A stretch of 64,000 nt of DNA. Source: an uncultured Candidatus Saccharibacteria bacterium. Lineage in GTDB: Bacteria; Patescibacteriota; Minisyncoccia; Phycocordibacterales; CSBR16-119. This document shows positions 1 through 64,000 of this stretch, piece after piece (the stretch's first letter is position 1; every line of letters starts with the position of its first letter). The stretch spans positions 3,612 to 67,611 of the forward strand of contig CAZPVH010000005.1 of assembly GCA_964589975.1 (NCBI GenBank), given 5' to 3'. The translations under genes and the position numbers were made by a program. The notes under the pieces were generated by a model, which was not told where the DNA came from, made no database searches, and saw nothing but the letters and a program-made list of their open reading frames with translations.

Positions 1-1
1 T

Positions 2-138
2 GGGGTTTTCTATCACTTCTTCACGCCAGATGATTTCATAAAAGTGTTGGGGCCAGATTTTAAAATGACAAAATCTGAGACAATTTTTCTACCGAAGCAT
101 AATGAAACTCTACTCATCTCTTTGTTTCGAAAAATGTA
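2..138 (+). CDS. C-terminal fragment of an unidentified gene, truncated by the window edge
   Basis: Open frame from the window edge to TAA at 136-138. A GC-rich intrinsic terminator hairpin follows at 150-180. Confidence 0.3.
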
Positions 139-184
139 ATGCTCAAATGAAAAAGCCCCCGACTTGTCGGGGGCTTTTCTTTCA

Positions 185-859
185 TCAGAATGCACAGGAG
201 ACGGAGAAGACGCTACCAAGGTCTTCGCCTGACCAAGACAATCCTAGGCCGGGCTTCAACTGAAAGACGTCTCTTCGGATCTCATATCTGCTTCCAACGG
301 CCAACCGGTACAACGTGTCATAAGAGAAAAATGGATTCCAGTGTTTCTTGGAAAATCCAATTTCAGCTTTGATATGTTGTGCAGATCTGTCGTCATAGAA
401 AGCGTTGACGAGATATCCTTCTCCATAGAGCATCTCCTTGTAGGCAACCCTGCTGAATGTGTGCAGGGCGAAAGCTAGTTCCGGCTGACCAGAAATGTGA
501 TCTGATTCGGAAGCCACATCACCGAGCTCTTTGCGCTGAACAAGCAGAAATCCGGGTCCACCCTCGACTTCGAACATCACGAATTCAGAGAGAGCAAATC
601 TTCGACCCGGCATTGCACCGAAGGCAAGGAAGTTTTCTTCCTGAAGACCGGATGCTTGTCCGGATAGACGCAAACAGAATTTGCCTTTGGCGCCTGCGTC
701 AATGTCAGTCTCGGCGCTGAAAGAGAAAAAGCCACTAGGGCTTTCTTGTTCGGACTTCATTCCACTCAGTGCCTCGAGCTTGGACAAGTTCTCTTCATCT
801 TGAGATCTCGCAAGCAGTGCCATGAATGCAAAGATGGTTATAAGGTGCAGGCGTAACAT
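185..859 (-). CDS. Secreted hypothetical protein with N-terminal signal peptide and C-terminal aromatic residue, possibly beta-barrel-like
   Basis: ORF-track 224 aa with a hydrophobic signal-like N-terminus (MLRLHLITIFAFMALLA). Alternating amphipathic segments, and the protein ends in ...SCAF. Local GC is higher than the window baseline. Bounded by two copies of the same 27-nt terminator hairpin (150-178 and 936-962). Confidence 0.45.
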   Translation of the reverse strand: MLRLHLITIFAFMALLARSQDEENLSKLEALSGMKSEQESPSGFFSFSAETDIDAGAKGKFCLRLSGQASGLQEENFLAFGAMPGRRFALSEFVMFEVEGGPGFLLVQRKELGDVASESDHISGQPELAFALHTFSRVAYKEMLYGEGYLVNAFYDDRSAQHIKAEIGFSKKHWNPFFSYDTLYRLAVGSRYEIRRDVFQLKPGLGLSWSGEDLGSVFSVSCAF

Positions 860-980
860 TGGTTACAGGTTTTGGTTTTGCCTATACGATACTACAGGGC
901 TAGTGAATTCACCAAACCAATGTGTGAAAAAGGAAAAGCCCCCGACAAGTCGGGGGCTTTTCCAAATCCATACTGCATGC

Positions 981-1862
981 TCAGGCGACCCGTCGCAGCA
1001 GAGCCTTCGGGGAAACCTGTTCCTCCTCCTCATGTTTGAGGAGCGAATTGTTTCCCTTCATGCCCATGATGGTGTCGGCCGTCTCGCCCGCACCTTGCTC
1101 TCGCAGGGTACGCAGGATCCGGTTCAGTACCAAGCGCGACAACTCTTCGTTGTCGTAAAGGTACATCATGTCGGCTTCTTCGGGCTTCTTCGCGATGCGC
1201 TTTGCGAGGGCGAGGAAGAAGTTGTCGAACCGGTGCTCTCCGCGACGATCTTCGAGGATGCCCATGAAGCGTTGGTACATGTCGCTTTGGTTCTTGGCCA
1301 GATGGTTCTTGGCTGTCTTCAGCTCATCGATCATCTTCTCCTCGATGCGCAAGAGGTCCTCACGCATGAGCGACGTCTTGGTACGATTGAGTCCCTCGCG
1401 CATGGTAGCGGTCAGCGGATCATCGCTCGCGTAGAAGGGGTTCGATTTGCGGAACTCCTCCAAGAGGTCGAGCTTCAGCTCGATGTCGAACTTTCCGTTC
1501 CTCGTGTTCATGGCCGGCAGGAGCGCGTGGATGATGTTGCCACCAGCGGTCGCGAACCATGCTTGCATGTGCGCCTTGAATGGCTTGTCGTCCCCGCTGA
1601 CTCGCAGATGGTTGTCATAGTGGGTCCGGATCATGCCCAAGATGGCCGTGATGGTACCATGGATGAGCCCGATACTGTTGTCCTTGGCGAAGTGCTTCAC
1701 CTCGCCGAAGTTCAAGAGATCAACCGGAGCCATGATGTGCTTCGGATGAAGGTTCATGGCCAGTTTGCCGGGCACGGGACGAGGGGTGAACTTTTCTTTG
1801 CCGCTCTGCATGTTGATATGGATTTGGTTGTTAAGGAACGAGTTACCTATATACTCTATCAT
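981..1862 (-). CDS. Hypothetical protein, 293 aa, in a GC-rich patch
   Basis: Protein-like composition, whereas the overlapping 822..2051 plus-strand ORF looks like antisense. A TTGACA-17-TAGAGT/TATATA-like promoter lies immediately upstream on the minus strand (1863-1895). Confidence 0.5.
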   Translation of the reverse strand: MIEYIGNSFLNNQIHINMQSGKEKFTPRPVPGKLAMNLHPKHIMAPVDLLNFGEVKHFAKDNSIGLIHGTITAILGMIRTHYDNHLRVSGDDKPFKAHMQAWFATAGGNIIHALLPAMNTRNGKFDIELKLDLLEEFRKSNPFYASDDPLTATMREGLNRTKTSLMREDLLRIEEKMIDELKTAKNHLAKNQSDMYQRFMGILEDRRGEHRFDNFFLALAKRIAKKPEEADMMYLYDNEELSRLVLNRILRTLREQGAGETADTIMGMKGNNSLLKHEEEEQVSPKALLRRVA

Positions 1863-2150
1863 ACTTATTATATTTTGTCAATAGCAAAAGACCCCCTTGT
1901 GAGGGGCCTTGCTATACTACGTTTTCCGCTAGGCAACGGTGTAAATGAACACGAGTGCCAATGCGAGGAAGGATGCCGTGCCGGCCTTCTTCCAATGTGC
2001 GCGAACTTCTTCGCAGGAATATTTGAGGATCTGCATGTCTTTGGGTGCTAGGTTTATGAATATATACTAGCACAGATAATCTATATTGTCAATAGACACA
2101 AAAGAAGAAGCGCGGACCGTAGTCCGCGCTTCGTTTCCTTCTTGATTCCC

Positions 2151-2540
2151 TCACATCCGGAACAGACTGTCGATCGTGGCTCGGTAGGCCCGAGAGCCCA
2201 CACGGGTTTCGGCTGATACATCACTGTAGTCATGGACCGAGTTTCCCCGAAGCGTCCCCGTTGAGTCGTTCTTGGCATTGGTAACCAAGTAGTACATATT
2301 TGGGGAACGTTTTGCCTCATAGTCCGTAGCGGTCGAACGCACGAAAACCTTGTCGCCCGTTGCCAATGAGTGAGCTTGGGCCCGACCATTGATCCAAAGC
2401 GTACCGCGAGTGCCATCTTCCAAGGTAATAGCAGCATAGTCCTTTTTCGCGACACGATTGCCGCTGGTACTGCCACAGGAGGCGCAGATGAGGGAAAGGA
2501 TGAGAACGAGGAGGGCAACGTAGGAAATGCGCAGTTTCAT
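2151..2540 (-). CDS. Small lipoprotein, hypothetical
   Basis: 129 aa with a signal peptide and a lipobox-like LICASC. Minus-strand TTGACA-17-TATTAT promoter at about 2575-2612 and a terminator hairpin at 2109-2136. Confidence 0.55.
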   Translation of the reverse strand: MKLRISYVALLVLILSLICASCGSTSGNRVAKKDYAAITLEDGTRGTLWINGRAQAHSLATGDKVFVRSTATDYEAKRSPNMYYLVTNAKNDSTGTLRGNSVHDYSDVSAETRVGSRAYRATIDSLFRM

Positions 2541-2651
2541 GATGCTTATGTGTTGAGGGTTTGTGAAGATCAGTGTCTTAATTATATAATAGCATAAATG
2601 GTGTATATTGTCAAGATAGAAAAAGCCTTATAAATAAAGGATAATTGGGGG

Positions 2652-3422
2652 GTGAAAATCATCAGCTGGAATGTAAATGGAATCAGAGCAAACTTTAAAA
2701 AAGGTGCTTTTGCCGAGATTTTTAAATTAAAACCTGACATATTGTGTCTTCAGGAAACGAAGGCCGAGCCATCTCAACTTACACCAGAGATCCTCTCCCC
2801 TGTCGGATACACTTCATATTTCTCCAGCTCAAAAATAAAAAAAGGCTATAGTGGTGTTGCGATCTATACAAAAGAAATTCCAGAAAAAGTGACATTTGGA
2901 ATAGATATGCCGGGTGATGATGACGAAGGTCGTACTGTTACCGCGCACTATAAAGATTTTGTTTTGATTAACTGCTACTTCCCTAATGGTGGCGGTGCGC
3001 CAGAGAGGCTCGGGTACAAACTCGAGTTCTATGATGCATTTTTAAAATACGTAAACAAATTGAAAAAGGCCGGTAAGAAAATAATTTTTACTGGCGACGT
3101 AAACGTCGCGCACACCGAGATAGACATAGCTCGACCAAAAGAAAATGAAACACACGTCGGCTTTCTTCCCGAAGAACGTGCTTGGGTAGATGAAGTTATT
3201 GCTGACGGTTATGTCGACATCTTTAGAAATTTCAATCCGACGAAAAAAGACGTCTACACATACTGGGACCAAAAATCCGCCGCCCGTGAAAGAAATGTAG
3301 GTTGGAGGATAGATTACTTTTTCGCTTCACCAAATATTCTCTCAAAAATAAAATCATTCAAGACTCACGCTGACATCTACGGCTCAGACCACTGCCCGAT
3401 TTCTATCGAAGTAGATTTATAA
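2652..3422 (+). CDS. xth: Exodeoxyribonuclease III / AP endonuclease (Xth family)
   Basis: GTG start. N-terminal WNVNGIRA and QETK motifs and a C-terminal SDHCP motif are typical of ExoIII/APE1 EEP-fold nucleases. Upstream TTGTCA-17-TAAATA promoter. Confidence 0.85.
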   Translation: MKIISWNVNGIRANFKKGAFAEIFKLKPDILCLQETKAEPSQLTPEILSPVGYTSYFSSSKIKKGYSGVAIYTKEIPEKVTFGIDMPGDDDEGRTVTAHYKDFVLINCYFPNGGGAPERLGYKLEFYDAFLKYVNKLKKAGKKIIFTGDVNVAHTEIDIARPKENETHVGFLPEERAWVDEVIADGYVDIFRNFNPTKKDVYTYWDQKSAARERNVGWRIDYFFASPNILSKIKSFKTHADIYGSDHCPISIEVDL

Positions 3423-3549
3423 GAGCAATCACTTCGTTCGTCTCATATATTTCCTTCGCTCACAAAACATAAAAATAATTTTGCGTTATTGCTCGCTCGA
3501 AAATATAAAATTAAAATGAGAAAACCCCGGACTGGTCCGGGGTTTTTCT

Positions 3550-3810
3550 TTAGCGGGGAAATACTTTCTTTTTCCACTTTTCAAATTCATCTACCACACT
3601 TTGACTCATTCCGAGATCTTGGACTGGATCAAAGTTTAGATTACTAAAATCCATTTGGACAGCACAGTCATTTTTATCGCACTGAGGACATCTCTTCTCT
3701 ACACTTGTAATCTCATTGTTTTCGTATTTAGTAAACATCCAACTATCTACATGTCCGGTGTACCCACAACCACCTTTGGAGGGTTTGCAGAGATAGATTC
3801 CTGATTTCAT
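3550..3810 (-). CDS. Small zinc-ribbon protein with acidic tail, paralog 2 (start adjusted to the internal Met MKSGIYL)
   Basis: Shares the pattern C-x-P-K/S-x-GGCG...W-x-F...CPxC...DPV-D-G-QS with the adjacent gene. Two CxxC-type pairs. Confidence 0.5.
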   Translation of the reverse strand: MKSGIYLCKPSKGGCGYTGHVDSWMFTKYENNEITSVEKRCPQCDKNDCAVQMDFSNLNFDPVQDLGMSQSVVDEFEKWKKKVFPR

Positions 3811-3868
3811 TTTTGTGTTGGTTTTTGTGTTCGTTGGAAGAAAGGTTGTAACAAGCAGGTGGTTCTTT

Positions 3869-4153
3869 CTATGCTGGTGACATAGAGGAGCTTTCATCAT
3901 CCCAGTCGTCGTCTGCATTAGATTGACCCAATCCGAAATCTCGAACCGGATCAGGGTTCATCAGCTTAATAGTTTCTTCACCAGCACCACAACTAGGGCA
4001 GGTCATTTCATGTTGTTCGTCTTCGTCACCATCCTCATCTTCCCAAAACATTGAACCCGTAAAGCGCCATTTCCAATCAAGTCCAGCGGCAACTCTTCCA
4101 CATCCGCCAAACTTAGGTGCACATATGAAGATTCTCTGCTTACTGTGACACAT
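3869..4153 (-). CDS. Small zinc-ribbon protein with acidic tail, paralog 1
   Basis: 94 aa, MCHSKQRIFICAPKFGGCG ... CPSCGAG ... DPVRDFGLGQS followed by an Asp-rich tail. Clear tandem paralog of 3550..3810. Confidence 0.5.
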   Translation of the reverse strand: MCHSKQRIFICAPKFGGCGRVAAGLDWKWRFTGSMFWEDEDGDEDEQHEMTCPSCGAGEETIKLMNPDPVRDFGLGQSNADDDWDDESSSMSPA

Positions 4154-4327
4154 GGTTGGTTTGTTTTTAAGGTTCTTTTACCTATATTATGCGTAATAAA
4201 TTAAACTTTGTCATTTTTTATATTTATATGGAGTGATAAATAGCTTTATATATCAAGATATTTTAACGATTTTATAATTGTTGTCAGAATTATTGACAAA
4301 AACTTTATTTTTTATTACACTTTAGAC

Positions 4328-5053
4328 ATGAACGAAGAAAAAGCCTTAAAATACTTCGGGCTTACTAATAAAGAATCCGCTGTATATTTGGCGCTTTTGA
4401 GCTTGGGAAGTTCGAATGTTACCGCTATTTCTACTACGGCAAAGATCAAACGTCCGACAACATATCTCATTTTAGAAGACCTCCGGAAGAAAGAATTGGT
4501 TTTGAAAGTCCCCCACGCGAAAAAGGCTATCTATACCGCCGTCGAACCAGATCATTTCTTCCATTCAAAGCTTGGAGATTTCAAAGAAGCCTTCAATGTC
4601 CTGCCAAAACTGAAAGCTCGATACAAAACCGAAGCAAAAGTTTCGACATCATATTTCGAAGGCGAAGAAGGGATAGAAGATGCGTTGTTTTATAAAAAAG
4701 ATGAATTAAAAGATTCTGAAATCGTCGGATTCTTCGCAAAGGGAACAAAAGTTAGCGAAAAACTTCTAGATGTCTCGCACGAATGGCGCAAAGAGATGAA
4801 GAAGCGAAACGTGACGCTCCGCGGTATCGCTCCAGAACACGAGACGCTCGAATCATTCCGTAAAACCGACAAAGATCTTGACCAAGTTTTCAAAAGCGTC
4901 GGTCTGGATGAATATTCATCAGATGTCTCGATAGAAGCCACGAATTCATTCGTCCGTATCGTCCTATTTGATTCGAAACAGGCAATCATTATTGAAAGTC
5001 CGGCTGTTGTGAAAACCGTTCGTGAAATCTTCGAGATGGTCTGGAAAAAATAA
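4328..5053 (+). CDS. TrmB-family HTH transcriptional regulator, paralog 1 of 4
   Basis: N-terminal winged-helix signature (ESAVYLALLSLG...ISTTAKIKRPTTYLILEDLRKKELV) similar to three other ORFs in the window (11446..12192, 19745..20506, 41379..42101). TTGACA-17-TACACT promoter upstream and a terminator hairpin at 5067-5095. Confidence 0.7.
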   Translation: MNEEKALKYFGLTNKESAVYLALLSLGSSNVTAISTTAKIKRPTTYLILEDLRKKELVLKVPHAKKAIYTAVEPDHFFHSKLGDFKEAFNVLPKLKARYKTEAKVSTSYFEGEEGIEDALFYKKDELKDSEIVGFFAKGTKVSEKLLDVSHEWRKEMKKRNVTLRGIAPEHETLESFRKTDKDLDQVFKSVGLDEYSSDVSIEATNSFVRIVLFDSKQAIIIESPAVVKTVREIFEMVWKK

Positions 5054-5128
5054 ATTAATTGTGAAATGAAAAACCCCGCACAAGGCGGGGTTGGGAATCT
5101 TTAACCATCTCCCTAGGTTCTGTTGGAC

Positions 5129-5377
5129 TCAAACAGTGTTAGCCTCTCGACCAACTTCCTGCTTCGTCTTGTCCGTCATCCTCTTAACGTCTTCATGAAG
5201 TCTTTCTACTTGGTCCTTCATGATCTCGCAGGCGAGCAGGTGGATTTGCTTGCACTCCGGATTGTCGAGGTCCTCGGTGACTTCGGCAAGCGATTTTTTC
5301 ACTTTATCGAAGGCTTCCCGTATCCGCTTTTCCAGGATGGCCTCAACGAACTTAAGGGCGGCTTCTTTCTTTTCCAT
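5129..5377 (-). CDS. Small hypothetical protein, 82 aa (start placed at MEKKEAALKF after the conserved CA-rich leader)
   Basis: ORF preceded by E1 copy A plus the shared CA-rich leader. Charged, helical-looking sequence. Confidence 0.35.
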   Translation of the reverse strand: MEKKEAALKFVEAILEKRIREAFDKVKKSLAEVTEDLDNPECKQIHLLACEIMKDQVERLHEDVKRMTDKTKQEVGREANTV

Positions 5378-5415
5378 GATGGGTCTGGTTTGTTGGTTTT
5401 TGTTTAAAGAACGTT

Positions 5416-5481
5416 CCACTCTTTGAAAACTCGAATCACTTCAAGTTCTCAAAAGTGGAGGCCAGCTGAGCAGGCCTCTTA
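5416..5481 (-). promoter_or_regulatory. E1 module copy A: terminator hairpin + approximately 46-bp imperfect palindrome + CA-rich leader
   Basis: CCACTCTTTGAAAACTCGAATCACTTCAAGTTCTCAAAAGTGGAGG followed by the hairpin GAGGCCAGCTGAGCAGGCCTC. Near-identical to copy B at 6861-6923. Confidence 0.55.
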
Positions 5482-5484
5482 CTT

Positions 5485-6279
5485 CTAGCCAGTGATCTCA
5501 TTGACCATGGCCTTGTGCGTCTCGACGATAAAGGGGTTGTCCTTGTCGTAGAGACCAACCGTGCTCGGCAAGATTGCTCGTGCAATCGTAATGAGCTCTT
5601 TGCGAGACAGATTCTCTGCATCAATAGCAATCAGGGCGAGACGCTCCTTCAAGCTTTTCGATGAAATCCATGCGGCCATCAAGCTTTCAAGCGCAGTCGC
5701 AACATGTTCGGGCATACCACTTGTTACCGGACCCTTCACCGCTACACTCTCAGAAATCTGAAAGTTTACAATGAAGCCGGGGGTGGTAGCTCGTCCACTC
5801 AACTGTTTGTGCTGTACCGCATAACCTCGTGATTCCACCAGAGCATAGAGCTTTGCTTCTTCAGCCTTGTTGTGAACATTCAGCTGGATTCGCAAGTGTC
5901 CCTTTTTGTCGAGACTTGGAAAATATTTCTTGACCCGTGGCTTGCACAAGGTGAGAAAATCATCCAAGTCTGGATTCAGAAAGGAATATGGTACAGCCCA
6001 GATCCGAGAGACCTTCCCGTCTTCGTGAATGTCGAACCTGACGCGAAGAGACCGGAATAATTCTTCCGACGTCGTTTTCTGTAGATCGAAGACCAAACGA
6101 AAACCTTCTTTGATTTGGGTTTGCTCAATGATCTTCGGCTCTACCAAGACTCCCTCTTTCTCAAGGAAACGTCTTTTAAGCTCCGATGCCAAGTTGATCA
6201 AAAGACTCCGGCCAGCGTGACCATGATCGTAAAGACCAAGGCAACCGGCTTTCGGTACAAGTTTTTTATACTGACGCAT
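5485..6279 (-). CDS. Hypothetical protein, 264 aa, driven by E2 copy b
   Basis: Long clean ORF. The start lies about 67 nt downstream of the E2 repeat on the minus strand. No family recognised. Confidence 0.5.
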   Translation of the reverse strand: MRQYKKLVPKAGCLGLYDHGHAGRSLLINLASELKRRFLEKEGVLVEPKIIEQTQIKEGFRLVFDLQKTTSEELFRSLRVRFDIHEDGKVSRIWAVPYSFLNPDLDDFLTLCKPRVKKYFPSLDKKGHLRIQLNVHNKAEEAKLYALVESRGYAVQHKQLSGRATTPGFIVNFQISESVAVKGPVTSGMPEHVATALESLMAAWISSKSLKERLALIAIDAENLSRKELITIARAILPSTVGLYDKDNPFIVETHKAMVNEITG

Positions 6280-6346
6280 GGTTTCTGCTTTTATGTAAAA
6301 GTGCTGACCTACAGACTACCACTTTTGTGGTAATTTGTCAATGTTA

Positions 6347-6408
6347 CCCTAAAGATTCGCGAACTGAATTCGTGAACCTTATAGAGAGGGGAAAGCTTTG
6401 CTTTCCCC
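6347..6408 (-). promoter_or_regulatory. E2 module copy b: hairpin + conserved 42-bp element with two near-palindromic TTCGYGAAC 9-mers
   Basis: CCCTAAAGATTCGCGAACTGAATTCGTGAACCTTATAGAGAG plus the hairpin GGGGAAAGCTTTGCTTTCCCC. TTGACA-17-TAGTCT lies just downstream on the minus strand. Confidence 0.55.
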
Positions 6409-6544
6409 TAGCGAGAGCGTTCGCTGGTGTTTGCCAGCACACAGTCATATTGAGGTTGGATTTCTCCAATACCCCGCTCTCTAAGTGTGCCCAGAAATGA
6501 GCCGATCTCGGCTTTGTGCTCCGGATGGGTCGCCGGCTGCGTCC

Positions 6545-6814
6545 TTACGCGCCTTCGTCGACGCTTACTCGCTCGACTCGGCCATACTTCTCGAGGATAC
6601 GAGACATTTCTGCCACGAATTCCTCAAAAGAAGTGAAGTGATCCTCGACCCACGGATTGCATCCGGCAGTCTTCTGGCATCCCGCCACAAAGGTGTTGAC
6701 CCGAGGCCGATAACCAGCCATCGCAGAAATTTCACACAGCCTATCTACGACTTGGAAATTCTCGTAGGTTTGGACAGCCAGACGAAGCTTCGTGATCTCA
6801 GAAATCATGATCAT
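6545..6814 (-). CDS. Small hypothetical protein, 89 aa (MIMISEITKL...); start placed after the E1-B leader
   Basis: Protein-like tail of the over-long ORF-track entry 6545..7261. The ATG sits directly after the conserved leader CTTTAAAACAAAAC...ACCCAC. Confidence 0.4.
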   Translation of the reverse strand: MIMISEITKLRLAVQTYENFQVVDRLCEISAMAGYRPRVNTFVAGCQKTAGCNPWVEDHFTSFEEFVAEMSRILEKYGRVERVSVDEGA

Positions 6815-6860
6815 GTGGGTTTTAATCTGACCGTTTTGTTTTAAAGAGCTCTGAGTGTTT

Positions 6861-6923
6861 CCACTCTTTGAAAACTCGAATTGCTTCAAGTTCTCAAAAG
6901 TGGAGGCCCGCCGAGCGAGCCTC
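6861..6923 (-). promoter_or_regulatory. E1 module copy B
   Basis: Differs from copy A by 2 nt in the core. The downstream leader on the minus strand, CTTTAAAACAAAACGG..AAAACCCAC-ATG, is conserved. Confidence 0.55.
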
Positions 6924-6938
6924 TCCTTCTTCGTGCAC

Positions 6939-7124
6939 CTAATCACTCTCGTTGCGATCGTTGATCGCATCCTGCATGTCGACCAAGCTGTGCAGCTTGT
7001 CGTCACGGTTGGTCTCGCAGGATCGCGACGAGGCAACCAGCCACTCGTTACGGGACGAACGCTCGTCCGCGCAGGCGAACTGCTCGTCAAAGAAGCTCCC
7101 GCAACAGACTTGTCGGTATACCAT
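6939..7124 (-). CDS. Small Cys-rich hypothetical protein, 61 aa
   Basis: ORF-track entry. The start lies about 40 nt downstream of E2 copy c on the minus strand. Contains CC and C-x-x-x-C. Confidence 0.3.
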   Translation of the reverse strand: MVYRQVCCGSFFDEQFACADERSSRNEWLVASSRSCETNRDDKLHSLVDMQDAINDRNESD

Positions 7125-7164
7125 GGTGGTGGGGGTGTTAGGTGGGTTATGTAAAGGTACAATT

Positions 7165-7235
7165 CCCTAAAGATCCGCGAACTGAATTCGTGAACCTTAT
7201 AGAGAGAAGAATATAGTCGTGAGAAAATATTCTTC
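7165..7235 (-). promoter_or_regulatory. E2 module copy c
   Basis: CCCTAAAGATCCGCGAACTGAATTCGTGAACCTTATAGAGAG (1 mismatch versus copy b) plus the hairpin GAAGAATATAGTCGTGAGAAAATATTCTTC. Confidence 0.55.
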
Positions 7236-7389
7236 TGTCTACATATTTGGCAATATTCCACTAAAGCAAAACAAATTTCTTTGCGTTGCTTAGAATGCGG
7301 TCGAACTTTAATATGGGGGTCGACCTAAATTTCAGCCCCTGAGCCCGTAAAAATTTCTTAAACCGGTACTCTTTTGTTTTTTCCCGCCT

Positions 7390-7683
7390 CTACAGGATCG
7401 GCAGATCCAAGGCTTCTCGGAAGAGCGCCTTGATCTCCTCGTCGGACATCTCCGACTTCGGCTTCGAAAGTCCGACCCAGAGAGTACGTCCGCCTCGCGG
7501 GAAGCGGTCATGCAGGTGGCCGTAGTCAACCTCGAGCTTCTTCACCTTAACCACGCTTCGCACATGATAGATGCGAGCTTGGCACGTCGAGCAGTGTCCC
7601 TGCTCGGCGACCTCGAAGTAGAGGCAGCCTTCATGTTCCAAGATCTCACGGCGAGTCTGCCATCCGGCAAGTGCAACCATCAT
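7390..7683 (-). CDS. Small hypothetical protein, about 97 aa (start at MMVALAGW after a CA-rich leader)
   Basis: The conserved leader TTAAAACAAAAAAACCAAAACCCCCCACACCC runs immediately into ATGATG. The upstream residues of the ORF-track entry are leader translation. Confidence 0.4.
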   Translation of the reverse strand: MMVALAGWQTRREILEHEGCLYFEVAEQGHCSTCQARIYHVRSVVKVKKLEVDYGHLHDRFPRGGRTLWVGLSKPKSEMSDEEIKALFREALDLPIL

Positions 7684-8049
7684 GGGTGTGGGGGGTTTTG
7701 GTTTTTTTGTTTTAAGGAACATTTCTGTTTCGCTCTTTTGAGCTCATCAGCGCGAACATACATTCGCGGACAGACAGGAGGAGACAGTGACGTCTCCTCC
7801 CCAGCGTAGAGAGTGATCATCTCTCTATCGCTGTACCCATTTTTTTCTTGTACATGACGGTACAATTGTCGCTTACGAGATCCGTGTCTCGCTGGGGTGC
7901 GCAACAAGAGCTTTTTCCTTCACGGGTTTTTGGTTGTGATTGCAACCATCTATCCGTCTTTGGGCTGGCGCTCAAGCCCTCGCAGTTTCTTCTAAAGAAC
8001 TTTCCCTTCTTCGTAGGCACTTCACTTCAAACTCAAGCCGATATCGCAC

Positions 8050-8388
8050 TTACTGAACGACACAATGGAGAAAAAGCGTGTCATTCATCCACCTGTGTAC
8101 AGTATCTAGCTCATCAATCAGCCTACTGGGGCCATCCCCGCAATCGGCATAATGGAAATCGGCTGAGCTGAAACGATTGATGTCTGACCCTACTACCTGA
8201 CACGTTTGAAGATAGAGCTGATAGTGCTCCCTCGTAAACGGGAATCCTACCAGATGCTTATTTCGCGTCTGGTCTACAAGACAAGACAACTTGGCAAACA
8301 ATCTTGCGATTGTTGGCGCATTGAAGCCGTTGATCATTGTGTCGGCGTATATTGTCATATCACCGACCTTTAAAGTGACTGCCTCCAT
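8050..8388 (-). CDS. Hypothetical protein, 112 aa, driven by E2 copy a
   Basis: Clean ORF. E2 repeat 36-75 nt upstream on the minus strand. Confidence 0.45.
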   Translation of the reverse strand: MEAVTLKVGDMTIYADTMINGFNAPTIARLFAKLSCLVDQTRNKHLVGFPFTREHYQLYLQTCQVVGSDINRFSSADFHYADCGDGPSRLIDELDTVHRWMNDTLFLHCVVQ

Positions 8389-8423
8389 TTTTGCTTTTTA
8401 ATGTACAAGTAATCGGGCGCAGA

Positions 8424-8491
8424 CCCTAAAGATTAACGAACAGAATTCGTAAACCTTATAAGGGGGAGGAGATGTTACAGCATCTCCTCCC
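8424..8491 (-). promoter_or_regulatory. E2 module copy a (more diverged)
   Basis: CCCTAAAGATTAACGAACAGAATTCGTAAACCTTATAAGGGGG plus the hairpin GGAGGAGATGTTACAGCATCTCCTCC. Abuts the 15-nt motif AAGTAATCGGGCGCAG. Confidence 0.5.
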
Positions 8492-8693
8492 TGCAGACTT
8501 CATCGACCACCCGCCTTCAGGGTGGGTCTGCTCGATCCAACTTTATTCCCCCAACATTACTTTTCGCCTGACTTGTCCGGCGACAAAAAGCAGTCGGGGC
8601 CCAGATAATCTAGCTTTGCTCTTAGGCAGCAAAGTGTCGACTGTCCTTCTTGCGGATTGGAATCCCGCTTGTGCATCGTTTTGGAAAGAACTT

Positions 8694-8757
8694 CCACATT
8701 TGAAAATTCGAATGTCTTCAAATACTCAAATGTAGGGAGAAGGCTTTGCCTTCTCCC
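8694..8757 (-). promoter_or_regulatory. E1 module copy C (diverged), immediately downstream of rsr
   Basis: CCACATTTGAAAATTCGAATGTCTTCAAATACTCAAATGTAGG plus the hairpin GGGAGAAGGCTTTGCCTTCTCCC. Followed on the minus strand by a 39-codon ORF (8557..8676). Confidence 0.45.
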
Positions 8758-8833
8758 ACAGATCTACCCCGGAGCCCCCGCCCCTCGATCTGTTTATTAC
8801 ACACCTATGGGCATAGGTGGCGAACGCCCGAGC

Positions 8834-10441
8834 TCACTTGCAGAAGTCTGCGATGAGGCTCGGCACGTTGGAGTCAAACCCAACCAGGTCGAGCATGCCA
8901 GCGTCACTAGGGTCTGCAATACTGAAGTCCGTGGACATCGTAGAGCAGACAACCAGCTTCGCGGGAATGCCCATCTCCTGTCGGTACCGCTTGAGCGCCT
9001 GAGACGGGTGGATTTCTCCAGCCCACGTCTCGTTATCCGTCCAGATCTGAAAAACGTCGACCGGAGTCTTCGCCCTCAGAGCATGGAGGATCGGCAGCGA
9101 GCAGTCGGTACCACCGAAATTGAGACCGTTCACCGCATGCATGTTGTCATCGAGCCTCTTGCGAGGTGAGACGTTCATGTCCTGCAGGCCGGTTCCACTT
9201 CTCCATCCGCGGTCAGCGGAAGTAAAAGCTTTCAGGTGATAGTTGCTTTCGGTCTTCATGACCGCCATGATCATAGCCATTGAGGCCTGCATAGCATTCA
9301 TGAATGGCATCCCAGCAACAGGGCTGTCCCACATCGAGCCGGACACATCCAGTCCGACGAAGATCCTCTTCCCGGTCGCTTCCAGATTCCCGAAGGAACC
9401 GTAGAAAGCGGCGTCAAGAATATCGATCACTCGCTGGACCGGCTTCCAGGTCAATGAGCCGCGCGCGCTCTTCCCGCTTGCGTACGTCACCAGTGCGGCG
9501 AGTACGTTCACAGGGTGGATCCTGGCCTTTTTCAAAGCGACAGGATCCGCGAGCTTCTGCTCGACGACTTTGAGCGCTCCGCTCATCGGCACAATGAGGC
9601 CGTTAGCCGTCATGCGCGCCAAGTTACGAAGCACCGCGGTCATCGGCATACCGGGCAAGAGGGCTTCCCATACCTTCGGGTCGCCGAGGAGCTCGGTTGG
9701 AACGAGCTCCCAGGTTACGCCTTGGTAGTCACCGATGATCTTCACCGCTTCCGCTGCCGTGGTGGCCGCTTGAAGCTTGGTGAAGGCCTCGATGATTTTC
9801 GGGACGCCATCCCCCATCTTTTCCTGAGCCACCCAACGGAACAAGTCCTGGTGCGCTTCGGAAGACGAGTGACTCTTGCGGAGCAGGTCGCGAAGCGACC
9901 AGCCCGAGCGTTGACGATATTTGACAGCTTGGTATGCCAGCTTCTCAGCCGACATGCTCGTCAAATATCCTGCCCAGCCGTTACGGTACTGACGGCTCCA
10001 CGTTCTGCCGAGCTGTTTCGCATTTTCAGCGAAAGCATAGGCGAACGAAAGAGTCCGGAGGACCGCAGGCATGGCCATAAGCGCATACTTCCTGGTTGCC
10101 TCATCGGCAAACTTCGGAGATGCAGCCATGGCGAGGACGAACAGAGCAGGGTCTTGCTTTGCAGCGCGACCCTCCGTCGAAAGTTCGACGACCGTGTCAA
10201 CGACACGCTTTCCGTTCATCTTCAAGCAACGCTGCACGGCTTCGGCATTATCAGTCGTGAGCTCGCGCCCGCCGACGTAGTAGCTGCCGCCGTCGCTACC
10301 AAGGATAATGAACCGCTCAAGGCGCTTCCAATCATCTACCGGGTAAGCGAAACCCCCGGCATTGTTCATCACCATGTTCGATCCTGGAATCGGAGCGTCT
10401 TGTGACGTCCTTTCCGTAGAAAAGTGCTGGGTGTATCTCAT
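8834..10441 (-). CDS. rsr: Ro60-like RNA-binding protein Rsr (TROVE domain with C-terminal vWA/MIDAS domain)
   Basis: N-terminal NNAGGFAYPVDDWKRLERFIILGSDGGSYY matches the conserved TROVE N-terminus of Ro60/Rsr. C-terminal LDVSGSM (a DxSxS MIDAS motif) with downstream T and D residues. GC-rich relative to neighbours. Its 5' leader is the same CA-rich leader used by the adjacent small genes. Confidence 0.8.
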   Translation of the reverse strand: MRYTQHFSTERTSQDAPIPGSNMVMNNAGGFAYPVDDWKRLERFIILGSDGGSYYVGGRELTTDNAEAVQRCLKMNGKRVVDTVVELSTEGRAAKQDPALFVLAMAASPKFADEATRKYALMAMPAVLRTLSFAYAFAENAKQLGRTWSRQYRNGWAGYLTSMSAEKLAYQAVKYRQRSGWSLRDLLRKSHSSSEAHQDLFRWVAQEKMGDGVPKIIEAFTKLQAATTAAEAVKIIGDYQGVTWELVPTELLGDPKVWEALLPGMPMTAVLRNLARMTANGLIVPMSGALKVVEQKLADPVALKKARIHPVNVLAALVTYASGKSARGSLTWKPVQRVIDILDAAFYGSFGNLEATGKRIFVGLDVSGSMWDSPVAGMPFMNAMQASMAMIMAVMKTESNYHLKAFTSADRGWRSGTGLQDMNVSPRKRLDDNMHAVNGLNFGGTDCSLPILHALRAKTPVDVFQIWTDNETWAGEIHPSQALKRYRQEMGIPAKLVVCSTMSTDFSIADPSDAGMLDLVGFDSNVPSLIADFCK

Positions 10442-11021
10442 GACGAGGGTTTTTGGTTAGGTTTGTTTTTTGAAAGACCGGAGAGACCAGAAGCGGATAA
10501 GGTGTGAAGAAAGGGTTAAAGATGGCGGCCAAAGCTCGCCATCCAGGTCAAATATTTGGGTAACCTTCCTTCTTCGACCCGCTTCTGGTCTCAATTATCA
10601 ATGCTCGAAACATGCTTTCGAGCGGATTTTGAGAGAAATATTAGTGATTTCTTCCAAAATCCGCCCAAGAGCCAACTGTATACTAATCAATCGAAGCCAT
10701 ATAAATATATTTTGCTTGATCCAGATCAGTTTTGTTGCTGTTGTTTTGAGACTGTTCTAAATGTTTCTGGGTAAAGCTTAGCAGATTCGAAATGATTTGT
10801 CAAGTATTTTTGTCGAGAATTCTATTTTTTGTCAGAATAGCCTTATTTTACAACATATTTTTGTTTATGTAAAAAAACAAAAATTGACTATTTTTATTTA
10901 TTCTTGAAAATATTTTTGCAAATAAAATAATTATTTTTCTAATACGTCAAAGATTGTTTTTGAATGAAAACTTATAAAATCTTGCAGTGAAATACTTTTT
11001 TGGAACTAATTTAAATATAGT

Positions 11022-11440
11022 TGACAAAAAATGACATGTCTGATATACTCCCCCCAGATGTGATTCATAGCTCAAGCGTTCATGGGAAGCGGGTTATCTG
11101 CATAGACAAAGAGAAATCTACGCAGAAATGATGGGTATCCAGACAATTACGATGACTGGAACCCAGATGTGAACAGTCACAGAACCGTCCCACACCTAAC
11201 CTCACGGCCATGAACGACTAGGGAGCACCCGTCCTGCATCCGCCAGCCCACCCTTTGTGGGCGGCGGATGCGGAAGGGTCACCTCGAGCAATCAATTCGC
11301 AGTAAGCACATGCACGACTAGAACAGAAGACATGGAAAACCTCATTGGAAATGGTCAGGATCACTACCCCTGACCACGCACCACAGTCATGAATGACTGA
11401 AGAGAACAAGAGCCCGCAACGGATGTTGCGGGCTCTCTTT
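11022..11440 (+). ncRNA. Candidate structured non-coding RNA (about 390 nt) with its own sigma70-like promoter and intrinsic terminator; class unknown
   Basis: TTGACA (11022-11027), 17 bp, TATACT. No ORF over 25 codons on the plus strand. Strong internal hairpins (11236-11275, 11364-11387). Ends in a GC hairpin plus T-run at 11404-11440. The motif CATGMAYGACTRG occurs three times. Confidence 0.5.
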
Positions 11441-11445
11441 TTTAT

Positions 11446-12192
11446 TTATTTGGATCCGCCAAAGGCGAGCTTGAACAAACTTCGGAGCGTTTCAGCCACA
11501 TCAGCGCTTTTTATAAAAATCGTACCAGCATGCTTGCCGAATATGTGAATCCTAACGCTTTCATTGTATATTCCAATTTCCGCTTTTATAGGATATTTTT
11601 CAGGATCTATCCTCTTTCTGTCCATTGTTATATCGGATGTATACTCGCCTTTGGAATATGAGTAGATTGAAACTATTTTTACGTTTTTTTCAATTCTTTT
11701 TTTCTTTACAGGCTCAAGCTCTTTTGGAGTAAAACTCTTCTCCACTTCATCGCGCGGATAAATCACATACATGAGACCGCCTTCTCCTCCGTCAAACATA
11801 TTTCTTGCCGATCGCAGAATCTCTTCCTGACCAGTGTAGTATTCGACGATGGGCCTCTCGCCAAGTCCTCTTGCCACTGCTTTGAATTTCGGGACCATAT
11901 CTTTTACGATCTTCGACTGTTCTGAAAGTTTTATCTTCTGCTCCTCTATATAGCTCTCTATTCTCTCCGGCGGGAGAGCGTGGATGTAAGTTTTTTCATT
12001 TTTCGTTATCTCCTCTACCAAACCTTTTTCAGTAAGAGAATCTATGACTGGATAAATAGTTGTTCTGTTAATTTTAGTTTTTTTGGAAATTTCTGCCACA
12101 TTTGGCTCATCCACCGTCAGCAAGAACATATAGACCTTTGCTTCTTTATCTGACAAACCAACCTCGACGAGAAATTTTTCTAGGTTTTCCAT
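11446..12192 (-). CDS. TrmB-family HTH transcriptional regulator, paralog 2 of 4
   Basis: N-terminus SDKEAKVYMFLLTVDEPNVAEISKKTKINRTTIYPVIDSLTEKGLV. Confidence 0.7.
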   Translation of the reverse strand: MENLEKFLVEVGLSDKEAKVYMFLLTVDEPNVAEISKKTKINRTTIYPVIDSLTEKGLVEEITKNEKTYIHALPPERIESYIEEQKIKLSEQSKIVKDMVPKFKAVARGLGERPIVEYYTGQEEILRSARNMFDGGEGGLMYVIYPRDEVEKSFTPKELEPVKKKRIEKNVKIVSIYSYSKGEYTSDITMDRKRIDPEKYPIKAEIGIYNESVRIHIFGKHAGTIFIKSADVAETLRSLFKLAFGGSK

Positions 12193-12240
12193 GGAGACAT
12201 TTTACTTCAAAAAGAAGATTCGAGGAAGTATAATTAATCC

Positions 12241-12642
12241 ATGCAAAAGGAGACTACCCATAAATCAGAAAAAGAAGCTTTCAACATTGTGAAGCGCGCA
12301 AAAAGCTTCGGACATGCAACACGCGGGATCGCTGTTTTCATAAAGACGACGCATAATGCCTGGATTCACCTATTAATCGCGTGCGCCACTATCATCCTTG
12401 GAATACTATTCGACATTACTACGACTGAATGGCTTTTCCTTGTTTTTGCCATCGGCTTCGTTATGGTCGCCGAATGTTTCAATACTGCTTTTGAGTTCGA
12501 CATAGACCTGACTTCCCCGGAATATCATCCGTATGCGAAATACACGAAAGACGTCGCGGCCGGCGCTGTCCTAATCTCCGCCATCACGGCAAGCGCTATT
12601 GGTCTCATCATATTCCTCCCCAAAATTTTCTTTGCCTCATAA
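12241..12642 (+). CDS. dgkA: Diacylglycerol kinase / undecaprenol kinase family membrane protein
   Basis: 133 aa with three predicted TM helices. The motifs ...VAECFNTAFE... and an N-terminal amphipathic helix are typical of the prokaryotic DAGK fold. Confidence 0.65.
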   Translation: MQKETTHKSEKEAFNIVKRAKSFGHATRGIAVFIKTTHNAWIHLLIACATIILGILFDITTTEWLFLVFAIGFVMVAECFNTAFEFDIDLTSPEYHPYAKYTKDVAAGAVLISAITASAIGLIIFLPKIFFAS

Positions 12643-12653
12643 GGTTTTTCTAA

Positions 12654-12880
12654 TTTGACTTTTTATCTTAAACATGCTATTATATAGACATGGAAGCAGT
12701 TCTTTCTTACCTCCCGCACGTTGCGTGCACCATGATGATCGGCTATGCCCTGTGCACAGCCTTCGACTACTGGGGCCCCAAGCCCCAGGAAGATGCGCAA
12801 CCCTGACGGAACTGTCCATAACCAAAACCTGCGGACTTCGGTCCCGAGAGAGGCCTGCACATGCGGGCCTTTTTCCTTTT
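12654..12880 (+). ncRNA. Candidate small non-coding RNA (about 200 nt), GC-rich, promoter-to-terminator unit; class unknown
   Basis: TTGACT-17-TATTAT promoter at 12654-12688. GC-rich body with hairpins (for example GCACGTTGCGTGC and CGGACTTCGGTCCCG). Intrinsic terminator GGCCTGCACATGCGGGCC plus T-run at about 12846-12878. Overlapping ORFs on both strands are not protein-like. A separate TTGACA-16-TAGTAT promoter for the next gene follows. Confidence 0.4.
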
Positions 12881-12939
12881 ATTGACAAAGTATAATTCGT
12901 ATGTAGTATTCAGAATAAATCTCCTTTCAAAACTGCAGC

Positions 12940-14019
12940 ATGACTACCGGCAAACCTCCTCCGACCAGAATTCAGATCTTCATAGATGGACGAAACTTTT
13001 ATCATGTAAGCCGACACTACCGCTTCGATCACCCTGTTGGAAGTTTCATCAATCTCCGCGGACTTCAGGGATTCATACGCAAAAAGGTCGCAGAATTTCT
13101 AGGCATGGAACTTGAAGCTGCAACGATCACCAGGTGCCACCTGTTCATGGGAACAGACAGAGATAAAAAGGATGCCTTGCACGAGATCCTTCGAAACCGT
13201 GGCGTTCGACTTCACTGGCACGCTCTCGTAAAAAGAGAAGACGGACAAAAGAAAGAACTTGGTGTCGATGTTGGCTTGGCGACATCCGCACTGTCCGCTG
13301 CCTATGAAGACAAGATGGATGTGATGGTACTGCTCGGCGCAGACGGCGACTTCTACCCCGCAATCGCCCAAGTCCAGCATCTAAAGAAAAAAGTGGTGCT
13401 CGCATTCTGGGATATTCTGCCTTCTCCGAACAACAAGCTCTCGAAGCGCATAACCACAAGCAATTCATTGATACGGATGGCGGATTTCATCATCAATATG
13501 CGCGTGGAGATGAACGCGATGCTGGAAGGGCAAACCGAGGAAGCAAAATTTATCTTCGGGACCAAAGGCGAAAACTTCACCCCGACGGAAAATCAAGTCT
13601 ATCAAGACGTCTCTCCGGTCACTCCGCCAGAGACAACCCAACCACGTCCGCAAAAACCTCCGATCACTCCAGCTCCAACAGTGCACAAGGCTCCCGAGCA
13701 GCCACGTGCGCCCAAGGTAGCTGACAAGAAGCCCGTTCCAACACTGAACCCAAAACAACACGAAAGACGGAAACGAAGAGAGTCTCCGAAGTTCGATACC
13801 ACCAAACAGCGCGGCAGAATCACTCAGAAGAATAACAATGTCGGCTACATTCTCCCGCTTGAAGGAAAAGAACTGATCCCTTTCCTCAAGTATGATCTGA
13901 AACTTACCAACACCGACTTTGACGCTCTCTCTGCCGGATCTTTGGTGGAGTACACAGTTGCCAAGGGGGCCCGAGCCGGCAAGGATCTGGCCACCAACAT
14001 CTGCATCGTACATGAATAA
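12940..14019 (+). CDS. NYN-domain (LabA/PIN-like) ribonuclease fused to a C-terminal cold-shock-like domain, paralog 1
   Basis: IFIDGRNFYH ... GVDVGLATSA ... DVMVLLGADGDFYPAI is characteristic of NYN/LabA. The C-terminus GRITQKNNNVGYILP...FLKYD...GSLVEYTVAKGARAGKDLATNI resembles a CSD/S1 fold. A Pro-rich linker sits between the domains. Confidence 0.65.
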   Translation: MTTGKPPPTRIQIFIDGRNFYHVSRHYRFDHPVGSFINLRGLQGFIRKKVAEFLGMELEAATITRCHLFMGTDRDKKDALHEILRNRGVRLHWHALVKREDGQKKELGVDVGLATSALSAAYEDKMDVMVLLGADGDFYPAIAQVQHLKKKVVLAFWDILPSPNNKLSKRITTSNSLIRMADFIINMRVEMNAMLEGQTEEAKFIFGTKGENFTPTENQVYQDVSPVTPPETTQPRPQKPPITPAPTVHKAPEQPRAPKVADKKPVPTLNPKQHERRKRRESPKFDTTKQRGRITQKNNNVGYILPLEGKELIPFLKYDLKLTNTDFDALSAGSLVEYTVAKGARAGKDLATNICIVHE

Positions 14020-14103
14020 GAAGCGCCGCCCACCCGGGCGGCGCTTTTTGACAAACAACATTTTATAAGTACTATATGTCACAGACAAAACACGTAAAGC
14101 ACC

Positions 14104-14973
14104 ATGAAAACAGACAGCCCTTTGCGCGCAGGGGTGTTTATTGACGGTACATATTTTGGCATCGTAAATAAGCACTACCAAGACCTTCCGGGATTACAAA
14201 AACCAATAGATCATGCCGGGCTACTCTCGTTCCTCCAACGACAAACAGCAGAATTACTCAGTGTCACAAGAGATGGCCTGACTATCACCCGGCGTCACAT
14301 GTATCTTGGGCTCCCTTTAGGAGCAAGCATCTCCAACATGCGATGGCAACAAGAAGCAATGCTCAAAGTCGACATTGATCTCCAGCACTTCCCCATAAAG
14401 AATAACGGCGGAGGAATAGCAAAAGAACAAGGCGTCGATGTGGCATTAGCCTGGGACGCCGGCTACGAGTCTTCGAAACTCGACGTCTACATACTCATCA
14501 CCGGTGATGGGGATTTCATTCCCCTAGTCGATAAGCTGCAGAGTATTGGGAAAAAGGTAATCCTGGCATACTGGCATGTCGGCTCCGAACCGGGCAAAAC
14601 CTCTCGTACCAATACCGACCTCATCAGATCCGCAACACACTCTGTCAACATGAGACAAAAGATAGAGGTTGGCCTAGCGAGCGGAGACAAGCATATCTGT
14701 AAAATCTTCGGCCCCAATCATCAAATACCCGAAGCAAAACCGAAAAAGAATGGCGCACTCGAAATATTCGAAGGAGTCATTCTCTCTCAAACGACAACGG
14801 GGGGCCGCATCAGAAAGATTCCGATCGGAAACAAGAAGAGAACATTGGTATTTTTCAAGGAAGAGGTGGAGGGCGCGCCGTTCAAACACTTTGAACCAGA
14901 TCGCAAGGTTCAATTTTCCATTGTTTACGAAAACAACATGAAACGAGCTATCCACGTAAAGCTCATCGCATAG
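14104..14973 (+). CDS. NYN-domain ribonuclease fused to a C-terminal cold-shock-like domain, paralog 2
   Basis: VFIDGTYFGIV ... GVDVALAWDAGYE ... DVYILITGDGDFIPLV. C-terminus EGVILSQTTTGGRIRKIP...FFKEE...QFSIVYENNMKRAIHV. Same architecture as the upstream gene. Confidence 0.65.
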   Translation: MKTDSPLRAGVFIDGTYFGIVNKHYQDLPGLQKPIDHAGLLSFLQRQTAELLSVTRDGLTITRRHMYLGLPLGASISNMRWQQEAMLKVDIDLQHFPIKNNGGGIAKEQGVDVALAWDAGYESSKLDVYILITGDGDFIPLVDKLQSIGKKVILAYWHVGSEPGKTSRTNTDLIRSATHSVNMRQKIEVGLASGDKHICKIFGPNHQIPEAKPKKNGALEIFEGVILSQTTTGGRIRKIPIGNKKRTLVFFKEEVEGAPFKHFEPDRKVQFSIVYENNMKRAIHVKLIA

Positions 14974-15011
14974 CACAACCGAAACGCCAGCTTCTTAGGA
15001 AGCTGGCGTTT

Positions 15012-16526
15012 TTATTTCACTTTATATTCGTCCCGGATTTTTTTTATTTCTTCTCCTTCGGCATCGTCCTTTGCGCTCTTCCCCGCCTCGCCGAGCTTCC
15101 GGAGGTGCTCATCTGTCATTTCCAGTAATTGCTTGGCGCGAGTCTGTAGGTATTCTTCGGTATTTTTATTCGGATCGTCTAAGACTTCTTCTAGGAGTGC
15201 ATGAAGCGTCCAGCTGAAGCGCGGCCCCGGTTTCTCCCCCATCTCTTTCAGCTTATTGCCATCAATCTTGAGCATCCCGACGTTGATCGGATCACGCATC
15301 ACTTCTTCAATCATGGACTCAAATTTCCTGAGGCGATACGGCTCCTCCTTCGGGCGGCCCATCCCAATCCTGTCGCAGATCCTGAGGTCTATGAGGTCCC
15401 AAACGTTCTCGGCGCCAACTTTCGCGACCAATCTCCGCACGGCCGAAAGCGTGATCTGATCCGTGTCAGAGAAAAACATGTGATACCGAACGAGTCGATA
15501 AATTTTTTCCGTGAAGTCGCTCCCCATTTTAAGCCTCTCGCAAATTTTCCGCGCGAGCTTTCCGCCCACCACGTCGTGGCCATAAAACGTGTAATCATTT
15601 TTTTCTTTGGACCATTCTCTGGTATGAGGTTTCGCGATATCGTGCAGAAGTCCCGCAAGCCGGATATGGAGCGGCCAGTCTTTATCCGCCGCGTGTTGCA
15701 TAGTGCGGAGATTGTGTTCCCAGACATCATAAATGTGTTCCCCGTTTTGTTCGACACCAATGCCGATTTCGAGCTCGGGAATAATATATTTCAAGATTCC
15801 AAGTTTCTGCGCCATCGAAATACCGACAATTGGTTCCGGCGCCATGAGCATTTTGAGAAACTCATCGCGAATACGTTCGGCGGAAATATTTTTGAGGAGA
15901 TCAACATGCTTTGCCATAGCCATCATCGTTTCGGCCTCTATCACAAATCCGTGCTGCGTTGAAAATCTAACAGCGCGTAAAATTCGGAGCGCATCTTCCT
16001 GAAAACGCTCCTCAGCATTTCCGACTGCCTTGATCATCTTATCTTTGATTGCCTCCCTACCATCGTACAGGTCAACAAGCTCTCCGCTCGCTGGATCATA
16101 GGCAATGGCGTTCATGGTGAAGTCGCGACGTTTTAGATCGTCGCTTAAAACTTTTGAAAATTTTACTTCGTCCGGATGTCTGTTGTCCGAATAAGCAGAC
16201 TCAAGCCGGTAAGGAGTAACCTCGATAACTTTTAAGGCTTCATCCTCTGTAATCTTATTCTCTACCCCAACTGTACCGAATTTGTTTTCATAAAAAGTAT
16301 CAGGAAAAATACTCTGGATTTCTTCCGGCGTCGCATTAGTGGTTACATCCCAATCTTTCGGGGTTTTGCCGGTTAAAAGATCACGAACACAACCGCCCAC
16401 AATGTAGGCCTCGAAACCGGCCTTTTGAAGACTGTCAGTTACAAGCCGAACTTCGGCTGGAATATTAAAATTTTCCTTTCCATTCATAGTATAGATTTTA
16501 GCAGATGAGACTTCCCTGTTGTGCAC
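15012..16526 (-). CDS. cca: CCA-adding tRNA nucleotidyltransferase with HD domain (true start may be the internal MNGKENFN at about 16487)
   Basis: YIVGGCVRDLLTGKTPKDWDVTT (Pol-beta-like nucleotidyltransferase head) followed by an HD phosphohydrolase region (HDIAKP). Bidirectional terminator at 14976-15011. Confidence 0.8.
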   Translation of the reverse strand: MHNREVSSAKIYTMNGKENFNIPAEVRLVTDSLQKAGFEAYIVGGCVRDLLTGKTPKDWDVTTNATPEEIQSIFPDTFYENKFGTVGVENKITEDEALKVIEVTPYRLESAYSDNRHPDEVKFSKVLSDDLKRRDFTMNAIAYDPASGELVDLYDGREAIKDKMIKAVGNAEERFQEDALRILRAVRFSTQHGFVIEAETMMAMAKHVDLLKNISAERIRDEFLKMLMAPEPIVGISMAQKLGILKYIIPELEIGIGVEQNGEHIYDVWEHNLRTMQHAADKDWPLHIRLAGLLHDIAKPHTREWSKEKNDYTFYGHDVVGGKLARKICERLKMGSDFTEKIYRLVRYHMFFSDTDQITLSAVRRLVAKVGAENVWDLIDLRICDRIGMGRPKEEPYRLRKFESMIEEVMRDPINVGMLKIDGNKLKEMGEKPGPRFSWTLHALLEEVLDDPNKNTEEYLQTRAKQLLEMTDEHLRKLGEAGKSAKDDAEGEEIKKIRDEYKVK

Positions 16527-16661
16527 CGCTAGGACTCTCGACTACCGTCGCGGGTACTTTTCCACCTCGCTACGCTCGTACGGAAAAGTCTTTCTCGTCC
16601 TGACGGAAGCAAAGCAGTTTGCTTCCTGCGGGTGCACAAAGTTTCGCTCCGCTCTACTTTG

Positions 16662-16733
16662 TGCACCCGCCAGGACTCGAACCTGGAATAACGCGTCCGA
16701 AGCGCGTCGTGATATCCATTTCACCACGGGTGC
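16662..16733 (-). tRNA. tRNA-Arg (anticodon TCG)
   Basis: Manual fold. Acceptor GCACCCG/CGGGTGC, anticodon stem ACGCG/CGCGT with loop CTTCGGA, T-arm CCAGG-TTCGAGTC-CTGG, discriminator A. CCA is not encoded. Confidence 0.8.
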
Positions 16734-16931
16734 AGTCAATTTTTAAAAGCCTAACACTTTTCTATGCGGGTAAGGAGAATCGTCCACAACTCTCGCTGCG
16801 CGAGGTCGCCGGCCCCGCCTCATTCGTCGCCCGCCTGCGGCAGGCCGACATCATTCCGGCTTTCGATTCTCCACGCAGGGCAAGCAGTTGCCCTGCCCTA
16901 CCCGACACATAAAAAGCGAATTTGCTTTTCT

Positions 16932-17002
16932 GTGCGGGTAGGGAGAATCGAACTCCCGTCTCGTCCTTGGCAAGGACGTGTTCTACCACTAAACCATACC
17001 CG
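16932..17002 (-). tRNA. tRNA-Gly (anticodon GCC)
   Basis: Manual fold. Acceptor GCGGGTA/TACCCGC, anticodon stem CGTCC/GGACG with loop TTGCCAA, T-arm GGGAG-TTCGATT-CTCCC. Confidence 0.8.
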
Positions 17003-17089
17003 CAAATTAACCCTGTTACAATATCAATTTTCTCCAATAAATACAAGAAAGCCCGCATTACGCGGACTTTCGGAAAAAAGCTCTGATGA

Positions 17090-17395
17090 TCAGCGTCCCC
17101 ACACCTGATCCTTCAGTCTGTGATAGGAAGGCTCACTGTCTGTAGCAGGGTTCGAGACGAGGTGTTCGTGAAGTGCAACATCAATTTCACAGGTCATGCA
17201 TACATCGCTGTCGGCGCCAAATCCCTGTGACGCCCAACAGTAATTGGACACTCGGGCTGGCTGATGTTCACCAAACAGCCTTGGGAATATGAAGCCATGG
17301 CCAACTTGTATGTGTAGTGGCCAATTTGTAACGTCGCACTGAATTGCGTTCAGTTCTGTTCTTCCACGGGCGATAAAGGTCAATGAGGCTTTCAT
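17090..17395 (-). CDS. Hypothetical Cys/His-containing small protein, 101 aa
   Basis: Clean ORF with C...C and CMTC motifs suggesting metal binding. Family not recognised. Confidence 0.35.
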   Translation of the reverse strand: MKASLTFIARGRTELNAIQCDVTNWPLHIQVGHGFIFPRLFGEHQPARVSNYCWASQGFGADSDVCMTCEIDVALHEHLVSNPATDSEPSYHRLKDQVWGR

Positions 17396-17777
17396 GGTGG
17401 TCGGATTGTTGTTTTCTACATACTATCATGATATTTATCTAATGTCAATTATGTCCTTTATCCCCCTTTCCCACATGTTTGTCCCCAATGTCTCATATAT
17501 TTAGTGAAAAACATTGTGTTGTAAAATAAGGATTTTTTAGTCCACATATGTGGATAACCCTGTTTATAAGGTGTATAAGTATGGTTATTTGTCTTATAAA
17601 CCAAAAAAACTTGTTGATTTATAAGGGTTTTCTGTAAGTGTTTCACATGAAACACTTATTTAGCTCTTATAGTGTTCCACATGTAACTTTGTACTATCCT
17701 TGATATTATAAGTTAAGTAGATTTGTCGATGTTATTCATGAAACATAACAGGATGTCTTTGTGAAAATGAACTAGAT

Positions 17778-18188
17778 ATGAAGACTTTTACATCCAAAAC
17801 TCAGAAAATAGGGGAGATTGGTGAGAAATTGGCCAAAATGTTTCTTATGAAACATGGTTTTGAGATTTTGGAGTCAAACTATACAAAAAAGATGGGGGAA
17901 ATCGATATTGTCGCTAAAAGAGGAGAAATATACCATTTTATAGAGGTTAAGAGTGTTTCCCGTGAAATAGTACCGCTTTCTAAGCAAAGTAATGTTACAC
18001 ATGAAAGCATTGGCTACCGTCCGGAGGAGAATATGCACCAAAAGAAGATAGGGAGGTTTGTCCGGGCAGTAGAACATTACTTGATGGCGAATAACCTGGA
18101 GGTTGAGCACCAGATAGACTTGGCCTTGGTTTACATAGACCAGACTCGAAAGACAGGGAAGGTGAAGCTCCTCGAAAACGTAGTTTAG
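17778..18188 (+). CDS. yraN: YraN-family (UPF0102) endonuclease-like protein
   Basis: 136 aa. GEIGEKLA...GEIDIVAKRGEIYHFIEVK matches the YraN/restriction-endonuclease-like fold signature. Confidence 0.7.
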   Translation: MKTFTSKTQKIGEIGEKLAKMFLMKHGFEILESNYTKKMGEIDIVAKRGEIYHFIEVKSVSREIVPLSKQSNVTHESIGYRPEENMHQKKIGRFVRAVEHYLMANNLEVEHQIDLALVYIDQTRKTGKVKLLENVV

Positions 18189-18234
18189 GGTAATTTCGGG
18201 CTTACTATGCTAATATTCTGAAAAACAGTTTCCC

Positions 18235-18804
18235 ATGAAACAGCTGAAGATTTACGACTTCGATGGGGTGCTGTTCCGGCCTCCAGACTTCTATATCCTT
18301 GAAATGATCGCATTAAAAGAGGTTTCTGAGGTATTGGCATATCGCCTGTACAAAGAAAACCTTGATTTTAGTGAGGAAATGATGGGGGATCCAGCCATCC
18401 GGCCATATTATGAGAAATTTGTTGATCGATATTTCGCCCAAAGAATGAGCCCAGACAGCGTTGCTAGGCTTGAAAGGGAAGCAGAAAGCCAAATCCTGGT
18501 AATTGCTTCTATGAACAATCTGGAAACTATCGAGCGGCATCTAAAACAGTCCGGTGTCAGACATCTCTTTGACGCCATTTACTCGGGAAGTGACAAGATT
18601 TCCAAAAGGGAGATGCTACGGAGGATTGAGCGTCGTTATCGGGCAGACTTCATGTGCTTTGTGACCGATTCAGTAAATGATATAGAGTCAGCAAGGGACT
18701 CTGGCCTCGATTTGAGGATTGAGGCGGTCTTGAGCGGTCAAAGCGATAAGCGAGAGCTCCTTGGATACATTGCCGAAGACCAGATCATTCCAAGCTTCTA
18801 CTAG
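18235..18804 (+). CDS. HAD-superfamily hydrolase
   Basis: N-terminal IYDFDGVL (HAD motif I DxDGxL) and a downstream D-rich motif (FVTDSVNDIESA). Confidence 0.6.
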   Translation: MKQLKIYDFDGVLFRPPDFYILEMIALKEVSEVLAYRLYKENLDFSEEMMGDPAIRPYYEKFVDRYFAQRMSPDSVARLEREAESQILVIASMNNLETIERHLKQSGVRHLFDAIYSGSDKISKREMLRRIERRYRADFMCFVTDSVNDIESARDSGLDLRIEAVLSGQSDKRELLGYIAEDQIIPSFY

Positions 18805-18875
18805 GGCCCCAGAAATGGGGCCTTTAGTTTAATTGTATTTAAGGATTCTTGTGATAAGATATCCTCATTGTTTTA

Positions 18876-18948
18876 CGGGGCGTGGTGTAACGGCTAACAT
18901 GTCTGTTTTGGGAACAGATGACTCCGGGTTCGAATCCCGGCGCCCCGA
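18876..18948 (+). tRNA. tRNA-Pro (anticodon TGG)
   Basis: Manual fold. Acceptor CGGGGCG/CGCCCCG, anticodon stem TCTGT/ACAGA with loop TTTGGGA, T-arm CCGGG-TTCGAAT-CCCGG. Terminator hairpin at 18958-18990. Confidence 0.75.
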
Positions 18949-18997
18949 CAGAAAATAACAAAAGGCCCCATTAAGGGGTCCTTTGTTATTTCTGGCA

Positions 18998-19645
18998 CTA
19001 CTGGACCAGAGGAAGAACTGGCGCATTCTGGGGTATTTTGAACTGTTTTTGCAGAAGTTCGAGTTTCAGTTTTCCCGAGAACAAGTGCAACTGACTAAGC
19101 AAAGACTTAAGCTTTTCGAACATCTCTTGCCCCTTGGCCAAATCTTCGTATGTTAGGGTGTAGATACGCTTGTATCCGCCCTCAATCGGCCGGTCAAATG
19201 AAATCATCTGCATATCCTCAAGGATTTGCAACGCGTAAGCGCTTGATTTCATTACATCGATGGCTAAATGAATGTCGCAGGCCTTTGTGACATCCGGAGG
19301 GCAAGTCTTAAGCTCAAAAGATGGCAACTTGTTTTGCTCCGCCAACTGTCCTTTGGTCAGAGGCTCAAAGAAGATCTTTAGTTCGGAACTGCTCGATTCG
19401 AATTCGAGATCAGCCACTGTTTCCGGATATTGACGCACCAGATCGCATACTTCCTCAAAAAACTCTTCGTTAATAGTGCGAGATCCTTTGTAGGTAGCGT
19501 GGAATTGAGTAGTTGAGCATCTTTTGTTGTTGGTAAAGAGATCTCTTTCGAAGCCCCATGACAATAGGGCGTTAATCAGACTCTGTTCAACCTTGTAACC
19601 AGAGAAATGCAGGTCGTATGTTTTCATTTTTAAGTTTTGTAGCAT
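18998..19645 (-). CDS. Hypothetical protein, 215 aa
   Basis: Clean ORF. No family recognised. Confidence 0.4.
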   Translation of the reverse strand: MLQNLKMKTYDLHFSGYKVEQSLINALLSWGFERDLFTNNKRCSTTQFHATYKGSRTINEEFFEEVCDLVRQYPETVADLEFESSSSELKIFFEPLTKGQLAEQNKLPSFELKTCPPDVTKACDIHLAIDVMKSSAYALQILEDMQMISFDRPIEGGYKRIYTLTYEDLAKGQEMFEKLKSLLSQLHLFSGKLKLELLQKQFKIPQNAPVLPLVQ

Positions 19646-19744
19646 TATTCATAAATTTTAAAGTATTGTCAAAATAGATTATAATCTTTATAATAATAAT
19701 GCCTATAATTATTGATTAATAATGATATATAATTATATTTAATA

Positions 19745-20506
19745 ATGACAATTAATATAAACCTCGGGTTAAAAAATAAACTGAAAGACTTTGGGCTACA
19801 TCCTTCAGAAATTAGGTTATATCTTTTCCTATTAGAAAATGGTGTGCAAACTGTGTCCGAAATCTCCAAAGGAACAGAAACACTCAGAACAAACTGCTAC
19901 GGAATCGTCAAAAGCCTTCTGGATAAGGGCCTTGTGCAGTCGCTTAAACAATCCGGGGTAAAAAAATACACAGCAAACAATCCTCAAGCACTGCTAAGGA
20001 GCATCGAAGACAAAAAACGGATGGTCGCCGATGATTTGGTCCCTGAGCTCTTAAATATATTCAAATCACAAAAGAATAAGCCGATTATAAAATTTTATGA
20101 AGGCAAAGAAGAGGTAAAAGAAATATTCCTTCAAATGTATGAGGCAAAAGAAATATTCGGTTTTACATCTACGAAGAAGCTTCTGCCTTTTTATCCTAAA
20201 TTCTTTGTCGAGTGGCGGAGCGAGCTTAAGCGCCGGGGGATATTCTTGAAAGACATGCTTACAGAGTCATCAAAAGACATCGAGGCGAAACAAGTAAAGG
20301 AAGAACTTGGTGTATTTTTTGAAAATAGAATAGTTCCTGCGAAATTTGGCGACGTAGCGTCTGACATTTTGGTGTGGAACGATAATATTGCACTTATTAC
20401 CCTCGATGAGCCTATATTTGGCACAGTAATAAATAATCCGGAATTAGCCCAGACTTTTAGGGTTATGTTTTCTATTATGTGGAGGAGTCTCGGGCAAGAC
20501 CGGTAG
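19745..20506 (+). CDS. TrmB-family HTH transcriptional regulator, paralog 3 of 4
   Basis: N-terminus GLHPSEIRLYLFLLENGVQTVSEISKGTETLRTNCYGIVKSLLDKGLV. The stop codon abuts the left inverted repeat of the mobile element. Confidence 0.7.
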   Translation: MTININLGLKNKLKDFGLHPSEIRLYLFLLENGVQTVSEISKGTETLRTNCYGIVKSLLDKGLVQSLKQSGVKKYTANNPQALLRSIEDKKRMVADDLVPELLNIFKSQKNKPIIKFYEGKEEVKEIFLQMYEAKEIFGFTSTKKLLPFYPKFFVEWRSELKRRGIFLKDMLTESSKDIEAKQVKEELGVFFENRIVPAKFGDVASDILVWNDNIALITLDEPIFGTVINNPELAQTFRVMFSIMWRSLGQDR

Positions 20507-20707
20507 TTGGTGGAATTATATAACTCTGCTCGAACCCATTTTGAACGAAACTAAGGACTGCGCCTCGCCCGCGCTCGGCAAGCTCGCGCGGGGCAAAGCC
20601 CAAAAATTTCCCACATTTTTTATTTGCGGCTCCCCCCACACCCCCCGCCGCAAGGCGGAAAATTTGAAAGGAAGGAAATTTTTGGTTTTGCCGTCGCCGC
20701 TTCACTC
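20507..20707. repeat. IR1-L: 201-bp perfect inverted repeat, left copy (partner 24698-24898)
   Basis: The identical 55-codon ORFs 20541..20885(+) and 24661..24864(-) in the ORF track reveal the repeat. I compared the two copies in the nucleotide sequence and found no mismatch between 20507-20707 and the reverse complement of 24698-24898, but this was not machine-verified. The outer end is TTGGTGG. Confidence 0.85.
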
Positions 20708-20868
20708 CTCCAAAAAGGCTCGTAGGTGTATTTTAGCACTTTTGCCAGATTTACGCCCGCCTTTTCTCCGTCGTTTGCGTCGGCGCGAGGACGCAGGCAT
20801 TTTTATATGTGCTTGCCCCAACCCACCCAGTGCGCGCACAAATACCGCTCGCTACGCGAGCGGCTCCC

Positions 20869-21660
20869 TTATGTTCGGGAGCTAACCAAGTTATTTTTCA
20901 AACCCTCTAACATTTTTACAAAATGCACCGTGAACGCAAAAAAGGTATTGAAGTATTCGGCTGTTTCATCGGTCGTAACCCCCTCAATAAACGCAAAATC
21001 ACGGTAGTTTGAGCGTATTCGCATATAGTATGGAAAGTCAAAAATGGACACAGAAAAATTGCTCAAATAGTTTTGGTATTTTGTCTTGTCTGATTTTTTC
21101 TTGAGATTGATTTTATTTGTCTGTTTCCAGTTATCTACTTTGTATTTGGCAATTTTTCTGACTGCCATTTTGTACATATCATCATCTGTCGTCCTTGAAC
21201 TCAAATTAGCTCCACTTGTTACTTTATGGGCCAAAATGGTTTGGTCAAAAACCTGATTCAAAATAGTATTTGAAAATTGGATTTCTTGTGCTTGCAATTT
21301 CCGTGTAAATTCATCAACGCATTTTGTATGTCCTAATTTGAAAATTCCTTTTTGAATTTTGATTACATATTCAACAGTCAAAAGTACATTGAAAATGAGA
21401 TAGTAAGATTTTACAGGTAGCCAAGATGTTGAGGCATATGAATAGTCCTTATCAATATCAACAATCTTTTTCTCGTCGTTCAATGACTTTTTTGTGAGGG
21501 CAATAAGATTTTTCTTTTGATCAATATTTGGCAATCCAGCTTTTTGTATAGAATTATTGTATTGCAAAGTTGTGCCGTTCATCAGAGAAGCAAGGCATTT
21601 GATGTAATTCAAATGCGTATCATATGCCTGATGTTCTGGCGTGTTTCGGAGTAAAATCAT
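20869..21660 (-). CDS. Hypothetical protein, 263 aa, inside the R-M cassette (function unknown; second nuclease or specificity factor is possible)
   Basis: Clean ORF whose stop overlaps the start of the downstream methyltransferase by 4 nt. AT-rich codon usage like the rest of the cassette. Confidence 0.45.
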   Translation of the reverse strand: MILLRNTPEHQAYDTHLNYIKCLASLMNGTTLQYNNSIQKAGLPNIDQKKNLIALTKKSLNDEKKIVDIDKDYSYASTSWLPVKSYYLIFNVLLTVEYVIKIQKGIFKLGHTKCVDEFTRKLQAQEIQFSNTILNQVFDQTILAHKVTSGANLSSRTTDDDMYKMAVRKIAKYKVDNWKQTNKINLKKKSDKTKYQNYLSNFSVSIFDFPYYMRIRSNYRDFAFIEGVTTDETAEYFNTFFAFTVHFVKMLEGLKNNLVSSRT

Positions 21661-22442
21661 TTTGTCTGTGTGGCGTAAGAACTTACGCGATTTCTAGCAA
21701 GGGCGACATATTTTTCATCGCGTTCAACACCTAACCATTTACGACCTAATGCTTCGGCTACAACAGCAGTTGTTCCGCTTCCCATAAATGGATCAAAAAT
21801 GATGTCGCCCTTGTTGCTTGCGGCTAAAACGACCTGCTGTATCAATTTGAGCGGTTTCTGTGTCGGGTGCGCTTTTATGCCATTTCCATCTTTCAATCGT
21901 TCCTTGCCTTTACAAAGACCGAAAACCCAATCTGTATCTTTCATTTGAACGCCGCCATTCAGTTTTTTCATCAAGTCGTAATTGAAAGTGTATTTTTTGC
22001 AATCCTTGTTTTTGACCGACCAAATAAGTGTTTCGTGATTATTTGTAAACCTGCGTCCGTTTAGGTTTGGCAAGGCATCAGTTTTTACCCAAATAACATC
22101 GTTCAAAAACCATAATCCAAGATTTTGCATTATCGTGCCAACGCGAAAAATGTTGTGATACATTCCGATAACCCAAAAAGTTCCTGTGGGTTTCAAAATC
22201 CTTTGGCATTCACTAATCCAAGCGTGTGTAAAATTATCGTAGTCCTCATAACCCTCAAAACTATCCCATTCGTTATCCACAGGTATAACTTCCGAGCCGT
22301 CGGCTCGTTTTAGGCGTTTTCCTTTTGGTAGTTGTAGATAATAGGGCGGGTCGGCAAAAATCAAATCAACGGAATTGTCGGGGAGTTTTTTCATTTCCTC
22401 TATACAATCTCCGTGTATGATTGTGCCGAATAACTTTTGCAT
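21657..22442 (-). CDS. DNA methyltransferase, beta-class (N6-adenine or N4-cytosine), with DPPY before the AdoMet motif
   Basis: IFADPPYYL (motif IV) precedes IIFDPFMGSGTTAVVA (motif I), the circular permutation typical of beta-class N6A/N4C methyltransferases. Confidence 0.75.
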   Translation of the reverse strand: MQKLFGTIIHGDCIEEMKKLPDNSVDLIFADPPYYLQLPKGKRLKRADGSEVIPVDNEWDSFEGYEDYDNFTHAWISECQRILKPTGTFWVIGMYHNIFRVGTIMQNLGLWFLNDVIWVKTDALPNLNGRRFTNNHETLIWSVKNKDCKKYTFNYDLMKKLNGGVQMKDTDWVFGLCKGKERLKDGNGIKAHPTQKPLKLIQQVVLAASNKGDIIFDPFMGSGTTAVVAEALGRKWLGVERDEKYVALARNRVSSYATQTK

Positions 22443-22444
22443 AA

Positions 22445-23566
22445 CTAAAAATTGTAGATAATGAGGTGTTCTACATCTCTATCATTGCGACCTTTGACAT
22501 TGTAGAGATAGGTTTTATCAAACCTATCAATTTTTATGCCTTTCTTATCTTTGTATAAACTAGATATGAACGGTGTGTCTTTGATTATGAGAATAAAATT
22601 TGCCTTCGTATCGTATAGACAATTAGCCAATCGTTGTTGATCTTTTTTATCAAACTCGTTTTTTTCATAATCGCTGAAATCTGTATCGTATGGCGGATCA
22701 AGAAAGATAAAATCTTTTTTTGAGAATTGATACTCATTGAATATGTCCTCAAAATCTTGATTTTTAATATCTGTGTTTTGGAATAGTTTTTTTATTGCTT
22801 CGTCAAAAATATAATCCACTTTTCCGCGAAAATCTTTGCTGTTGTAAGCAATCCCACCATAAGGAATGTTGAAATGCCCGTCTTTGTTGAAGCGAAACAT
22901 TGAACCATAGCAAAACTCCCTTATGAAGTAATAATTTGCAACCTTTTTGGGCAAGCTGATTTTATATCTGCTTCCGTTATAATTCATCACATCGCGAAAG
23001 TGCATATAAAATCCGCTACGAAACGCTGTTTCAATGTTTTTTTGCAAATCACCGTCTGGCAATTTTCCGCGTTGTTTTTCAATCTCTCTGGTGCGAGAAA
23101 TTTTTGATATAAGGTTAGAGGTGATTTGCTTTAATAAGTTTTGCTCGTCCAAACAAAACTCTTTATGAAAAAGTCCATTGAAACGATCTTCTTCTTTTTC
23201 TTGTATTGAATGAACCTGTTTTGATAATTCTTCCCTTGTGATTTTTTCTGCTTTATATTTCTCGTAGAGATTTATTATTTTGTTCTCAAAAATACTGATG
23301 TATTTCGGGATTTTGTCCCAATTATCAACATAATCGTAAAGTTCTTTTTTGAATTGTTCGCGTTGTTTTTGGTCTTTGAGTAGAGAATAAAAATTTGTCA
23401 GTTCGGTATTTATATCGTTGATAATTGCCTTTTTTGGCTTGAGTTGAAAAAAAATTGCGCCACCACCAAAAAACGGCTCGATGTAGCGTTCAAAAGTAGG
23501 AATTAAATCCTTAATGTAGGGATATTCTTTTGTCTTGCCACCCGGCCATTTTATAAGTGGTTGCAT
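22445..23566 (-). CDS. Dam-family (D12 class, alpha-type) N6-adenine DNA methyltransferase
   Basis: N-terminal IKWPGGK (Dam motif) and C-terminal FLDPPYD. 373 aa. Confidence 0.75.
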   Translation of the reverse strand: MQPLIKWPGGKTKEYPYIKDLIPTFERYIEPFFGGGAIFFQLKPKKAIINDINTELTNFYSLLKDQKQREQFKKELYDYVDNWDKIPKYISIFENKIINLYEKYKAEKITREELSKQVHSIQEKEEDRFNGLFHKEFCLDEQNLLKQITSNLISKISRTREIEKQRGKLPDGDLQKNIETAFRSGFYMHFRDVMNYNGSRYKISLPKKVANYYFIREFCYGSMFRFNKDGHFNIPYGGIAYNSKDFRGKVDYIFDEAIKKLFQNTDIKNQDFEDIFNEYQFSKKDFIFLDPPYDTDFSDYEKNEFDKKDQQRLANCLYDTKANFILIIKDTPFISSLYKDKKGIKIDRFDKTYLYNVKGRNDRDVEHLIIYNF

Positions 23567-23567
23567 A

Positions 23568-24386
23568 CTAATTTAGATATGTTGCCTTTATTGAATCTAA
23601 CGCTTCGGTAATCAAGTGCGCGTGTTCTTTGTAGGAATCAAGAACAGTGCGATATCCGTCATCGCTTTTGCATACGAAGTTCCAAAAATCACGACCGATT
23701 AACAATTCGTCATCGGCGAAGAATTGACGCACTCGTTCTTGTCGCCACGGCTTATCCTCGCCGTATCGGTTGTAGGCGGTAGCAAATTTGATATTTATCT
23801 TTTCGTTGTCTGGAAGTGTGTTTGAAAGAATTGCAAACTGCTCCAACAATGCTTCTTTTTCGGAACGCGCCTTTTTGTTATCCAAGTCGCCACCAATTTT
23901 TAATTCAATCAAGAAGTTTTCGCCTGTTTCCTTGTCTATCAAGTAATAATCGCTGTCGTGGCGTTTGACTGATAGATTGTGGTCTGTCGGTTTTATGCGC
24001 AAACTTTGATAATTCTCAACGGTTGGCGGCGCAATTTCACGACGCTTGTATTTTTCAAGCAAATCAGCAATCTTTCCTGTTTGTTCTGGTCCAAGCGGTC
24101 CTTGCACTTCTCGCTTTACCTCGTATGAAAATTCAGCAATACCAATCGCCAGTTTTTCAAGCATATTACCGAGTGAGCTATCAAGGGAACGAACGAGCGC
24201 GGAGTAGTATTGAATGTCTGCACCAAGCGCGGCGATGAAGACATTGTGAATTTTCATATTCAAAGTGCCTTCGGGATTTTCCACTTCGCCCTCGTGTCGG
24301 GCTTGAAAACCTGTTGCATACGATTCGACTGCTGTTTTTACCAGCGACCTGATTGCTTCTTTTTTGTCTAATGTATCTCTTGTCAT
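23568..24386 (-). CDS. Putative Type II restriction endonuclease (PD-(D/E)XK-like)
   Basis: 272 aa. DYYLIDKETGENFLIELKIGGDLD fits a D...(E/D)-x-K nuclease core. Positioned between the controller-protein gene and the methyltransferases. Assignment is by context and motif only. Confidence 0.45.
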   Translation of the reverse strand: MTRDTLDKKEAIRSLVKTAVESYATGFQARHEGEVENPEGTLNMKIHNVFIAALGADIQYYSALVRSLDSSLGNMLEKLAIGIAEFSYEVKREVQGPLGPEQTGKIADLLEKYKRREIAPPTVENYQSLRIKPTDHNLSVKRHDSDYYLIDKETGENFLIELKIGGDLDNKKARSEKEALLEQFAILSNTLPDNEKINIKFATAYNRYGEDKPWRQERVRQFFADDELLIGRDFWNFVCKSDDGYRTVLDSYKEHAHLITEALDSIKATYLN

Positions 24387-24391
24387 AATAG

Positions 24392-24601
24392 TTATTTTAA
24401 TAGTTGATCTACGCTCACTCCAAGCACTTTGGCGACCTTTTCCATTGTGCTAATTGTAAGATTTTGTTTGCCGTTCTCGACATTGCTAATATATGCTCGG
24501 TCTAATCCTAACTCTCGGCAAATGTCGCCCTGCGACATTCCTTTTGCTAGGCGTATCTTCTTCATATTTTCGCCAAACTTTTGTGCTGTGCTTTTAGCCA
24601 T
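24392..24601 (-). CDS. XRE-family HTH controller (C) protein of the R-M system
   Basis: 69 aa. IRLAKGMSQGDICRELGLDRAYISNVENGKQNLTISTMEKVAKVLGV is a classical Cro/C1-type HTH, placed first in the cassette as in C-protein-regulated R-M systems. Confidence 0.7.
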   Translation of the reverse strand: MAKSTAQKFGENMKKIRLAKGMSQGDICRELGLDRAYISNVENGKQNLTISTMEKVAKVLGVSVDQLLK

Positions 24602-24697
24602 ATTTTATAAAAACTTATCAACACCTTTATTCTACCATTTTATTGTGTTTTGACTCAATGTTAAGTTATAATACAAGTGTGCAAAACATAAGTTTTT

Positions 24698-24898
24698 ATA
24701 TGAAGCGGCGACGGCAAAACCAAAAATTTCCTTCCTTTCAAATTTTCCGCCTTGCGGCGGGGGGTGTGGGGGGAGCCGCAAATAAAAAATGTGGGAAATT
24801 TTTGGGCTTTGCCCCGCGCGAGCTTGCCGAGCGCGGGCGAGGCGCAGTCCTTAGTTTCGTTCAAAATGGGTTCGAGCAGAGTTATATAATTCCACCAA
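24698..24898. repeat. IR1-R: right copy of the 201-bp inverted repeat
   Basis: Reverse complement of 20507-20707. Overlaps IR2-L by 6 bp (CACCAA). Confidence 0.85.
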
Positions 24899-25006
24899 TA
24901 TCAAACTTTCCGATTTTTTGCCGACTGATTCAGCCGCGCGAAGCGCGGAAAGATGAGGAAAAACAGGGTCGCCGCGCAGGGCGCGGCTCCCCAAGCGGAG
25001 GTTCGA
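24893..25006. repeat. IR2-L: 114-bp perfect inverted repeat, left copy (partner 26439-26552)
   Basis: Shown by duplicated peptide segments (NLRLGSRALRGDPVFPHLSALRAAESVGKKSESLILV) in opposite-strand ORFs. Contains GC-rich hairpins (CCGCGCGAAGCGCGG and GCCGCGCAGGGCGCGGC). Confidence 0.85.
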
Positions 25007-25046
25007 AATCCCTTGCGATTTTAAGTATTTGCTTTGCCTTATGAAT

Positions 25047-26615
25047 ATGGAACAACATAAATTTTTCCTATACGCCCGCAAGTCCACCGATGTGGAGGAC
25101 AAGCAGGTTTTGAGTATTGAAGCGCAGATCACAGAATTGCGCACTTTTGCCAAACAAAATGACCTCGCCATTATTGAGGAACTGACTGAGAAACAATCCG
25201 CCAAAATTCCAGGTCGTCCGATATTCGGCGAAATGATAAAGCGTATTGAAAAGGGCGAGGCGGACGGAATTTTGGCTTGGCACCCCGACAGATTGGCGCG
25301 CAATTCTGTGGACGGAGGCAAGGTCATTTATCTCATAGATTGCGGGCGTATCGCGGCGTTGAAATTTCCTCAATTTTGGTTTGAGCCAACGCCGCAAGGA
25401 AAATTTATGTTGAATATCGCTTTTGGGCAAAGTAAATACTATGTGGATTCTCTTTCCGAAAACACGAAGCGTGGTTTGCGTCAAAAAGTCCGACGCGGAG
25501 AATATCCGAGCGTTGCGCCCATTGGCTATATCAACGATGTGCGGACGAAAAGTATCGTGGTGGACAGAAAGAAAGCGAAAGTTATCCGCGAAATGTTTGA
25601 ATTTTACGCCACTGGCAACGCTCGGCTGGAAGATGTATCGGACTTTTTGGCGAAACGCGGGATACATTCCCGCGGCGGAAAGAGAATCCACAAGACGAGG
25701 GCGACTTTTATCCTTTCCAATCCGTTTTATACAGGATTATTCCGCTACGCTGGCGAATTGCACGAGGGAAAGCACGAGCCAATCATTACAAAGAAACTTT
25801 TTGATACGGCGCAAGCGGTTTTGAAAGAGCGCGGTAAGCCGCAACGCAAACCGAAGAATGAACCGCAAGCGTTTTGCGGTCTAATTGCTTGCGCCGAATG
25901 CGGAATGATGATAACTGGCGAATACAGGGTTAAGAAGCAGAAAAATGGCAATACGCACGATTATACTTATTATCACTGCACCAAGAAAAACAAAGCGGTG
26001 AAATGTTCCCAACCTTGTATTCGCCAAGAGGAACTGGACAGCCAGTTATCATCACTTATTCAAAAAGTTTCTTTGCCTGCGGATTGGGCGGAAAAATTGC
26101 TGGAAATGGCAGAACGAGATAAAGAGCAGTCCGCCCAATCCGTCTCTGCTTTTGTTCAGGAAGCCGAAAACAAAATCCGCGCCATAAATATCAAACTCCA
26201 GCGTCTGCTAGACGGCTATTTGGAGCAAGACATTGAGCGCGAAGTGTATCGCGAGCAAAAAGCAATTTTATTGTCAGAGAAAAAGACGCTGGAGGAGAAA
26301 ATGGCGCGGATTGAACAAAAGCAGAATGATTGGCTCGAACCTTTCCAAGATTGGATAAAAGTCGCTTCAAACCTCGTCAAAATCGCAAGGGATAACAACC
26401 TTTTGGAGAAAAAGGTTGTTGCCAAAGAAATCTTTGGCTCGAACCTCCGCTTGGGGAGCCGCGCCCTGCGCGGCGACCCTGTTTTTCCTCATCTTTCCGC
26501 GCTTCGCGCGGCTGAATCAGTCGGCAAAAAATCGGAAAGTTTGATATTGGTGCGGGATAGGGGAGTCGAACCCCTCACCAGAGTTTGGAAAACTCTTATT
26601 TTACCGATAAACTAA
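25047..26615 (+). CDS. Large serine recombinase (resolvase domain, recombinase domain, zinc ribbon and coiled-coil)
   Basis: N-terminal FFLYARKSTDVEDKQVLSIEAQ (catalytic Ser in the Y-x-R-x-S-T context). Mid-protein Cys cluster CGLIACAECGMM...YYHCTKKN. Long C-terminal coiled-coil. The last approximately 38 codons lie inside IR2-R, and the 3' end overlaps tRNA-Gly(TCC) on the opposite strand. Confidence 0.8.
   Translation: MEQHKFFLYARKSTDVEDKQVLSIEAQITELRTFAKQNDLAIIEELTEKQSAKIPGRPIFGEMIKRIEKGEADGILAWHPDRLARNSVDGGKVIYLIDCGRIAALKFPQFWFEPTPQGKFMLNIAFGQSKYYVDSLSENTKRGLRQKVRRGEYPSVAPIGYINDVRTKSIVVDRKKAKVIREMFEFYATGNARLEDVSDFLAKRGIHSRGGKRIHKTRATFILSNPFYTGLFRYAGELHEGKHEPIITKKLFDTAQAVLKERGKPQRKPKNEPQAFCGLIACAECGMMITGEYRVKKQKNGNTHDYTYYHCTKKNKAVKCSQPCIRQEELDSQLSSLIQKVSLPADWAEKLLEMAERDKEQSAQSVSAFVQEAENKIRAINIKLQRLLDGYLEQDIEREVYREQKAILLSEKKTLEEKMARIEQKQNDWLEPFQDWIKVASNLVKIARDNNLLEKKVVAKEIFGSNLRLGSRALRGDPVFPHLSALRAAESVGKKSESLILVRDRGVEPLTRVWKTLILPIN
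26439..26552. repeat. IR2-R: right copy of the 114-bp inverted repeat, ending inside the tRNA-Gly 3' CACCA
   Basis: Reverse complement of 24893-25006. The final 5 nt are the tRNA 3' C-A-CCA. Confidence 0.85.
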
Positions 26616-26621
26616 TCCCGC
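26548..26621 (-). tRNA. tRNA-Gly (anticodon TCC), CCA encoded
   Basis: Manual fold. Acceptor GCGGGAT/ATCCCGC, anticodon stem AGAGT/ACTCT with loop TTTCCAA, T-arm GGGGT-TCGACTC-CCCCT, then ACCA. Confidence 0.8.
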
Positions 26622-26729
26622 GATTTGGCTATTATACACGATTAAGCTTTTCAGTCTATACACCAAAAACACAAAAGCCCCGTGAGGGACTTTTGTGTTT
26701 TATAGATTCTATAAACTTATTTAATTTTA

Positions 26730-27002
26730 CTATTTGATCGTGTCCTTCAAGGCCTTTGACGCTCGGAATTTCGGTACCTTCTGCGCAGGGACTGCGACAG
26801 ATTCGCCTGTTCGAGGATTTCGCGCCGTGCGGGCTTTTCTCATCTTGGCTGAGAAGATTCCGAATCCTGAGATGGAAACCTCGCCGCCTCGCTTCATTTC
26901 GCCCGTGATTGCATCAAAGATGCCGTCTACGATCTGCTCTGCTTGGGTCTTTGTTGTCCCGAGCATTCCATGGACATGATCTACCAAAGCTGCTTTATTC
27001 AT
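26730..27002 (-). CDS. hup: DNA-binding protein HU
   Basis: 90 aa, MNKAALVDHV...GFGIFSAKMRKARTARNPRTGESVAVPAQKVPKFRASKALKD. Confidence 0.85.
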   Translation of the reverse strand: MNKAALVDHVHGMLGTTKTQAEQIVDGIFDAITGEMKRGGEVSISGFGIFSAKMRKARTARNPRTGESVAVPAQKVPKFRASKALKDTIK

Positions 27003-27168
27003 ATCTATTGTAAATTACTGATAATCTACTTCGCCCGACGTTGTCTTTCAACAACTTTTTGACCTAGGCGTATTATACAGCAACACATTTTGCGCGCAAG
27101 CCTTATTTGGCAATACATTTTTGGAACAGGGGAAAACTACCCATTAAAAAACCGTTGTTTTTCAACGA

Positions 27169-28695
27169 CTATCTAGCGTAGGAGATAATACGATTTTCGC
27201 GAATAACCACGACTTTGATCTCGCCCGGATATTTCAGCTCTTGTTCTATAGCCTTGGCAATGTCACGAGATAGGTCTTTGGCGGCCAAATCCGTTGTATT
27301 TTCAGGGTTTACGAAGACTCTGACCTCTCGGCCGGCTGCGATTGCGTATGACTTCTCAACGCCTTCGAAGCCGTTTATAAGAGTTTCGAGTTCAGTTAGG
27401 CGCTTTAGGTAATTCTCGGCAGTATCGGAGCGGGCGCCTGGCCGGCCGCCTGATATGGCGTCGGCAGTCTGGACGATGTGAGACTCGATCGTCTCATAAG
27501 GGAATTCTTCGTGGTGGGCCTTCATGGCGTCGATAATGGCCTTGTCTGTGCCGAACTTCTGGAGAATTCTCATGCCGATCTCGACATGCGTGCCCTGAAC
27601 TTCGTGGGTTAGGGCCTTACCAATATCGTGAACAAGGCAGCCAGCTTTGGCAACCGCCACATCGGCGCCGATTTCTTCGGCAATGATTCCGCCAACGTGC
27701 GCCATCTCGACCGAGTGCGCCAGAACATTTTGACCGTAAGATGTACGGAAGTGTAGGCGGCCAAGAATTGCCACAACGCGCGGATCAAGATTAAATATTC
27801 CGCATTCGTAAACAGCTTCTTCACCTTTTTGTTTAATGATTTTATTTATGTCTTCTTTGGCTTTCTCTACCATCTCCTCTATCTTTGCCGGCTGGATCCG
27901 TCCGTCGAGGATCAGGTTCTCTAGGGCGATACGAGCGACCTGGCGTCGCACTGGATCGAATGAAGAAATAGTAATAACGCCTGGGGTATCGTCGACAATC
28001 AGCTCAACTCCGGAAGCGCGCTCAAAAGCACGAATGTTTCGGCCCTCCTTGCCGATAATTTTTCCTTTTATCTCGTCATTTGGGATAGAGACTGATGTTG
28101 CCATCATTTCGCCGACGCCGTCGTTCGCGATGCGCTGGATAGATGTGGCTAGAATTTCTCGAGCGCGCATGTCGAGCTTTTCCTTTGAGGCGTTCTCAAG
28201 CTTCTGCATGCGAACAAGAGTGTCTTCTTCGTATTTCTCTTCAATCTCACGAATGAGGAGGGCGCGAGCGTCTTCTTCGGTAAGTCCAGAGATCCGAGCA
28301 AGCTCTGTCTCGACAAGTAATTTCTTCGCTTCGATTTCAGCCTTAACACCCTCAAGAGTTGTGTTTTTTGCCACCAAGTCTTCTTGGGCGCGCTGAAGTT
28401 CTCGATCTTTTAGCTCGAGAGTGTCTTCGCGGCGAATGATGCGCTCTTCGGCCTTTTTTATGTCTTCAAGCTTTTTCTTCTCTTCGGCTTCTGCTGTCTC
28501 AATCTTCTCTTCGGCTTTCTTCGAGGCTTCAGCTAATATTTTCTGTGCGTCTTCTTTGGCGATAATGAGGAGCTTCTTGATCTCAAGCTCGATTCCGCTC
28601 TTCTGCCCGAGGGCGATGATGATACGGAGGTAGTAGCCGACCCCAGCGCCGACAAGTAATGCAAGCGCTCCAAGTATTAATGTTATTTTTGTCAT
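27169..28695 (-). CDS. rny: Ribonuclease Y
   Basis: N-terminal TM helix, long coiled-coil, KH domain (GKIIGKEGRNIRAFE) and HD domain (LAHSVEMAHVGG...HDIGK). Confidence 0.85.
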   Translation of the reverse strand: MTKITLILGALALLVGAGVGYYLRIIIALGQKSGIELEIKKLLIIAKEDAQKILAEASKKAEEKIETAEAEEKKKLEDIKKAEERIIRREDTLELKDRELQRAQEDLVAKNTTLEGVKAEIEAKKLLVETELARISGLTEEDARALLIREIEEKYEEDTLVRMQKLENASKEKLDMRAREILATSIQRIANDGVGEMMATSVSIPNDEIKGKIIGKEGRNIRAFERASGVELIVDDTPGVITISSFDPVRRQVARIALENLILDGRIQPAKIEEMVEKAKEDINKIIKQKGEEAVYECGIFNLDPRVVAILGRLHFRTSYGQNVLAHSVEMAHVGGIIAEEIGADVAVAKAGCLVHDIGKALTHEVQGTHVEIGMRILQKFGTDKAIIDAMKAHHEEFPYETIESHIVQTADAISGGRPGARSDTAENYLKRLTELETLINGFEGVEKSYAIAAGREVRVFVNPENTTDLAAKDLSRDIAKAIEQELKYPGEIKVVVIRENRIISYAR

Positions 28696-28866
28696 ACAGC
28701 GTTTCGGAACGCTTAAGAAATGCTTTTAGAATGCCGTTCCCGGTAAAATAAGGAGATTTTATAGTGCATGCTAAACGGTCTTTAAGCGTCGTTTCAATTT
28801 AAATTATTAAGTTCTGTACACTAAATATACCACAATGGATGCCCGGCTTCTAGTGCGCCCCGAAGG

Positions 28867-29328
28867 CTATTCTTTCTTCCAGGAGATCACCACATGGCGT
28901 CCACGGCCGGTGCCGGCCGACTCGGATTCAATGTCGCCATGTTTAGAGACATATTCATGAACAATTCGTCGCTCGTAAGCATTCATCGGCTCTAGCTCAA
29001 TTTTACTTTTGAAAAAGCGGGCTCTTTCGGCCATCATATGCGCCACTGTTTTTATCCTCTCAATCTTTTCTTTCTGATAGCCGTTAATGTCGAGCATCAC
29101 TCGCGGCGCTTCCTCTCCATGCTTCTTCTCGACAATTCGCCTCAATAGAAAATTTATGTTCTGAAGACCTTCGCCGTCGCGACCGACAAGGTGGCGTGAA
29201 TCGTTCGAGCGAACGCTTGCCACATATGATCCCGAATCCATATCGAGAATGATATCCAATGAGTCAAAATGAAAACCCGCTTTTGTTAGAAATTCTTCGA
29301 TCAGATTTTTGATGTCAGTTTCTAACAT
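28867..29328 (-). CDS. jag: Jag/KhpB-like RNA-binding protein (KH + R3H)
   Basis: 153 aa with an R3H-like C-terminus (YERRIVHEYVSKHGDIESESAG) directly downstream of yidC, the canonical position. Confidence 0.65.
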   Translation of the reverse strand: MLETDIKNLIEEFLTKAGFHFDSLDIILDMDSGSYVASVRSNDSRHLVGRDGEGLQNINFLLRRIVEKKHGEEAPRVMLDINGYQKEKIERIKTVAHMMAERARFFKSKIELEPMNAYERRIVHEYVSKHGDIESESAGTGRGRHVVISWKKE

Positions 29329-29334
29329 GGGAGT

Positions 29335-30063
29335 TTATACTAATTCGACTGTTTTCTCCTCGGTAAGACGTTTGTAAAGCCTGATCTCTTGGATGGTGGT
29401 GAAAATATTGTTCACCGTCCAGTAGAGAGCAATGGCGGCAGAAATCTGATATGAAATGAAGGCGACAAATATAGGCAAGATGTATTTCGTCTGCTTGCCC
29501 ATCATACGAGACATGTTCGCCTGCATGCTGTTGTCGTTTGGGTCGGCGGCTTTTTGGTTTTGCATAGCGATAGAGAAGTGGGCCTGTGCAAACTGAGAGA
29601 GGCCTGCAATGATCGAGAGCACGAGACTCTTCATAGAGAGATCAATGAGTCCCAGGAATTTCAGATTGAAAACCTCCGGCACTTGAATGAATGAATACAA
29701 ATGATGCGCCGAGAAATCGAACCCGCCCATGAAGACGCGATAGAGAGCGAGAATGATTGGAAGCTGAATAAGAATCGGAAGGCAGCCCGAAAAAGGGTTG
29801 ATCTTGTACTCTTTATATAGCTCAAATGATTTTGCCGCCTGTTCCTTTTTGTCTGGGTACTGCTTCTTGATTTCATTTATCTTCGGTTCAAGCTGCTTGA
29901 GACGGTACTGGCCGATGATGGCTTTCTTGTGAAGGGGGGAGAGGATGAGTTTTACAATGAGGGTTAAAACAATGATGGCGAGTCCAACATCGTGCCAGGG
30001 CACAACATTTATAAGGAAAACCAGAAAATTATATAGAGGTTCGACAAAAATAGTCTTAAACAT
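29335..30063 (-). CDS. yidC: Membrane protein insertase YidC (short form)
   Basis: 242 aa with multiple TM helices. Conserved ...PFSGCLPILIQLPI...LYW... 60-kDa inner-membrane-protein motifs. Confidence 0.8.
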   Translation of the reverse strand: MFKTIFVEPLYNFLVFLINVVPWHDVGLAIIVLTLIVKLILSPLHKKAIIGQYRLKQLEPKINEIKKQYPDKKEQAAKSFELYKEYKINPFSGCLPILIQLPIILALYRVFMGGFDFSAHHLYSFIQVPEVFNLKFLGLIDLSMKSLVLSIIAGLSQFAQAHFSIAMQNQKAADPNDNSMQANMSRMMGKQTKYILPIFVAFISYQISAAIALYWTVNNIFTTIQEIRLYKRLTEEKTVELV

Positions 30064-30163
30064 CCTTCGATTCTAGCTTAAAAGGCTAGATTATCAAAAT
30101 GGCGCATTTCGGCAGCGAAAAAGCCCGGTGTTGCCGGGCTCCCTGCGTGTGTGTCTAGGGTCG

Positions 30164-30511
30164 TTACCCTTGTTCGGGTATTGTGAACCAGGTTTTTTCA
30201 TCCTGATACTCGACATATTCTCGATCGTAATGGATATCATCTCGGAGTATGGTGAGAGCCCTTTCACAATCGACCTCATCGATATAGAGACCGACATCCC
30301 CCTGCGCCCTGTGATTGCGCTCTTCCTTCGGCACGAAGATGTGTTCAGTGATCAGCTCTTCGATGGCCTTAATCACTTCGGGATCCCATCTTTTTATAGG
30401 AACGTTGTCCCTATCGAACTCGATCCCTTTTGCCTTCATTTCATCAAGTTTGTATGTCAGGCCATCGTACCTTGTTGCCAGGACGATCTTTCTTTTCTGC
30501 CTTTCTGCCAT
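30164..30511 (-). CDS. Hypothetical protein, about 115 aa (start placed at MAERQKRK to avoid overlap with yidD)
   Basis: The ORF-track entry runs into yidD. An internal Met gives a non-overlapping gene. Confidence 0.4.
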   Translation of the reverse strand: MAERQKRKIVLATRYDGLTYKLDEMKAKGIEFDRDNVPIKRWDPEVIKAIEELITEHIFVPKEERNHRAQGDVGLYIDEVDCERALTILRDDIHYDREYVEYQDEKTWFTIPEQG

Positions 30512-30564
30512 TTTTGTACTTTTAAAGTAGCTAATCGTTACAATAGCAGAAATATTTGATTTTG

Positions 30565-30789
30565 TCAATCTTTTGGCACTTCGTCGACACCAGAACCGCC
30601 CCAGGGGTGGCATTTGGAGACTCGTTTCACCGAAAGCCAAAAACCCCTTGTAAATCCATGTTTTTCAAAGGCAGCACGCATATAATGTGAACAAGTTGGG
30701 TAAAACCGGCAATTTACCCCCAGAAGCCTGAAAACACGGGAAATTGTTTGCTGGTATAGCCAAATCAAGGAAATAGCTATATATTTCAT
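30565..30789 (-). CDS. yidD: Membrane protein insertion efficiency factor YidD
   Basis: CRFYPTCSHY signature. Confidence 0.85.
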   Translation of the reverse strand: MKYIAISLIWLYQQTISRVFRLLGVNCRFYPTCSHYMRAAFEKHGFTRGFWLSVKRVSKCHPWGGSGVDEVPKD

Positions 30790-31121
30790 AGGATTTTCGC
30801 CTTTTTAAGCATTTCCAAGATTTGAACCTCAGTCTCGGTAAAAGTAGCCTTTTCCGCGCCTCTTTTGACGAATAGTATTATAAAATAAGGGTTATTCAGG
30901 GATTTGGCAACCTTCCCAAAGACTGAATAACCACGGCGGCGGATTTTGTTTCGTAAAACTGCAGTTTTGGCGACCTTTTTTGATACTACAACAGAAAAAT
31001 GTGTTGTATTTATTGGGTTTTTCAGAAATTTAAGCGAAAAAAGGCTGGAATTTATCATTCCGCCTTTTTTCATGATATTTTCGAAGTTATCCCGATTTAT
31101 CCTCTGGCTCTTCGAAATCAT
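30786..31121 (-). CDS. rnpA: Ribonuclease P protein component
   Basis: 111 aa, basic. QRINRDNFENIMKKG...FSVVVSKKVAKTAVLRNKIRR pattern and position between rpmH and yidD. Confidence 0.75.
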   Translation of the reverse strand: MISKSQRINRDNFENIMKKGGMINSSLFSLKFLKNPINTTHFSVVVSKKVAKTAVLRNKIRRRGYSVFGKVAKSLNNPYFIILFVKRGAEKATFTETEVQILEMLKKAKIL

Positions 31122-31128
31122 AGAGGTT

Positions 31129-31290
31129 TTACTTGCGAGACTTAACGCGAGGCTTAGAGACCGACAATTTCTTGCGACCCTTGCGACGTCGGTTCCTGAG
31201 AACGTTCTTGCCGCTAGTCGTCTTGGAGCGGGCTCGGAAACCGTGAGTCTTGGCTCTTTTTTTCTTTTTCGGGTTATATGTCCGTGACAT
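31129..31290 (-). CDS. rpmH: 50S ribosomal protein L34
   Basis: Manual translation gives [53 protein letters not shown]. Not in the ORF track because it is under 60 aa. Confidence 0.85.
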
Positions 31291-31488
31291 GAGAGGGAGT
31301 ATATACTAGACATAAAAATAAATCAATGCGTGGTGAGCGAAAGTTGCGAGAAAAAATTAGAGTCGTGTATAATTCAATCCACGTTCAGAGTTTTCCACAG
31401 CAATCCACACGTTGTTCACATTTTCAAAATTATCCCCAGAAAAGTTCTGCGTATATAATATCTTTCATAATATTTTAAATCTTTAACT
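31291..31488. promoter_or_regulatory. dnaA upstream region with a DnaA-box cluster (part of the origin region)
   Basis: TTTTCCACA (31390-31398), AATCCACAC, TGTTCACAT and TTATCCCCA are close to the TTATNCACA consensus. AT-rich. Confidence 0.5.
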
Positions 31489-32835
31489 ATGGTTGATAAC
31501 AAGCAAATTTGGGAAAGCTGCCTCGACGAAATAGAGTCGACTCTTTCACGCCCAAATTTCGTCACCTGGTTCAAGAACACTAGCTTCACCAAGCAGGAAA
31601 ACGGCACAGCCTACATCAGCGTTCCGAATGAATTCGTCCGCGACTGGCTGAACACTAAGTACAAAACAAATATCTTAGGACTCCTCATGAACTACTGTGA
31701 GGGTGTTCGAGGTGTAGAGTTCGTGATTTCGAAGCTTTCATCAAAAAAGCCTGAGGAAATGGGAGAAAACGGCGGATTTGTGGAGAACGTTCTACCTCTG
31801 AAGAATCTCTACATAGACAAAAACGATAACCTAAACCCTCGCTATACATTCGAGTCATTCATTGTGGGCCCTTTCAATGAGCTCGCTTACGCTGCGGCTC
31901 AGGCAATCATTAAAAATCCCGGTCACAGTTACAACCCACTTTTCATTTATGGTCCTACCGGACTTGGAAAAACTCATCTCATACAGGCGATGGGGAACGC
32001 TATAAAGGAAAAAATGCCGCAGAAGCAGATTCACTATATCCCTCTCGAGAAATTCGCGATTGATTATGTAAACTCCCTTCGAAACAACAAGCCAAACGAA
32101 TTCAAACAAAAATACCGAAAGTATGACGTCCTTATCATGGACGATGTTCAGTTCATTTCGAACAAGGAAAAGACTCAGGAGGAACTTTTCCACCTCTTTA
32201 ACACGCTTCACGACACAAACAGGCAGATCATCTTCTCAAGCGATAAGCATCCAAACTTCATCCCGGGATTGGAAGACCGTCTTCGCTCTCGTTTCGGCTC
32301 CGGTATGATCATCGACATTACCGAGCCAGACATGGAGTCGAAAATCGCCATCATCAAGTCCAAACTTGATGAAAATTCCCTTAATTTATCGGCTGATATC
32401 ATCGAGTACATCGCATTATCCATAACTGGTAGTATTCGAGAGCTCGAAGGAAGTCTCAATACTATAATTTGCCAAATACAACTCAAGAAGCGCGATTTGT
32501 CAATCAATGAGGTTAAAAAACTCATTAAAAACAACATAAAACCGTCAAAAAATATCTCTATTCAAAATATTGTCAAAACAATCAGTGATTTCTATGAGAT
32601 AAACGAAGAAAGCATCTACGAAAAGACCCGCCGAAAGGAGATTGTAAAGGCTCGCCAACTTATTATGTATATCCTCCGGGAAGACTTTAATATTTCCTAC
32701 CCCCTTATCGGCCAAAAGCTTGGCGGCAAAGACCACACAACCGTTATTCACTCATGTCTTAAGATCAAAAACGATCTAAAAGAGGACCAAAAACTGGTTC
32801 GGGACGTCGAGCAGCTTCGCACCATGTTTAAATGA
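31489..32835 (+). CDS. dnaA: Chromosomal replication initiator DnaA
   Basis: Walker A GPTGLGKTHL, AAA+ core, and a C-terminal DNA-binding domain (HTTVIHSC). DnaA boxes upstream and downstream. Confidence 0.9.
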   Translation: MVDNKQIWESCLDEIESTLSRPNFVTWFKNTSFTKQENGTAYISVPNEFVRDWLNTKYKTNILGLLMNYCEGVRGVEFVISKLSSKKPEEMGENGGFVENVLPLKNLYIDKNDNLNPRYTFESFIVGPFNELAYAAAQAIIKNPGHSYNPLFIYGPTGLGKTHLIQAMGNAIKEKMPQKQIHYIPLEKFAIDYVNSLRNNKPNEFKQKYRKYDVLIMDDVQFISNKEKTQEELFHLFNTLHDTNRQIIFSSDKHPNFIPGLEDRLRSRFGSGMIIDITEPDMESKIAIIKSKLDENSLNLSADIIEYIALSITGSIRELEGSLNTIICQIQLKKRDLSINEVKKLIKNNIKPSKNISIQNIVKTISDFYEINEESIYEKTRRKEIVKARQLIMYILREDFNISYPLIGQKLGGKDHTTVIHSCLKIKNDLKEDQKLVRDVEQLRTMFK

Positions 32836-33064
32836 TGTGGATAAAGGGTTAATGGAGTGAGTAAGAGCTTGGGGAGAGAATTTGAAAACTTTAGAGCAAT
32901 CCAGAGTTTTACCCAAAAGCCAGAAGTTCTTTTGAGTAAGGCGATAGTTTTACCCAGGCGATATTTCTGAAAAACCTCTGATAACAAAAGACATAACGTG
33001 GTTATACACATCATCCACAACCCTAATAGTAATAGTAGATTTAAAAGAGAATATAAAAGAATAA
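32836..33064. promoter_or_regulatory. dnaA-dnaN intergenic region: putative oriC core (DnaA boxes plus an AT-rich unwinding element)
   Basis: TGTGGATAA (32841-32849, a perfect box in reverse complement), TTATACACA (about 33000-33008, perfect) and CATCCACAA, followed by AT-rich TAATAGTAATAGTAGATTTAAAAGAGAATATAAAAGAATAA. Confidence 0.5.
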
Positions 33065-34165
33065 ATGAAAATAGAAATATCTGTCGACAAGTTAAAAGAA
33101 GCTGTGGGGAAAGCTGAGAAGATCACAGGCAAGAATTCAACTCTTGAGAGTCTCAAGTCTATTCTCTTGTCGGCTTCACGAAATAGCTTGAAAATCAGAT
33201 CTACAAACCTTTCTCTCGGGCTCGAGATTGAAATTGCGGCCAAAGTTATGGGGGAGGGCGACGTGTTGGTTTCCGGCGAGGTTTTAAATAATACGCTTCA
33301 GAACATGAACGCCCAAGATAAGGTTATAAATATCGAAAAATCGAACGAAAATATATTTTTAAACAATAAAAGAACGAAAATAGTCATAAAAAGCATAAAT
33401 CCAGAAGATTTTCCGACGATCCCTGTCGTTGAGGGCGATGGATTTGAGATCGAGACGCAGAAATTCATGGAAGGAGTGCGTAGCGTCTTCTATAGCGCCG
33501 CCATAAGCGATATAAAGCCAGAAATCGGCAGTGTGTATATCTACAGCGATCAAGATGAGCTTGTGTTTGTGGCGACCGATTCATTCCGGCTTGGAGAAAA
33601 GCGTATCAAGGTTAAAAACCTAAAGGATATCGATGGAATAATCATTCCGTATAAGAATGTTCTGGAAATTATTAAGCTTCTGTCCGACATAAAGGGCGAG
33701 ATGAAAGTTTTTTATAATAAAAATCAGATATCTTTTGTTGTAGGGGGAATGTACCTGACTTCACGTCTTATTAATGGAGCCTTTCCTGACTATCGTCAGA
33801 TTCTGCCAAAAAGCCATAAAACAAGGGCTATAATAATCAAGAAAGATCTTTTAGAAGCGCTTCGGCTTTCAAATATTTTCTCTGATAAATTCAATCAGAT
33901 AAAGATTAGTATTGACCCAAAGGGAAAGAAATTCGAAGTTAACGCAGTAAATAAAGATATTGGAGAGAATAAGACCGAACTTGACGGGGCGCTGGAGGGC
34001 GATCCGATTGAGATGAACTTTAATCATAAGTATGTTCTTGATTGCTTCCAGTCGATAAACGAAGACTCTGTTATAATTGAAATCGGTGAACCAAATCGTC
34101 CCGTTATCATGAAAGGGAACGGGGACAAGAGTTTCTTATATCTCATCATGCCGATGAATAGATAA
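33065..34165 (+). CDS. dnaN: DNA polymerase III beta sliding clamp
   Basis: 366 aa with three-domain clamp architecture, immediately downstream of dnaA. C-terminus ...LIMPMNR. Confidence 0.85.
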   Translation: MKIEISVDKLKEAVGKAEKITGKNSTLESLKSILLSASRNSLKIRSTNLSLGLEIEIAAKVMGEGDVLVSGEVLNNTLQNMNAQDKVINIEKSNENIFLNNKRTKIVIKSINPEDFPTIPVVEGDGFEIETQKFMEGVRSVFYSAAISDIKPEIGSVYIYSDQDELVFVATDSFRLGEKRIKVKNLKDIDGIIIPYKNVLEIIKLLSDIKGEMKVFYNKNQISFVVGGMYLTSRLINGAFPDYRQILPKSHKTRAIIIKKDLLEALRLSNIFSDKFNQIKISIDPKGKKFEVNAVNKDIGENKTELDGALEGDPIEMNFNHKYVLDCFQSINEDSVIIEIGEPNRPVIMKGNGDKSFLYLIMPMNR

Positions 34166-34175
34166 AATAAAATAG

Positions 34176-34436
34176 ATGCAATCGAACATCTCACAATTTT
34201 TAGAAAGTTTCCAAGTGGCGCTTCTTGGTCAAGATTCTTTTAAAAACGATGTTTGCAATATCATTTTCAATGAGACAAAATTTCCTCTCGAGAAAAGATG
34301 TGTTTCCGAAGCAAACGGGAACATTCGAATAAAAACAGATTCATATATGAAGACGGAGATCATGCTTCATAAAGAAAATATTCTAGCTTCAATTAGAGAA
34401 AAATATAAACAGCGTTTAATAAAAGATATTATTTAA
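34176..34436 (+). CDS. Small hypothetical protein downstream of dnaN
   Basis: 86-aa ORF 10 nt after the dnaN stop. Terminator hairpin at 34446-34472. Confidence 0.35.
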   Translation: MQSNISQFLESFQVALLGQDSFKNDVCNIIFNETKFPLEKRCVSEANGNIRIKTDSYMKTEIMLHKENILASIREKYKQRLIKDII

Positions 34437-34479
34437 GTAAAAGAAAAACCCCGCACTAGGCGGGGTTTTTCTTTTACTT

Positions 34480-37002
34480 CTATATGTCGACTTGAAAATT
34501 CATCACCGCTTCGCCCTTGTTGTAGACCTTGTCTCGGAGGATGACGCGAAGTTCGTTTATGCTTTCAATATTATCTATATCTTTTGGAATGAATGAGAAG
34601 GTGAGTGGTGCGCCTGATTTTGAACCAACATAAACATCATTAATGAAGACATCGATTGCTTCAGCCGGATACTCGGTTTCGTAATCAATCACGATATTTA
34701 CAGGTTCATTGGCGTTGTAAACATTTCCGGCGATCGGATTTTCAATTTCGACAACAGGCTTGTTCTCCAAAGTGTGAACATTATCGTGTCCGGTCGGGAT
34801 ATCATCCTCATCCACAACACTGTATTCGTCTCTGTGAGCGTTCCACCAGTCTTGAACGGCTGTTTCCCAATTGATGTACTGTTGGTTCGTCTGCGGTCCA
34901 GGCGCTGGCCCCATTGGGTCATCTCGGTTTATCCAATAAAGCGTCGAATGAACCTCGCCTGTAACCAATTCCTTTCGCGTCTCTGGAGGTGTCAGGTCTG
35001 TTGCGAGCTTGCCGGAAATAGTATCAATGAATACCGATTCTCCTCCTTGCCAGAGGCCTCGTATAACCGGTTTTAGCTCTGGGGACTCGTTTATGAACGG
35101 CTCAGTAAAAGAGTCCTTCGGAACTTTTGTAAGGGCTACATCCATGAATTCTCGCCAGAGGCGTCCGGAGATGGCAGATCCTTTTTTCATGGGCGTATTA
35201 TCGTTGTTGCCGCTCCAAACACCGACAGCAATGTTTGGATTGTACCCCATCATCCAGGCGTCTTTGTTGTTATTGGTTGTTCCAGTCTTGCCGGCGACAT
35301 CGGTTGAACCGAAGTAAATGAAGGAGTTAGAGCCGAAGAGGGGGGTACGAGCAACATTATCAGAGAGAATGTCTGAAATTAATCTGGCGGCATTTTCATC
35401 CAGTACTCGCTGGCCGCCAATCGGCTTGAATTCCTCAAGAACTTTTCCGTTAGCGTCTTCAACTTTTAAGACTGCCTGCGGCTCGTAACGAATGCCCTCG
35501 GTTGCGAAAACTCCATAAGCCGAAGTCATGTCGAGCAGTGTGACTTCGCCACCTCCGAGCACCAAGGTAAGTCCGTAGGTGTTCGCTGATCCAAGGGTTT
35601 TTATTCCCATATTCTTGGCTGTTTTTAGGGAATCTTCGATCTTGGTCAAGTATAGAAGTTGCACCGACGGAACGTTCCTTGACTGGCCAAGGGCGTTGCG
35701 GAGATTTATTGGCCCCTTGTATTCGCCGTCGTAGTTGTCCGGGCTGTAGCATTTGCTCTGGGCTCCGGTCTTCGCTATGCCGTAAGGATTGCATGTTGAT
35801 TGGAATTCAGTCTTTACGTCAAAAAGAACAGAATTCGGGGTAAAACCCTTTTGCATCGCCGTCGCATAAATAAATGGCTTAAAAGAGGATCCCGGCTGAC
35901 GTTTCGCCAGCGCGATATTAAATTTACCGTCGATATTCTCATCAAAGTAATTTCGTGAGCCAACCATCGTGAGAATCTGACCGGTGTGTGGATCTACCGC
36001 AACCAAGCTTGCATTCTCTGCATCCCAAAGCTCTTCGTTCTCGAGCGCGTGCTTCAAGACTATCTCTTCCGCTTTCTCTTGGAGTTCATAGTCGAGGGTG
36101 GTAATAACCCGGAGACCGCCCTGCTCGACGGCATCAATTCCATATTTGTTTTCAAGATAATCTTTTACATAAAAAACAAAGTGTGGAGCTTTGATGCCGA
36201 TCTTGTCTTGGGGCACGAATTCAACAACTTCAGCCATTGCAGCGTCGTATTCTTCTTGGGTAATGTTTCCGTGCTTTAACATGCGTGACAAAACAGTATT
36301 TTTTCTGGCGTCCAACAAATCTTTGTGGGTACCGTATGGAGAATAGCGGCTTGGCGCCTGTGGGAGGGCTGCCAGGTATGCCGCTTCAGCGATAGTGAGA
36401 TCAAGTGGCGGCTTATTGAAATAGGCACGCGAAGCTTCATCGATGCCGTAAAGACTGCCGCCATAAGGGGATTCGTTAAGATAAACCTCGAGAATCTGTT
36501 CCTTTGAAAGCTCTTTCTCAATCTTTAGGGCAAGGAAGATCTCTTTCAACTTTCTAGAAATTCTTTTGTCTGTTGTCAGTAGGGAGTTTTTAACGATTTG
36601 CTGAGTAATGGTCGAACCTCCCTGAGAAAAGCCTCCAGATTTTAAGTTGGCGAGAACAGCGCGCAGAATAGATCGAAGCTGGACGCCATTGTGCTGGTAG
36701 AAATTCTCGTCTTCAATGGCAACTGTTGCCTCTTTGATATTCTCTCCCATCTGATCGAACGCAATGACCGTACGCTTTATGTCCTGGTGGATATCGTAAA
36801 GAACAATTTCTCCAGTCTTGTCGTAAATCTTCGTTGACTTTGCCACCCGACGATCGTCAAAGGCGTTAAAGTCCGGTACTCGGAGAGTTGCGACCCAAAT
36901 AATGCAAAATGCGCCGATAAGCACGGCTCCGGCTCCGGCTACCAAGCCGGCGTTTATTATATGATGCCTGTTATGGCTCAATTTTTCTCTTATTTTTTTC
37001 AT
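34480..37002 (-). CDS. Bifunctional class A penicillin-binding protein (glycosyltransferase family 51 + transpeptidase) with C-terminal extension
   Basis: N-terminal TM helix. GT51 motifs (IEDENFYQHNGV, ...GGSTITQQ...). Transpeptidase SxxK (SSFKP) and KTG(T) (AGKTGTT). 840 aa. Confidence 0.8.
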   Translation of the reverse strand: MKKIREKLSHNRHHIINAGLVAGAGAVLIGAFCIIWVATLRVPDFNAFDDRRVAKSTKIYDKTGEIVLYDIHQDIKRTVIAFDQMGENIKEATVAIEDENFYQHNGVQLRSILRAVLANLKSGGFSQGGSTITQQIVKNSLLTTDKRISRKLKEIFLALKIEKELSKEQILEVYLNESPYGGSLYGIDEASRAYFNKPPLDLTIAEAAYLAALPQAPSRYSPYGTHKDLLDARKNTVLSRMLKHGNITQEEYDAAMAEVVEFVPQDKIGIKAPHFVFYVKDYLENKYGIDAVEQGGLRVITTLDYELQEKAEEIVLKHALENEELWDAENASLVAVDPHTGQILTMVGSRNYFDENIDGKFNIALAKRQPGSSFKPFIYATAMQKGFTPNSVLFDVKTEFQSTCNPYGIAKTGAQSKCYSPDNYDGEYKGPINLRNALGQSRNVPSVQLLYLTKIEDSLKTAKNMGIKTLGSANTYGLTLVLGGGEVTLLDMTSAYGVFATEGIRYEPQAVLKVEDANGKVLEEFKPIGGQRVLDENAARLISDILSDNVARTPLFGSNSFIYFGSTDVAGKTGTTNNNKDAWMMGYNPNIAVGVWSGNNDNTPMKKGSAISGRLWREFMDVALTKVPKDSFTEPFINESPELKPVIRGLWQGGESVFIDTISGKLATDLTPPETRKELVTGEVHSTLYWINRDDPMGPAPGPQTNQQYINWETAVQDWWNAHRDEYSVVDEDDIPTGHDNVHTLENKPVVEIENPIAGNVYNANEPVNIVIDYETEYPAEAIDVFINDVYVGSKSGAPLTFSFIPKDIDNIESINELRVILRDKVYNKGEAVMNFQVDI

Positions 37003-37040
37003 TATTCCAATATTATCAGAAAAATGTTAAATTTACGTCT

Positions 37041-38246
37041 ATGGTTATAACTGACGAAAAGAGAATCGATGAATTACTCTCCCGTGGTGTTGAGGAGGTG
37101 ATTGACAAGGCTGAGCTTAAAAAGGCTCTCATGTCCGGCAAACAGCTCCGAATAAAGCTGGGTACTGATCCAACAAGTCCGAATCTTCATTTGGGTCGGG
37201 CAATTCAGATTTTAAAACTTAGGGATTTTCAAGAACTCGGACACAAAGCCGTCGTGATCGTTGGAGATTTCACTGGCCTTGTTGGCGACACATCGGACAA
37301 GGATGCTGAGCGGCCAATGCTCGACATGAAGACTATCAAGCACAACCTAAAGACCTACAAAGAACAAATCGGGAAGCTGATTGATCTATCAAAGGCCGAA
37401 TTTCATTTCAACTCTAAGTGGCTTTCAAAGCTAACCTTCGCCGAGATCGGCGAACTTGCCAGTGTTTTTTCCGTAAACGCTTTCATTCAGCGCGACATCA
37501 TCAAGCGTCGTTTGGCGGCAGGCAAGCGTGTGTCGCTTCATGAAGTTTTATATCCGATCATGCAGGGTTATGATTCCGTAGAAGTGTCCGCTGATGTGGA
37601 GCTGGGCGGCACAGATCAGAAATTCAATCTGTTAGCCGGACGCGATCTCCAGAAGAAGTTTGGCCAAAAGGAACAGAACATCGTTATGGGCCCCTTGGTT
37701 GAAGGGACAGATGGCCGCAAGATGTCTTCGAGCTGGGGCAATACAATTAACCTTCTTGACGCGCCAAACGACATGTTCGGAAAAGTTATGTCGGTCCGGG
37801 ATGATCTAATTTTGCGCTACTTCGAGCTCATGACGCGCACATCGCGAGAAGCTATCCGCGAGTACGAGAAGAAATTGAAAGCCGGAGAGAATCCAAAGAA
37901 AGTAAAAATGGCGCTGGCGTTCGAGATTGTGCGGATGTATCACGGTGATAAGGCAGCAATGTCCGCCGAAGATGCTTGGCAGAAAACTTTTTCCGAAGGC
38001 GGTATTCCGACAGAAACCAAAACCATCAAGGTCAAACTAAAAATTCCGCTTGTTGAGATACTAATGAAAGAAGGAATTGTCTCGTCAAAATCAGAATTCC
38101 GCAGACTGATCGAGGAAGGCGCTATCAAGTTCAAAGGCACCCTCGAGGAGAAAAAGATTATTGATCCCAACACTCTCGTTGGCGAAGCTGGAGCACTACG
38201 GATAGGCAAGAAACGATTCCTGAAGATTGAGATAATAAAGAAATAA
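37041..38246 (+). CDS. tyrS: Tyrosyl-tRNA synthetase (class I, with C-terminal S4-like domain)
   Basis: HIGH-type motif (PTSPNLHLGRA), KMSKS-type motif (KMSSS), C-terminal S4-like segment. TrpS cannot be fully excluded by eye. Confidence 0.7.
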   Translation: MVITDEKRIDELLSRGVEEVIDKAELKKALMSGKQLRIKLGTDPTSPNLHLGRAIQILKLRDFQELGHKAVVIVGDFTGLVGDTSDKDAERPMLDMKTIKHNLKTYKEQIGKLIDLSKAEFHFNSKWLSKLTFAEIGELASVFSVNAFIQRDIIKRRLAAGKRVSLHEVLYPIMQGYDSVEVSADVELGGTDQKFNLLAGRDLQKKFGQKEQNIVMGPLVEGTDGRKMSSSWGNTINLLDAPNDMFGKVMSVRDDLILRYFELMTRTSREAIREYEKKLKAGENPKKVKMALAFEIVRMYHGDKAAMSAEDAWQKTFSEGGIPTETKTIKVKLKIPLVEILMKEGIVSSKSEFRRLIEEGAIKFKGTLEEKKIIDPNTLVGEAGALRIGKKRFLKIEIIKK

Positions 38247-38285
38247 TAAGACGAAAGGGCCCCGCGTTTGACGCAGGGCCCTTTG

Positions 38286-38615
38286 CTAGTTGAGAGAAAA
38301 AGGAGCAATGTAGCGGTCTTGTAGGACGACACGCATACCAAGCGCGTATCGGAGAAAATTGATCGGGTCTCCGGTTTTGAGCGTTGGGATCGAAAGCACC
38401 CTTCCTTGCAATGTGCGTATTTCTTGGAAAAACACATTTCGAGAACAGAGTGCCTCTTTGGCTATCCGCAACGCCTCGAACTCAGGCCCATCAACCTTTG
38501 ACTTTCGATAAGTCATTGTTAGTCGGATTTCAGCAAGTTGCTTCATCGGTATGATCTCAATCGTTCTGGGTTCTGGCCACTCGGCGATTAGCACTCCTCC
38601 TCTGAATACGTCCAT
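38286..38615 (-). CDS. Hypothetical protein, 109 aa
   Basis: Clean ORF. No family recognised. Confidence 0.35.
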   Translation of the reverse strand: MDVFRGGVLIAEWPEPRTIEIIPMKQLAEIRLTMTYRKSKVDGPEFEALRIAKEALCSRNVFFQEIRTLQGRVLSIPTLKTGDPINFLRYALGMRVVLQDRYIAPFSLN

Positions 38616-38689
38616 CTTTGTTGGTTTTGCGAAGAGAATACCATGTGCCCGCGCAAATCAAAAGCCCCGAGCGGGCTCGGGGCTTTCTA

Positions 38690-38868
38690 TTACCACTCCT
38701 CTCGGTTGTAATCGTCGAGCGGATTGTAGCTTGCTTCTTCATCGTCATCATCCAGGTCTTCGTCATCGAGATCTTCCTCGTCGAGATCCGGTTCCTTTAT
38801 GTCGTCCCCGAGATCGTCATCGAGCTCGCTGGCGAATAATCCTCTCGAAAACAATTCTTCGTCTCTCA
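38690..38868 (-). CDS. Very acidic small protein, 59 aa (not in the ORF track)
   Basis: Manual translation gives MRDEELFSRGLFASELDDDLGDDIKEPDLDEEDLDDEDLDDDDEEASYNPLDDYNREEW, and the stop abuts a bidirectional terminator hairpin (38660-38687). Could also be low-complexity noise. Confidence 0.25.
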
Positions 38869-38956
38869 TAATTTGTCTAAAATTATTGCTAAGTTTTAAT
38901 TAAGCATAGTTTTAACAAATCCATTTTTCCTTGGCAAGACCTTTTTCAATACAATG

Positions 38957-39475
38957 TTAATTATTCTCTTTTGCAACCCCGCCCGCACCGAATGATGCGT
39001 TCGGCCGGGTGGCGAGCCCCGTGATGGCGATAGCGATGGCGTCTATTTCATCATCTTGTTTTACGCTCGGAGGCAAATTGATAAGTTTTCCAACCATGGA
39101 GTGAACCTGTTCTTTTGTAGCTTTTCCGTAGCCTGTCACGGCGTTCTTTATCTGAAGCGGCGTGTACTCGAGTATCGGGAGCTCGTTCGCGCGTCCAACG
39201 TAGATGATCGCGCCGCGCGCTTCAGAGACACCCATGGCCGTCTTCTGGTTATTTTCGAAATAAAGTTTTTCGATGGAGAGGATATTGGGCGAATATTTCT
39301 TGATCACAGCATCTATTTCGGCGCCAAGAAGATGAATACGTTCAGGCAGGGGAAGCTTCGCGCTTGTCTTGAAGCAGTTCGAGTACAAAAGGTTTTCTTT
39401 TTTGTCGCCCGGATTTTTTTCTAGGACGGCAATGCCGACGCGTTCGTATCCGGGGTCTATGCCGATGATTCTCAT
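38957..39475 (-). CDS. ruvC: Holliday junction resolvase RuvC
   Basis: MRIIGIDPGYERVGIAVLE plus conserved downstream acidic residues, 172 aa. Confidence 0.85.
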   Translation of the reverse strand: MRIIGIDPGYERVGIAVLEKNPGDKKENLLYSNCFKTSAKLPLPERIHLLGAEIDAVIKKYSPNILSIEKLYFENNQKTAMGVSEARGAIIYVGRANELPILEYTPLQIKNAVTGYGKATKEQVHSMVGKLINLPPSVKQDDEIDAIAIAITGLATRPNASFGAGGVAKENN

Positions 39476-39614
39476 CCCGTTAGAGACAGGTCGCGGTCTT
39501 CCCGCTACCCATCTTGATTATTCTATTAATAATTATTTTTATATATTTCATATTATTGATTCATGAGACGCGACCGCAGTCTCTAACGGGACTCATGGGA
39601 CAAGTGTATAGCTT

Positions 39615-40058
39615 ATGACGGAGGGTTGCCAGTGGTTGACAAAAATTAATCTTGATGTTAAAAATCAGAAAAACTACAACATGGCTAGGGTCCTGATCGT
39701 TTCTGATAACGAAGTTGTCCAGGCAATGACGGCTGCTAATTTGCCAGTTCTCGACAAGGGTAAGCATAAGATCGCTTATGCCCGCAGTTCCGGCAGCATG
39801 CATCGCATCCTCGAAGAGGATGATCAGTTTGACTGCATCATTTTGACCGACATGCTGGAGGGCGTCGAAGGTTGGAGAGACGCGCTGGGGCGCATCACCC
39901 CTCGTGAAAAGAAGGTGACAATCGTATTCTTCACCGAGCTTGGCCAGCATATGGCTGAAAGGCTGTCTGACAAAAAGGTGTTCGGTTATGCTTATGGTCG
40001 AGCTCCCAAAGAAAGCCCCGAAAGCCTGGCATCGCAGTCCTCAAAGCTCCTTGGCTAA
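39615..40058 (+). CDS. Hypothetical protein with a degenerate receiver-like (CheY-fold) region (the true start may be MARVLIVSD at 39678)
   Basis: MARVLIVSDNEVV ... FDCIILTDM resembles the beta1/beta3 strands of a response-regulator receiver domain. Weak. Confidence 0.35.
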   Translation: MTEGCQWLTKINLDVKNQKNYNMARVLIVSDNEVVQAMTAANLPVLDKGKHKIAYARSSGSMHRILEEDDQFDCIILTDMLEGVEGWRDALGRITPREKKVTIVFFTELGQHMAERLSDKKVFGYAYGRAPKESPESLASQSSKLLG

Positions 40059-40092
40059 GCAAAAGGCCCCTCGTTAAAACGAGGGGCCTTTG

Positions 40093-40608
40093 TCATTCGG
40101 CGCTGGTGTAGACATCCTGGACATCATCTTGTTCTTCAAGCGCGTCGACAAGGAGTGAAAGTTTTTGATGGTCTTCTTCAGACAATTCGGTCTTCATGCC
40201 GGGAACCCATTCGCCTTCGGTATTCCTGGTGAAGTTCCAGGCCACCGATCCGACGCCCCCGAGAGATGTTTCGTGGAGAGACAGGAGGTGTCGCATTTCC
40301 TGCGCCGTACGGTTGTTATTGTCGGTCAGCGCGGTAATGATTATGCCGACGCCGCCCGGGCCATACGCCTCGAATAGGACGGGGAGCATTTCGGCGCCGT
40401 CGGTCTTTTTGATAGCGCGTTCAATGTTGTCTGTTGGCATGTTTTCCTTTCGGGCTTTTTCTATGGCGGCCTTAAGTCCGGGAGAACTCAAATTTCCTCC
40501 AGCCTTTTTTGCTTCCATGGAAATGAGGCGCGCAAGCTTGCCAAAAATCTTGGATTTCTTTTCGTTATTGTCCGCCATTTTCCCTAGTTTTTTGTGTGTT
40601 GATCCCAT
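40093..40608 (-). CDS. YebC/PmpR-family (TACO1-like) protein, short form
   Basis: KIFGKLARLISMEAKKAGGNLSSPGLKAAIEKARKENMPTDNIERAIKK matches the YebC N-terminal domain. Only 171 aa, so it appears to lack the third domain. Confidence 0.6.
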   Translation of the reverse strand: MGSTHKKLGKMADNNEKKSKIFGKLARLISMEAKKAGGNLSSPGLKAAIEKARKENMPTDNIERAIKKTDGAEMLPVLFEAYGPGGVGIIITALTDNNNRTAQEMRHLLSLHETSLGGVGSVAWNFTRNTEGEWVPGMKTELSEEDHQKLSLLVDALEEQDDVQDVYTSAE

Positions 40609-40672
40609 ACGTGAATATTATATTTACAATTATTAGAAGAAGAAGCAAGTTTTGGTTAAGAAAAAGAGCCGG

Positions 40673-41236
40673 CTAGCCGGCTCTTTTTTGTTCTCCCAAG
40701 ACCTCCTTCCAATTCTCCCAGGTGAGGCGTTTCTTCTCCTGGGTATCACGGTTGTAGGGCCGGTCAAAGATCACATGCTCCCATGAGGGTTCTTTTTCTC
40801 CGCAAATAATCGGCTTGTCGTCAATCAGATAGTCGCCGAAGACAAGCGTCTTGTCGCGGGTTAGGATGAGCCGCTCGGCGAATTTCTGGCCGAAGTGCTT
40901 CCGAAGCCACAAGAATTTCTCCGAGTGGCAAAAGTCGCTTGTCTTCTTCGGACTCGAGCAGATCCAGACAGACAGGTTTGGATTATTAAGCATCTCACCG
41001 ATCGCCTCCTTCGATCCTGGAATCGGATCAAGATCCAGAAAGAATGATTCTTCGAGCGAAAGTTCGTCGACTGGCGCTTGGAAGAGTGGCGGGAAAGCGC
41101 GTTCGGTGTAAAAATCCGAAATGCTCTCAGCGCGTAGACGGGGAAGGTTGAAACGCTCTGTCGCGAGTTCGAGCATTCTTTCGGTGTAGTCGCAGACGAC
41201 TCCGTCCATGTCTATCAAAATCGTTTTCTTTTTCAT
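40673..41236 (-). CDS. HAD-type 5'(3')-deoxyribonucleotidase-like protein
   Basis: ILIDMDGVV (HAD motif I) near the N-terminus and the size are consistent with the NT5C/YjjG-like nucleotidase family. Start placed at MKKKTIL. Confidence 0.5.
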   Translation of the reverse strand: MKKKTILIDMDGVVCDYTERMLELATERFNLPRLRAESISDFYTERAFPPLFQAPVDELSLEESFFLDLDPIPGSKEAIGEMLNNPNLSVWICSSPKKTSDFCHSEKFLWLRKHFGQKFAERLILTRDKTLVFGDYLIDDKPIICGEKEPSWEHVIFDRPYNRDTQEKKRLTWENWKEVLGEQKRAG

Positions 41237-41378
41237 GGTGTTTGTTTTTCTGACCAAATTATGTCGGAAAAACAATTTTCATGTATAAATATTTTACAGA
41301 TTTGTAAATTTTAATAACCAAGTGTATATTTTATATAGAAATTATATGAAAAATTGATTGTAAAAAATAATTACACTT

Positions 41379-42101
41379 ATGGAGGAAATAGAATATCTAA
41401 CGCGACTTGGACTATCGGAAAAGGAGGCGAAAATCTATCTCACGCTCATTGGCGAGGATTCTCTTTCGCTTCTTGAGCTGTCTCGAAAAACCGGCATTCA
41501 TCGTCCGGCGTTATACACGCTGCTTCCAAGGCTCGAGGCCAAAGAGTTGGTGCAAAAACGAAAGGTTGGGAAAAGAGAACAGTATTCTGCCGAGTCGCCA
41601 AAGAAAATTGAAAAGCTGTTCAAGAAAGTCGAGTCGGGGCTACACCTATTCGTTGATCGTTTGAATAACGAATACGAAAGCCGCGGACGAAAGCCGACCG
41701 CGCAGTATTATTTTGGAAAAAACGGCTATAACTATCTTTTTGATGACATCGCTGCTTCTGTGCCTAAAAACGGCATCTATTATCGCTACAGCGCTAGGCG
41801 CGTCGATGAAAAATTTTTCACACCAACGGATTATTACCTAAAGACACGCGAGAACAAGCGCTTTGAAAGGAGAGTAATTACAAGCACTGCCAAAACTAAG
41901 GGGAAGAGTAATCGGCTAGAGAGAGAAATAAAAGCCATACCGTCGAACGTGGATCTATTTGATGACAATGTCTCGTCGTATATCTACGCTGACAAAGTCG
42001 CCTTCGTCGACTTCGACACCCAAACAGTCTTTATCCTGACATCTAAAAAGATCGCCGACTTCCAGCGGAAGCTCTTCGAGATGCTTTGGAAGAGACTATA
42101 A
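41379..42101 (+). CDS. TrmB-family HTH transcriptional regulator, paralog 4 of 4
   Basis: SEKEAKIYLTLIGEDSLSLLELSRKTGIHRPALYTLLPRLEAKELV. Confidence 0.7.
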   Translation: MEEIEYLTRLGLSEKEAKIYLTLIGEDSLSLLELSRKTGIHRPALYTLLPRLEAKELVQKRKVGKREQYSAESPKKIEKLFKKVESGLHLFVDRLNNEYESRGRKPTAQYYFGKNGYNYLFDDIAASVPKNGIYYRYSARRVDEKFFTPTDYYLKTRENKRFERRVITSTAKTKGKSNRLEREIKAIPSNVDLFDDNVSSYIYADKVAFVDFDTQTVFILTSKKIADFQRKLFEMLWKRL

Positions 42102-43061
42102 TTTATTGATTCCTAGATGCTGGTAGGCTTTATCGGTTGCGACGCGGCCGCGGGGAGTGCGTTCGATGAAACCAAGCTGGAGGAGATACGGCTCAATAAC
42201 TTCTTCAATCGTCGCTTCTTCTTCAGATGTCGCTGCGGCAAGCGTGCCGAGTCCGACCGGGCCGCCGTTGAATTTCTCAATCAATGTTTTTAAAACGTTT
42301 CTGTCTGTTTCAAAGAGTCCGACGTCGTCGACCCCGAGGAGTTCGAGAGCCTTTCTCACATTCTCCGTCGTGAGATCAGATTTATTTACCTGGGCATAGT
42401 CCCTGGCGCGCTTCAAGAAGTAGTTCGCGGTGCGCGGCGTGAAGCGGCTGCGCTTACCGATTTCCTTGATCGCCTCGCCTTCAGTTGTGACCCCAAGTAT
42501 TTTACTTGAACGCGCGAGGATTTGTTCCATTTCAGTCGGAGTGTAAAACTCGAGTCTGTGTACTCCACCAGAGAATCGGCTTCGGAGCGGCGCGGACATG
42601 GCGGCTGGACGAGTTGTCGCGGCAATGAGCGTGAACGGCGGCAAGTCTAACTGAATCGTGCGCGCAGAAGGTCCTTTGCCGAGGATGATGTCGAGCACAC
42701 CGGACTCCATAGCGGGGTAGAGGATTTCTTCAACCATTTTATTCAATCGGTGGATCTCATCGATGAAGAGAATGTCTCCAGCTGAGAGATTGGTGAGGAT
42801 TGAAGCCAAGTCGCCAACTTTTTCTATGGCGGGGCCCGACGTGATCTTTATCTGGCGACCGGATTCCTTGGCGATAAGGTGAGCGAGGGTGGTTTTGCCG
42901 AGACCTGCTGGTCCATGAAAGAGAATATGCTCCGGCGCGTGGCCGCGTTCTTCCGCCGCCTGGATGAGGATCCGGATATTCTTCTTTATTTTCTCCTGGC
43001 CAATGTATTCATCCCAAGTTCCCGGCCGGAGCTGATTGTCTAAAAATATATCATTTTCCAT
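42096..43061 (-). CDS. ruvB: Holliday junction branch-migration ATPase RuvB
   Basis: GPAGLGKTTLA Walker A, sensor motifs, C-terminal winged helix. 321 aa. Confidence 0.9.
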   Translation of the reverse strand: MENDIFLDNQLRPGTWDEYIGQEKIKKNIRILIQAAEERGHAPEHILFHGPAGLGKTTLAHLIAKESGRQIKITSGPAIEKVGDLASILTNLSAGDILFIDEIHRLNKMVEEILYPAMESGVLDIILGKGPSARTIQLDLPPFTLIAATTRPAAMSAPLRSRFSGGVHRLEFYTPTEMEQILARSSKILGVTTEGEAIKEIGKRSRFTPRTANYFLKRARDYAQVNKSDLTTENVRKALELLGVDDVGLFETDRNVLKTLIEKFNGGPVGLGTLAAATSEEEATIEEVIEPYLLQLGFIERTPRGRVATDKAYQHLGINKL

Positions 43062-43088
43062 AAAAGGTTGATTTTAGCCTTAGAAAGC

Positions 43089-43519
43089 TTGACAAATCAT
43101 TTCAAACATGCTATATATAAGCGCACAGAGAAATAATTTGAAAAAATCACCGTCTACAGTATAGCATTTCTGCCCACGGTTTAAGGCTTTTTGGAAAAAT
43201 CCAAAATGCCTATTATTTTCACCAGTTTTTTTACAAAATGTAAAGGGTTTTAGGCTTTACAAGCCAGGTGGGTATGTTACATTACTTGTCCACAGAGAAG
43301 AGCTCTTAAACCTCTAAGTAATCGGGCGCAGTTCATATGGCCTCAACGAGGACGCAATGGTTACCACCTTCGGGTGGAGTTACTGCAGCTATCCTTGGCG
43401 ATGTCATTACTTCTGTTTTCGGACAGAAGGATTATTTAGAGGTTTAAGGGCTTTTTTATTTTTACTTACTTCGACTTCCATGGGTGCTCTGTGTATTCTC
43501 TATTTAAACGACTGCACCC
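43089..43519 (+). promoter_or_regulatory. Promoter plus roughly 400-nt structured 5' leader (riboswitch-like candidate) upstream of a small membrane-protein gene
   Basis: TTGACA-17-TATATA at 43089-43118. An 18-bp long-range helix (43304-43321 CTTAAACCTCTAAGTAAT pairing with 43424-43441) encloses two hairpins (CCACCTTCGGGTGG and CTTCTGTTTTCGGACAGAAG). Contains the 15-nt motif CTAAGTAATCGGGCG. Confidence 0.4.
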
Positions 43520-43789
43520 ATGAAAACACTTGAGTCTTTACTGCTTCGCCTGTTTGGTCTCTTTTTGCATCCCGGACTTTTGGTCCTGGGACTCTTCGAG
43601 ACGCTGGGTGGACTTTTGATCTTTTGGTGGATCAACCAACCAGACACACCCGCCATCAACAAGACATGGTTCGGGTATCTTTTTCTTCTGTACGTGTCGC
43701 TCCTTGCCGTGGCTACCGGGTGTTACATCATCAGTCGATGGTATCGCTTCCGCGAAGAGGACAGAGAAGTTCGTCGGATGTATGCTTGA
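43520..43789 (+). CDS. Small membrane protein, 89 aa, 2-3 TM helices
   Basis: Hydrophobic segments LLVLGLFETLGGLLIFWWI and FGYLFLLYVSLLAVATGCYII. Confidence 0.5.
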   Translation: MKTLESLLLRLFGLFLHPGLLVLGLFETLGGLLIFWWINQPDTPAINKTWFGYLFLLYVSLLAVATGCYIISRWYRFREEDREVRRMYA

Positions 43790-43837
43790 TCCTCCAGCGC
43801 TACAGCAAAACGCCCCGAGTACTCGGGGCGTTTCATT

Positions 43838-45571
43838 TTATGTTTTTATTTTTGACGCGGACTCATCGTCTTCGATATATTCGTAAATGTCGACCACCTT
43901 TTTTAATTCTTCGATCGACGTGATGCCGGTAACGCATTTGATGAGTCCGTCTTCCACCATGTTGAGGATTCCTTGTTTCTCGGATATGACTTTTATCTCG
44001 CGCTCTGATGGATTCATGGGCATGATGTTTTGAATTTCTTCATCGGCGAGGATTGCTTCAAAGACACCAATACGTCCCTTGTAGCCGATCCCGTTGCAGG
44101 CCTCACATCCTGGTGCGGTGTAGAGTTCAATCTTTTGTTTTGAAGAAATATTATACTCTGACAAATCTTTTCCGAGTTTTTCCGCCCGCTCCAAAGTTTT
44201 CCTGATGACTTCTTCCTCTTCTTTTGTCACAGGGCGCTTTACTTTGCATTTAACGCAGAGTTTTCGGGTAAGTCGCTGAGCAATAGCCATTGATAAGGCA
44301 GAGGCCAGAATCTTTGGGTTAACGCCCAGATCTATGAGGCGGGGCACCACGCCAGCGGCGTTGTTGGTGTGAAGGGTCGAGAAGACCAAGTGTCCGGTGA
44401 GGGAAGACTCAACAGCGATTTTCGCCGTCTCGCCGTCGCGGATTTCGCCGACCATGATGACGTCCGGATCTTGGCGGAGCGCTGATTTGAGACCCTCCAG
44501 GAAGTCATAGCCGCGCTCGGGATTCGTCTGCGTCTGCGTGATACCGTCCAGGTGGTACTCGATTGGTTCTTCGATCGTTAATATTTTTATTTCTGGAGAA
44601 TATATTCGTCGCAAGAATGCATAGAGGCTGGTGGATTTTCCAGAACCTGTTGGACCAGTGATCAGGATGAGTCCGTTTGGTTTATCAATTTCTCTCGAAA
44701 TTATTCTATACATCTTTTTCTCGATTCCCATGTCTTCAAGTTCTACCTGAATTGATTTCGGGTTCAAGATTCGCATAACGATTCCTTCGCCGAACGCGCC
44801 AGGAATTATTGAAGTACGCATGCTGATCTCTTGTCCGCCGACAAAAATTGCAAAACGTCCGTCTTGCGCTTGGTTGTGCGAGAGCTTAAGGCCGGAGAGA
44901 AGCTTCAGGCGAGAATTTATGAATTCAAAAGTTTTGTAGTCGATATCGGCAACGATGTGAAGAATTCCGTCAAGACGAATTCTGAGATGGACGGCGTTTT
45001 CACCGGGCTCAAGGTGAACATCAGACGCGCCGAGTGCGATCGCGCCGGCAAAAATTATTTCAATAATTTTTGAAACTCTGTGTGTCGCCGTTTCGGCGTT
45101 CGTAGAGTCGATAAGTTTTTTTATGTCTTCGAGAAGTTTTATTTTCTCTGCCGTCTTCATTAGCGTCTCGCCGGAAATCTCGAGACTTCCGGCTTTTATC
45201 TTCTCCGCTTGCGAAACTTCTTCATAGCGCTGCCAAACTTTCTCAAGACTCGCGCGCGAAGCCATGAACCAGCTGACGACATAACCCTCGCGCTTCAGGT
45301 CTTCTTCAAAAGCCCTGAGCCCGTCGTGCTCCGGAGCTCGGGTGGCAATCAGAAGCTTCCTCGACGCAATGTTAAAAGGCGCGATCTCAAGTTCCCTGGC
45401 CTTGTCCTCCGGAACCGCCTTTAGGGCCTCGTTTTCGAGGATAACTTTGGACAAATTGACGTAGGGAATATGGTATTTGGTCTCTGCGAGGACCCGCGCC
45501 AAATCCTCCTCTTCCTCTAAATGAAGGATTTCGAGCCTTTTTGAGTCTTTTTCGTCATTAAATTGGGGCAT
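43838..45571 (-). CDS. pilB: Type IV pilus / type II secretion assembly ATPase (PilB/GspE family)
   Basis: GSPII_E N-terminal-like region, Walker [10 protein letters not shown], Asp and His boxes, tetra-Cys motif (CVKCK...[12 protein letters not shown]). Start placed at MPQFNDEK because the upstream ORF-track residues look non-coding. Confidence 0.8.
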
Positions 45572-45765
45572 AAAAATCAATATAAGTATACACCAAAGCC
45601 CAAAAAAGCCTTGTTTTACTTGGGGAAAATGGGGTAGGGCGTTAATGGATAAGGGCCCTGGAGGGCTTGACATAAACCCTAGGATATGCTAGTATATTAG
45701 AGGAAGAATAGTTCGTTGAAATACGGACCAAAACAAACGAAAACAACCACAAACTCCCATATCTC

Positions 45766-47064
45766 ATGGAAAAGTTCATGACCTCCGTACTCGCCATCAT
45801 TTTGATGGCAACCAGCGCTTTCGCGCAACGCGATCACGACAAAGAGTGGAAAAGCAAGTTCATCAAGAACTTTGCCCTCTCCGTGGATCCGGCTGACATG
45901 ACGACCGCCGAAATGGTGGCCCAGGACCTCTTGAAGAAGTCCCCGACCGACAAGGCGGCATGGATGAGGGATCACACTGTGATCATCGATTCCATTCCGA
46001 TGACCTACGTGGAACTTGGCGCCTTCGTGAACGGCAAGATGACTTTTGTCCCCCAGGACGCCGTCACGATGAACATGCGGTTCATGCGGCTCGAAACAGT
46101 CTTCGCTGATCCGTTCTACACCGGGAAACTCTTCCCGATGTACGGTTTCAGTGGAAACAGCGACGCCAATATGTACAACCCGCCGCTTGTTCTCGATTTC
46201 GACCTCAATGGCGATCTCGAATACGATAGCTTCACCTACAATGAGGCTACCAAGAAGCATAGCGTCGTGTACGGTAACCCTCCGGTAGCGCAGAACACAC
46301 CCGGCAATGTGCCGAGCGTCAGTGTTCCGCAAGGCGCGGTGAAGCTTCCTGACGGCACGATCATGGGCCCCGGCTACATGATCACACCGCAAGGAGTTAC
46401 TCTCTTCCAGCAGACGAATGGTTCATACCTCACCGCTGCTCAGATGCAAGGCCAACAGGCGCCGCCGGCGAAAGTCGACAGCACCAAGCGCACTGCAAGC
46501 TACTCGGTGAACGTGGAGCAGAGCGGCGATCCCAAATTGCTGGCGAGCAATGGAAGCTTCGGCCAAGGTGGCCAGAGTGCTACTGTTCCGAGCGACGCAA
46601 ACCAGGTTGAGTTCTGGAATCAGGATCGGATGCGCGCTGATGGCACCATGGTTGAGTACGAGCGTGGCTCGGAAACCGGTGGCGAATGGCATAAGGTGAA
46701 AGAAGAAAAGCCTGACGTCATTGAGCCCATGACCCTGAAGCCTAACCAGGTCCTGATCAACAAGACGACCGGTGATGTGCTCTTGCAGGAACGCAAGCGT
46801 GAAAGCCGCAAGGTAAGGCGCTTGTATGACCTGGAGGAAGATGCTCCTACCGAAGGTTCTGCTCGCGCAGTCGAAGCCATGAATGGCGGAGGCACGGTCG
46901 GCTGGACTCCTATCGGTATGACATGGGGCGTTGGTGGCTGGGTTGGCGGTGGCTATGGCAACTGCAACAACGGCACTTGTGGCCGTCGTGCTATGGATGG
47001 CCATGGCTGCAATGATCGGGCGTTTCGCCCAGTCATGCGTGGCTCAAGCCTCGGTGGTCTCTGA
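45766..47064 (+). CDS. Secreted hypothetical protein, 432 aa, GC-rich, with a Gly/Cys-rich C-terminus
   Basis: Signal peptide MEKFMTSVLAIILMATSAFA. C-terminus GGWVGGGYGNCNNGTCGRRAMDGHGCN. GC is clearly above the window baseline. Confidence 0.5.
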   Translation: MEKFMTSVLAIILMATSAFAQRDHDKEWKSKFIKNFALSVDPADMTTAEMVAQDLLKKSPTDKAAWMRDHTVIIDSIPMTYVELGAFVNGKMTFVPQDAVTMNMRFMRLETVFADPFYTGKLFPMYGFSGNSDANMYNPPLVLDFDLNGDLEYDSFTYNEATKKHSVVYGNPPVAQNTPGNVPSVSVPQGAVKLPDGTIMGPGYMITPQGVTLFQQTNGSYLTAAQMQGQQAPPAKVDSTKRTASYSVNVEQSGDPKLLASNGSFGQGGQSATVPSDANQVEFWNQDRMRADGTMVEYERGSETGGEWHKVKEEKPDVIEPMTLKPNQVLINKTTGDVLLQERKRESRKVRRLYDLEEDAPTEGSARAVEAMNGGGTVGWTPIGMTWGVGGWVGGGYGNCNNGTCGRRAMDGHGCNDRAFRPVMRGSSLGGL

Positions 47065-47170
47065 CCACGGTCCGTATAGATGAGGTCGGGGGGAAGGTTC
47101 GCCTTCCTCCCTCACTCTTAAGTTCTTGAAAGGTTCGAGAATTTAAAGGTGTTATCAAATCATCAAACAT

Positions 47171-48670
47171 ATGAATAAAACTATAAACATAATCAAATAC
47201 GTCGGTATCATAACGGTTCTCGTTCTGGCTATTTTCGCTGTAGGCAAAACTGCCTCTGCTGCTTGTGAGATGGGACCAATCTATCCTGGTTCTTCTATCT
47301 GGGGCTGTGTCGGTCAGAATTCTGACAACGGCGATGATGACGATGACGACAATGATTCTGGAAACGGCAATCTAAACGTCTCGACTCTTTCAGCTTCGAG
47401 CATCGATTCCGACTCTGCAACTCTTCGCGGCGAGATCACTGACCTTGACTCATCTGAAGACTATGAACGATTCTTCGAATGGGGAACCGACGAAGATGAT
47501 CTTGACCACACCCTATCTATTTCTGGCACAACTGACGATGAAGGCGAGTTCTCTCGAACCTTGACTGGCCTCTCTGATGATCGCGAATATTTCTATCGCG
47601 CTTGCGCCGAAAACTCTGATGACTCAAATGATGATGACTGCGGATCTGTCCGAAGCTTCACAACTGATGATGAAGGCGGATCAAGCAATAACAATAGTAA
47701 CAATGGTGGCGACGAAGCGGTCCTTACGACTGACGCGTCAGCTATCGGCTACAACACTGCGATCCTTAATGGTGTCGTTGTGAACGAAGGCGGCAGCCAG
47801 ACAGTTTGGTTTGAGTGGGGACGTACTGTAAACCTTGGTAACCGCACAGCAGCCAGAACCGTTTCAGATGATCAGAGTCTTGTATCAGTAAATCTATCGG
47901 GACTTTCTTCCAGTACAAGCTACTTCTTCCGAATAGTGTCAAACTCTGGCGAGGCTGGCGACATTAAAGCGTTTACAACCCGATCGTTTAACGCCCCTTC
48001 GACTCCTGCCCCGACAAATAATCCAACAAATCCTCCGACGCACACAACTCCCGATCCGGAAGTAATTGTTGTGCAGACGAATACTATCTCAAGCGATGAA
48101 TTCTTGAATGTAGACCTGGTCTCAAGTCTTAAAGACGCAAAGTCTGGTGATACAGTTATGTTCCAGGCCGTCTACGAGAACTTGACCGACACGACTCTTA
48201 AAAACATCAAGCTCGTTGTCGACATGCCTGTCGGAATCGAGATCAAGAATACTGAATCCGGCACGATTATGGGTCAGAGGGTAGAATTCACTATCCCAGC
48301 TCTCGGCGCGAATGAGTCTGACAGCTTTGCTATCGAGACCCGCATCTCTTCAAAGTCTGCTGATAAGTTCCTCGTCGGAATCATCGAAGCAATCTTCGAT
48401 CATCCAGCACTCGAGAATACGCGAATCGACATCGTCGACTACGCTATCGTGAAAATCCTCCGTGGCACAGCCTCATCTTCAAATTCTGATCATGCAGCCG
48501 GTGCGGCCTTTGCAGGAACATTCTTCCCTAAAGGTATTGGCGGATGGCTAATCCTTGCAGGCTCAATAATCCTCCTCATAGTACTTGCCCGAAAGCTCTA
48601 CAAAGAGAAAGAAGACGAGAAAAAGAAAGAAGAGGATAAAATGAAGCCAGGTCTTAAGATCGCCAAATAA
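47171..48670 (+). CDS. Cell-surface protein with three Fn3-like repeats, a DUF11-like domain and a C-terminal TM anchor
   Basis: Signal peptide. Three repeats of the pattern ...TL(R/N)G.I/V...FEWG(T/R)...Y(F)FR.... Asp-rich linkers. C-terminal IGGWLILAGSIILLIVLARKLYKEKEDEKKKEE. Confidence 0.55.
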   Translation: MNKTINIIKYVGIITVLVLAIFAVGKTASAACEMGPIYPGSSIWGCVGQNSDNGDDDDDDNDSGNGNLNVSTLSASSIDSDSATLRGEITDLDSSEDYERFFEWGTDEDDLDHTLSISGTTDDEGEFSRTLTGLSDDREYFYRACAENSDDSNDDDCGSVRSFTTDDEGGSSNNNSNNGGDEAVLTTDASAIGYNTAILNGVVVNEGGSQTVWFEWGRTVNLGNRTAARTVSDDQSLVSVNLSGLSSSTSYFFRIVSNSGEAGDIKAFTTRSFNAPSTPAPTNNPTNPPTHTTPDPEVIVVQTNTISSDEFLNVDLVSSLKDAKSGDTVMFQAVYENLTDTTLKNIKLVVDMPVGIEIKNTESGTIMGQRVEFTIPALGANESDSFAIETRISSKSADKFLVGIIEAIFDHPALENTRIDIVDYAIVKILRGTASSSNSDHAAGAAFAGTFFPKGIGGWLILAGSIILLIVLARKLYKEKEDEKKKEEDKMKPGLKIAK

Positions 48671-48730
48671 TTAATATAAGAATGAAAAGCCCCCGGAAAC
48701 GGGGGCTTTTCATTGTGGTAGAATGGCCGC

Positions 48731-49153
48731 ATGATTACTCATAGCGCCGATGAGACAAAGGCTCTAGCCACGAGAATTTTGGAAGACATTAAGCCGGGCG
48801 CTCAAGCGACCGTGATTGAGCTTGTGGGGGATCTTGGTTCGGGAAAGACCACTTTTATGCAGGGGGTCGGAGCGCATTTCGGTCTTACGACCGCGCTTGC
48901 GAGTCCGACATTCGTTATAGGGAAGCACTACGATCTGCCGGCGGGATTCCTATGGAAAAGGCTTATTCACATCGACGCTTACCGGATAGAAAACGAAGGC
49001 GAACTCCGGACCATCGGCTGGGAGAGGTACATGGCTGATCCCGGAAATATCATCTTCATTGAGTGGCCAGCGAATATGCAAACAGATTTATCGGCGGCAA
49101 AAAGAATTGAATTCAAACATATAAATGAAAACGAAAGAGAAATCACAATTTAA
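48731..49153 (+). CDS. tsaE: tRNA threonylcarbamoyladenosine biosynthesis protein TsaE
   Basis: P-loop LVGDLGSGKTTF and a size of about 140 aa. Confidence 0.75.
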   Translation: MITHSADETKALATRILEDIKPGAQATVIELVGDLGSGKTTFMQGVGAHFGLTTALASPTFVIGKHYDLPAGFLWKRLIHIDAYRIENEGELRTIGWERYMADPGNIIFIEWPANMQTDLSAAKRIEFKHINENEREITI

Positions 49154-51509
49154 AAAGCGAATTGTTCTGCTAGATACTCACGCGATCATTCATCGCGCCT
49201 ACCACGCGTTGCCCGACTTCGCTACTTCTTCTGGGCGCCCAACTGGCGCGCTTTATGGACTGGCGTCTATGGTCCTCTCTATTGCGAAGGATCTAAGCCC
49301 GGATTACATAATCGCGTGCTACGACTTGCCTGGCGGCACATTCCGAAGTGCTATGTACACCGGGTACAAGGCGCACAGAAAAGAACTGGATGACTCTCTG
49401 GCCATCCAAATAAACGAATCGCGCGAAGTTTTGGACGCCATGAATATTCCTCGGTATGAAGTTAAGGGTTTTGAAGCGGACGACTTGCTGGGAACCATTG
49501 CCGAGACTCTTAAAAAAGATAAAACAAATGAAGTTATCATAGCTTCTGGCGACATGGATACGCTCCAGCTTGTCGATGGAAAGCAAGTAAAAGTTTTTAC
49601 TTTGAAACGAGGTCTCACGGATACTGTGCTATACGACGAGAAAGCCGTAGTCTCGCGCTTCGGCTTTCCGCCGAAGCTTCTTCCTGATTACAAGGGTCTC
49701 CGAGGTGATCCGTCAGACAACATCATCGGCATTCCTGGAATCGGCGAGAAGACAGCCACGGCGCTAATCTCTAGCTTCGGTGGAATAGAAGGAATTTACA
49801 AAAAACTAAAGAATGGAGACGAGGCATTCATATCCGCGGGAATCAAGCCTCGGATCATTGAGCTTCTTCGGAACGGGGAAGAGGAAGCGGAATTTTCCAA
49901 AACTCTCGCAACCATCCGTCTAGACGCTCCGGTGTCTTTCGAGCTCCCAGATAAATCATGGCGAGAGTCTGTGGATCATAATAAGGCCGAAAAGATGCTT
50001 AGCGAATTAGAGTTCCGTTCGCTTATTACCCGGCTTCGCGGCGTGTTAGGAGCGGAAACTCAAGAGATCTCTCTAAAGGAAGAAGCCACAGCAGAAGAAA
50101 CAATTGACCCATTGGAGGTTAAGAAGCTTGGAGTGGCGCTCTCGCTCCTTGATCCCGAGAAATCAGAGCCAGACCTTGAAGATATTTTTTCATACGCGCG
50201 AACGCGCGATTTCTCCGCGGCAAAAGACTATATCATGAAAGCTATAGAGCACAACAGCATGACGAATGTCTGGAAAGAAATTGAAGAGCCGATAATGCCG
50301 GTGATTGCGGCCATGACAGCGCGCGGGATCAAGATTGATAAATTGTATTTAAAAAAGCTTGGCAGCGATTATCACGGAGTCTTGGAGAAAATTGAGCAAG
50401 ACATATATAAACTCGCCGGAGAAGAATTCAACGTGAAGTCTCCGAAGCAGCTTTCAGAAATACTTTTCGGAAAGCTCGGTCTTCCGACGGCGGGCGTTAA
50501 AAAGTCTGCGGGCGGAGCGTATTCGACCCAGATCGAAATACTTCAGAAGCTTGAAGAGGCGCACCCGATCATCCCGAAAATTATCGAATATCGAGAATTG
50601 CAGAAGCTTCTCTCGACATATATTGATGTTATCCCGGATCTGGTGGCTCCAGATGGCCGGCTTCATCCAGAGTTCGTGCAGATCGGCGCGGCCACGGGTC
50701 GATTCTCCTCGAAGAATCCAAACATCCAGAACATCCCGACGAAATCGGAGCTTGGCCGAAATATTCGCCGGGGATTCGTTGCGGACAAAGGCTGGAAGCT
50801 AGTATCATTCGACTACTCTCAGATTGAATTTCGCTTGGCCGCGATCTTTGCCAAGGACGAATATCTAATAAATGCTTTCAAGAATGGCGATGACGCCCAC
50901 ACGGCTGTGGCCGCGCTTGTCTTTGGCGTTCCGATGAATGAAGTTACAAAAGAAATGCGCCGTCACGCGAAAGTTATAAACTTCGGCATTCTTTACGGCA
51001 TGGGAGTGAACGCGCTCAGGAAAAATTTAGGCGGCACACAGAAAGAAGCCGCGGCTTTTTACGAAGACTATTTCAATAAGTTCAAATCTATCGCGGGGTA
51101 TCTAGACTCGACCAAGATGTTCGCGAAAAAGCATGGTTATACCGAGTCTTTGTTCGGTCGCCGCCGGTATTTCCCGAATATAAACTCAAGCGTGCCATTT
51201 ATTCAAAAAATTGCCGAGCGTGCGGCTATTAATGCGCCGCTTCAGGGTACGGCCGCAGACATTATTAAGCTTGCTATGAGATTCATCTGGGCGCGCCTTC
51301 AGAAGGAGAAAATGGCTGACAGTGTGTATCCGCTTCTTCAGATTCACGATGAGCTCATATTTGAGATAAAGGAAGAATTGCTTGAAAAGGCGACAGCTCT
51401 TATTAAAGAAGAAATGGAGGGTGTTTTCGAGGAGTCGTATCTGAAATACAAGTCTTCGGTCCCGCTTGTTGTGAACTATTCGAGCGGCGATACGTGGCAG
51501 GATCTATAA
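49125..51509 (+). CDS. polA: DNA polymerase I (5'-3' exonuclease + polymerase, no 3'-5' proofreading domain)
   Basis: N-terminal FEN-like region (LLDTHAIIHRAYHAL). Polymerase motifs A (DYSQIEFRLAA), B (RRHAKVINFGILYG) and C (LQIHDELIF). 794 aa is too short to include a 3'-5' exonuclease domain. Confidence 0.9.
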   Translation: MKTKEKSQFKKRIVLLDTHAIIHRAYHALPDFATSSGRPTGALYGLASMVLSIAKDLSPDYIIACYDLPGGTFRSAMYTGYKAHRKELDDSLAIQINESREVLDAMNIPRYEVKGFEADDLLGTIAETLKKDKTNEVIIASGDMDTLQLVDGKQVKVFTLKRGLTDTVLYDEKAVVSRFGFPPKLLPDYKGLRGDPSDNIIGIPGIGEKTATALISSFGGIEGIYKKLKNGDEAFISAGIKPRIIELLRNGEEEAEFSKTLATIRLDAPVSFELPDKSWRESVDHNKAEKMLSELEFRSLITRLRGVLGAETQEISLKEEATAEETIDPLEVKKLGVALSLLDPEKSEPDLEDIFSYARTRDFSAAKDYIMKAIEHNSMTNVWKEIEEPIMPVIAAMTARGIKIDKLYLKKLGSDYHGVLEKIEQDIYKLAGEEFNVKSPKQLSEILFGKLGLPTAGVKKSAGGAYSTQIEILQKLEEAHPIIPKIIEYRELQKLLSTYIDVIPDLVAPDGRLHPEFVQIGAATGRFSSKNPNIQNIPTKSELGRNIRRGFVADKGWKLVSFDYSQIEFRLAAIFAKDEYLINAFKNGDDAHTAVAALVFGVPMNEVTKEMRRHAKVINFGILYGMGVNALRKNLGGTQKEAAAFYEDYFNKFKSIAGYLDSTKMFAKKHGYTESLFGRRRYFPNINSSVPFIQKIAERAAINAPLQGTAADIIKLAMRFIWARLQKEKMADSVYPLLQIHDELIFEIKEELLEKATALIKEEMEGVFEESYLKYKSSVPLVVNYSSGDTWQDL

Positions 51510-51533
51510 ACTACTTCATTTTCGGAAATATTC

Positions 51534-52034
51534 TTGGTGGGGTATAATATGAACATGGCACAGCAGACAAAAGAAAATACAATCTCGCACTTGAGCTCAT
51601 ATTCGACGCTCGTATTTGCCTTTGCTCTGATGATCTCGGTGCTACTAGACATAGTTCTCCCCATGAAATTCCTCGCTGAACCAGGGAATAGATATATTGG
51701 CATCGTGGTTGTAATATTTGGAACTTTTATCGTTTTCTGGGCCGAAAACATTGGTCGTCAATATTCACACAAGAGAAAAAAGGGCGAAGTTACCCATATT
51801 TCACATATTTCAAGGGGGGTGTATTCTTATACAAGAAATCCTAAATATGTTGGCCTTGGAATTCTTCTCATTGGCCTTGGAATAATTCTCAATTCTCTTT
51901 TTGTAACCATTTCCGCTTTTGTTTCTATTCTCATTATCCACTTTTTCCTTCTTCACAAAGAAGAAGAGCTTCTGGAATCTCGTCACGGCCACATCTATCA
52001 CGAATATAAGAAAAAGGTTAAGCGCTGGATATAA
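51534..52034 (+). CDS. Isoprenylcysteine carboxyl methyltransferase / phospholipid methyltransferase family membrane protein
   Basis: Multi-TM, 166 aa, with GVYSYTRNPKYVG (the RHPxY-like signature of the ICMT/PEMT family). Confidence 0.6.
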   Translation: MVGYNMNMAQQTKENTISHLSSYSTLVFAFALMISVLLDIVLPMKFLAEPGNRYIGIVVVIFGTFIVFWAENIGRQYSHKRKKGEVTHISHISRGVYSYTRNPKYVGLGILLIGLGIILNSLFVTISAFVSILIIHFFLLHKEEELLESRHGHIYHEYKKKVKRWI

Positions 52035-52035
52035 C

Positions 52036-52731
52036 ATGATTTGCGCTTTCGTCGGAAATGACGCCGCTTCAAAGAAGAAATTCTTATCCGACCTCCTAAA
52101 AACTCATGCAGACAGGGAAGTTGCCTACTTCGACAGCGAAAGCTTTGATATGGGGGCTTTTATGAACACTCTCGGGGGTGGCGATATCTTTGCCAAGAAG
52201 TATTTTGTAGTTATGCGCGGCCTCATGGCCGAAGGCAAGCATGATATCTCTTCAAAACTGACCGACATGAACTCCAGCGAGACAGTTTTTGCCGTTTTGG
52301 AAGACTCGCTTCTGAAGGTGCCACTCGAAGAATTAAAAAAACATGCAAAAGTTTTTAAATCAGCTGAAGTTTCTAAAGGAAAAGACGAGAAATTCAACAT
52401 TTTTTCCATAACTGACGCATACGGCGCGCGGGATAAGAAAAGCGCCTGGGTGCTTATGCAGCAGGCGCTCCGAAGCGGCGTCGCGGCGGAAGAAGTCCTG
52501 AACATCCTCATCTGGCAGACAAAAAATCTACTCTTTGTGAAGCGCGAAACTGATCCTCGTAAAACTGGACTATCACCTTTTGTCTACAACAAAGCAAAAA
52601 AATATTCTGGAAACTACACACTCCCGGAGCTTCAAGAAATATCTCGATCGCTCACTAGACTTTTTCACGAGGGACACCTTGGTCTCGACGTCGAGCCGAA
52701 TTTGGAATTATTTCTCTTAAAAACCCTTTAA
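52036..52731 (+). CDS. holA: DNA polymerase III delta subunit (HolA)-like
   Basis: ATG 1 nt after the upstream stop. Pattern ...NIFSITDAYGARDKKSAWVLMQQALRSGVAAEEVLNILIWQTKNLLFV resembles the delta-subunit C-terminal region. 231 aa is short, so confidence is moderate. Confidence 0.5.
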   Translation: MICAFVGNDAASKKKFLSDLLKTHADREVAYFDSESFDMGAFMNTLGGGDIFAKKYFVVMRGLMAEGKHDISSKLTDMNSSETVFAVLEDSLLKVPLEELKKHAKVFKSAEVSKGKDEKFNIFSITDAYGARDKKSAWVLMQQALRSGVAAEEVLNILIWQTKNLLFVKRETDPRKTGLSPFVYNKAKKYSGNYTLPELQEISRSLTRLFHEGHLGLDVEPNLELFLLKTL

Positions 52732-53241
52732 AATCAACATAAATTAAGTCACAGGCAAAACCCTCCTACGCTAAAGCCTAGCAGGGTAAAAACAAAAGGC
52801 CCGTAATTTGGCATCGTCCGGGGGACAATAGCAAATTACGGGCCTTCGTTGAGAAAAGAACTGGCTTCGCTACAAACTACGCTCTGACTACGCTACAAAG
52901 AACTAAGTAATCGGGCGACGATAAGCGACATTTGATGTCTTGGCATCAGCATTATGACCGTAGAACCAAAAAATAAAACAAAGTTTATATAATTAAAGCC
53001 TTAAGTAGGCTACACATTTGGTCGGTCTAACGTTCGCTTGATTAGAGTATAGACTTTAGTTTCTAAAAGACAAAGTGGATAAAGGACATTGTTGTGGAAA
53101 AGTGACGCTCCGCAGAATGTTTATTTTTTCGTCCTGCGGGATCGCTACGCTAGGTCCTCGGACATCAAAAATAAATATTCTGCTCCGCTGGGAGAGTGAA
53201 GATTGAAGAAAACCCGCTTGCGCGGGTTTTCTTAGGGATTT

Positions 53242-53772
53242 TTATGATTTGAACCTCTTTCTGGTTAGCACAACCAGTATGAGAGAAACGAAGAGTATAA
53301 GCGACATGACCGGAATGTCTATGAAGCCGAAGCCTTTGACGTAGTTCTGAAGGCAGGAAACGCCAGTAGTGTCGCAAGCCAGGACGTCGCGTCCCATAAT
53401 TTTCTCGACATTGTGCCAAATAGCCAGGACACCTCCGATGATAGCCAAAACGAGAGAGTAGTCGAATATTTCTGCTGTTCGGCGGCGGATAAGGGCAACA
53501 AGAGAGATGAACGCTATGGGATACATAAGTATTCTCTGGTACCAGCAGAAGGCGCATGGGACGAAGCCGATGAATTGGTAAGTCAGGCTTCCAGCCATTC
53601 CCGCAAGAGATATGACAAAGATGAGCGGTAGCGCGTTCTTGTTTATCCAGGAAAACGCTGGGCCCTTGTCTCGGGTAATGAGACCAATGATGAGGAAAAG
53701 AGATAGGGCTAGGAGGCCTAAGGTCCCGATAGAGAAGAGGAAGTTTATGGTGTTTATGGTTTGTTCGTTCAT
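53242..53772 (-). CDS. dsbB: Disulfide bond formation protein B (DsbB/BdbC family)
   Basis: Four TM helices. Cys pair in VPCAFCWYQRILMYP and a second Cys pair (LACDTTGVSC). Confidence 0.7.
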   Translation of the reverse strand: MNEQTINTINFLFSIGTLGLLALSLFLIIGLITRDKGPAFSWINKNALPLIFVISLAGMAGSLTYQFIGFVPCAFCWYQRILMYPIAFISLVALIRRRTAEIFDYSLVLAIIGGVLAIWHNVEKIMGRDVLACDTTGVSCLQNYVKGFGFIDIPVMSLILFVSLILVVLTRKRFKS

Positions 53773-53774
53773 TA

Positions 53775-54206
53775 TTATTGCACCGCTGAAGATGATTCGC
53801 CAACGCCTGTAGTTTCGACCGGAGCATTAGGGTCAGGGAGTGCACAGCCAGTCTTTTCAGCTAGAAATCCCAAAGTTTGGACGTTGGAAATCTTTGTACC
53901 GTCGGCGAATTCCCATGTCGGGTATTGAGTAATGCCGTTTTCGATACAAACCTCAGTCTGGCCTTTGGAGTCAGGCGTAGAACATTCTACATAAGGGAGA
54001 AGCTTCTCTGAGCCTTTGAACAGAGCTTTCTGTTCGGCGCAATGAGGGCACCAGAAGGCGCCGAAGAATTTGGCTCCTTTCTCACCAAGGCATGAGGCGA
54101 AAGAGTCGTAAATCTTAGGTTTATTGGCCTCGCGCTGGAGAAGGACTAGGGCGGCGACCACAAGGACGACTATGACGGCGATGGAAATGATGGTTTGTTT
54201 GTTCAT
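53775..54206 (-). CDS. Thioredoxin-fold thiol:disulfide oxidoreductase (DsbA/BdbD-like), membrane-anchored
   Basis: N-terminal TM helix. CPHC active site (FGAFWCPHCAEQK). Adjacent to dsbB. Confidence 0.7.
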   Translation of the reverse strand: MNKQTIISIAVIVVLVVAALVLLQREANKPKIYDSFASCLGEKGAKFFGAFWCPHCAEQKALFKGSEKLLPYVECSTPDSKGQTEVCIENGITQYPTWEFADGTKISNVQTLGFLAEKTGCALPDPNAPVETTGVGESSSAVQ

Positions 54207-54298
54207 TTATATGAATGGCTAATTGATATGGGCTTATTGTAGGTTTTTACCCATTTTTTTGCAATAACAAAATTGACTTGGCGTGCTAAACTTAAAGA

Positions 54299-56350
54299 AT
54301 GCAAAAAAGGGATGTGCCGATGTTTCTCACCCTCTCACTCGCAGCCGCGATCGGTGTCTTGAGTTTCAAAGGATACACCCCATATCACAGCTTTGCCGAG
54401 TCCGCGCCGGTAGCTCAGGTCGCTCGAGCCGCCTCCACCCAGACTTACTATAAAGTCGAGCTTCCGGAAAAAAGGAAAGCCGTGCTCTCCGCGTATGTTG
54501 AGACGCAAAAAGGCGTGAAAAAAGCAACGACCGTTTCTGGTCGGATCGAAGCATACTACTTTGAACCAAGGGATCTCAGAGGACTAGTGGAAGGAGACAC
54601 CACTCTTCGATTTGCCCTCGTCTCGGGGAAAGATGTTTATGAACTAAGGAATCTGCAGGATCGTCTGAGCCCTGCAATCGACGGGACGGATGTGACGCTG
54701 ACAGGTTTCGTTGCTTCTTCGCGTGGTGGAAAAAAAGAAATGCTTGTTGATATCACTTCCGCAGAATCACACAGCTTGGCTCGAGCGAGGAAGATAGAAG
54801 AGTCGAGCAGTCGCGACGAAGGGAATAGAGATCTAAATTGCGTTTCAAATCTATGTGTGTTGGTCATACCTGTAGACATGTCTGGTAATACCGCGGGATT
54901 GCCTACGCCGGCAGAAATTGAGGAGTACATTTTCAATGGCCGGATCAGAGACGCGCTGCTCGAAGAATCATACGGTCAGCTTTCCATCGATGGTTTCGTC
55001 GCGCCTTGGCTTAGCTCTCCGGCGGAAACCCTGAGTCCTTTTTATGCGACAGCGACGATCGAACAATATCTCTTGGCGCAAAATATAAATATTGGAGATT
55101 ACGAGCAGCTGGTCTTTCTCATAAATGGCGGAAGTCAGTCAAATAGCGGGGAATCATCCATAGGATCCGCGCTCTACTCCGCAAATGGCCAATCATATAA
55201 CTTGCCGGTCGCTCTCGTTGGATTTTCTTCTTATACAAATAATGGCAATCTCACAACTTCGAACGGACACCTTTCTTACTTCGACTATTTGTATACCCAT
55301 GAAACAGGACACAGCTTGAACGCGCTTCATGATAATTTCCTGAACTGCCAGAACGGTCCGATGTCTCTGCCGTCACAATGCATCAGTATTGAATACGGAA
55401 ATAAATATAGCATTATGGGTGACGGCTCTTATGGCGGACATTTTTCATTCCTCCAGAAACTTCGCGCCGGATGGATAAATATGCCTCCATTGTCTTCAGC
55501 CGGCACATATTCGCTGGAGCCGCTTGAGATAAGCGGCGCGACAACGCTCGGTATTGATGGCAACCAAAACTATATTCCAGAATTCGCCATGGAGCGTCGC
55601 ACAGACACCGGACTCGACAGCCAAGCGCTTTTCACAGGACTAAATATGTCCGGAGAATTCCTTTATCGGCTCCTTGATCCTGTTTCGCCCGACACTATGA
55701 GCGACCCGATGACATGGCGAATGGAGCTTATTGATACGACCCCGGCATCCTCTTCGGCGACTTGGTTTAACAGCGTGAACGATGTTGTATTCAAGCAGCC
55801 GCAGCGTTACCCTGATCGCCAGAGTGTGGTTCAATTCGCTCAGAGCCTTAATGGCAATAATAATACGATAGTCGTGAGTCCGGGATTCCCGGTTGCAAAC
55901 CCTTGCACCAGGAATCCTATCAGGGCGTTTGAGCCATACGTAAATCAAGGCGACCGCTTCACGGGACAGCTCGCGTCGCATAGGTGGCCGCTCAAGACCG
56001 GACAGCAGAGCATTGCTTCCAATCTGATCCAGGATATCCAAGCGGACACGAGCGATCCATCGGCTCAGGTTCTTCTCTATAAAAACTTCATGCTCTTTAA
56101 CGACGATTTCTTGGCTTGCGGCGACGTCGCATATTCCTTCGAGCTTTTGTATAACGGGACGCCGCTTTCGCTCGTGTCCGATGCCGGGATGACATATCGT
56201 CCGTGGTCCGGACCGCACTATCAAACAATCATGGCATTCATGCCGGTTTATGGACTCCAGTATGGACACCATACAATAACTCTCAAAGTTACGAAACAAA
56301 ACGACGGCAGCATTTTCTCCCGAAGTTTAATTTTTAATCTCGTTCCATAA
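54299..56350 (+). CDS. Secreted metzincin-like zinc metalloprotease, paralog 1
   Basis: Signal/TM N-terminus. HETGHSLNALHD fits HExxHxxGxxHD (an N replaces the G), which is reprolysin/metzincin-like. About 30% identical by eye to 57882..59981 over the full length. Confidence 0.55.
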   Translation: MQKRDVPMFLTLSLAAAIGVLSFKGYTPYHSFAESAPVAQVARAASTQTYYKVELPEKRKAVLSAYVETQKGVKKATTVSGRIEAYYFEPRDLRGLVEGDTTLRFALVSGKDVYELRNLQDRLSPAIDGTDVTLTGFVASSRGGKKEMLVDITSAESHSLARARKIEESSSRDEGNRDLNCVSNLCVLVIPVDMSGNTAGLPTPAEIEEYIFNGRIRDALLEESYGQLSIDGFVAPWLSSPAETLSPFYATATIEQYLLAQNINIGDYEQLVFLINGGSQSNSGESSIGSALYSANGQSYNLPVALVGFSSYTNNGNLTTSNGHLSYFDYLYTHETGHSLNALHDNFLNCQNGPMSLPSQCISIEYGNKYSIMGDGSYGGHFSFLQKLRAGWINMPPLSSAGTYSLEPLEISGATTLGIDGNQNYIPEFAMERRTDTGLDSQALFTGLNMSGEFLYRLLDPVSPDTMSDPMTWRMELIDTTPASSSATWFNSVNDVVFKQPQRYPDRQSVVQFAQSLNGNNNTIVVSPGFPVANPCTRNPIRAFEPYVNQGDRFTGQLASHRWPLKTGQQSIASNLIQDIQADTSDPSAQVLLYKNFMLFNDDFLACGDVAYSFELLYNGTPLSLVSDAGMTYRPWSGPHYQTIMAFMPVYGLQYGHHTITLKVTKQNDGSIFSRSLIFNLVP

Positions 56351-56351
56351 T

Positions 56352-56855
56352 ATGCACAAGAAAGCCATAATCGTAGACAAGGAAGACAAGATTATCGGCT
56401 ATAAGGATTGGAAGAAGATAGATTGGAGCAAAGATCGAATAAGAGCATCGCGTCTTTGGCTCGAAGATTTGGATGGCAATGTCCTGCTGCAAAAAAGAGG
56501 AACCGAAAAAGATTTTAATCCTGGCATGTATGTCTTTGCCGTCGGAGGCGTGAACGACAAAGGCGAGACCTATGAAGCGGCGCTCAGGCGGGCGGCGAAA
56601 AAAGAATTGGGGCTTCATTTGTTCGGACTCCGCAATCTTGGCACTGTCACTTTAGCCGAACCTGTGCGCCGCGGCTTCATCACATATTTCAAATCAGTTG
56701 TGCCTGGAAAGATGCCGCCTATAAAATCCGATCCAGAAGAAGTTTTTGAAGTAGTTTGGGTTTCGAAAAAAGAATTAAAACAGCTCATGGCGAACGGTCC
56801 CAAATTATTTGTCGAGGATCTCCTGAAGGCGGTACTGAAGTTTAAGTTACTGTAA
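56352..56855 (+). CDS. NUDIX hydrolase
   Basis: Nudix box GGVNDKGETYEAALRRAAKKELGL (Gx5Ex7REUxEExGU). Confidence 0.7.
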   Translation: MHKKAIIVDKEDKIIGYKDWKKIDWSKDRIRASRLWLEDLDGNVLLQKRGTEKDFNPGMYVFAVGGVNDKGETYEAALRRAAKKELGLHLFGLRNLGTVTLAEPVRRGFITYFKSVVPGKMPPIKSDPEEVFEVVWVSKKELKQLMANGPKLFVEDLLKAVLKFKLL

Positions 56856-56872
56856 AAGAAAAAGGGCACGCT

Positions 56873-57799
56873 CTAGAGCGTGCCCTTTTGTGAAGTGCGA
56901 AGTCGAGATGTTGTAGTTGGACCACGGTTCATGTCTCTGACCGCGTCGCGCAGGAAGTAGTTCCTTGTAAACGCTGGAATCCACTTTCTTTCTACGACCT
57001 CATACTCGTATTCATCAACGAGTGTCTTCACTATTCCAGATAGATGTGCGGCTCCCCACAGAGCGACAACATTCTTGCTGGAATTTCTGACGATTTCAGT
57101 CACCGCGACTTCGTTACGTCCCCCAAGAATGATCTCATCTCTTAGTACGTCGCGGCTCTCTTTTTTCAACAGATGCATGAAGGCCGAATCGATCCACAGT
57201 ATCGAGAGTCCGAAGATGTATCGATACATGGGTTCGTTCGATTCTTCAAATTCGTGAGACTCTTTTTCGATCGTTGTGTTTTGTGCCAACTTCCTGACAA
57301 GTTCGACCATGGTTATGTCGGTGTTTTGCCAAGTGGGTCCAATAACCATTGCCTCCTTTTGGCTAGCAAGGCGTAACATTTGCCTCACCTTGTTGACCGT
57401 TTCCATTTGAGCCCTTAAGGACTTCAAAACCTTCTGCTCCTTTTTTGTCAGAGTAGAAAGTTCTTCCTCGCTGCTTTTTTTGATCATTTCATAGAGAACT
57501 GAATATCCTGAGCGCTCCAAGACATCAACACAGCGCTGGACTTCGTCGTAGTATTCAGGTTTTCCTATGTGCATCATGCCGAAGAGTACAACGTTGTTGT
57601 TTGTCCACGAATGATGCAGTGTCACTACTGGCATGTAAAGCGTATTGCCTTTGCGTAAAAGCTTGCTTGGACTGAACAGTCGAACAAAAGAGAAATGAAT
57701 GAGCTGAAACATTCTAAAGACAAACATTGTCAGTATGTAGGCAATCCTGATGGGTAGAGCGAGTATGCGCAAGAGAAGCGGAGCCTTGGGTTGTTCCAT
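56873..57799 (-). CDS. TraB/GumN-family protein
   Basis: LFGMMHIGKPEYY and ...ALWGAAHLSGI match the two conserved GxxH-type motifs of the TraB/GumN (PrgY-like) family. N-terminal TM segment. Confidence 0.55.
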   Translation of the reverse strand: MEQPKAPLLLRILALPIRIAYILTMFVFRMFQLIHFSFVRLFSPSKLLRKGNTLYMPVVTLHHSWTNNNVVLFGMMHIGKPEYYDEVQRCVDVLERSGYSVLYEMIKKSSEEELSTLTKKEQKVLKSLRAQMETVNKVRQMLRLASQKEAMVIGPTWQNTDITMVELVRKLAQNTTIEKESHEFEESNEPMYRYIFGLSILWIDSAFMHLLKKESRDVLRDEIILGGRNEVAVTEIVRNSSKNVVALWGAAHLSGIVKTLVDEYEYEVVERKWIPAFTRNYFLRDAVRDMNRGPTTTSRLRTSQKGTL

Positions 57800-57881
57800 T
57801 GTTGATGTGCTTTGGTTTTTGTCGATTCTACTTCCTGAGAAGTATCTGTCAATTAGGTAATTTTTGAGCTAAAATATATTT

Positions 57882-59981
57882 ATGAAAAAACATCTCTACG
57901 CCGGGGCGCTTATCGTAGTCATCGGAGTCTCGGCCTTTGTGGCTCAGAAGCAGTTTATGGAACTTGCCGATTATCGAGCCGATGAGATATATGGTGATAC
58001 TGTTGCACAGGTTGCGAAGTCTTTACCTACTAGAATTCCGACACAGCAAATCGTGACCTCTAAAGAAGACAAGGAATTTTTGAAAAACCTTGTCGCGCAA
58101 GAATACAAGGGCGAAAATTATATAGAAACCACACTCTCGGGGACTATCGTTGTACAGTTTTATGAAGACTATCAGAAAGACGGCACACTTATTATTGAAG
58201 AGGGAAAGAATACTTATAAGGTCTTTTTGAACAGGTCGGGAGGAATGTACGAGCTCGAGAACATTGCGTACCCTCTTACTGAAGAATTGAATGGCGCTAA
58301 GATTACACTTTCTGGGATGGTCTCAGTCCGAGAAGAAAACGGTTACAAAAAGTTCATAGTCAATCTAAACAAGGAAGAAGTCGAGTCGATAATTTCTAGG
58401 GTCTCAGTCACTAAGACAGATTGGGCTAGCGGGGGTAATCGCACTGGGGTGTGTGATGGCAACTATTGCGCATTGGTAATTTTGGTTGACACAATTGGCT
58501 ATGGCACTCTACCTACATCACAAGAGATGTATGAATATATATTTAGCAATCCTGGAAATATCAAGAATAACCTCTTCGAGCAGTCTTATGGCCAGATGAA
58601 CTATGGTGGAACTGTTATTGATGATTGGATACAGATTGATCCAGCCACGACTTATGGAACTGTTCCGCCTGAGGTGGAGGCGTATCTTACGGATCATGCG
58701 ATAAATCTTGCAGACTATGATCAGTTGGTGTATTTGATAAGTTCGTTAAGCTACCAATCTTCTTCAAGCGTGGGGCCATATGAATTCACAATGGGTGGAA
58801 ACATTTACAATATGGCGCGAAGTATTATGAGATTGGGCTTTTATTTGACACCTCCAAGCACCTTAACGGCAAACGGTAATCTTACATGGTGGGAGAGGAT
58901 GTGGATACATGAGACGGGCCACGCACTTGGAGCACAACATGATAATTTCTTAGCTTGTTCTAATGGACCAGTGTCGTTACCTTCAGAATGTGTGGAACAA
59001 GAGTACGGCAATTTGTACAGCAGTATGGGCATAGGAACTCTCGGTAGTCACTTTTCTTTTTATAATAAATACAGGGTCGGCTGGATAGACGAGTCGGATA
59101 TAGCTTTTCAGCAGGAAGGTAGTTTTACACTAAACCCTACCGAATCACCGAATCCAAATTTTGTTAAGACGTTCCCGCTTGCTTTTGGAAATTACGGTAG
59201 TAGGTATGGTTTGGTTTTTGAATTTAGAAAACCAATTGGCTTTGATAGCGTGAAGAAGCGTAAGGACTTAAAGTTTAACGGAGTGTTTGTTTATAGAAAT
59301 AGTAGGTCAGGATACCCAAGATTAACAGATGTTAGCCCTGCCACAGACTCAGCAGATTCTGGTACATGGACCGACATATCTCAGAAGGATGCTGTTTTAA
59401 AGAATGCAGAATCTCTATTTGATGTTAATAGTAGTTCAACAATAACTGGCTCCTACTCCGGCAATACTTCAGATATGGTTGTAGTAAACCCTTTGAGTTT
59501 TACAGGAGGGATTAATATTGCACCCAACATCGAAACTTGCGTCCATAATCCGCTAAAAGTCTTTGACTACACTTATCAAGAAGTAAACCCAGCTATAAAT
59601 ATTGCAGAAGGGCAATTGCCTGGACAAGACTGGCCTCAGTCCAATTTCATGCCTGACCTTAGTGAGATTGCGGTATTTAGTGTTGATAATAGCGATCAAA
59701 ACTCGGAGATATCTCTTAATTTAAAGTATGACGTATACAATAATGACTATCCTTCCTGTGGTAATTCAAATATACAAGGAACAATCTACCTAGATAATCA
59801 GCCAATCGAGACTATCTCTTTCTTCCAAATTCCTTGGTCATGGGGTGTCCAAAATCATAGTATTACGATTCCCGCGTATAACTTATCCTATGGACAACAC
59901 ATAATCACGCTTGATCTAAATAAGCCAAATGATGGCTCAAGCGTTTCTTATGATGTTGTTTTTGAGGTTGAGCCTATATAA
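57882..59981 (+). CDS. Secreted metzincin-like zinc metalloprotease, paralog 2
   Basis: HETGHALGAQHD (HExxHxLGxxHD, close to the reprolysin HELGHNLGMEHD). Collinear similarity with 54299..56350, for example VDTIGYGTLPTSQEMYEYIF versus VDMSGNTAGLPTPAEIEEYIF. Confidence 0.55.
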   Translation: MKKHLYAGALIVVIGVSAFVAQKQFMELADYRADEIYGDTVAQVAKSLPTRIPTQQIVTSKEDKEFLKNLVAQEYKGENYIETTLSGTIVVQFYEDYQKDGTLIIEEGKNTYKVFLNRSGGMYELENIAYPLTEELNGAKITLSGMVSVREENGYKKFIVNLNKEEVESIISRVSVTKTDWASGGNRTGVCDGNYCALVILVDTIGYGTLPTSQEMYEYIFSNPGNIKNNLFEQSYGQMNYGGTVIDDWIQIDPATTYGTVPPEVEAYLTDHAINLADYDQLVYLISSLSYQSSSSVGPYEFTMGGNIYNMARSIMRLGFYLTPPSTLTANGNLTWWERMWIHETGHALGAQHDNFLACSNGPVSLPSECVEQEYGNLYSSMGIGTLGSHFSFYNKYRVGWIDESDIAFQQEGSFTLNPTESPNPNFVKTFPLAFGNYGSRYGLVFEFRKPIGFDSVKKRKDLKFNGVFVYRNSRSGYPRLTDVSPATDSADSGTWTDISQKDAVLKNAESLFDVNSSSTITGSYSGNTSDMVVVNPLSFTGGINIAPNIETCVHNPLKVFDYTYQEVNPAINIAEGQLPGQDWPQSNFMPDLSEIAVFSVDNSDQNSEISLNLKYDVYNNDYPSCGNSNIQGTIYLDNQPIETISFFQIPWSWGVQNHSITIPAYNLSYGQHIITLDLNKPNDGSSVSYDVVFEVEPI

Positions 59982-60132
59982 ATCTTTTGTGGTCCCGCAT
60001 TAATTTCCTGACAGAAATTTTGTTCGACCCAGGCTCGGCATTTTTGCCTTCTGCTTCGCAGAAACAAAAGCAACGCTCCGGCTGGGCCACAAGCACAAAA
60101 ACTTGGCGCAGGCCAAGTTTTTGTGTCTAGTG

Positions 60133-60205
60133 TGCCCTCGCTAGGGATCGAACCTAGGACCTTCTCCTTAAAAGGGAGCTGCTCTACCAGCTGAGCTACA
60201 AGGGC
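60133..60205 (-). tRNA. tRNA-Lys (anticodon TTT)
   Basis: Manual fold. Acceptor GCCCTTG/CGAGGGC, anticodon loop CTTTTAA, T-arm CTAGG-TTCGATC-CCTAG. The ORF-track entry 59948..60238(-) is the usual tRNA read-through artefact. Confidence 0.75.
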
Positions 60206-60275
60206 ATATGACTTCACTCGATTGGGTAAAAATAACATAGTTGCACGCCTGGGTCAATTCGATTAGTATCGCTAC

Positions 60276-60740
60276 ATGACCAAAACAATTCTCATTCTCG
60301 ACAATATCCGAAGTACCCATAATGTGGGTTCTATTTTCCGCACAGCTGATGCCGCAGGTGTTTCAAAAATATATCTGATTGGTACGACGCCGGATCCAAT
60401 CGATCGGTTTGGACGAGAACAATCTGATATCGCCAAAACTGCACTCGGTGCCGAAAAGACTGTTGCTTGGGAACACGCAGATACTACGCTTTCTATTCTC
60501 CAAAAATATCCAAATCATTTCAAAGTTGCGCTTGAGCAAGCTCCGAATTCAAAGGATTATAAAGATGTTACTGCGCAAGAGAATAACATTGTGGTTCTGG
60601 GCGCAGAGGTTACAGGATTGCCGAATGAAATCTTGGAGGCATGTGATGCGGTGGCAGAGATTCCCATGAATGGAGAGAAGGAGTCATTAAACGTCTCTGT
60701 GGCTACCGGAATATTCCTTTTCAGGTTCCTGCAGCGATAA
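60276..60740 (+). CDS. SpoU/TrmH-family RNA 2'-O-methyltransferase (TrmL-like)
   Basis: 154 aa. LDNIRSTHNVGSIFRTADAAGV (SPOUT motif 1) and C-terminal ...LNVSVATGI... Perfect bidirectional terminator hairpin at 60765-60800. Confidence 0.7.
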   Translation: MTKTILILDNIRSTHNVGSIFRTADAAGVSKIYLIGTTPDPIDRFGREQSDIAKTALGAEKTVAWEHADTTLSILQKYPNHFKVALEQAPNSKDYKDVTAQENNIVVLGAEVTGLPNEILEACDAVAEIPMNGEKESLNVSVATGIFLFRFLQR

Positions 60741-60826
60741 TCGCTTGTAAAATAAAGGTTATTCAGGAAATAAAAGAAACGGTTACTCATGAGTAACCGT
60801 TTCTTTTATTTAGGATCTGTAGGTTT

Positions 60827-61159
60827 TTAGAGTGGTGTTACCTGAATTTGTCCGCTTGTGCCGCCCCCTGATTGTCCGCTCTGTCCGGCGCCGCCATTCG
60901 GGTTTGTTGGTCTGGATGTGTTGTTGGCCGGAGAAGTATTGCTTGAGGAATTGTTATTGGGGTTCGTGGCGTTTGACGGAGCTGGCGAAACTTTCTGCGC
61001 ATCGCCGTTTAGAACAGGGGAGGGGGGATTTTCTTTTGCGCGCTCCGGACCCCCGCCCCAAACCCAGAGAAAAAAGAATGCGGCCATAATTCCAAAGAAC
61101 CATAGTACATCGTGCCACGGGTTTGAAGGTTTTCCTGCTTTCGGTTTTGCGTCAGCCAT
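60827..61159 (-). CDS. Small membrane protein with low-complexity N/S/P-rich tail
   Basis: One TM helix (VLWFFGIMAAFFFLWVW) followed by an N/S/T/P/G-rich region. Confidence 0.4.
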   Translation of the reverse strand: MADAKPKAGKPSNPWHDVLWFFGIMAAFFFLWVWGGGPERAKENPPSPVLNGDAQKVSPAPSNATNPNNNSSSNTSPANNTSRPTNPNGGAGQSGQSGGGTSGQIQVTPL

Positions 61160-61169
61160 AGATAAGTGA

Positions 61170-62111
61170 TTAGTTTTTATTGGTTAGTGATTGGTGGGCC
61201 GGGCAGAAGTGGGCTGAGCGGCCGCCGACCACAAGACGAATTATAACACCTTTGCACCCTTGCTTCGAACAGCGTTCGCCGGCCTTTTGATAGACATGAT
61301 GCTTGTTCTGGAACTTGCCCGGCAGACCGTAAATGTTTCTATAGTCGGACATTGAGTCCCCGCCGAAATCTATGCCGCGTTTCAAAAGCGGTTTCATTCT
61401 GGAATACATTTTCTTCATTTTTATTTCTGGAATATTTTGGACACGCTCTTCCGGATGGATGCCGGCTTCCCAAAGCATCTCATCGGAATAAATATTTCCG
61501 ATTCCGGAAATTAGAGTTTGGTCCATCAAGACATTTTTTATTCTTCCAGTATCTCTTTTTAAAATCTGTGACTTGAAAGTTTTGTAATCCATTTTGGGAT
61601 CAAGAGCGTCGATCCCCAGATCTTTCAGGTGTTTGGTGTTCGCAGATTCTTTGGTTTCAAAAAAAGTAACTTTCCCGAATTTTCTGGAGTCGCAAAAAGC
61701 GAGCGAGTAACCGTTTGATAGAGAAAATAAAACACGGACGAATCTGTTGTAAGGATCCTGCAAGTTCTTATTATCAGACCACCACGGCCAATCGTGAAAT
61801 TCTTCTCCGTCAGATTTTTTTCCAACGCGATATTTGCCGTACAAAAGGTGTCCGGTCATCTTCATGTGAATCAAAACTGTTTTTGAATCCTGTAGATGTA
61901 TCAAAATATTTTTTCCACGGCGTTCAGCGCGCAGAATTTTTTTGCCGATGATTTCAGATTTGAATTTGTTCCAGAAATTTAAATTCTTTACCTCATCCTT
62001 TTTCGCGTGAGATTTCTTTGGAAGGGAAGACCAAGCATCAACAATTTTTAACCCCTTCACGGTTTCGTTCAATCCATTTACAGTTGTTTGCACTTCGGGT
62101 AACTCTGGCAT
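61170..62111 (-). CDS. mutM: Formamidopyrimidine-DNA glycosylase (Fpg/MutM/Nei family)
   Basis: N-terminal MPELPEV (catalytic Pro2 and Glu3). C-terminal zinc finger C-x2-C-x16-C-x2-H-like (CSKQGC...HFCPAHQ). Confidence 0.8.
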   Translation of the reverse strand: MPELPEVQTTVNGLNETVKGLKIVDAWSSLPKKSHAKKDEVKNLNFWNKFKSEIIGKKILRAERRGKNILIHLQDSKTVLIHMKMTGHLLYGKYRVGKKSDGEEFHDWPWWSDNKNLQDPYNRFVRVLFSLSNGYSLAFCDSRKFGKVTFFETKESANTKHLKDLGIDALDPKMDYKTFKSQILKRDTGRIKNVLMDQTLISGIGNIYSDEMLWEAGIHPEERVQNIPEIKMKKMYSRMKPLLKRGIDFGGDSMSDYRNIYGLPGKFQNKHHVYQKAGERCSKQGCKGVIIRLVVGGRSAHFCPAHQSLTNKN

Positions 62112-62196
62112 GGTTTGATTCTAATGAAACTCAATATAAAAGCAAAGAGCCGTCCTGGGACGGCTCTTGGTACTTTTGCGAAGGGGCGACTTGTTC

Positions 62197-63246
62197 TTAG
62201 GCGACTCGAACATAGTCTCGGCTCATGATCATGGGCTCCGGAAGATTCTGCTTAATTCCTTGGAGATGGGTAATCCGGATAACAGCCTGCTTTCCCACAC
62301 ACTCATGCTTTAAAACAGAATGTATCGGGATATGCCATTCACGGAGGTCCTTTTCCCATATGCCTCTAAAGGTGCCAAGCAGACGCTTATTCACCAGGAG
62401 GTCAAAGTTCATTGCTATACGGATCTTAGGATCCCAGGGCTCGTCGTCTTGTTGATCTGGCCGTATGATAATGATCTTTTCATCCGCATGACCCTCGCAC
62501 TGCCACCTGAAACTCGAGTGTTTGAGCCATCTCGGATTCACATAGTATGAGTTGTGGATCTCTTGCGAGTCTATAACTCCATTCTCATGGCGCAACTCAA
62601 ACACGAGCATTAGCGGGTTCTTCAAAAGTGCAGCTTCGGGGTTTACCAACAGAACGGCATCGTTCAAGATCCTGGCATCGTGAAGTTCCGAAAGATGTGA
62701 ACCCCCTTTGATTCCGTTAATGAAAACATCGGGGTATTTAAGCAGGTCAGATGTTCTGCCAAAAGCCGTTTTCTTGATATGTATCAAGAATTTATTCGGA
62801 CGCTCGACCGTCGAAAGTATGCTGTCGATTCGCCAGCCTGTACGAAGAGCGGATCGAACTTGTTTGTTTAGTTCAATCGGTTCGACCAATCCTTCCTGAA
62901 CGAGCTTTCTTTGTCGCCGCAGGAATTGGCTCAGGAAGTATCCTCGTTTTCGATCGTATTTGTTCCACTCTCGCGCTACAAAAATAGCGAGAGCGATGAG
63001 TACAGCGACTTCCGTAAAGTGGAGCGTGATGGCCAGGGCGCTGTTGCTCCCGTCCGTGTCTTTCGGCAGGCGGTCGATGAGGCCCTCAATCGTGATGGCT
63101 GCCAACAGCCGGAGTCCTACGTAGACAATAAAAATTCGCACGAGTGCAATTTTTACGATCATGCGCGTAATCTCGGGAGCTTCTTTTGTCATGGTTCTGT
63201 TTTTGCAGATAATACCACGACTTCCATAAAAGAAAAGAGCCTCCAA
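62197..63246 (-). CDS. Hypothetical membrane-anchored protein (start may be the internal MTKEAPEI at 63192)
   Basis: Two N-terminal TM helices followed by a soluble domain of about 250 aa. No family recognised. Confidence 0.4.
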   Translation of the reverse strand: MEALFFYGSRGIICKNRTMTKEAPEITRMIVKIALVRIFIVYVGLRLLAAITIEGLIDRLPKDTDGSNSALAITLHFTEVAVLIALAIFVAREWNKYDRKRGYFLSQFLRRQRKLVQEGLVEPIELNKQVRSALRTGWRIDSILSTVERPNKFLIHIKKTAFGRTSDLLKYPDVFINGIKGGSHLSELHDARILNDAVLLVNPEAALLKNPLMLVFELRHENGVIDSQEIHNSYYVNPRWLKHSSFRWQCEGHADEKIIIIRPDQQDDEPWDPKIRIAMNFDLLVNKRLLGTFRGIWEKDLREWHIPIHSVLKHECVGKQAVIRITHLQGIKQNLPEPMIMSRDYVRVA

Positions 63247-63267
63247 AGAGGCTCTTCGCTAGGGGGA

Positions 63268-63843
63268 TTATCGTCCCAAAATTTTTAGAGCTTCTTTGAT
63301 TCGAGCGTTCGTGCCCACAACATCAGCCGGGATTTCCTTGGCCGCGTTCCTGGCGTCATTTAGAGAGTAGCCAAGGGACTGCAGTGCTTCCAGGACGTCC
63401 GACTCACCGCGAAGGCTGCCGGTTTCGTCTTTGTGTCCAAGGGCTGAAAGCTTGTCGCGGAGTTCCACCACAATCTTTTCGGCGGTCTTTCGGCCGATGC
63501 CGGAAACTTTGGTGAGGTAAGAAGTGTCGCCTGAACCAATGGCTTTCTTTATGGTTATCATTGGCGCGATTGATAGTATGGAAAGCGCGCTTCGCGGACC
63601 GATGCCGGAAACAGAGAGAAGCAGCTCAAAGAAATTTTTCTCATCGATTGTTTCAAATCCAAACAGGTCCATGGCGTTCTCTCGCACAGCCATGTATGTC
63701 CAGAGTTCGGTTGTTTCTCCGAGTGCGGGGGAGCGTGACAGAACATCGGTCGAAACGAAGACCTGGTAGCCAACGCCGCCCGTTTGAAGGATGAGGGACT
63801 TGTCGGTCTTTTGGATAATTTTGCCTGTAATCTGGGCGATCAT
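63268..63843 (-). CDS. ruvA: Holliday junction DNA helicase subunit RuvA
   Basis: MIAQITGKII...GGVGYQVFV OB-fold N-terminus, tandem HhH motifs (LLSVSGIGPRSALSIL and KVSGIGRKTAEKIV), 191 aa. Confidence 0.85.
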   Translation of the reverse strand: MIAQITGKIIQKTDKSLILQTGGVGYQVFVSTDVLSRSPALGETTELWTYMAVRENAMDLFGFETIDEKNFFELLLSVSGIGPRSALSILSIAPMITIKKAIGSGDTSYLTKVSGIGRKTAEKIVVELRDKLSALGHKDETGSLRGESDVLEALQSLGYSLNDARNAAKEIPADVVGTNARIKEALKILGR

Positions 63844-64000
63844 CCCTTGATTTTAGCATATGCCGACACCGTTTGCCTTTTACGGGAAAGCTGGTATTAT
63901 GAGCGAGTTCGTAATTGCGTGTCGCAATTTAATAACGTAAATATATTTATAAATGCCAATATCAGCATCTGCAAAAAAGTCGCTTCGCGTATCCCTTCGA

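What the first reader, a model, noticed from the sequence alone, without database searches (positions are those of the whole stretch)
5100..10600. Rsr/Ro60 (TROVE+vWA) locus embedded in an array of small genes driven by two alternating, repeated terminator-promoter modules
Reading the minus strand from high to low coordinates, the order is: rsr, E1-C, a 39-codon ORF, E2-a, a 112-aa gene, a degenerate E1 plus leader, a 97-aa gene, E2-c, a 61-aa Cys-rich gene, E1-B, an 89-aa gene, E2-b, a 264-aa gene, E1-A, an 82-aa gene. E1 and E2 strictly alternate. E1-A and E1-B are near-identical over about 90 bp including the 5' UTR, and E2-b and E2-c differ at one position. Repeated promoter modules driving unrelated small proteins next to a Ro60 ortholog is not an arrangement I recognise. 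Bacterial rsr loci normally carry Y RNAs and RtcB/RtcR. The small proteins could be cargo, for example toxins/antitoxins or RNA-acting factors. Alternatively the modules could themselves encode Y-RNA-like decoys: E1 contains T-loop-like CTCGAATC/TTCGAAT heptads inside a two-tiered hairpin.
Basis: partly seen in the sequence, partly recalled or inferred. Interest (0 to 1): 0.85.

Follow-up and report, generated by a model that had tools for sequence, protein, structure and literature searches.

The report
Hairpin- and ribozyme-punctuated small-gene operon with Ro60
The repeats are real, but they are conserved RNA stem-loop modules, one slot holding a hammerhead ribozyme, that separate the genes of one long operon in an ultrasmall (CPR) bacterium; they are not promoters or Y RNAs, and the true Y-like RNA lies just upstream of the Ro60 gene.

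Summary
The gene order and both repeat families are present as described and occur far more often than chance. The interpretation does not hold.

- **Not promoters:** E1 and E2 contain no promoter of the local type (TTGACA-N17-TAnnnT). Only two such promoters exist, at 10775-10803 and 6313-6341. There is one canonical terminator, at 5072-5092.
- **What the modules are:** each junction has a variable GC hairpin, then a conserved 17-20 bp hairpin (E1 or E2), then an A/U-rich leader without a Shine-Dalgarno site. Pairing is kept by compensatory changes, includes a conserved G·U pair, and scores strongly on the sense strand only.
- **Hammerhead:** the "degenerate E1" is a type III hammerhead ribozyme (7722-7776). 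Hammerheads recur in four homologous arrays. The closest relative carries E2 at the orthologous junction.
- **Locus type:** it is a variable small-gene array next to a TrmB-family regulator in Candidatus Paceibacterota. Unrelated ORFs are swapped between conserved non-coding modules. The rsr gene is cargo in this lineage only.
- **Y RNA:** a Y-like RNA (10483-10592) sits 40 nt upstream of rsr. A model built only from RNAs at other rsr loci finds it (E 2e-6).

Most likely, the modules partition one polycistronic RNA into separately stable, translatable units. Which nuclease acts on E1 and E2 is unknown.

The parts
10775..10803 (-). Array promoter P1: -35 TTGACA at 10798-10803, a 17-nt spacer, and -10 TAAGCT at 10775-10780.
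   Evidence: Read directly from the sequence. The same ACTTGACAAA-N17-TA(A/G)NNT arrangement heads the homologous arrays in L033, L036, L039 and L043. The consensus scan did not list it because its -10 hexamer matches only 3 of 6 positions.
10614..10672 (-). Long, near-perfect hairpin of about 25 bp in the leader transcript, between P1 and the Y-like RNA. It may be a processing site.
   Evidence: Inverted repeat I2. The fold gives -45 kcal/mol for 10600-10740 with z -5.8. There is no Rfam family match.
10483..10592 (-). Y-like RNA of about 110 nt. It has a 16-bp terminal stem, a bulged C, the motif GGGUCGAAG-AAG-GAAGGUUACC in the 5' strand, and a branched interior.
   Evidence: The stem is a 14-nt arm pair with 100% complementarity (I17). 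The fold gives -57.9 kcal/mol with z -6.8. The GNCGAAN0-1G Rsr-binding motif of Chen et al. 2014 is present (PMC4201824). The motif CGAA-N4-GARGGTTAYC occurs only in loci that carry rsr. A covariance model built only from the RNAs at L047 and L049 hits 10490-10586 on the minus strand at 39 bits, E 2e-6.
8834..10441 (-). rsr, the Ro60 ortholog (535 aa, TROVE plus vWA domains).
   Evidence: Pfam PF05731 at 1.2e-33 and PF25045 at 4.7e-57. The nearest homologs are only about 50% identical.
8677..8757 (-). Module 1: GC hairpin A (8735-8757), E1-C hairpin B (8695-8734) and the leader GUUCUUUCCAAAACG.
   Evidence: Fold gives -39 kcal/mol with z -4.8. Covariance model R1 scores it 58.5 bits.
8557..8676 (-). 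39-codon ORF directly behind the E1-type leader. Whether it is coding was not tested.
   Evidence: ORF list and the position of the leader motif.
8424..8491 (-). Module 2: GC hairpin A (8464-8491) and the E2-a hairpin (8424-8463).
   Evidence: Fold gives z -4.3. Covariance model R3 scores it 63.6 bits. The orthologous module lies upstream of the 97-aa gene in L040.
8050..8388 (-). 112-aa gene with no family match.
   Evidence: It is absent from the closest relative, L040.
7777..7800 (-). GC hairpin A preceding the hammerhead. It ends 8 nt before the predicted cleavage site.
   Evidence: Fold.
7722..7776 (-). Type III hammerhead ribozyme. The predicted cleavage is after GUC, between 7769 and 7768. 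The leader GUUCCUUAAAACAAAA follows at 7705-7720.
   Evidence: Rfam RF00008 scores it 44.2 bits against a gathering score of 48.5, E 2.4e-7. All core nucleotides are consensus. Stems I and II covary with the hammerheads in L039 and L043.
7390..7683 (-). 97-aa gene, a member of a conserved CxxC family that marks these arrays.
7165..7389 (-). Module 4: a structured 3'UTR segment, hairpin A (7205-7236) and the E2-c hairpin (7165-7204). The leader CCUUUACAUAA lies just outside this range, at 7147-7157.
   Evidence: Fold. Covariance model R3 scores it 68.2 bits. The 3'UTR is almost identical in L040 and shows a compensatory change.
6939..7124 (-). 61-aa Cys-rich gene.
   Evidence: pN/pS is 0.17 against L031 and 0.37 against L040.
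6832..6924 (-). Module 5: hairpin A (6903-6923), the E1-B 20-bp hairpin with a GCAA loop, and the leader CUCUUUAAAACAAAA.
   Evidence: Covariance model R1 scores it 102 bits on the sense strand and 24 bits on the antisense strand.
6545..6814 (-). 89-aa gene. The relatives start at the second ATG.
   Evidence: pN/pS is 0.12-0.13. In L040 an unrelated 87-aa ORF occupies the same place between the same modules.
6344..6544 (-). Module 6: a roughly 135-nt branched 3'UTR domain, hairpin A (6388-6408) and the E2-b hairpin (6347-6386).
   Evidence: RNAalifold on four orthologs predicts 59 pairs, 11 of them with compensatory changes. Covariance model R3 scores it 71 bits.
6313..6341 (-). Internal promoter P2 (TTGACA-N17-TAGTCT), inside a 47-nt insertion between E2-b and the UUUUACAUAA leader.
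   Evidence: Read directly from the sequence. It is 100% conserved in L031. L036 has a similar TTGACA-N17-TAGTCT.
5485..6279 (-). 264-aa orphan gene.
   Evidence: The only homolog is a strain variant at 95% identity. pN/pS is 0.17.
5395..5479 (-). Module 7: hairpin A, the E1-A 20-bp hairpin with a GUGA loop, and the leader GUUCUUUAAACAAAAA.
   Evidence: Covariance model R1 scores it 83 bits. Hairpin A shows a compensatory change in L031.
5129..5377 (-). 82-aa gene, predicted to be helical, and the last cistron of the operon.
5064..5092 (-). Canonical intrinsic terminator that ends the operon.
   Evidence: Terminator scan: an 8-bp stem with 6 GC pairs followed by TTTCATTT.
11446..12192 (-). TrmB-family regulator gene. 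It lies upstream of the array, on the same strand, and is syntenic with the array in related genomes.
   Evidence: Pfam TrmB at 8.5e-16. The TrmB-then-array arrangement recurs in L033, L036, L039, L041 and L042-44.
47088..47170 (+). A further E1-type module (GC hairpin, long hairpin, A-rich leader) upstream of a 499-aa FN3-like gene.
   Evidence: Covariance model R1 scores it 27.3 bits, E 7e-4. Sequence read. Pfam result for the gene.

Best explanation
**What the locus is.** Window 10.8 kb to 5.07 kb on the minus strand is one long operon of a Candidatus Paceibacterota (CPR) chromosome. It has a consensus promoter, one internal promoter and a single canonical terminator. It belongs to a locus type that recurs next to a TrmB-family regulator in related genomes: a strain-variable array of small genes of unknown function. 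In this lineage the array has acquired rsr together with a Y-like RNA, which is transcribed immediately upstream of rsr.

**What E1 and E2 are.** They are sense-strand RNA elements. Each intercistronic module has three parts:
- hairpin A, a strong GC hairpin of variable sequence;
- hairpin B, directly abutting it, a conserved 17-20 bp hairpin (E1 or E2 type) with a conserved base, a single bulge and a variable apex;
- a conserved A/U-rich leader without a Shine-Dalgarno site, ending at the next AUG.

**How it most likely works (inferred).** The modules divide the polycistronic RNA into units with their own stability and translation.
- Hairpin A acts as a 3'-end protector and a leaky terminator.
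- Hairpin B is either cleaved, with RNase III the obvious candidate for about 20 bp of dsRNA, or serves as a protective 5' stem-loop.
- The leader loads ribosomes in a genome that lacks Shine-Dalgarno sites.
- At the 112-aa/97-aa junction a type III hammerhead ribozyme fills the same slot and would cut 8 nt after hairpin A.

**Shown versus inferred.** Shown: the structures, their covariation, the strand specificity, the absence of promoter signals, the hammerhead core, the module/ORF mosaic and the membership of the Y-RNA family. Inferred: cleavage, the nuclease involved, and the effects on stability and translation.

**Side effect.** Because the modules are repeated and conserved, they also form the scaffold between which ORFs are exchanged among strains.
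For: **One operon**
- The only canonical terminator is at 5072-5092.
- Promoters of the conserved local type occur only at 10775-10803 and 6313-6341.

**RNA structure**
- All seven modules fold much better than shuffled sequence, with z from -3.0 to -6.6.
- E2: 94% of cells are paired, 5 pairs show compensatory change, and a G·U pair is conserved.
- E1 type: 88% of cells are paired and 15 of 20 pairs show compensatory change. This alignment was fitted to the model, which favours pairing.
- The 200-nt E2-b module has 59 predicted pairs, 11 of them compensatory, in four orthologs.

**Strand specificity**
- Sense-strand scores are 53-102 bits and antisense scores are at most 26 bits.
- In 11 new loci there were 14 sense-strand hits and 1 antisense hit.

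**Purifying selection**
- The modules are nearly invariant between strains, while synonymous sites of the flanking genes differ by 13-46%.

**Hammerhead in the same slot**
- Window: 44.2 bits, E 2.4e-7.
- L039: 38.4 bits. L043: 41.8 bits. L057/58: 38.4 bits.
- The core is invariant and stems I and II covary.
- L040 has hairpin A plus E2 upstream of the orthologous 97-aa gene, where the window has hairpin A plus the hammerhead.

**Precedent**
- Clustered hammerheads flank single genes and cleave polycistronic RNA in vitro (Perreault 2011, PMC3088659; review PMC6765202).

**Translation context**
- Only 1 of 37 genes in the window has a Shine-Dalgarno core.

**Scaffold**
- Unrelated 89-aa and 87-aa ORFs lie between identical E1/leader and 3'UTR modules.
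- L032 has different genes after the same module.

**Y RNA**
-.
Against: - No transcript data exist, so co-transcription, cleavage and RNA ends are all inferred.
- Hairpins A and B abut with no single-stranded linker, which is awkward for RNase Y/E-type cleavage.
- E2 has only 17 bp with a bulge and a mismatch, which is short for a classical RNase III site.
- In L043 a hammerhead and an E1-type module occur in the same intergenic region. The two are therefore not always alternatives.
- All four hammerheads score below the Rfam gathering threshold of 48.5 bits.
- Hairpin A is followed by the U-rich 5' arm of hairpin B, so partial termination is possible and would give a similar anatomy.
- The E1 pair counts come from an alignment fitted to the model, and several E1 and E2 copies are close relatives of each other.
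Confidence: 0.55

Rival explanations
1. Each E1 or E2 is a terminator-promoter cassette: hairpin A terminates the upstream gene, and the conserved part is a promoter that drives the next small gene independently.
For: - Hairpin A is followed by a U-rich stretch, such as CACUUUUGAG or UCUCUAUA. In L033 one copy has a true U6 tract.
- One junction does carry a genuine promoter, just after E2-b at 6313-6341.
- The region has more promoter-like sites than shuffled sequence, 14 against 5.3, but these lie in the AT-rich stretch at 10.8-11.05 kb.
Against: - No sigma-70-like match lies inside the conserved E1 or E2 sequence.
- The promoter form conserved across homologous loci (TTGACA-N17-TAnnnT) is absent from E1 and E2.
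- What is conserved is base pairing, with compensatory changes and G·U pairs. Promoter hexamers are not conserved.
- None of the module hairpins passes the terminator rule that the two real terminators pass.
- A ribozyme sits in an equivalent slot.
Confidence: 0.1
2. E1 and E2 are DNA-level recombination sites, analogous to integron attC sites. They mediate capture and shuffling of ORF cassettes, and the hairpins are cruciform or single-stranded DNA substrates.
For: - The array content differs between strains exactly at module boundaries.
- Unrelated ORFs lie between identical modules.
- The homology between L032 and the window breaks inside E2, after CTCTATAAGGT.
Against: - No integrase or transposase lies in or next to the array in the window.
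- E1 and E2 have no RYYYAAC/GTTRRRY core sites (read directly from the sequence).
- The conserved G·U pairs and strongly asymmetric strand scores point to RNA rather than DNA pairing.
- The modules include a leader that ends at the start codon.
- Ordinary homologous recombination between repeated modules would explain the mosaic.
Confidence: 0.1
3. E1 and/or E2, possibly together with hairpin A or the 3'UTR domain, are new self-cleaving ribozyme classes that do the same job as the hammerhead.
For: - They occupy the slot that a hammerhead fills at another junction, and E2 replaces the hammerhead at the orthologous junction in L040.
- This kind of association is how twister was first recognised as a ribozyme, because it shares neighbouring genes with hammerheads (PMC6765202).
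- The E2-b module is a roughly 200-nt multi-helix RNA with covariation.
- There is no Rfam match.
Against: - E1 and E2 are essentially simple, nearly perfect hairpins. They have no conserved multi-helix junction or pseudoknot, which are typical of ribozyme active sites.
- The 3'UTR domains are not shared by all modules.
- In L043 a hammerhead and an E1-type module coexist in one spacer.
Confidence: 0.07
4. The hairpins are operators for an RNA-binding protein. Candidates are the roughly 55-aa basic protein or the 97-aa CxxC protein that mark these arrays, or Rsr itself. The protein would control translation of each cistron, and no cleavage would be involved.
For: - The conserved base of the stem with a single bulge, beneath a variable apex, is typical of protein-recognition hairpins.
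- The modules sit 15-45 nt upstream of start codons.
- The arrays share conserved small proteins of unknown function.
Against: - The window's array lacks the roughly 55-aa basic protein.
- E2 is confined to one close group of strains, whereas the proteins are widespread.
- This model does not explain the hammerheads.
Confidence: 0.1
5. E1 and E2 are Y-RNA-like small RNAs or decoys for Rsr.
For: - They lie close to rsr.
- They form stable stems.
Against: - They have no GNCGAA motif (read directly from the sequence).
- They do not match Rfam Y_RNA or YrlA.
- The covariance model built from Y-like RNAs does not hit them.
- E1-type modules are present in arrays that have no rsr. E2 also occurs on short related-strain contigs that carry no rsr, although rsr cannot be excluded in those strains.
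- A genuine Y-like RNA exists at 10483-10592.
Confidence: 0.03

Closest known systems
Clustered hammerhead ribozymes that flank single genes in bacterial or prophage operons (Perreault et al. 2011), and the gene neighbourhoods shared by twister and hammerhead ribozymes
   Same: - Type III hammerheads lie in sense orientation in the spacers between small, poorly annotated, co-directional genes.
- The gene content between them is variable.
- The proposed role is to cut a polycistronic RNA into gene-length mRNAs.
   Different: - Here most spacers carry non-ribozyme hairpin modules (E1 and E2) instead of ribozymes.
- The host is a CPR bacterium.
- No phage genes or integrase are nearby, and the marker protein has no relatives in viral contigs.
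- A TrmB-family regulator gene is syntenic with the array.
- The hammerheads score just below the Rfam gathering threshold.
RNase III processing hairpins between cistrons of phage T7 early mRNA, and stabilising 5'/3' stem-loops in bacterial operon mRNAs (from general knowledge)
   Same: - Stem-loops of about 20 bp with small bulges sit between cistrons of one long transcript.
- After cleavage a hairpin would remain at the new 3' end.
- The downstream cistrons are translated separately.
   Different: - Cleavage has not been shown here.
- Each module has two abutting hairpins.
- The conserved leader lacks a Shine-Dalgarno site.
- E2 has only 17 bp.
- The elements form two sequence families that are repeated within a single operon.
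Bacterial and metazoan Y RNAs (D. radiodurans Yrn1, YrlA/YrlB, nematode sbRNAs)
   Same: - The candidate lies immediately upstream of rsr on the same strand.
- It is about 110 nt long with a long terminal stem and a bulge.
- It carries the GNCGAAG motif in the 5' strand.
- Relatives at other rsr loci weakly match the Rfam nematode family RF01656 at 25-36 bits. From my own knowledge, that family consists of sbRNAs, the nematode Y RNA homologs.
   Different: - No tRNA-like (YrlA) domain was detected.
- It does not match Rfam Y_RNA or YrlA.
- It is a single copy here, whereas L047 and L049 carry 5-6 tandem copies.
- RtcB and RtcR are absent.
Integron gene-cassette arrays and E. coli REP/BIME mosaics
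   Same: - Small, unrelated, co-oriented ORFs are separated by imperfect palindromes.
- The cassette content varies between strains.
- Two kinds of palindrome are combined in mosaics.
   Different: - There is no integrase.
- There are no attC core sites.
- The pairing is RNA-like and strand-specific.
- The elements are concentrated in one operon rather than dispersed across the genome.

Membership tests
Hammerhead ribozyme, type III (RF00008) | Conserved catalytic core: C3 U4 G5 A6 N7 G8 A9, G12 A13 A14, the A15.1-U16.1 pair, and H17 at the cleavage site. | tested here: met
   The window sequence reads UCUGUC^CGCGAA..UUCGCG-CUGAUGAG-CUC-AAAA-GAG-CGAAAC-AGA. Every core position matches the consensus (alignment; criteria from PMC3088659).
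Hammerhead ribozyme, type III (RF00008) | Three helices around the core, supported by covariation. | tested here: met
   Five stem I pairs and two stem II pairs change on both sides among the window, L039 and L043. In stem III, read directly from the sequence, a G-C pair becomes A-U in L039.
Hammerhead ribozyme, type III (RF00008) | A score at or above the Rfam gathering threshold of 48.5 bits. | tested here: not met
   The scores are 44.2 bits in the window, 38.4 in L039, 41.8 in L043 and 38.4 in L057/58. The E-values range from 2e-7 to 1e-4.
Hammerhead ribozyme, type III (RF00008) | Site-specific self-cleavage. | not testable with these tools
   This needs in vitro transcription of about 7700-7810 on the minus strand.
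Ro60/Rsr | A TROVE (HEAT-repeat ring) domain followed by a vWA domain. | tested here: met
   PF05731 at 1.2e-33 and PF25045 at 4.7e-57.
Y RNA (Rsr-associated) | Encoded next to rsr, 80-130 nt long, with a long stem formed by the 5' and 3' ends. | tested here: met
   The candidate spans 10483-10592, 40 nt upstream of the rsr ATG. It has a 16-bp terminal stem and folds at -57.9 kcal/mol with z -6.8.
Y RNA (Rsr-associated) | The GNCGAAN0-1G (vertebrate GGUCCGA-like) motif in the 5' strand. | tested here: met
   GGGUCGAAG lies at the top of the 5' strand. The extended motif is found only in rsr loci.
Y RNA (Rsr-associated) | Homology to RNAs at other rsr loci. | tested here: met
   Covariance model R2, built from the L047 and L049 units only, scores the window candidate 39 bits at E 2e-6. 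It finds nothing in loci without rsr.
YrlA subfamily / Rfam Y_RNA | A tRNA-like domain (T and D arms), or a match to the Rfam model. | tested here: not met
   There is no Y_RNA or YrlA match even at E up to 10 in a 1-kb search.
Y RNA (Rsr-associated) | Binding to Rsr. | not testable with these tools
   This needs Rsr immunoprecipitation or a gel-shift assay.
Sigma-70-type promoter (claimed for E1 and E2) | -35 and -10 hexamers with a 16-18 nt spacer inside the conserved element. | tested here: not met
   The scan lists no site within conserved E1 or E2 sequence. The locally conserved form TTGACA-N17-TAnnnT is absent from them.
Intrinsic terminator (claimed for hairpin A) | A GC-rich stem followed directly by a U tract. 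| tested here: inconclusive
   None of the seven hairpins A passes the scan's rule of at least 5 T in 8 nt. Each is nevertheless followed by a sequence with 4-5 U, so leaky termination cannot be excluded.
Integron attC | A linked IntI integrase and R''/R' core sites (RYYYAAC and GTTRRRY). | tested here: not met
   No integrase lies in or beside the array. The core sites are absent from E1 and E2 (read directly from the sequence).
REP/BIME-type dispersed palindromes | Many copies dispersed across the genome. | tested here: not met
   E2 has no copies outside the locus in the 64-kb window. The E1 type has one diverged copy outside it.
RNase III substrate | About two turns of dsRNA. | tested here: inconclusive
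   E1 has 20 bp with one bulge. E2 has 17 bp with one bulge and one mismatch. Cleavage cannot be tested with these tools.
Known Rfam families, including pistol, hatchet, twister, twister-sister and the RAGATH motifs (tested for E1, E2 and the 3'UTR modules) | A covariance-model match. | tested here: not met
   Only chance-level matches to unrelated families appear, at E from 0.1 to 10.

The most novel reading that the evidence does not exclude
E1 and E2, together with their flanking hairpin and 3'UTR domains, could be undescribed RNA-processing motifs, possibly self-cleaving. They would be functionally interchangeable with hammerheads. On this reading, the TrmB-linked arrays of Paceibacterota are an RNA-punctuated cassette system in which conserved non-coding modules, rather than genes, are the heritable scaffold. 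The capture of rsr and its Y RNA would link Ro60 RNA surveillance to an operon that produces many highly structured fragments ending in a cyclic phosphate or a 5'-OH.
Probability: 0.1. Interest if true: 0.85.

Novelty: new variant of a known kind. Interest (0 to 1): 0.62.

Why it matters
- **A tractable case for bacterial hammerheads.** What bacterial hammerheads do is a long-standing open question. Here, ribozymes and two families of non-ribozyme hairpins occupy equivalent slots in one operon, and a hammerhead and E2 are swapped at an orthologous junction. This makes the idea that ribozymes are one of several interchangeable intercistronic processing devices directly testable.
- **A new locus type in CPR bacteria.** The work defines a recurrent, hypervariable, TrmB-linked small-gene locus in Paceibacterota. 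It adds two structured RNA motif families that have no Rfam match.
- **A wider range for Y RNAs.** It extends Ro60-associated Y-like RNAs to CPR bacteria. This includes a family that occurs in tandem arrays at other rsr loci.
- **A caution for annotation.** Repeated intergenic palindromes in genomes without Shine-Dalgarno sites should not be read as promoters.

Tried and rejected
- **Exact-pattern scans for E1 and E2.** Viral contigs gave 0 hits. JGI metagenomes gave 0 hits. A loose E2 pattern in GTDB genomes gave 28 hits, all of them chance matches with no hairpin.
- **Phage origin.** BLASTN of 5100-8830 against phage records found nothing. The 97-aa family has no relatives in viral contigs. 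PHROGs gave no hits.
- **Defence system.** PADLOC gave only noise.
- **Rsr neighbours as a route to related arrays.** The nearest Rsr proteins are only about 50% identical and lie in unrelated contexts. They were useful only for the Y RNA.
- **RNAalifold on a MAFFT alignment of divergent E1-type hairpins.** This failed because the alignment was out of register. A covariance-model alignment replaced it.
- **K-turn and T-loop readings of E1 and E2.** Rejected by inspection.
- **Literature.** The searched library contains no paper that links hammerheads with Patescibacteria, or hammerheads with Rsr.

Full report

Mostly yes.
- On the minus strand, rsr (8834-10441) matches Pfam TROVE at 1e-33 and vWA_Ro60 at 5e-57.
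- Seven co-directional ORFs follow: a 39-codon ORF, then ORFs of 112, 97, 61, 89, 264 and 82 aa.
- E2 has three copies at 6347-6386, 7165-7204 and 8424-8463. The expected number of chance matches is 0.00.
- E1 has three copies ending at 5414, 6859 and 8695. The expected number of chance matches is 0.02.
- The E2-b and E2-c cores differ at one base. E1-A and E1-B are 91% identical over 66 nt.
- The main error is the 'degenerate E1 plus leader'. It is a GC hairpin (7777-7800) followed by a type III hammerhead ribozyme at 7722-7776 (Rfam RF00008, 44.2 bits against a gathering score of 48.5, E 2.4e-7), and then the leader motif shared with E1.
- 'Strict alternation' therefore depends on a misidentified element. 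It also fails in related strains: L040 has E2, E2, E2, E1, E2, and L032 has E1, E2, E2.

**2. Host and type of locus**

- The window is a bacterial chromosome. It encodes DnaA, Pol I, RNase Y, PBP1A and PilB.
- Its DnaA falls in a 90%-identity cluster that is named Candidatus Paceibacterota, a CPR lineage.
- The small proteins match nothing in Pfam, PHROGs or PADLOC.
- They are real genes all the same. Against related strains pN/pS is 0.12-0.37.
- The 97-aa protein belongs to a conserved CxxC family.
- The genomic contexts of this family define a recurrent locus. Its order is:
  - a TrmB-family regulator gene and its terminator;
  - 1-2 kb of non-coding DNA with structured RNAs;
  - an AT-rich region ending in a TTGACA-N17-TA(A/G)NNT promoter;
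  - an array of small genes with no Pfam matches (usually a roughly 55-aa basic protein, the 97-aa protein and variable others);
  - a terminator.
- The window matches this plan. TrmB is at 11446-12192, promoter P1 at 10775-10803 and the terminator at 5072-5092.
- Only the window's lineage carries rsr. Its nearest Rsr homologs are about 50% identical and lie in unrelated contexts. rsr is therefore cargo in the array.

**3. What E1 and E2 are**

*Anatomy.* Every spacer has the same layout:
- hairpin A, a strong GC hairpin whose sequence differs at each junction;
- hairpin B, directly abutting it, which is conserved;
- a conserved A/U-rich leader that runs to the next ATG.

E1 is a 20-bp stem with one bulged A and, in most copies, a GNRA-type loop. 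E2 is a 17-bp stem with a bulged U, an A·C mismatch, and an invariant base (AAGGU paired with AUCUU) that contains a G·U pair. The leader is GUUCUUUAAAACAAAA after E1 and after the hammerhead. A similar sequence follows the Y-like RNA. After E2 the leader is CUUUACAUAA.

*Not promoters.*
- The consensus scan finds no promoter inside conserved E1 or E2 sequence.
- Promoters of the locally conserved form occur only at P1 and at P2 (6313-6341).
- P2 lies in a 47-nt insertion between E2-b and its leader. It is 100% conserved in L031 and resembles a promoter in L036.

*Not canonical terminators.* None of the module hairpins passes the rule that the real terminators at 5072-5092 and 11408-11437 pass. 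The U-rich 5' arm of hairpin B could still allow leaky termination.

*RNA structures.*

| Element | Sequences compared | Cells paired | Pairs with compensatory change |
|---|---|---|---|
| E2 | 11 copies from 4 strains | 94% | 5 |
| E1 type | model-fitted alignment across arrays | 88% | 15 of 20 |
| E2-b whole module (about 200 nt) | 4 orthologs | 59 predicted pairs | 11 |

- The E2 pairing includes a G·U pair that is conserved.
- The E1-type alignment was fitted to the model, which favours pairing.
- Hairpin A of E1-A and of E2-b shows compensatory changes in L031.
- Scores are strongly strand-specific: 53-102 bits on the sense strand and at most 26 bits on the antisense strand.
- In 11 further metagenome loci, 14 of 15 E1-type hits are on the sense strand.
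- The modules are almost invariant between strains, while synonymous sites of the flanking genes differ by 13-46%.

*Distribution.*
- E2 is confined to the close group of the window, L031, L032 and L040.
- E1-type modules occur in many arrays: L033, L041, L042/43, L052, L054 and L056-L060.
- One more E1-type module lies in the window at 47088-47170, upstream of an FN3-like gene.
- No Rfam family matches E1, E2 or the 3'UTR domains.

**4. The hammerhead and the module slot**

- The window hammerhead has every consensus core nucleotide, a GUC cleavage triplet, and stems of 6, 4 and 5 bp. Cleavage would fall between 7769 and 7768, 8 nt after hairpin A.
- Homologous arrays carry further type III hammerheads in sense orientation in spacers:

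| Locus | Coordinates | Bits |
|---|---|---|
| window | 7722-7776 | 44.2 |
| L039 | 4542-4596 | 38.4 |
| L042/43/45 | L043 3811-3866 | 41.8 |
| L057/58 | 4794-4848 | 38.4 |

- Stems I and II covary while the core stays invariant.
- In L040, the closest relative (its 97-aa protein is 91% identical), the junction upstream of the orthologous 97-aa gene carries hairpin A plus an E2 variant instead of hairpin A plus a hammerhead. Relative to L040, the window has an insertion running from the 112-aa gene to the hammerhead, bounded by the leader motif.
- This fits the published picture. Clustered bacterial hammerheads flank single genes and cut polycistronic RNA in vitro, and their biological role is unresolved (PMC3088659; PMC6765202).
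- One caveat applies. In L043 a hammerhead and an E1-type module share one spacer, so the two are not always alternatives.

**5. Proposed mechanism**

- *Shown:* one strongly promoted transcription unit with a single canonical terminator. It is punctuated by conserved, strand-specific RNA structures and one ribozyme. The genome has essentially no Shine-Dalgarno sites (1 of 37 genes).
- *Inferred:* the modules partition the polycistronic RNA.
  - Hairpin A protects the new 3' end and may attenuate transcription.
  - Hairpin B is either a double-strand-specific cleavage site, with RNase III the obvious candidate, or a protective 5' stem-loop.
  - The unstructured leader loads ribosomes.
  - The hammerhead does the cutting autonomously where it is present.
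- I put about 0.8 on 'RNA-level intercistronic elements, not promoters or Y RNAs'. I put about 0.55 on the processing and stability mechanism.

**6. The modules as a scaffold**

- Between the window and L040, the E1 hairpin and proximal leader are identical, and the roughly 135-nt 3'UTR domain is closely conserved. The ORFs between them (89 aa and 87 aa) are unrelated.
- L032 carries two different genes behind the same 84/89-aa gene, and its array ends directly at the exoIII gene.
- The non-coding modules are therefore the conserved framework and the ORFs are exchangeable.
- Homologous recombination between repeated modules is enough to explain this. I found no integrase and no attC-like core sites.

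**7. The Y RNA**

- Immediately upstream of rsr, at 10483-10592 on the minus strand, lies a 110-nt RNA. It has a 16-bp terminal stem, a bulged C and a branched interior, and folds at -57.9 kcal/mol with z -6.8.
- Its 5' strand carries GGGUCGAAG. This matches the GNCGAAN0-1G Rsr-recognition motif of bacterial Y RNAs (PMC4201824).
- The two nearest rsr loci I fetched (L047/48 and L049) carry 5-6 tandem small RNAs with the same extended motif, GCCGAAG-N3-GAGGGUUACC.
- That motif occurs only in rsr loci among the 49 loci fetched at that point.
- These RNAs have a covarying structure, with 18 pairs of which 10 are compensatory.
- They weakly match Rfam RF01656. From my own knowledge, that family consists of nematode stem-bulge RNAs, which are Y RNA homologs.
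- A covariance model built only from the L047 and L049 units finds the window element at 39 bits, E 2e-6. It finds nothing in loci without rsr.
- The element does not match Rfam Y_RNA or YrlA, and no tRNA-like domain is evident.
- The locus therefore does have its Y RNA, and E1 and E2 are not needed for that role.

**8. Verdict**

- The repeats are real and under selection, but 'alternating terminator-promoter modules' is the wrong reading.
- The locus is a new variant of a known kind: a ribozyme- and hairpin-punctuated operon. It contains two undescribed RNA motif families, sits in a CPR-specific variable array, and has a captured Ro60/Y-RNA pair.
- Interest is moderate to high, because it offers a concrete test bed for the function of bacterial hammerheads.
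- The bolder possibility is that E1 and E2 are themselves catalytic, or that the array is a true cassette system. This is not excluded, but I consider it unlikely (about 0.1).

Noticed in passing
window 11021-11445 (+): promoter at 11021-11049; motif copies at 11209, 11309 and 11388; terminator at 11409-11436: A strong divergent promoter (TTGACA-17-TATACT with an upstream TG) points away from the array, toward a bidirectional terminator. The roughly 390-nt transcript it would produce contains three copies of CATG-NAY-GACTR. These read as mini-ORFs (Met-x-Asp-stop), and each lies next to a strong hairpin. The expected number of chance matches is 0.07. One copy of ATGNNNGACTAR occurs at the same place (between TrmB and the array promoter, on the opposite strand) in all ten array loci that include that region (L033-37, L039, L041-44). 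Its function is unknown.
   Followed up: partly
L033 9040-9800 and L040 1-650: A non-coding region of about 700 nt, GC-rich and apparently highly structured, is conserved between two arrays, for example ...ACGCCGGCCAGCG..TGCAATAAG... . No Rfam family matches it. It may be a large undescribed ncRNA that the array carries instead of rsr.
   Followed up: no
L041 2561-2680 (+): A 120-nt element inside an array matches Rfam tmRNA at 57.5 bits, above the gathering score of 47. The match covers only the tRNA-like ends, and the roughly 290-nt mRNA/pseudoknot part is missing. It could be a minimal tmRNA-like RNA or a remnant.
   Followed up: no
L047 2545-3010; L049 6640-7180; L047 4650-5000: Other rsr loci, probably also CPR, carry 5-6 tandem Y-like RNAs upstream or downstream of rsr. 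L047 also has a run of roughly 44-nt tandem repeats (GGTACCAGTACCAGACATTACTACTAAAATGGAAT...) just downstream of rsr.
   Followed up: partly
whole window, for example upstream of 28867-29328, 57882-59981, 61170-62111 and 63268-63843: The genome has almost no Shine-Dalgarno sequences (1 of 37 genes). Many genes have a TAnAAT-like -10 box only 7-10 nt before the ATG, which suggests widespread leaderless mRNAs.
   Followed up: partly
window 47088-47170 (+): A diverged E1-type module (GC hairpin, long hairpin, A-rich leader) lies upstream of a 499-aa FN3/purple-acid-phosphatase-N-like gene. The module type is therefore not exclusive to the rsr array.
   Followed up: partly
window 3550-4153 (-) and 4328-5053 (+): Between the array terminator and the exoIII gene lie two overlapping small ORFs of 122 and 94 aa, each with CxxC...CxxC motifs, and a second TrmB-family gene that converges on the array. 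In strain L032 the array terminator is followed within about 100 nt by the exoIII gene, so this block is also variable.
   Followed up: no
protein P0135 (625 aa), found: One homolog of the 97-aa array protein contains about 10 tandem copies of the domain.
   Followed up: no
L033, L039, L040 and L043 arrays: Several variable array ORFs begin with a lipoprotein-like or transmembrane signal, for example MKRILIVVFTAVVFVSC, MNKFILFVLATLILSGC and MKKLVFLVFLGLIFVLPSC. This hints that much of the cargo consists of surface or secreted proteins.
   Followed up: no
L039 4936-5056 and 5350-5450: Two spacers in this array share a different conserved element, GAGCTRTGRGG...GCACAATAGCTTAGTGAAAGC... . It has a possible pseudoknot, with AGCUAU pairing to AUAGCU in a hairpin loop, and no Rfam match. 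It may be a third type of intercistronic RNA module.
   Followed up: no

What the first reader, a model, noticed from the sequence alone, without database searches (positions are those of the whole stretch)
10442..10600. rsr shares a G-free CA-rich 5' leader with four small island genes but has a different upstream palindrome
Immediately 5' of the rsr ATG the minus strand reads TCTTTCAAAAAACAAACCTAACCAAAAACCCTCGTC-ATG. This parallels the leaders after E1 (TCTTTAAACAAAAACCAACAAACCAGACCCATC-ATG, CTTTAAAACAAAACGG..AAAACCCAC-ATG and TTAAAACAAAAAAACCAAAACCCCCCACACCC-ATG). These are Shine-Dalgarno-less leaders composed almost only of C and A. Upstream of the rsr leader sits a distinct 14-bp perfect inverted repeat (GAGACCAGAAGCGG ... 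CCGCTTCTGGTCTC, 10479-10593) enclosing another hairpin. A shared CA-rich leader suggests a common translational control, for example S1-dependent or SD-independent initiation, or a binding site for one RNA-binding regulator.
Basis: seen in the sequence. Interest (0 to 1): 0.6.

Follow-up and report, generated by a model that had tools for sequence, protein, structure and literature searches.

The report
Y RNA gene and SD-less leader before rsr
The "palindrome" in front of the Ro-protein gene rsr is the gene for its partner Y RNA, and the C/A-rich stretch before the start codon is the unstructured leader without a ribosome-binding site (Shine-Dalgarno, SD) that this candidate-phyla-radiation (CPR) bacterium uses for genes that follow folded RNA elements; both are members of known kinds.

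Summary
The sequences exist as described, with small coordinate errors.

**Palindrome.** It is the closing stem of a roughly 110-nt Y RNA at 10483-10592(-). It carries the Rsr-binding motif GUCGAAG, a bulged C and a GGUUACC box. A covariance model built only from 67 Y-like RNAs next to rsr in other bacteria finds this one site in the whole 64-kb window (45.8 bits, E 6e-8).

**Leader.** It is the 41-nt spacer between the Y RNA and the rsr AUG.
- The host is a Parcubacteria/Paceibacterota (CPR) bacterium. Only 1 of 46 non-island genes has an SD-like match, and G is depleted upstream of genes generally. So "SD-less and G-poor" is organism-wide and does not mark a regulon.
- C-richness (C+A >=0.8 in 4/7 island genes against 3/46 others) and a 5' box YCYUUMAAAMMAAAM are specific to the island.
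- In the island every cistron follows a stable RNA module: the Y RNA, a type III hammerhead ribozyme (7722-7776), or the repeats E1 or E2.
- E1 plus a GUUCUUU box recurs in other metagenome contigs, once beside another hammerhead.
- Folding predicts the CA leaders keep the start codons open.

**Verdict.** This is a new member of known kinds, of moderate interest. Rsr binding, ribozyme cleavage and the role of the box are untested.

The parts
10845..10873 (-). Best sigma-70-like promoter candidate for the Y RNA-rsr transcript (TTTACA-17-TAAAAT). A second candidate, TTGACA-17-TAAGCT, lies at 10775-10803.
   Evidence: (10 of 12 matches). This is a consensus match only; the transcription start is not mapped.
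10614..10672 (-). Long hairpin in the 5' untranslated region (26-nt arms, 81% complementary). Its 3' arm overlaps a second small hairpin (GCUCGAAAGC AUG UUUCGAGC). Role unknown.
   Evidence: (inverted repeat I3) and the fold.
10483..10592 (-). Y RNA gene of the stem-bulge type, with no tRNA-like domain. It has a 16-bp lower stem (10577-10592 / 10483-10498), a bulged C at 10576, GA:UU pairs, an AG / CACACC internal loop, an upper stem AAGGAAGG:CCUUUCUU (10564-10571 / 10507-10514), a GGUUACC box (10559-10565) and an apical hairpin (10521-10544).
   Evidence: Model R2, built from 67 non-window RNAs, hits only 10487-10589(-): 45.8 bits, E 6e-8. Folds; coordinates.
10572..10578 (-). GUCGAAG, an exact match to the bacterial Rsr-binding motif GNCGAAN0-1G. 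It sits on the 5' strand at the top of the lower stem.
   Evidence: Motif definition from PMC4201824; position; aligned to the conserved CGGGCCGgAG of the family.
10442..10482 (-). rsr leader: a 41-nt spacer between the Y RNA stem and the AUG. Its 5' box UCUUUCAAAAAACAA is at 10463-10477, followed by a C/A tract ending in ACCCUCGUC. There is no SD.
   Evidence: It is unpaired in the minimum-free-energy fold of the whole 5' untranslated region. Predicted unpaired probability is 0.73, against 0.51 +/- 0.10 when random leaders are substituted.
8834..10441 (-). rsr (Ro60 orthologue), 535 aa.
   Evidence: Pfam TROVE 1e-33 and vWA_Ro60 5e-57. The nearest relatives are only about 52% identical.
8690..8765 (-). 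E1 copy 3: a GC hairpin, then the hairpin CUACAUUUGAGUAUUUGAA/UUCGAAUUUUCAAAUGUGG, then GUUCUUUCC.
8424..8470 (-). E2 copy 3 (UAUAAGGUUUACGAAUUCUGUUCGUUAAUCUUUAGGG), preceded by a variable GC hairpin. It is followed by the leader of the 112-aa gene.
8050..8388 (-). Orphan gene, 112 aa.
   Evidence: No Pfam, PHROGs or PADLOC hit.
7722..7776 (-). Type III hammerhead ribozyme. The predicted cleavage site is after the GUC at 7771-7769. It has stem I CGCGAA/UUCGCG, core CUGAUGA, stem II GCUC/GAGC and GAAA.
   Evidence: Rfam RF00008, 44.2 bits (gathering score 48.5), E 2e-7 and 1e-8. All core nucleotides and the core-adjacent pairs are present.
7684..7718 (-). Leader of the 97-aa gene (UCCUUAAAACAAAAAAACCAAAACCCCCCACACCC). 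It has 0 G and starts 4 nt after the hammerhead.
7390..7683 (-). Orphan gene, 97 aa.
7165..7211 (-). E2 copy 2.
7125..7157 (-). Leader of the 61-aa gene (CCUUUACAUAACCCACCUAACACCCCCACCACC), with 0 G. The last 31 nt before the ATG are identical in the 93%-identical relative L083.
6939..7124 (-). Orphan gene, 61 aa. Its differences from L083 are mostly synonymous.
   Evidence: the substitutions were counted by eye on alignment A6.
6859..6924 (-). E1 copy 2.
6815..6847 (-). Leader of the 89-aa gene (UCUUUAAAACAAAACGGUCAGAUUAAAACCCAC).
6545..6814 (-). Orphan gene, 89 aa.
6347..6393 (-). E2 copy 1. E2 and everything from it to the ATG of the 264-aa gene is almost invariant in L083. Upstream hairpins show compensatory changes.
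5485..6279 (-). Orphan gene, 264 aa. Only one homologue is known, at 95% identity.
5414..5479 (-). E1 copy 1.
5378..5410 (-). Leader of the 82-aa gene (UCUUUAAACAAAAACCAACAAACCAGACCCAUC).
5129..5377 (-). Orphan gene, 82 aa, the last cistron. An intrinsic terminator follows at 5072-5092.
4154..4172 (-). Leader with the same box (CCUUAAAAACAAACCAACC), before the 94-aa gene at 3869-4153. That gene is divergent from the TrmB-family regulator gene at 4328-5053.

Best explanation
The region is the 5' end of an rsr operon inside a roughly 6-kb, higher-GC island in a Parcubacteria-type (CPR) genome.

**Shown**
- The 'palindrome' is the lower stem of a Y RNA gene on the rsr strand. It ends 41 nt before the rsr AUG and carries the conserved Rsr-binding helix: GNCGAAG, a bulged C and G.U/A-U pairs.
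- No terminator-like site was found between the Y RNA and rsr in a consensus scan, and the spacer is only 41 nt. SD pairing is not used by the genes of this window.
- Every island cistron is preceded by a stable RNA module (Y RNA, hammerhead ribozyme, E1 or E2). For five of the seven that module is followed by a G-poor C/A tract; the 112-aa and 264-aa genes have more ordinary A-rich leaders (C+A 0.63).

**Inferred**
- The Y RNA is co-transcribed with rsr and is either excised or stays in the 5' untranslated region. It binds Rsr as other Y RNAs do.
- The C/A tract works as an unstructured landing pad. C and A cannot pair with each other, so the 30-35 nt that a 30S subunit must occupy stay single-stranded next to very stable helices. 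This allows SD-independent initiation, probably helped by ribosomal protein S1, on internal cistrons that cannot be leaderless.
- The leaders resemble each other for three reasons:
  1. the organism-wide rule of no SD and low G;
  2. duplication of the E1 module;
  3. a GUUCUUU/UCUUUA box that marks the 3' edge of the RNA modules. This box most likely acts in RNA processing, pausing or termination rather than as an operator of a dedicated translational regulator.
For: **Y RNA**
- Model R1, built from two Y-like RNAs beside a Saccharibacteria rsr gene, found 67 hits in 80 rsr loci. Sixty-six are on the rsr strand and they cluster next to rsr, mostly upstream.
- Those hits show strong covariation: 94.6% of cells paired, and 292 cells changed on both sides against 88 in shuffles. 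Slid controls give 36-47% paired.
- Model R2, built from those 67 sequences only, gives a single hit in 128 kb of window sequence (both strands): 10487-10589(-), 45.8 bits, E 6e-8.
- The motif GUCGAAG matches GNCGAAN0-1G as defined in PMC4201824. That paper also reports that bacterial Y RNAs lie within 4 kb of rsr on the same strand.

**Host and SD usage**
- DnaA is 78% identical to Candidatus Paceibacterota sequences.
- The anti-SD motif is missing in about half of Parcubacteria (PMC9297842).
- 1/46 non-island genes has an SD-like duplex, against 13% of random sites.
- G is 2-13% at positions -14 to -6.
- 64/70 other rsr genes have an SD core, and 0/70 have C+A >=0.8.

**Island-specific features**
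- C+A >=0.8 in 4/7 island genes against 3/46 others, Fisher p 0.004.
- The box is enriched: 6 occurrences against 1.3 expected.

**Accessibility**
- The native CA leaders give unpaired probabilities of 0.61-0.77 over -25 to +6. Random 35-nt replacements give 0.40-0.51, and 0-3% of them reach the native value.
- The leader is unpaired in the fold of the whole 5' untranslated region.

**Constraint on the non-coding parts**
- In the 93%-identical relative L083, the leader of the 61-aa gene, E2 and the leader of the 264-aa gene are (nearly) invariant, while the coding sequence varies. The leader of the 89-aa gene has one substitution and one deletion.
- Hairpin stems change by compensatory pairs.

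**Modules**
- Hammerhead ribozyme.
- E1 is conserved in five metagenome contigs with compensatory changes.
- GUUCUUU follows E1 and a hammerhead in L087, a contig that uses SDs.
Against: - There are no expression data. Transcript ends, processing of the Y RNA, Rsr binding, ribozyme cleavage and the mode of translation are all untested.
- The 16S rRNA of this organism is not in the window, so loss of the anti-SD is inferred from gene-upstream statistics and from the literature on the group.
- Non-island genes are only slightly more open than random sites (0.49 against 0.44). High accessibility is therefore a property of the island leaders, not a demonstrated requirement of the host.
- The conserved box and the shared 33-36-nt length are more order than a mere 'unstructured spacer' needs. 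They would also fit a specific protein-binding or rRNA-pairing site.
- Two island genes (112 aa and 264 aa) have ordinary A-rich leaders with C+A of 0.63.
Confidence: 0.6

Rival explanations
1. The shared box (UCUUUAAAACAAAAC), together with the ACCC just before the AUG, is the operator of one dedicated RNA-binding regulator. That regulator might be encoded in the island, or might be Hfq-like and recognise AAN repeats. It would co-regulate translation of rsr and the small genes.
For: - The box is enriched: 6 occurrences against 1.3 expected, and 5 of the 6 precede island starts.
- The box-to-AUG distance is similar (33-36 nt) in four leaders.
- The leader of the 61-aa gene is invariant in L083 while coding sequence diverges by about 7%.
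- The same box precedes the 94-aa gene at 3869-4153, outside the operon.
Against: - Two of the leaders are copies of one repeat, so their similarity may be inherited rather than selected.
- The 5' half of the box follows E1 and a hammerhead in L087, in front of sequence that is not a C/A leader and in a genome that uses SDs.
- The box of the 89-aa gene tolerates a C-to-U change, and the ACCC run of that leader loses one C, in L083.
- No RNA-binding domain was found in any island protein.
Confidence: 0.15
2. The Y RNA acts in cis as an autoregulatory operator. Rsr bound to the Y RNA module while it is still part of the rsr mRNA, 41 nt from the AUG, hinders 30S loading on the leader or triggers decay. 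Rsr would thereby limit its own synthesis.
For: - The Y RNA lies inside the rsr 5' untranslated region, and the consensus scan found no terminator-like site between them.
- In 18 of 70 other rsr loci, the 5'-strand Ro-site motif GGGYCGRR lies within 40 nt of the rsr start, often overlapping the SD. In 7 of them it forms a permuted copy of the Ro-binding helix. This suggests Rsr commonly contacts its own mRNA leader.
Against: - The argument is purely positional.
- Y RNAs precede rsr at variable distances in most loci.
- The Y RNA may be cut out quickly.
- 41 nt leaves room for a 30S subunit.
Confidence: 0.15
3. The inverted repeat is not an RNA gene. It would be a transcription terminator or attenuator, or a DNA operator for the neighbouring TrmB-family regulators.
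For: - It is a long perfect palindrome between a regulator gene and rsr.
- A U-rich stretch (UCUUUC) follows 5 nt after the stem.
Against: - The match to the Y RNA model includes unpaired, strand-specific features (bulged C, GAAG, CACACC, GGUUACC) and occurs on one strand only.
- The arms are 82 nt apart and enclose conserved helices, which is unlike an operator.
- The consensus scan did not call it a terminator.
Confidence: 0.03

Closest known systems
Bacterial Y RNAs (Yrn1 of Deinococcus radiodurans; YrlA/YrlB of Salmonella; Chen et al. 2014, PMC4201824)
   Same: - It is encoded next to rsr on the same strand.
- Its 5' and 3' ends pair in a long stem.
- The GNCGAAN0-1G motif sits at the top of that stem.
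- It is modular, with a conserved stem and a variable apical part.
   Different: - It has no tRNA-like T/D-arm domain, so it is not YrlA. It is closer to the short YrlB type.
- It sits inside the rsr 5' untranslated region, 41 nt from the AUG.
- The host is a CPR bacterium.
- The pair next to the bulged C is U-A, whereas 65 of 67 relatives have C-G there.
Metazoan Y RNAs and nematode stem-bulge RNAs (Rfam RF00019, RF01656)
   Same: - The lower helix with a single bulged C, followed by G.U/A-U pairs, an asymmetric internal loop, an upper stem and then a GUUAYC-like box.
- RF01656 scores 47 bits on the homologous RNAs beside a Saccharibacteria rsr gene.
- The Ro60 site is described as a helix plus a bulged C in PMC4726728.
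   Different: - The window RNA itself does not reach E<=10 with any Rfam family.
- It is presumably a bacterial transcript made as part of an mRNA, not an RNA polymerase III product with a U tail.
- Homology as opposed to convergence is not settled.
SD-independent translation on unstructured A/C-rich leaders. From my own knowledge, not checked here: the TMV omega (CAA)n leader and the T7 gene 10 'epsilon' UUAACUUUA enhancer, both working in E. coli through protein S1; 'local absence of structure' in genes without an SD; Bacteroidota-type leaders.
   Same: - No SD, with a G-poor, single-stranded region of about 30-35 nt before the AUG.
- The leader contains a CUUUA-like element and CAA/AAC repeats.
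   Different: - Here it occurs in a lineage where the anti-SD itself is often lost (PMC9297842).
- It is used specifically for cistrons that follow stable RNA modules.
- Function is inferred from folding predictions only.
Hammerhead ribozymes that flank single genes in prophage-like polycistronic transcripts (Perreault et al. 2011, PMC3088659). From my own knowledge: RNase III sites between the phage T7 early genes, and the synthetic RiboJ insulator.
   Same: - A structured processing element lies between every pair of small genes in one long transcript.
- One of these elements is a canonical type III hammerhead placed directly before a leader.
   Different: - Most of the modules here (E1, E2) are not known ribozymes, and no nuclease site has been shown.
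- No phage genes are recognisable, and there is an rsr/Y RNA pair at the head of the operon.

Membership tests
Bacterial Y RNA | Encoded within about 4 kb of rsr, usually on the same strand | tested here: met
   The 3' end of the stem is 41 nt upstream of the rsr ATG, on the same strand.
Bacterial Y RNA | The 5' and 3' ends pair to form a long closing stem | tested here: met
   A 16-bp stem; the fold is -57.9 kcal/mol with z -6.7. The stem is retained in the fold of the 419-nt 5' untranslated region.
Bacterial Y RNA | GNCGAAN0-1G motif near the 5' end (the Rsr contact) | tested here: met
   GUCGAAG at 10578-10572.
Bacterial Y RNA | Sequence and structure similarity to Y RNAs found beside other rsr genes | tested here: met
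   Model R2, built without any window sequence, gives 45.8 bits and E 6e-8, and it is the only hit in the window. The family shows covariation.
Bacterial Y RNA | Bound and stabilised by Rsr in vivo | not testable with these tools
   Needs immunoprecipitation or a gel-shift assay.
YrlA subfamily (tRNA-like Y RNA) | Internal domain with T-arm and D-arm mimicry | tested here: not met
   No tRNA-model or ARAGORN hit in 10400-10900. The apical part is GGUUACC plus one GC hairpin.
Hammerhead ribozyme, type III | Core C3 U4 G5 A6 N7 G8 A9, G12 A13 A14, A15.1-U16.1 and H17, with paired positions next to the core in stems I-III | tested here: met
   The alignment shows GUC|, CGCGAA..UUCGCG, CUGAUGA, GCUC..GAGC and GAAAC. 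The criteria are quoted from PMC3088659.
Hammerhead ribozyme, type III | Reaches the Rfam gathering score | tested here: not met
   44.2 bits against a gathering score of 48.5, although E is 1e-8 to 2e-7. Stem II is only 4 bp.
Hammerhead ribozyme, type III | Self-cleavage | not testable with these tools
   Needs in vitro transcription.
SD-independent (unstructured-leader) initiation | No SD:anti-SD pairing upstream of the start | tested here: met
   Duplex energies are +2.2 to -2.9 kcal/mol for the island leaders. Genome-wide in the window, 1/46 genes reaches <=-6.
SD-independent (unstructured-leader) initiation | The start region is predicted to be single-stranded | tested here: met
   Unpaired probability is 0.61-0.77 for the five CA leaders, against 0.40-0.51 with random leaders. 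This is an in-silico result only.
SD-independent (unstructured-leader) initiation | The host 16S rRNA lacks the anti-SD | not tested
   There is no rRNA gene in the window. The literature reports the anti-SD motif detected in only 48% of Parcubacteria 16S rRNAs.
Regulon-specific leader or operator | The motif is confined to a gene set and absent from other genes | tested here: inconclusive
   The box is confined to the island plus one neighbouring gene. SD-less, G-poor composition is general. Part of the box belongs to the E1 and hammerhead modules elsewhere.

The most novel reading that the evidence does not exclude
The island may show a so far undescribed way of building operons in SD-less CPR bacteria. 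Each cistron would be delivered as a cassette made of an RNA module (Y RNA, hammerhead, E1 or E2), a GUUCUUU box and, for most cistrons, a C/A landing pad. E1 and/or E2 would be new RNA-processing elements, possibly a new self-cleaving class, since they occupy the same position as the hammerhead and E1 co-occurs with hammerheads in other contigs. Processing would free mRNAs whose 5' ends are capped by a folded RNA. In addition, Rsr may regulate its own mRNA through the embedded Y RNA.
Probability: 0.2. Interest if true: 0.7.

Novelty: new member of a known kind. Interest (0 to 1): 0.4.

Why it matters
- The result turns an unexplained palindrome into an annotated non-coding RNA gene. It extends the rsr/Y RNA pair to a Parcubacteria-type CPR genome, where almost nothing is known about RNA quality control.
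- Y RNAs of the metazoan or nematode stem-bulge design (bulged C, GUUAYC box) sit beside rsr in many bacterial phyla: 67 hits in 80 loci.
- The region is a compact natural example of how internal cistrons may be translated in a lineage that has given up SD pairing.
- The same operon holds a hammerhead ribozyme and two conserved, structure-constrained repeats (E1, E2). These are reasonable targets for anyone looking for new processing RNAs.
- The headline claim, that the leader marks a regulon, is mostly an organism-level and repeat-level effect.

Tried and rejected
- **Rfam on the window and on 7800-11500.** No Y RNA family reaches even E<=10 for the element, so I had to build a custom model.
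- **First helix/motif regex scan.** It was far too permissive, giving hundreds of hits. The tightened version served only to spot true examples.
- **Genome-collection scan.** It did not return the source genome, so neither the organism's name nor its 16S rRNA could be obtained.
- **Close relatives of this rsr.** There are none; the next best is 52% identical. So there is no direct comparative test of this particular Y RNA or its leader.
- **Island proteins.** No Pfam, PHROGs or PADLOC family matched. The 264-aa protein has a single homologue.
- **E1 and E2 in viral contigs.** No matches.
- **E2 in metagenome contigs.** No matches.
- **The two flanking TrmB-family genes.** They are only 24% identical, so they are not an insertion duplication.
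- **A further hammerhead core elsewhere in the window.** The only other pattern match, at 47574, looks like chance.
- **The GUUCUUU box after Y RNAs elsewhere.** It is not a general feature: 8 of 67.
- **Strand composition as an explanation for the C-rich leaders.** Rejected. The coding (minus) strand is G-rich relative to C in this region.
Full report
**1. What is in the sequence**

- On the minus strand, rsr runs from 10441 to 8834. It encodes a 535-aa protein with TROVE and Ro60-vWA domains.
- In their last 30 nt they contain 0-3 G, and C+A makes up 73-100%. None can pair with an anti-SD.
- The 14-bp inverted repeat is real, but its arms are at 10579-10592 and 10483-10496. It extends to 16 bp.
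- The 131-nt segment folds at -57.9 kcal/mol, z -6.7 against shuffles.

**2. The organism, and whether the leader is special**

- The window is bacterial. It carries DnaA, PolA, a class A penicillin-binding protein, RNase Y and a CCA-adding enzyme.
- Its DnaA is 78% identical to Candidatus Paceibacterota sequences, and up to 98% identical to unnamed metagenome proteins. The host is therefore a Parcubacteria-type CPR bacterium.
- A published survey detected the anti-SD motif in only 48% of Parcubacteria 16S rRNAs (PMC9297842).
- The window agrees with that:
  - Of 46 genes outside the island, only one has an SD-like duplex of -6 kcal/mol or better, against 13% of random positions.
  - G falls to 2-13% at positions -14 to -6, while A rises to 45-60%.
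- The SD-less, G-poor character is therefore organism-wide.
- It is not a property of rsr either. Of 70 other rsr genes, 64 have a GGAG-type core and none has a leader with C+A >=0.8.
- The island leaders are nevertheless distinct in two ways:
  - They use C where host leaders use U (A 47%, C 33%, G 7%, U 13%, against 38/18/14/30). C+A >=0.8 occurs in 4/7 island genes against 3/46 others, p 0.004.
  - They share a 5' box, YCYUUMAAAMMAAAM. It is found 6 times against 1.3 expected, and 5 of those precede starts between 4159 and 10477. In four of them it lies 33-36 nt from the AUG.
- Local strand skew goes the other way, so it does not explain the C-richness.

**3. The palindrome is a Y RNA**

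- Chen et al. (PMC4201824) showed that bacterial Y RNAs lie within 4 kb of rsr on the same strand. They carry GNCGAAN0-1G near the 5' end as the likely Rsr contact.
- The element has GUCGAAG exactly where the 16-bp stem ends.
- Rfam gave nothing for it. In a Saccharibacteria rsr locus (L006), however, two tandem 67-nt RNAs just upstream of rsr hit the nematode stem-bulge RNA family RF01656 at 47 bits.
- A model built from those two RNAs (R1) found 67 matches in 80 rsr loci from many phyla. Sixty-six are on the rsr strand and they cluster next to rsr, mostly upstream.
- Their alignment shows 94.6% pairing and 292 cells changed on both sides, against 88 in shuffles. Slid controls give 36-47% pairing.
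- A second model built only from these 67 sequences (R2) was run on the window. Its only hit in 64 kb, on either strand, is 10487-10589(-) at 45.8 bits, E 6e-8. Nothing else in the island scores above 8 bits even with filters off.
- The alignment assigns these parts:
  - lower stem;
  - bulged C;
  - GA:UU pairs;
  - an AG / CACACC internal loop;
  - an 8-bp upper stem, AAGGAAGG:CCUUUCUU;
  - a GGUUACC box (family consensus GGGUUAUC).
- This matches the Ro60 site described for vertebrate Y RNAs, a helix with a bulged cytidine (PMC4726728).
- There is no tRNA-like domain, so it is not a YrlA. Rsr binding itself is inferred.

**4. The leader in context**

- The rsr leader is the 41-nt spacer between the Y RNA stem and the AUG.
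- The region from the candidate promoters (10775-10873) to the AUG folds strongly (z -6.3), with the last roughly 22 nt unpaired.
- Downstream of rsr lie six orphan genes on the same strand (112, 97, 61, 89, 264 and 82 aa), ending at a terminator at 5072-5092.
- The intergenic regions are 107-445 nt long and densely structured. They contain:
  - three copies of repeat E1;
  - three copies of repeat E2;
It scores 44.2 bits against a gathering score of 48.5, E 1e-8. Core and core-adjacent pairs are intact by the criteria of PMC3088659.
- Every cistron therefore follows a stable RNA module.
- The two leaders after E1 copies 1 and 2 are part of one duplicated 66-nt unit, 91% identical.

**5. Evidence that the non-coding parts are functional**

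- A Logan contig (L083) is 93% identical over 6277-7210.
- Coding differences are mostly synonymous.
- The leader of the 61-aa gene, E2, and everything from E2 to the start of the 264-aa gene are invariant or nearly so.
- Two hairpins differ by compensatory pairs: GCUGG..CCAGC becomes GUCGG..CCGAC, and GGGGAAAGC..GCUUUCCCC becomes GGGGAAGG..CCUUCCCC.
- E1 has five relatives in metagenome contigs. Across the eight copies, 94.7% of cells pair and four pairs show changes on both sides. Two G.U pairs are invariant, which marks it as an RNA of this strand.
- In L086, E1 separates small genes that have CA-rich, SD-less leaders.
- In L087, E1 and a second type III hammerhead are both followed by GUUCUUU, although that contig uses SDs. 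A TrmB-family gene is adjacent there, as it is on both flanks of the island here.
Only the C/A tract tracks SD-less hosts.
- The box does not generally follow Y RNAs elsewhere (8 of 67).

**6. Mechanism**

- Folding predicts that the CA leaders keep positions -25 to +6 open, with unpaired probability 0.61-0.77.
- Random 35-nt replacements in the same context give 0.40-0.51, and only 0-3% of them reach the native value.
- My reading follows.
  - In a host without SD pairing, promoter-proximal genes can be short-leadered or leaderless.
  - Cistrons that follow very stable RNAs need a stretch that cannot be drawn into structure.
  - A tract made of C and A provides this, over roughly the length a 30S subunit covers upstream of the start.
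- Co-transcription of the Y RNA with rsr, excision of the modules (by the hammerhead, and possibly by nucleases at E1 or E2), and S1-type initiation are all inferences.
- The conserved box and the fixed spacing leave room for a specific factor (rival 1).
- The position of the Y RNA leaves room for autoregulation by Rsr (rival 2). That idea gains some support from other loci: 18 of 70 place the Ro-site motif GGGYCGRR within 40 nt of the rsr start, often overlapping the SD.

**7. Verdict**

SD-independent translation is right. The regulon marker is mostly not: it is largely explained by host-wide and repeat-level effects.
- The unexplained palindrome is a Y RNA.
- Both main features are new members of known kinds.
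- The unusual part is the assembly: Y RNA, hammerhead, E1, E2 and C/A leaders in one operon of a CPR genome. That is worth an experimental look.
- Interest 0.4.

Noticed in passing
window 7722-7776 (-): A complete type III hammerhead ribozyme lies between the 112-aa and 97-aa genes, 4 nt before a CA-rich leader. It scores 44.2 bits in Rfam (gathering score 48.5), E about 1e-8. All core positions are present, and cleavage is predicted after the GUC at 7771-7769.
   Followed up: partly
window 5414-5479, 6859-6924, 8690-8765 (-); L084-L088: Repeat E1 consists of a terminator-like GC hairpin, a 19-bp hairpin and a GUUCUUU box. It has homologues in five metagenome contigs, with compensatory changes and invariant G.U pairs. 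In L087 it shares a strand with another hammerhead. L086 has a second, diverged copy at about 2720-2790.
   Followed up: partly
window 6347-6393, 7165-7211, 8424-8470 (-): Repeat E2 consists of a variable hairpin followed by the conserved UAUAAGGUUCACGAAUUCAGUUCGCGAAUCUUUAGGG. Conservation stops right at GGG. A second shared box, ACYUKUACAUWA, precedes the start codons. E2 is invariant in the 93%-identical relative L083. No match was found in the viral or metagenome scans, and no Rfam family matches.
   Followed up: partly
L009, L012, L023, L027, L038, L041, L048 and others, 0-40 nt upstream of rsr: In 18 of 70 other rsr loci, the 5'-strand Ro-binding motif GGGYCGRR lies within 40 nt of the rsr start, often overlapping the SD (GGGCCGGAGG). 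In 7 loci it forms a circularly permuted Ro-site hairpin (CUUGCCCC-loop-GGGGCCGAA). This may be an operator for autoregulation by Rsr.
   Followed up: partly
L005, L007, L010, L016, L018, L025 (upstream of rsr): Many rsr genes are preceded on the same strand by arrays of up to about 20 tRNA or tRNA-like genes, interleaved with tandem Y-like RNAs. Some 'tRNA' hits are 120-200 nt long and may be YrlA-type RNAs.
   Followed up: no
L006 5761-5827, 5848-5916: Two tandem Y-like RNAs beside a Saccharibacteria rsr gene exceed the gathering score of the nematode stem-bulge RNA family RF01656 (47 bits against 38). This means bacterial and metazoan-type Y RNAs share sequence-level features (GGGCCGAAG, GGGUUAUC, CAACUUG).
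   Followed up: yes
window 10614-10672 (-): A long hairpin lies upstream of the Y RNA. Its 3' arm overlaps a second possible hairpin (GCUCGAAAGC..UUUCGAGC), so the two structures may be mutually exclusive. A weak promoter-like site (TCGAAA-16-GATAAT, 10594-10621) overlaps it.
   Followed up: no
window 4328-5053 (+) and 11446-12192 (-); L087 2706-3482: TrmB-family regulator genes flank the island and are 24% identical to each other. Another TrmB-family gene sits next to the E1/hammerhead operon in L087. This suggests a recurring association between this regulator type and these cassettes.
   Followed up: partly
window 12940-16526: Just beyond the island lie two NYN-domain (nuclease-type) genes and a CCA-adding enzyme gene, so rsr sits in a neighbourhood rich in RNA-metabolism genes.
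   Followed up: no
window 8559-8675 (-): A possible 38-codon ORF (MHKRDSNPQEG...) starts 13 nt after the GUUCUUU box of E1 copy 3, inside the 445-nt spacer between rsr and the 112-aa gene. It is unclear whether it is translated.
   Followed up: no
window, e.g. 4290-4327 (+), 31450-31488 (+): Many non-island genes have AT-rich, promoter-like sequence running right up to the ATG (for example TTGACAAAA..TTACAC..ATG). This suggests very short or absent leaders as a second SD-independent mode in this organism.
   Followed up: no
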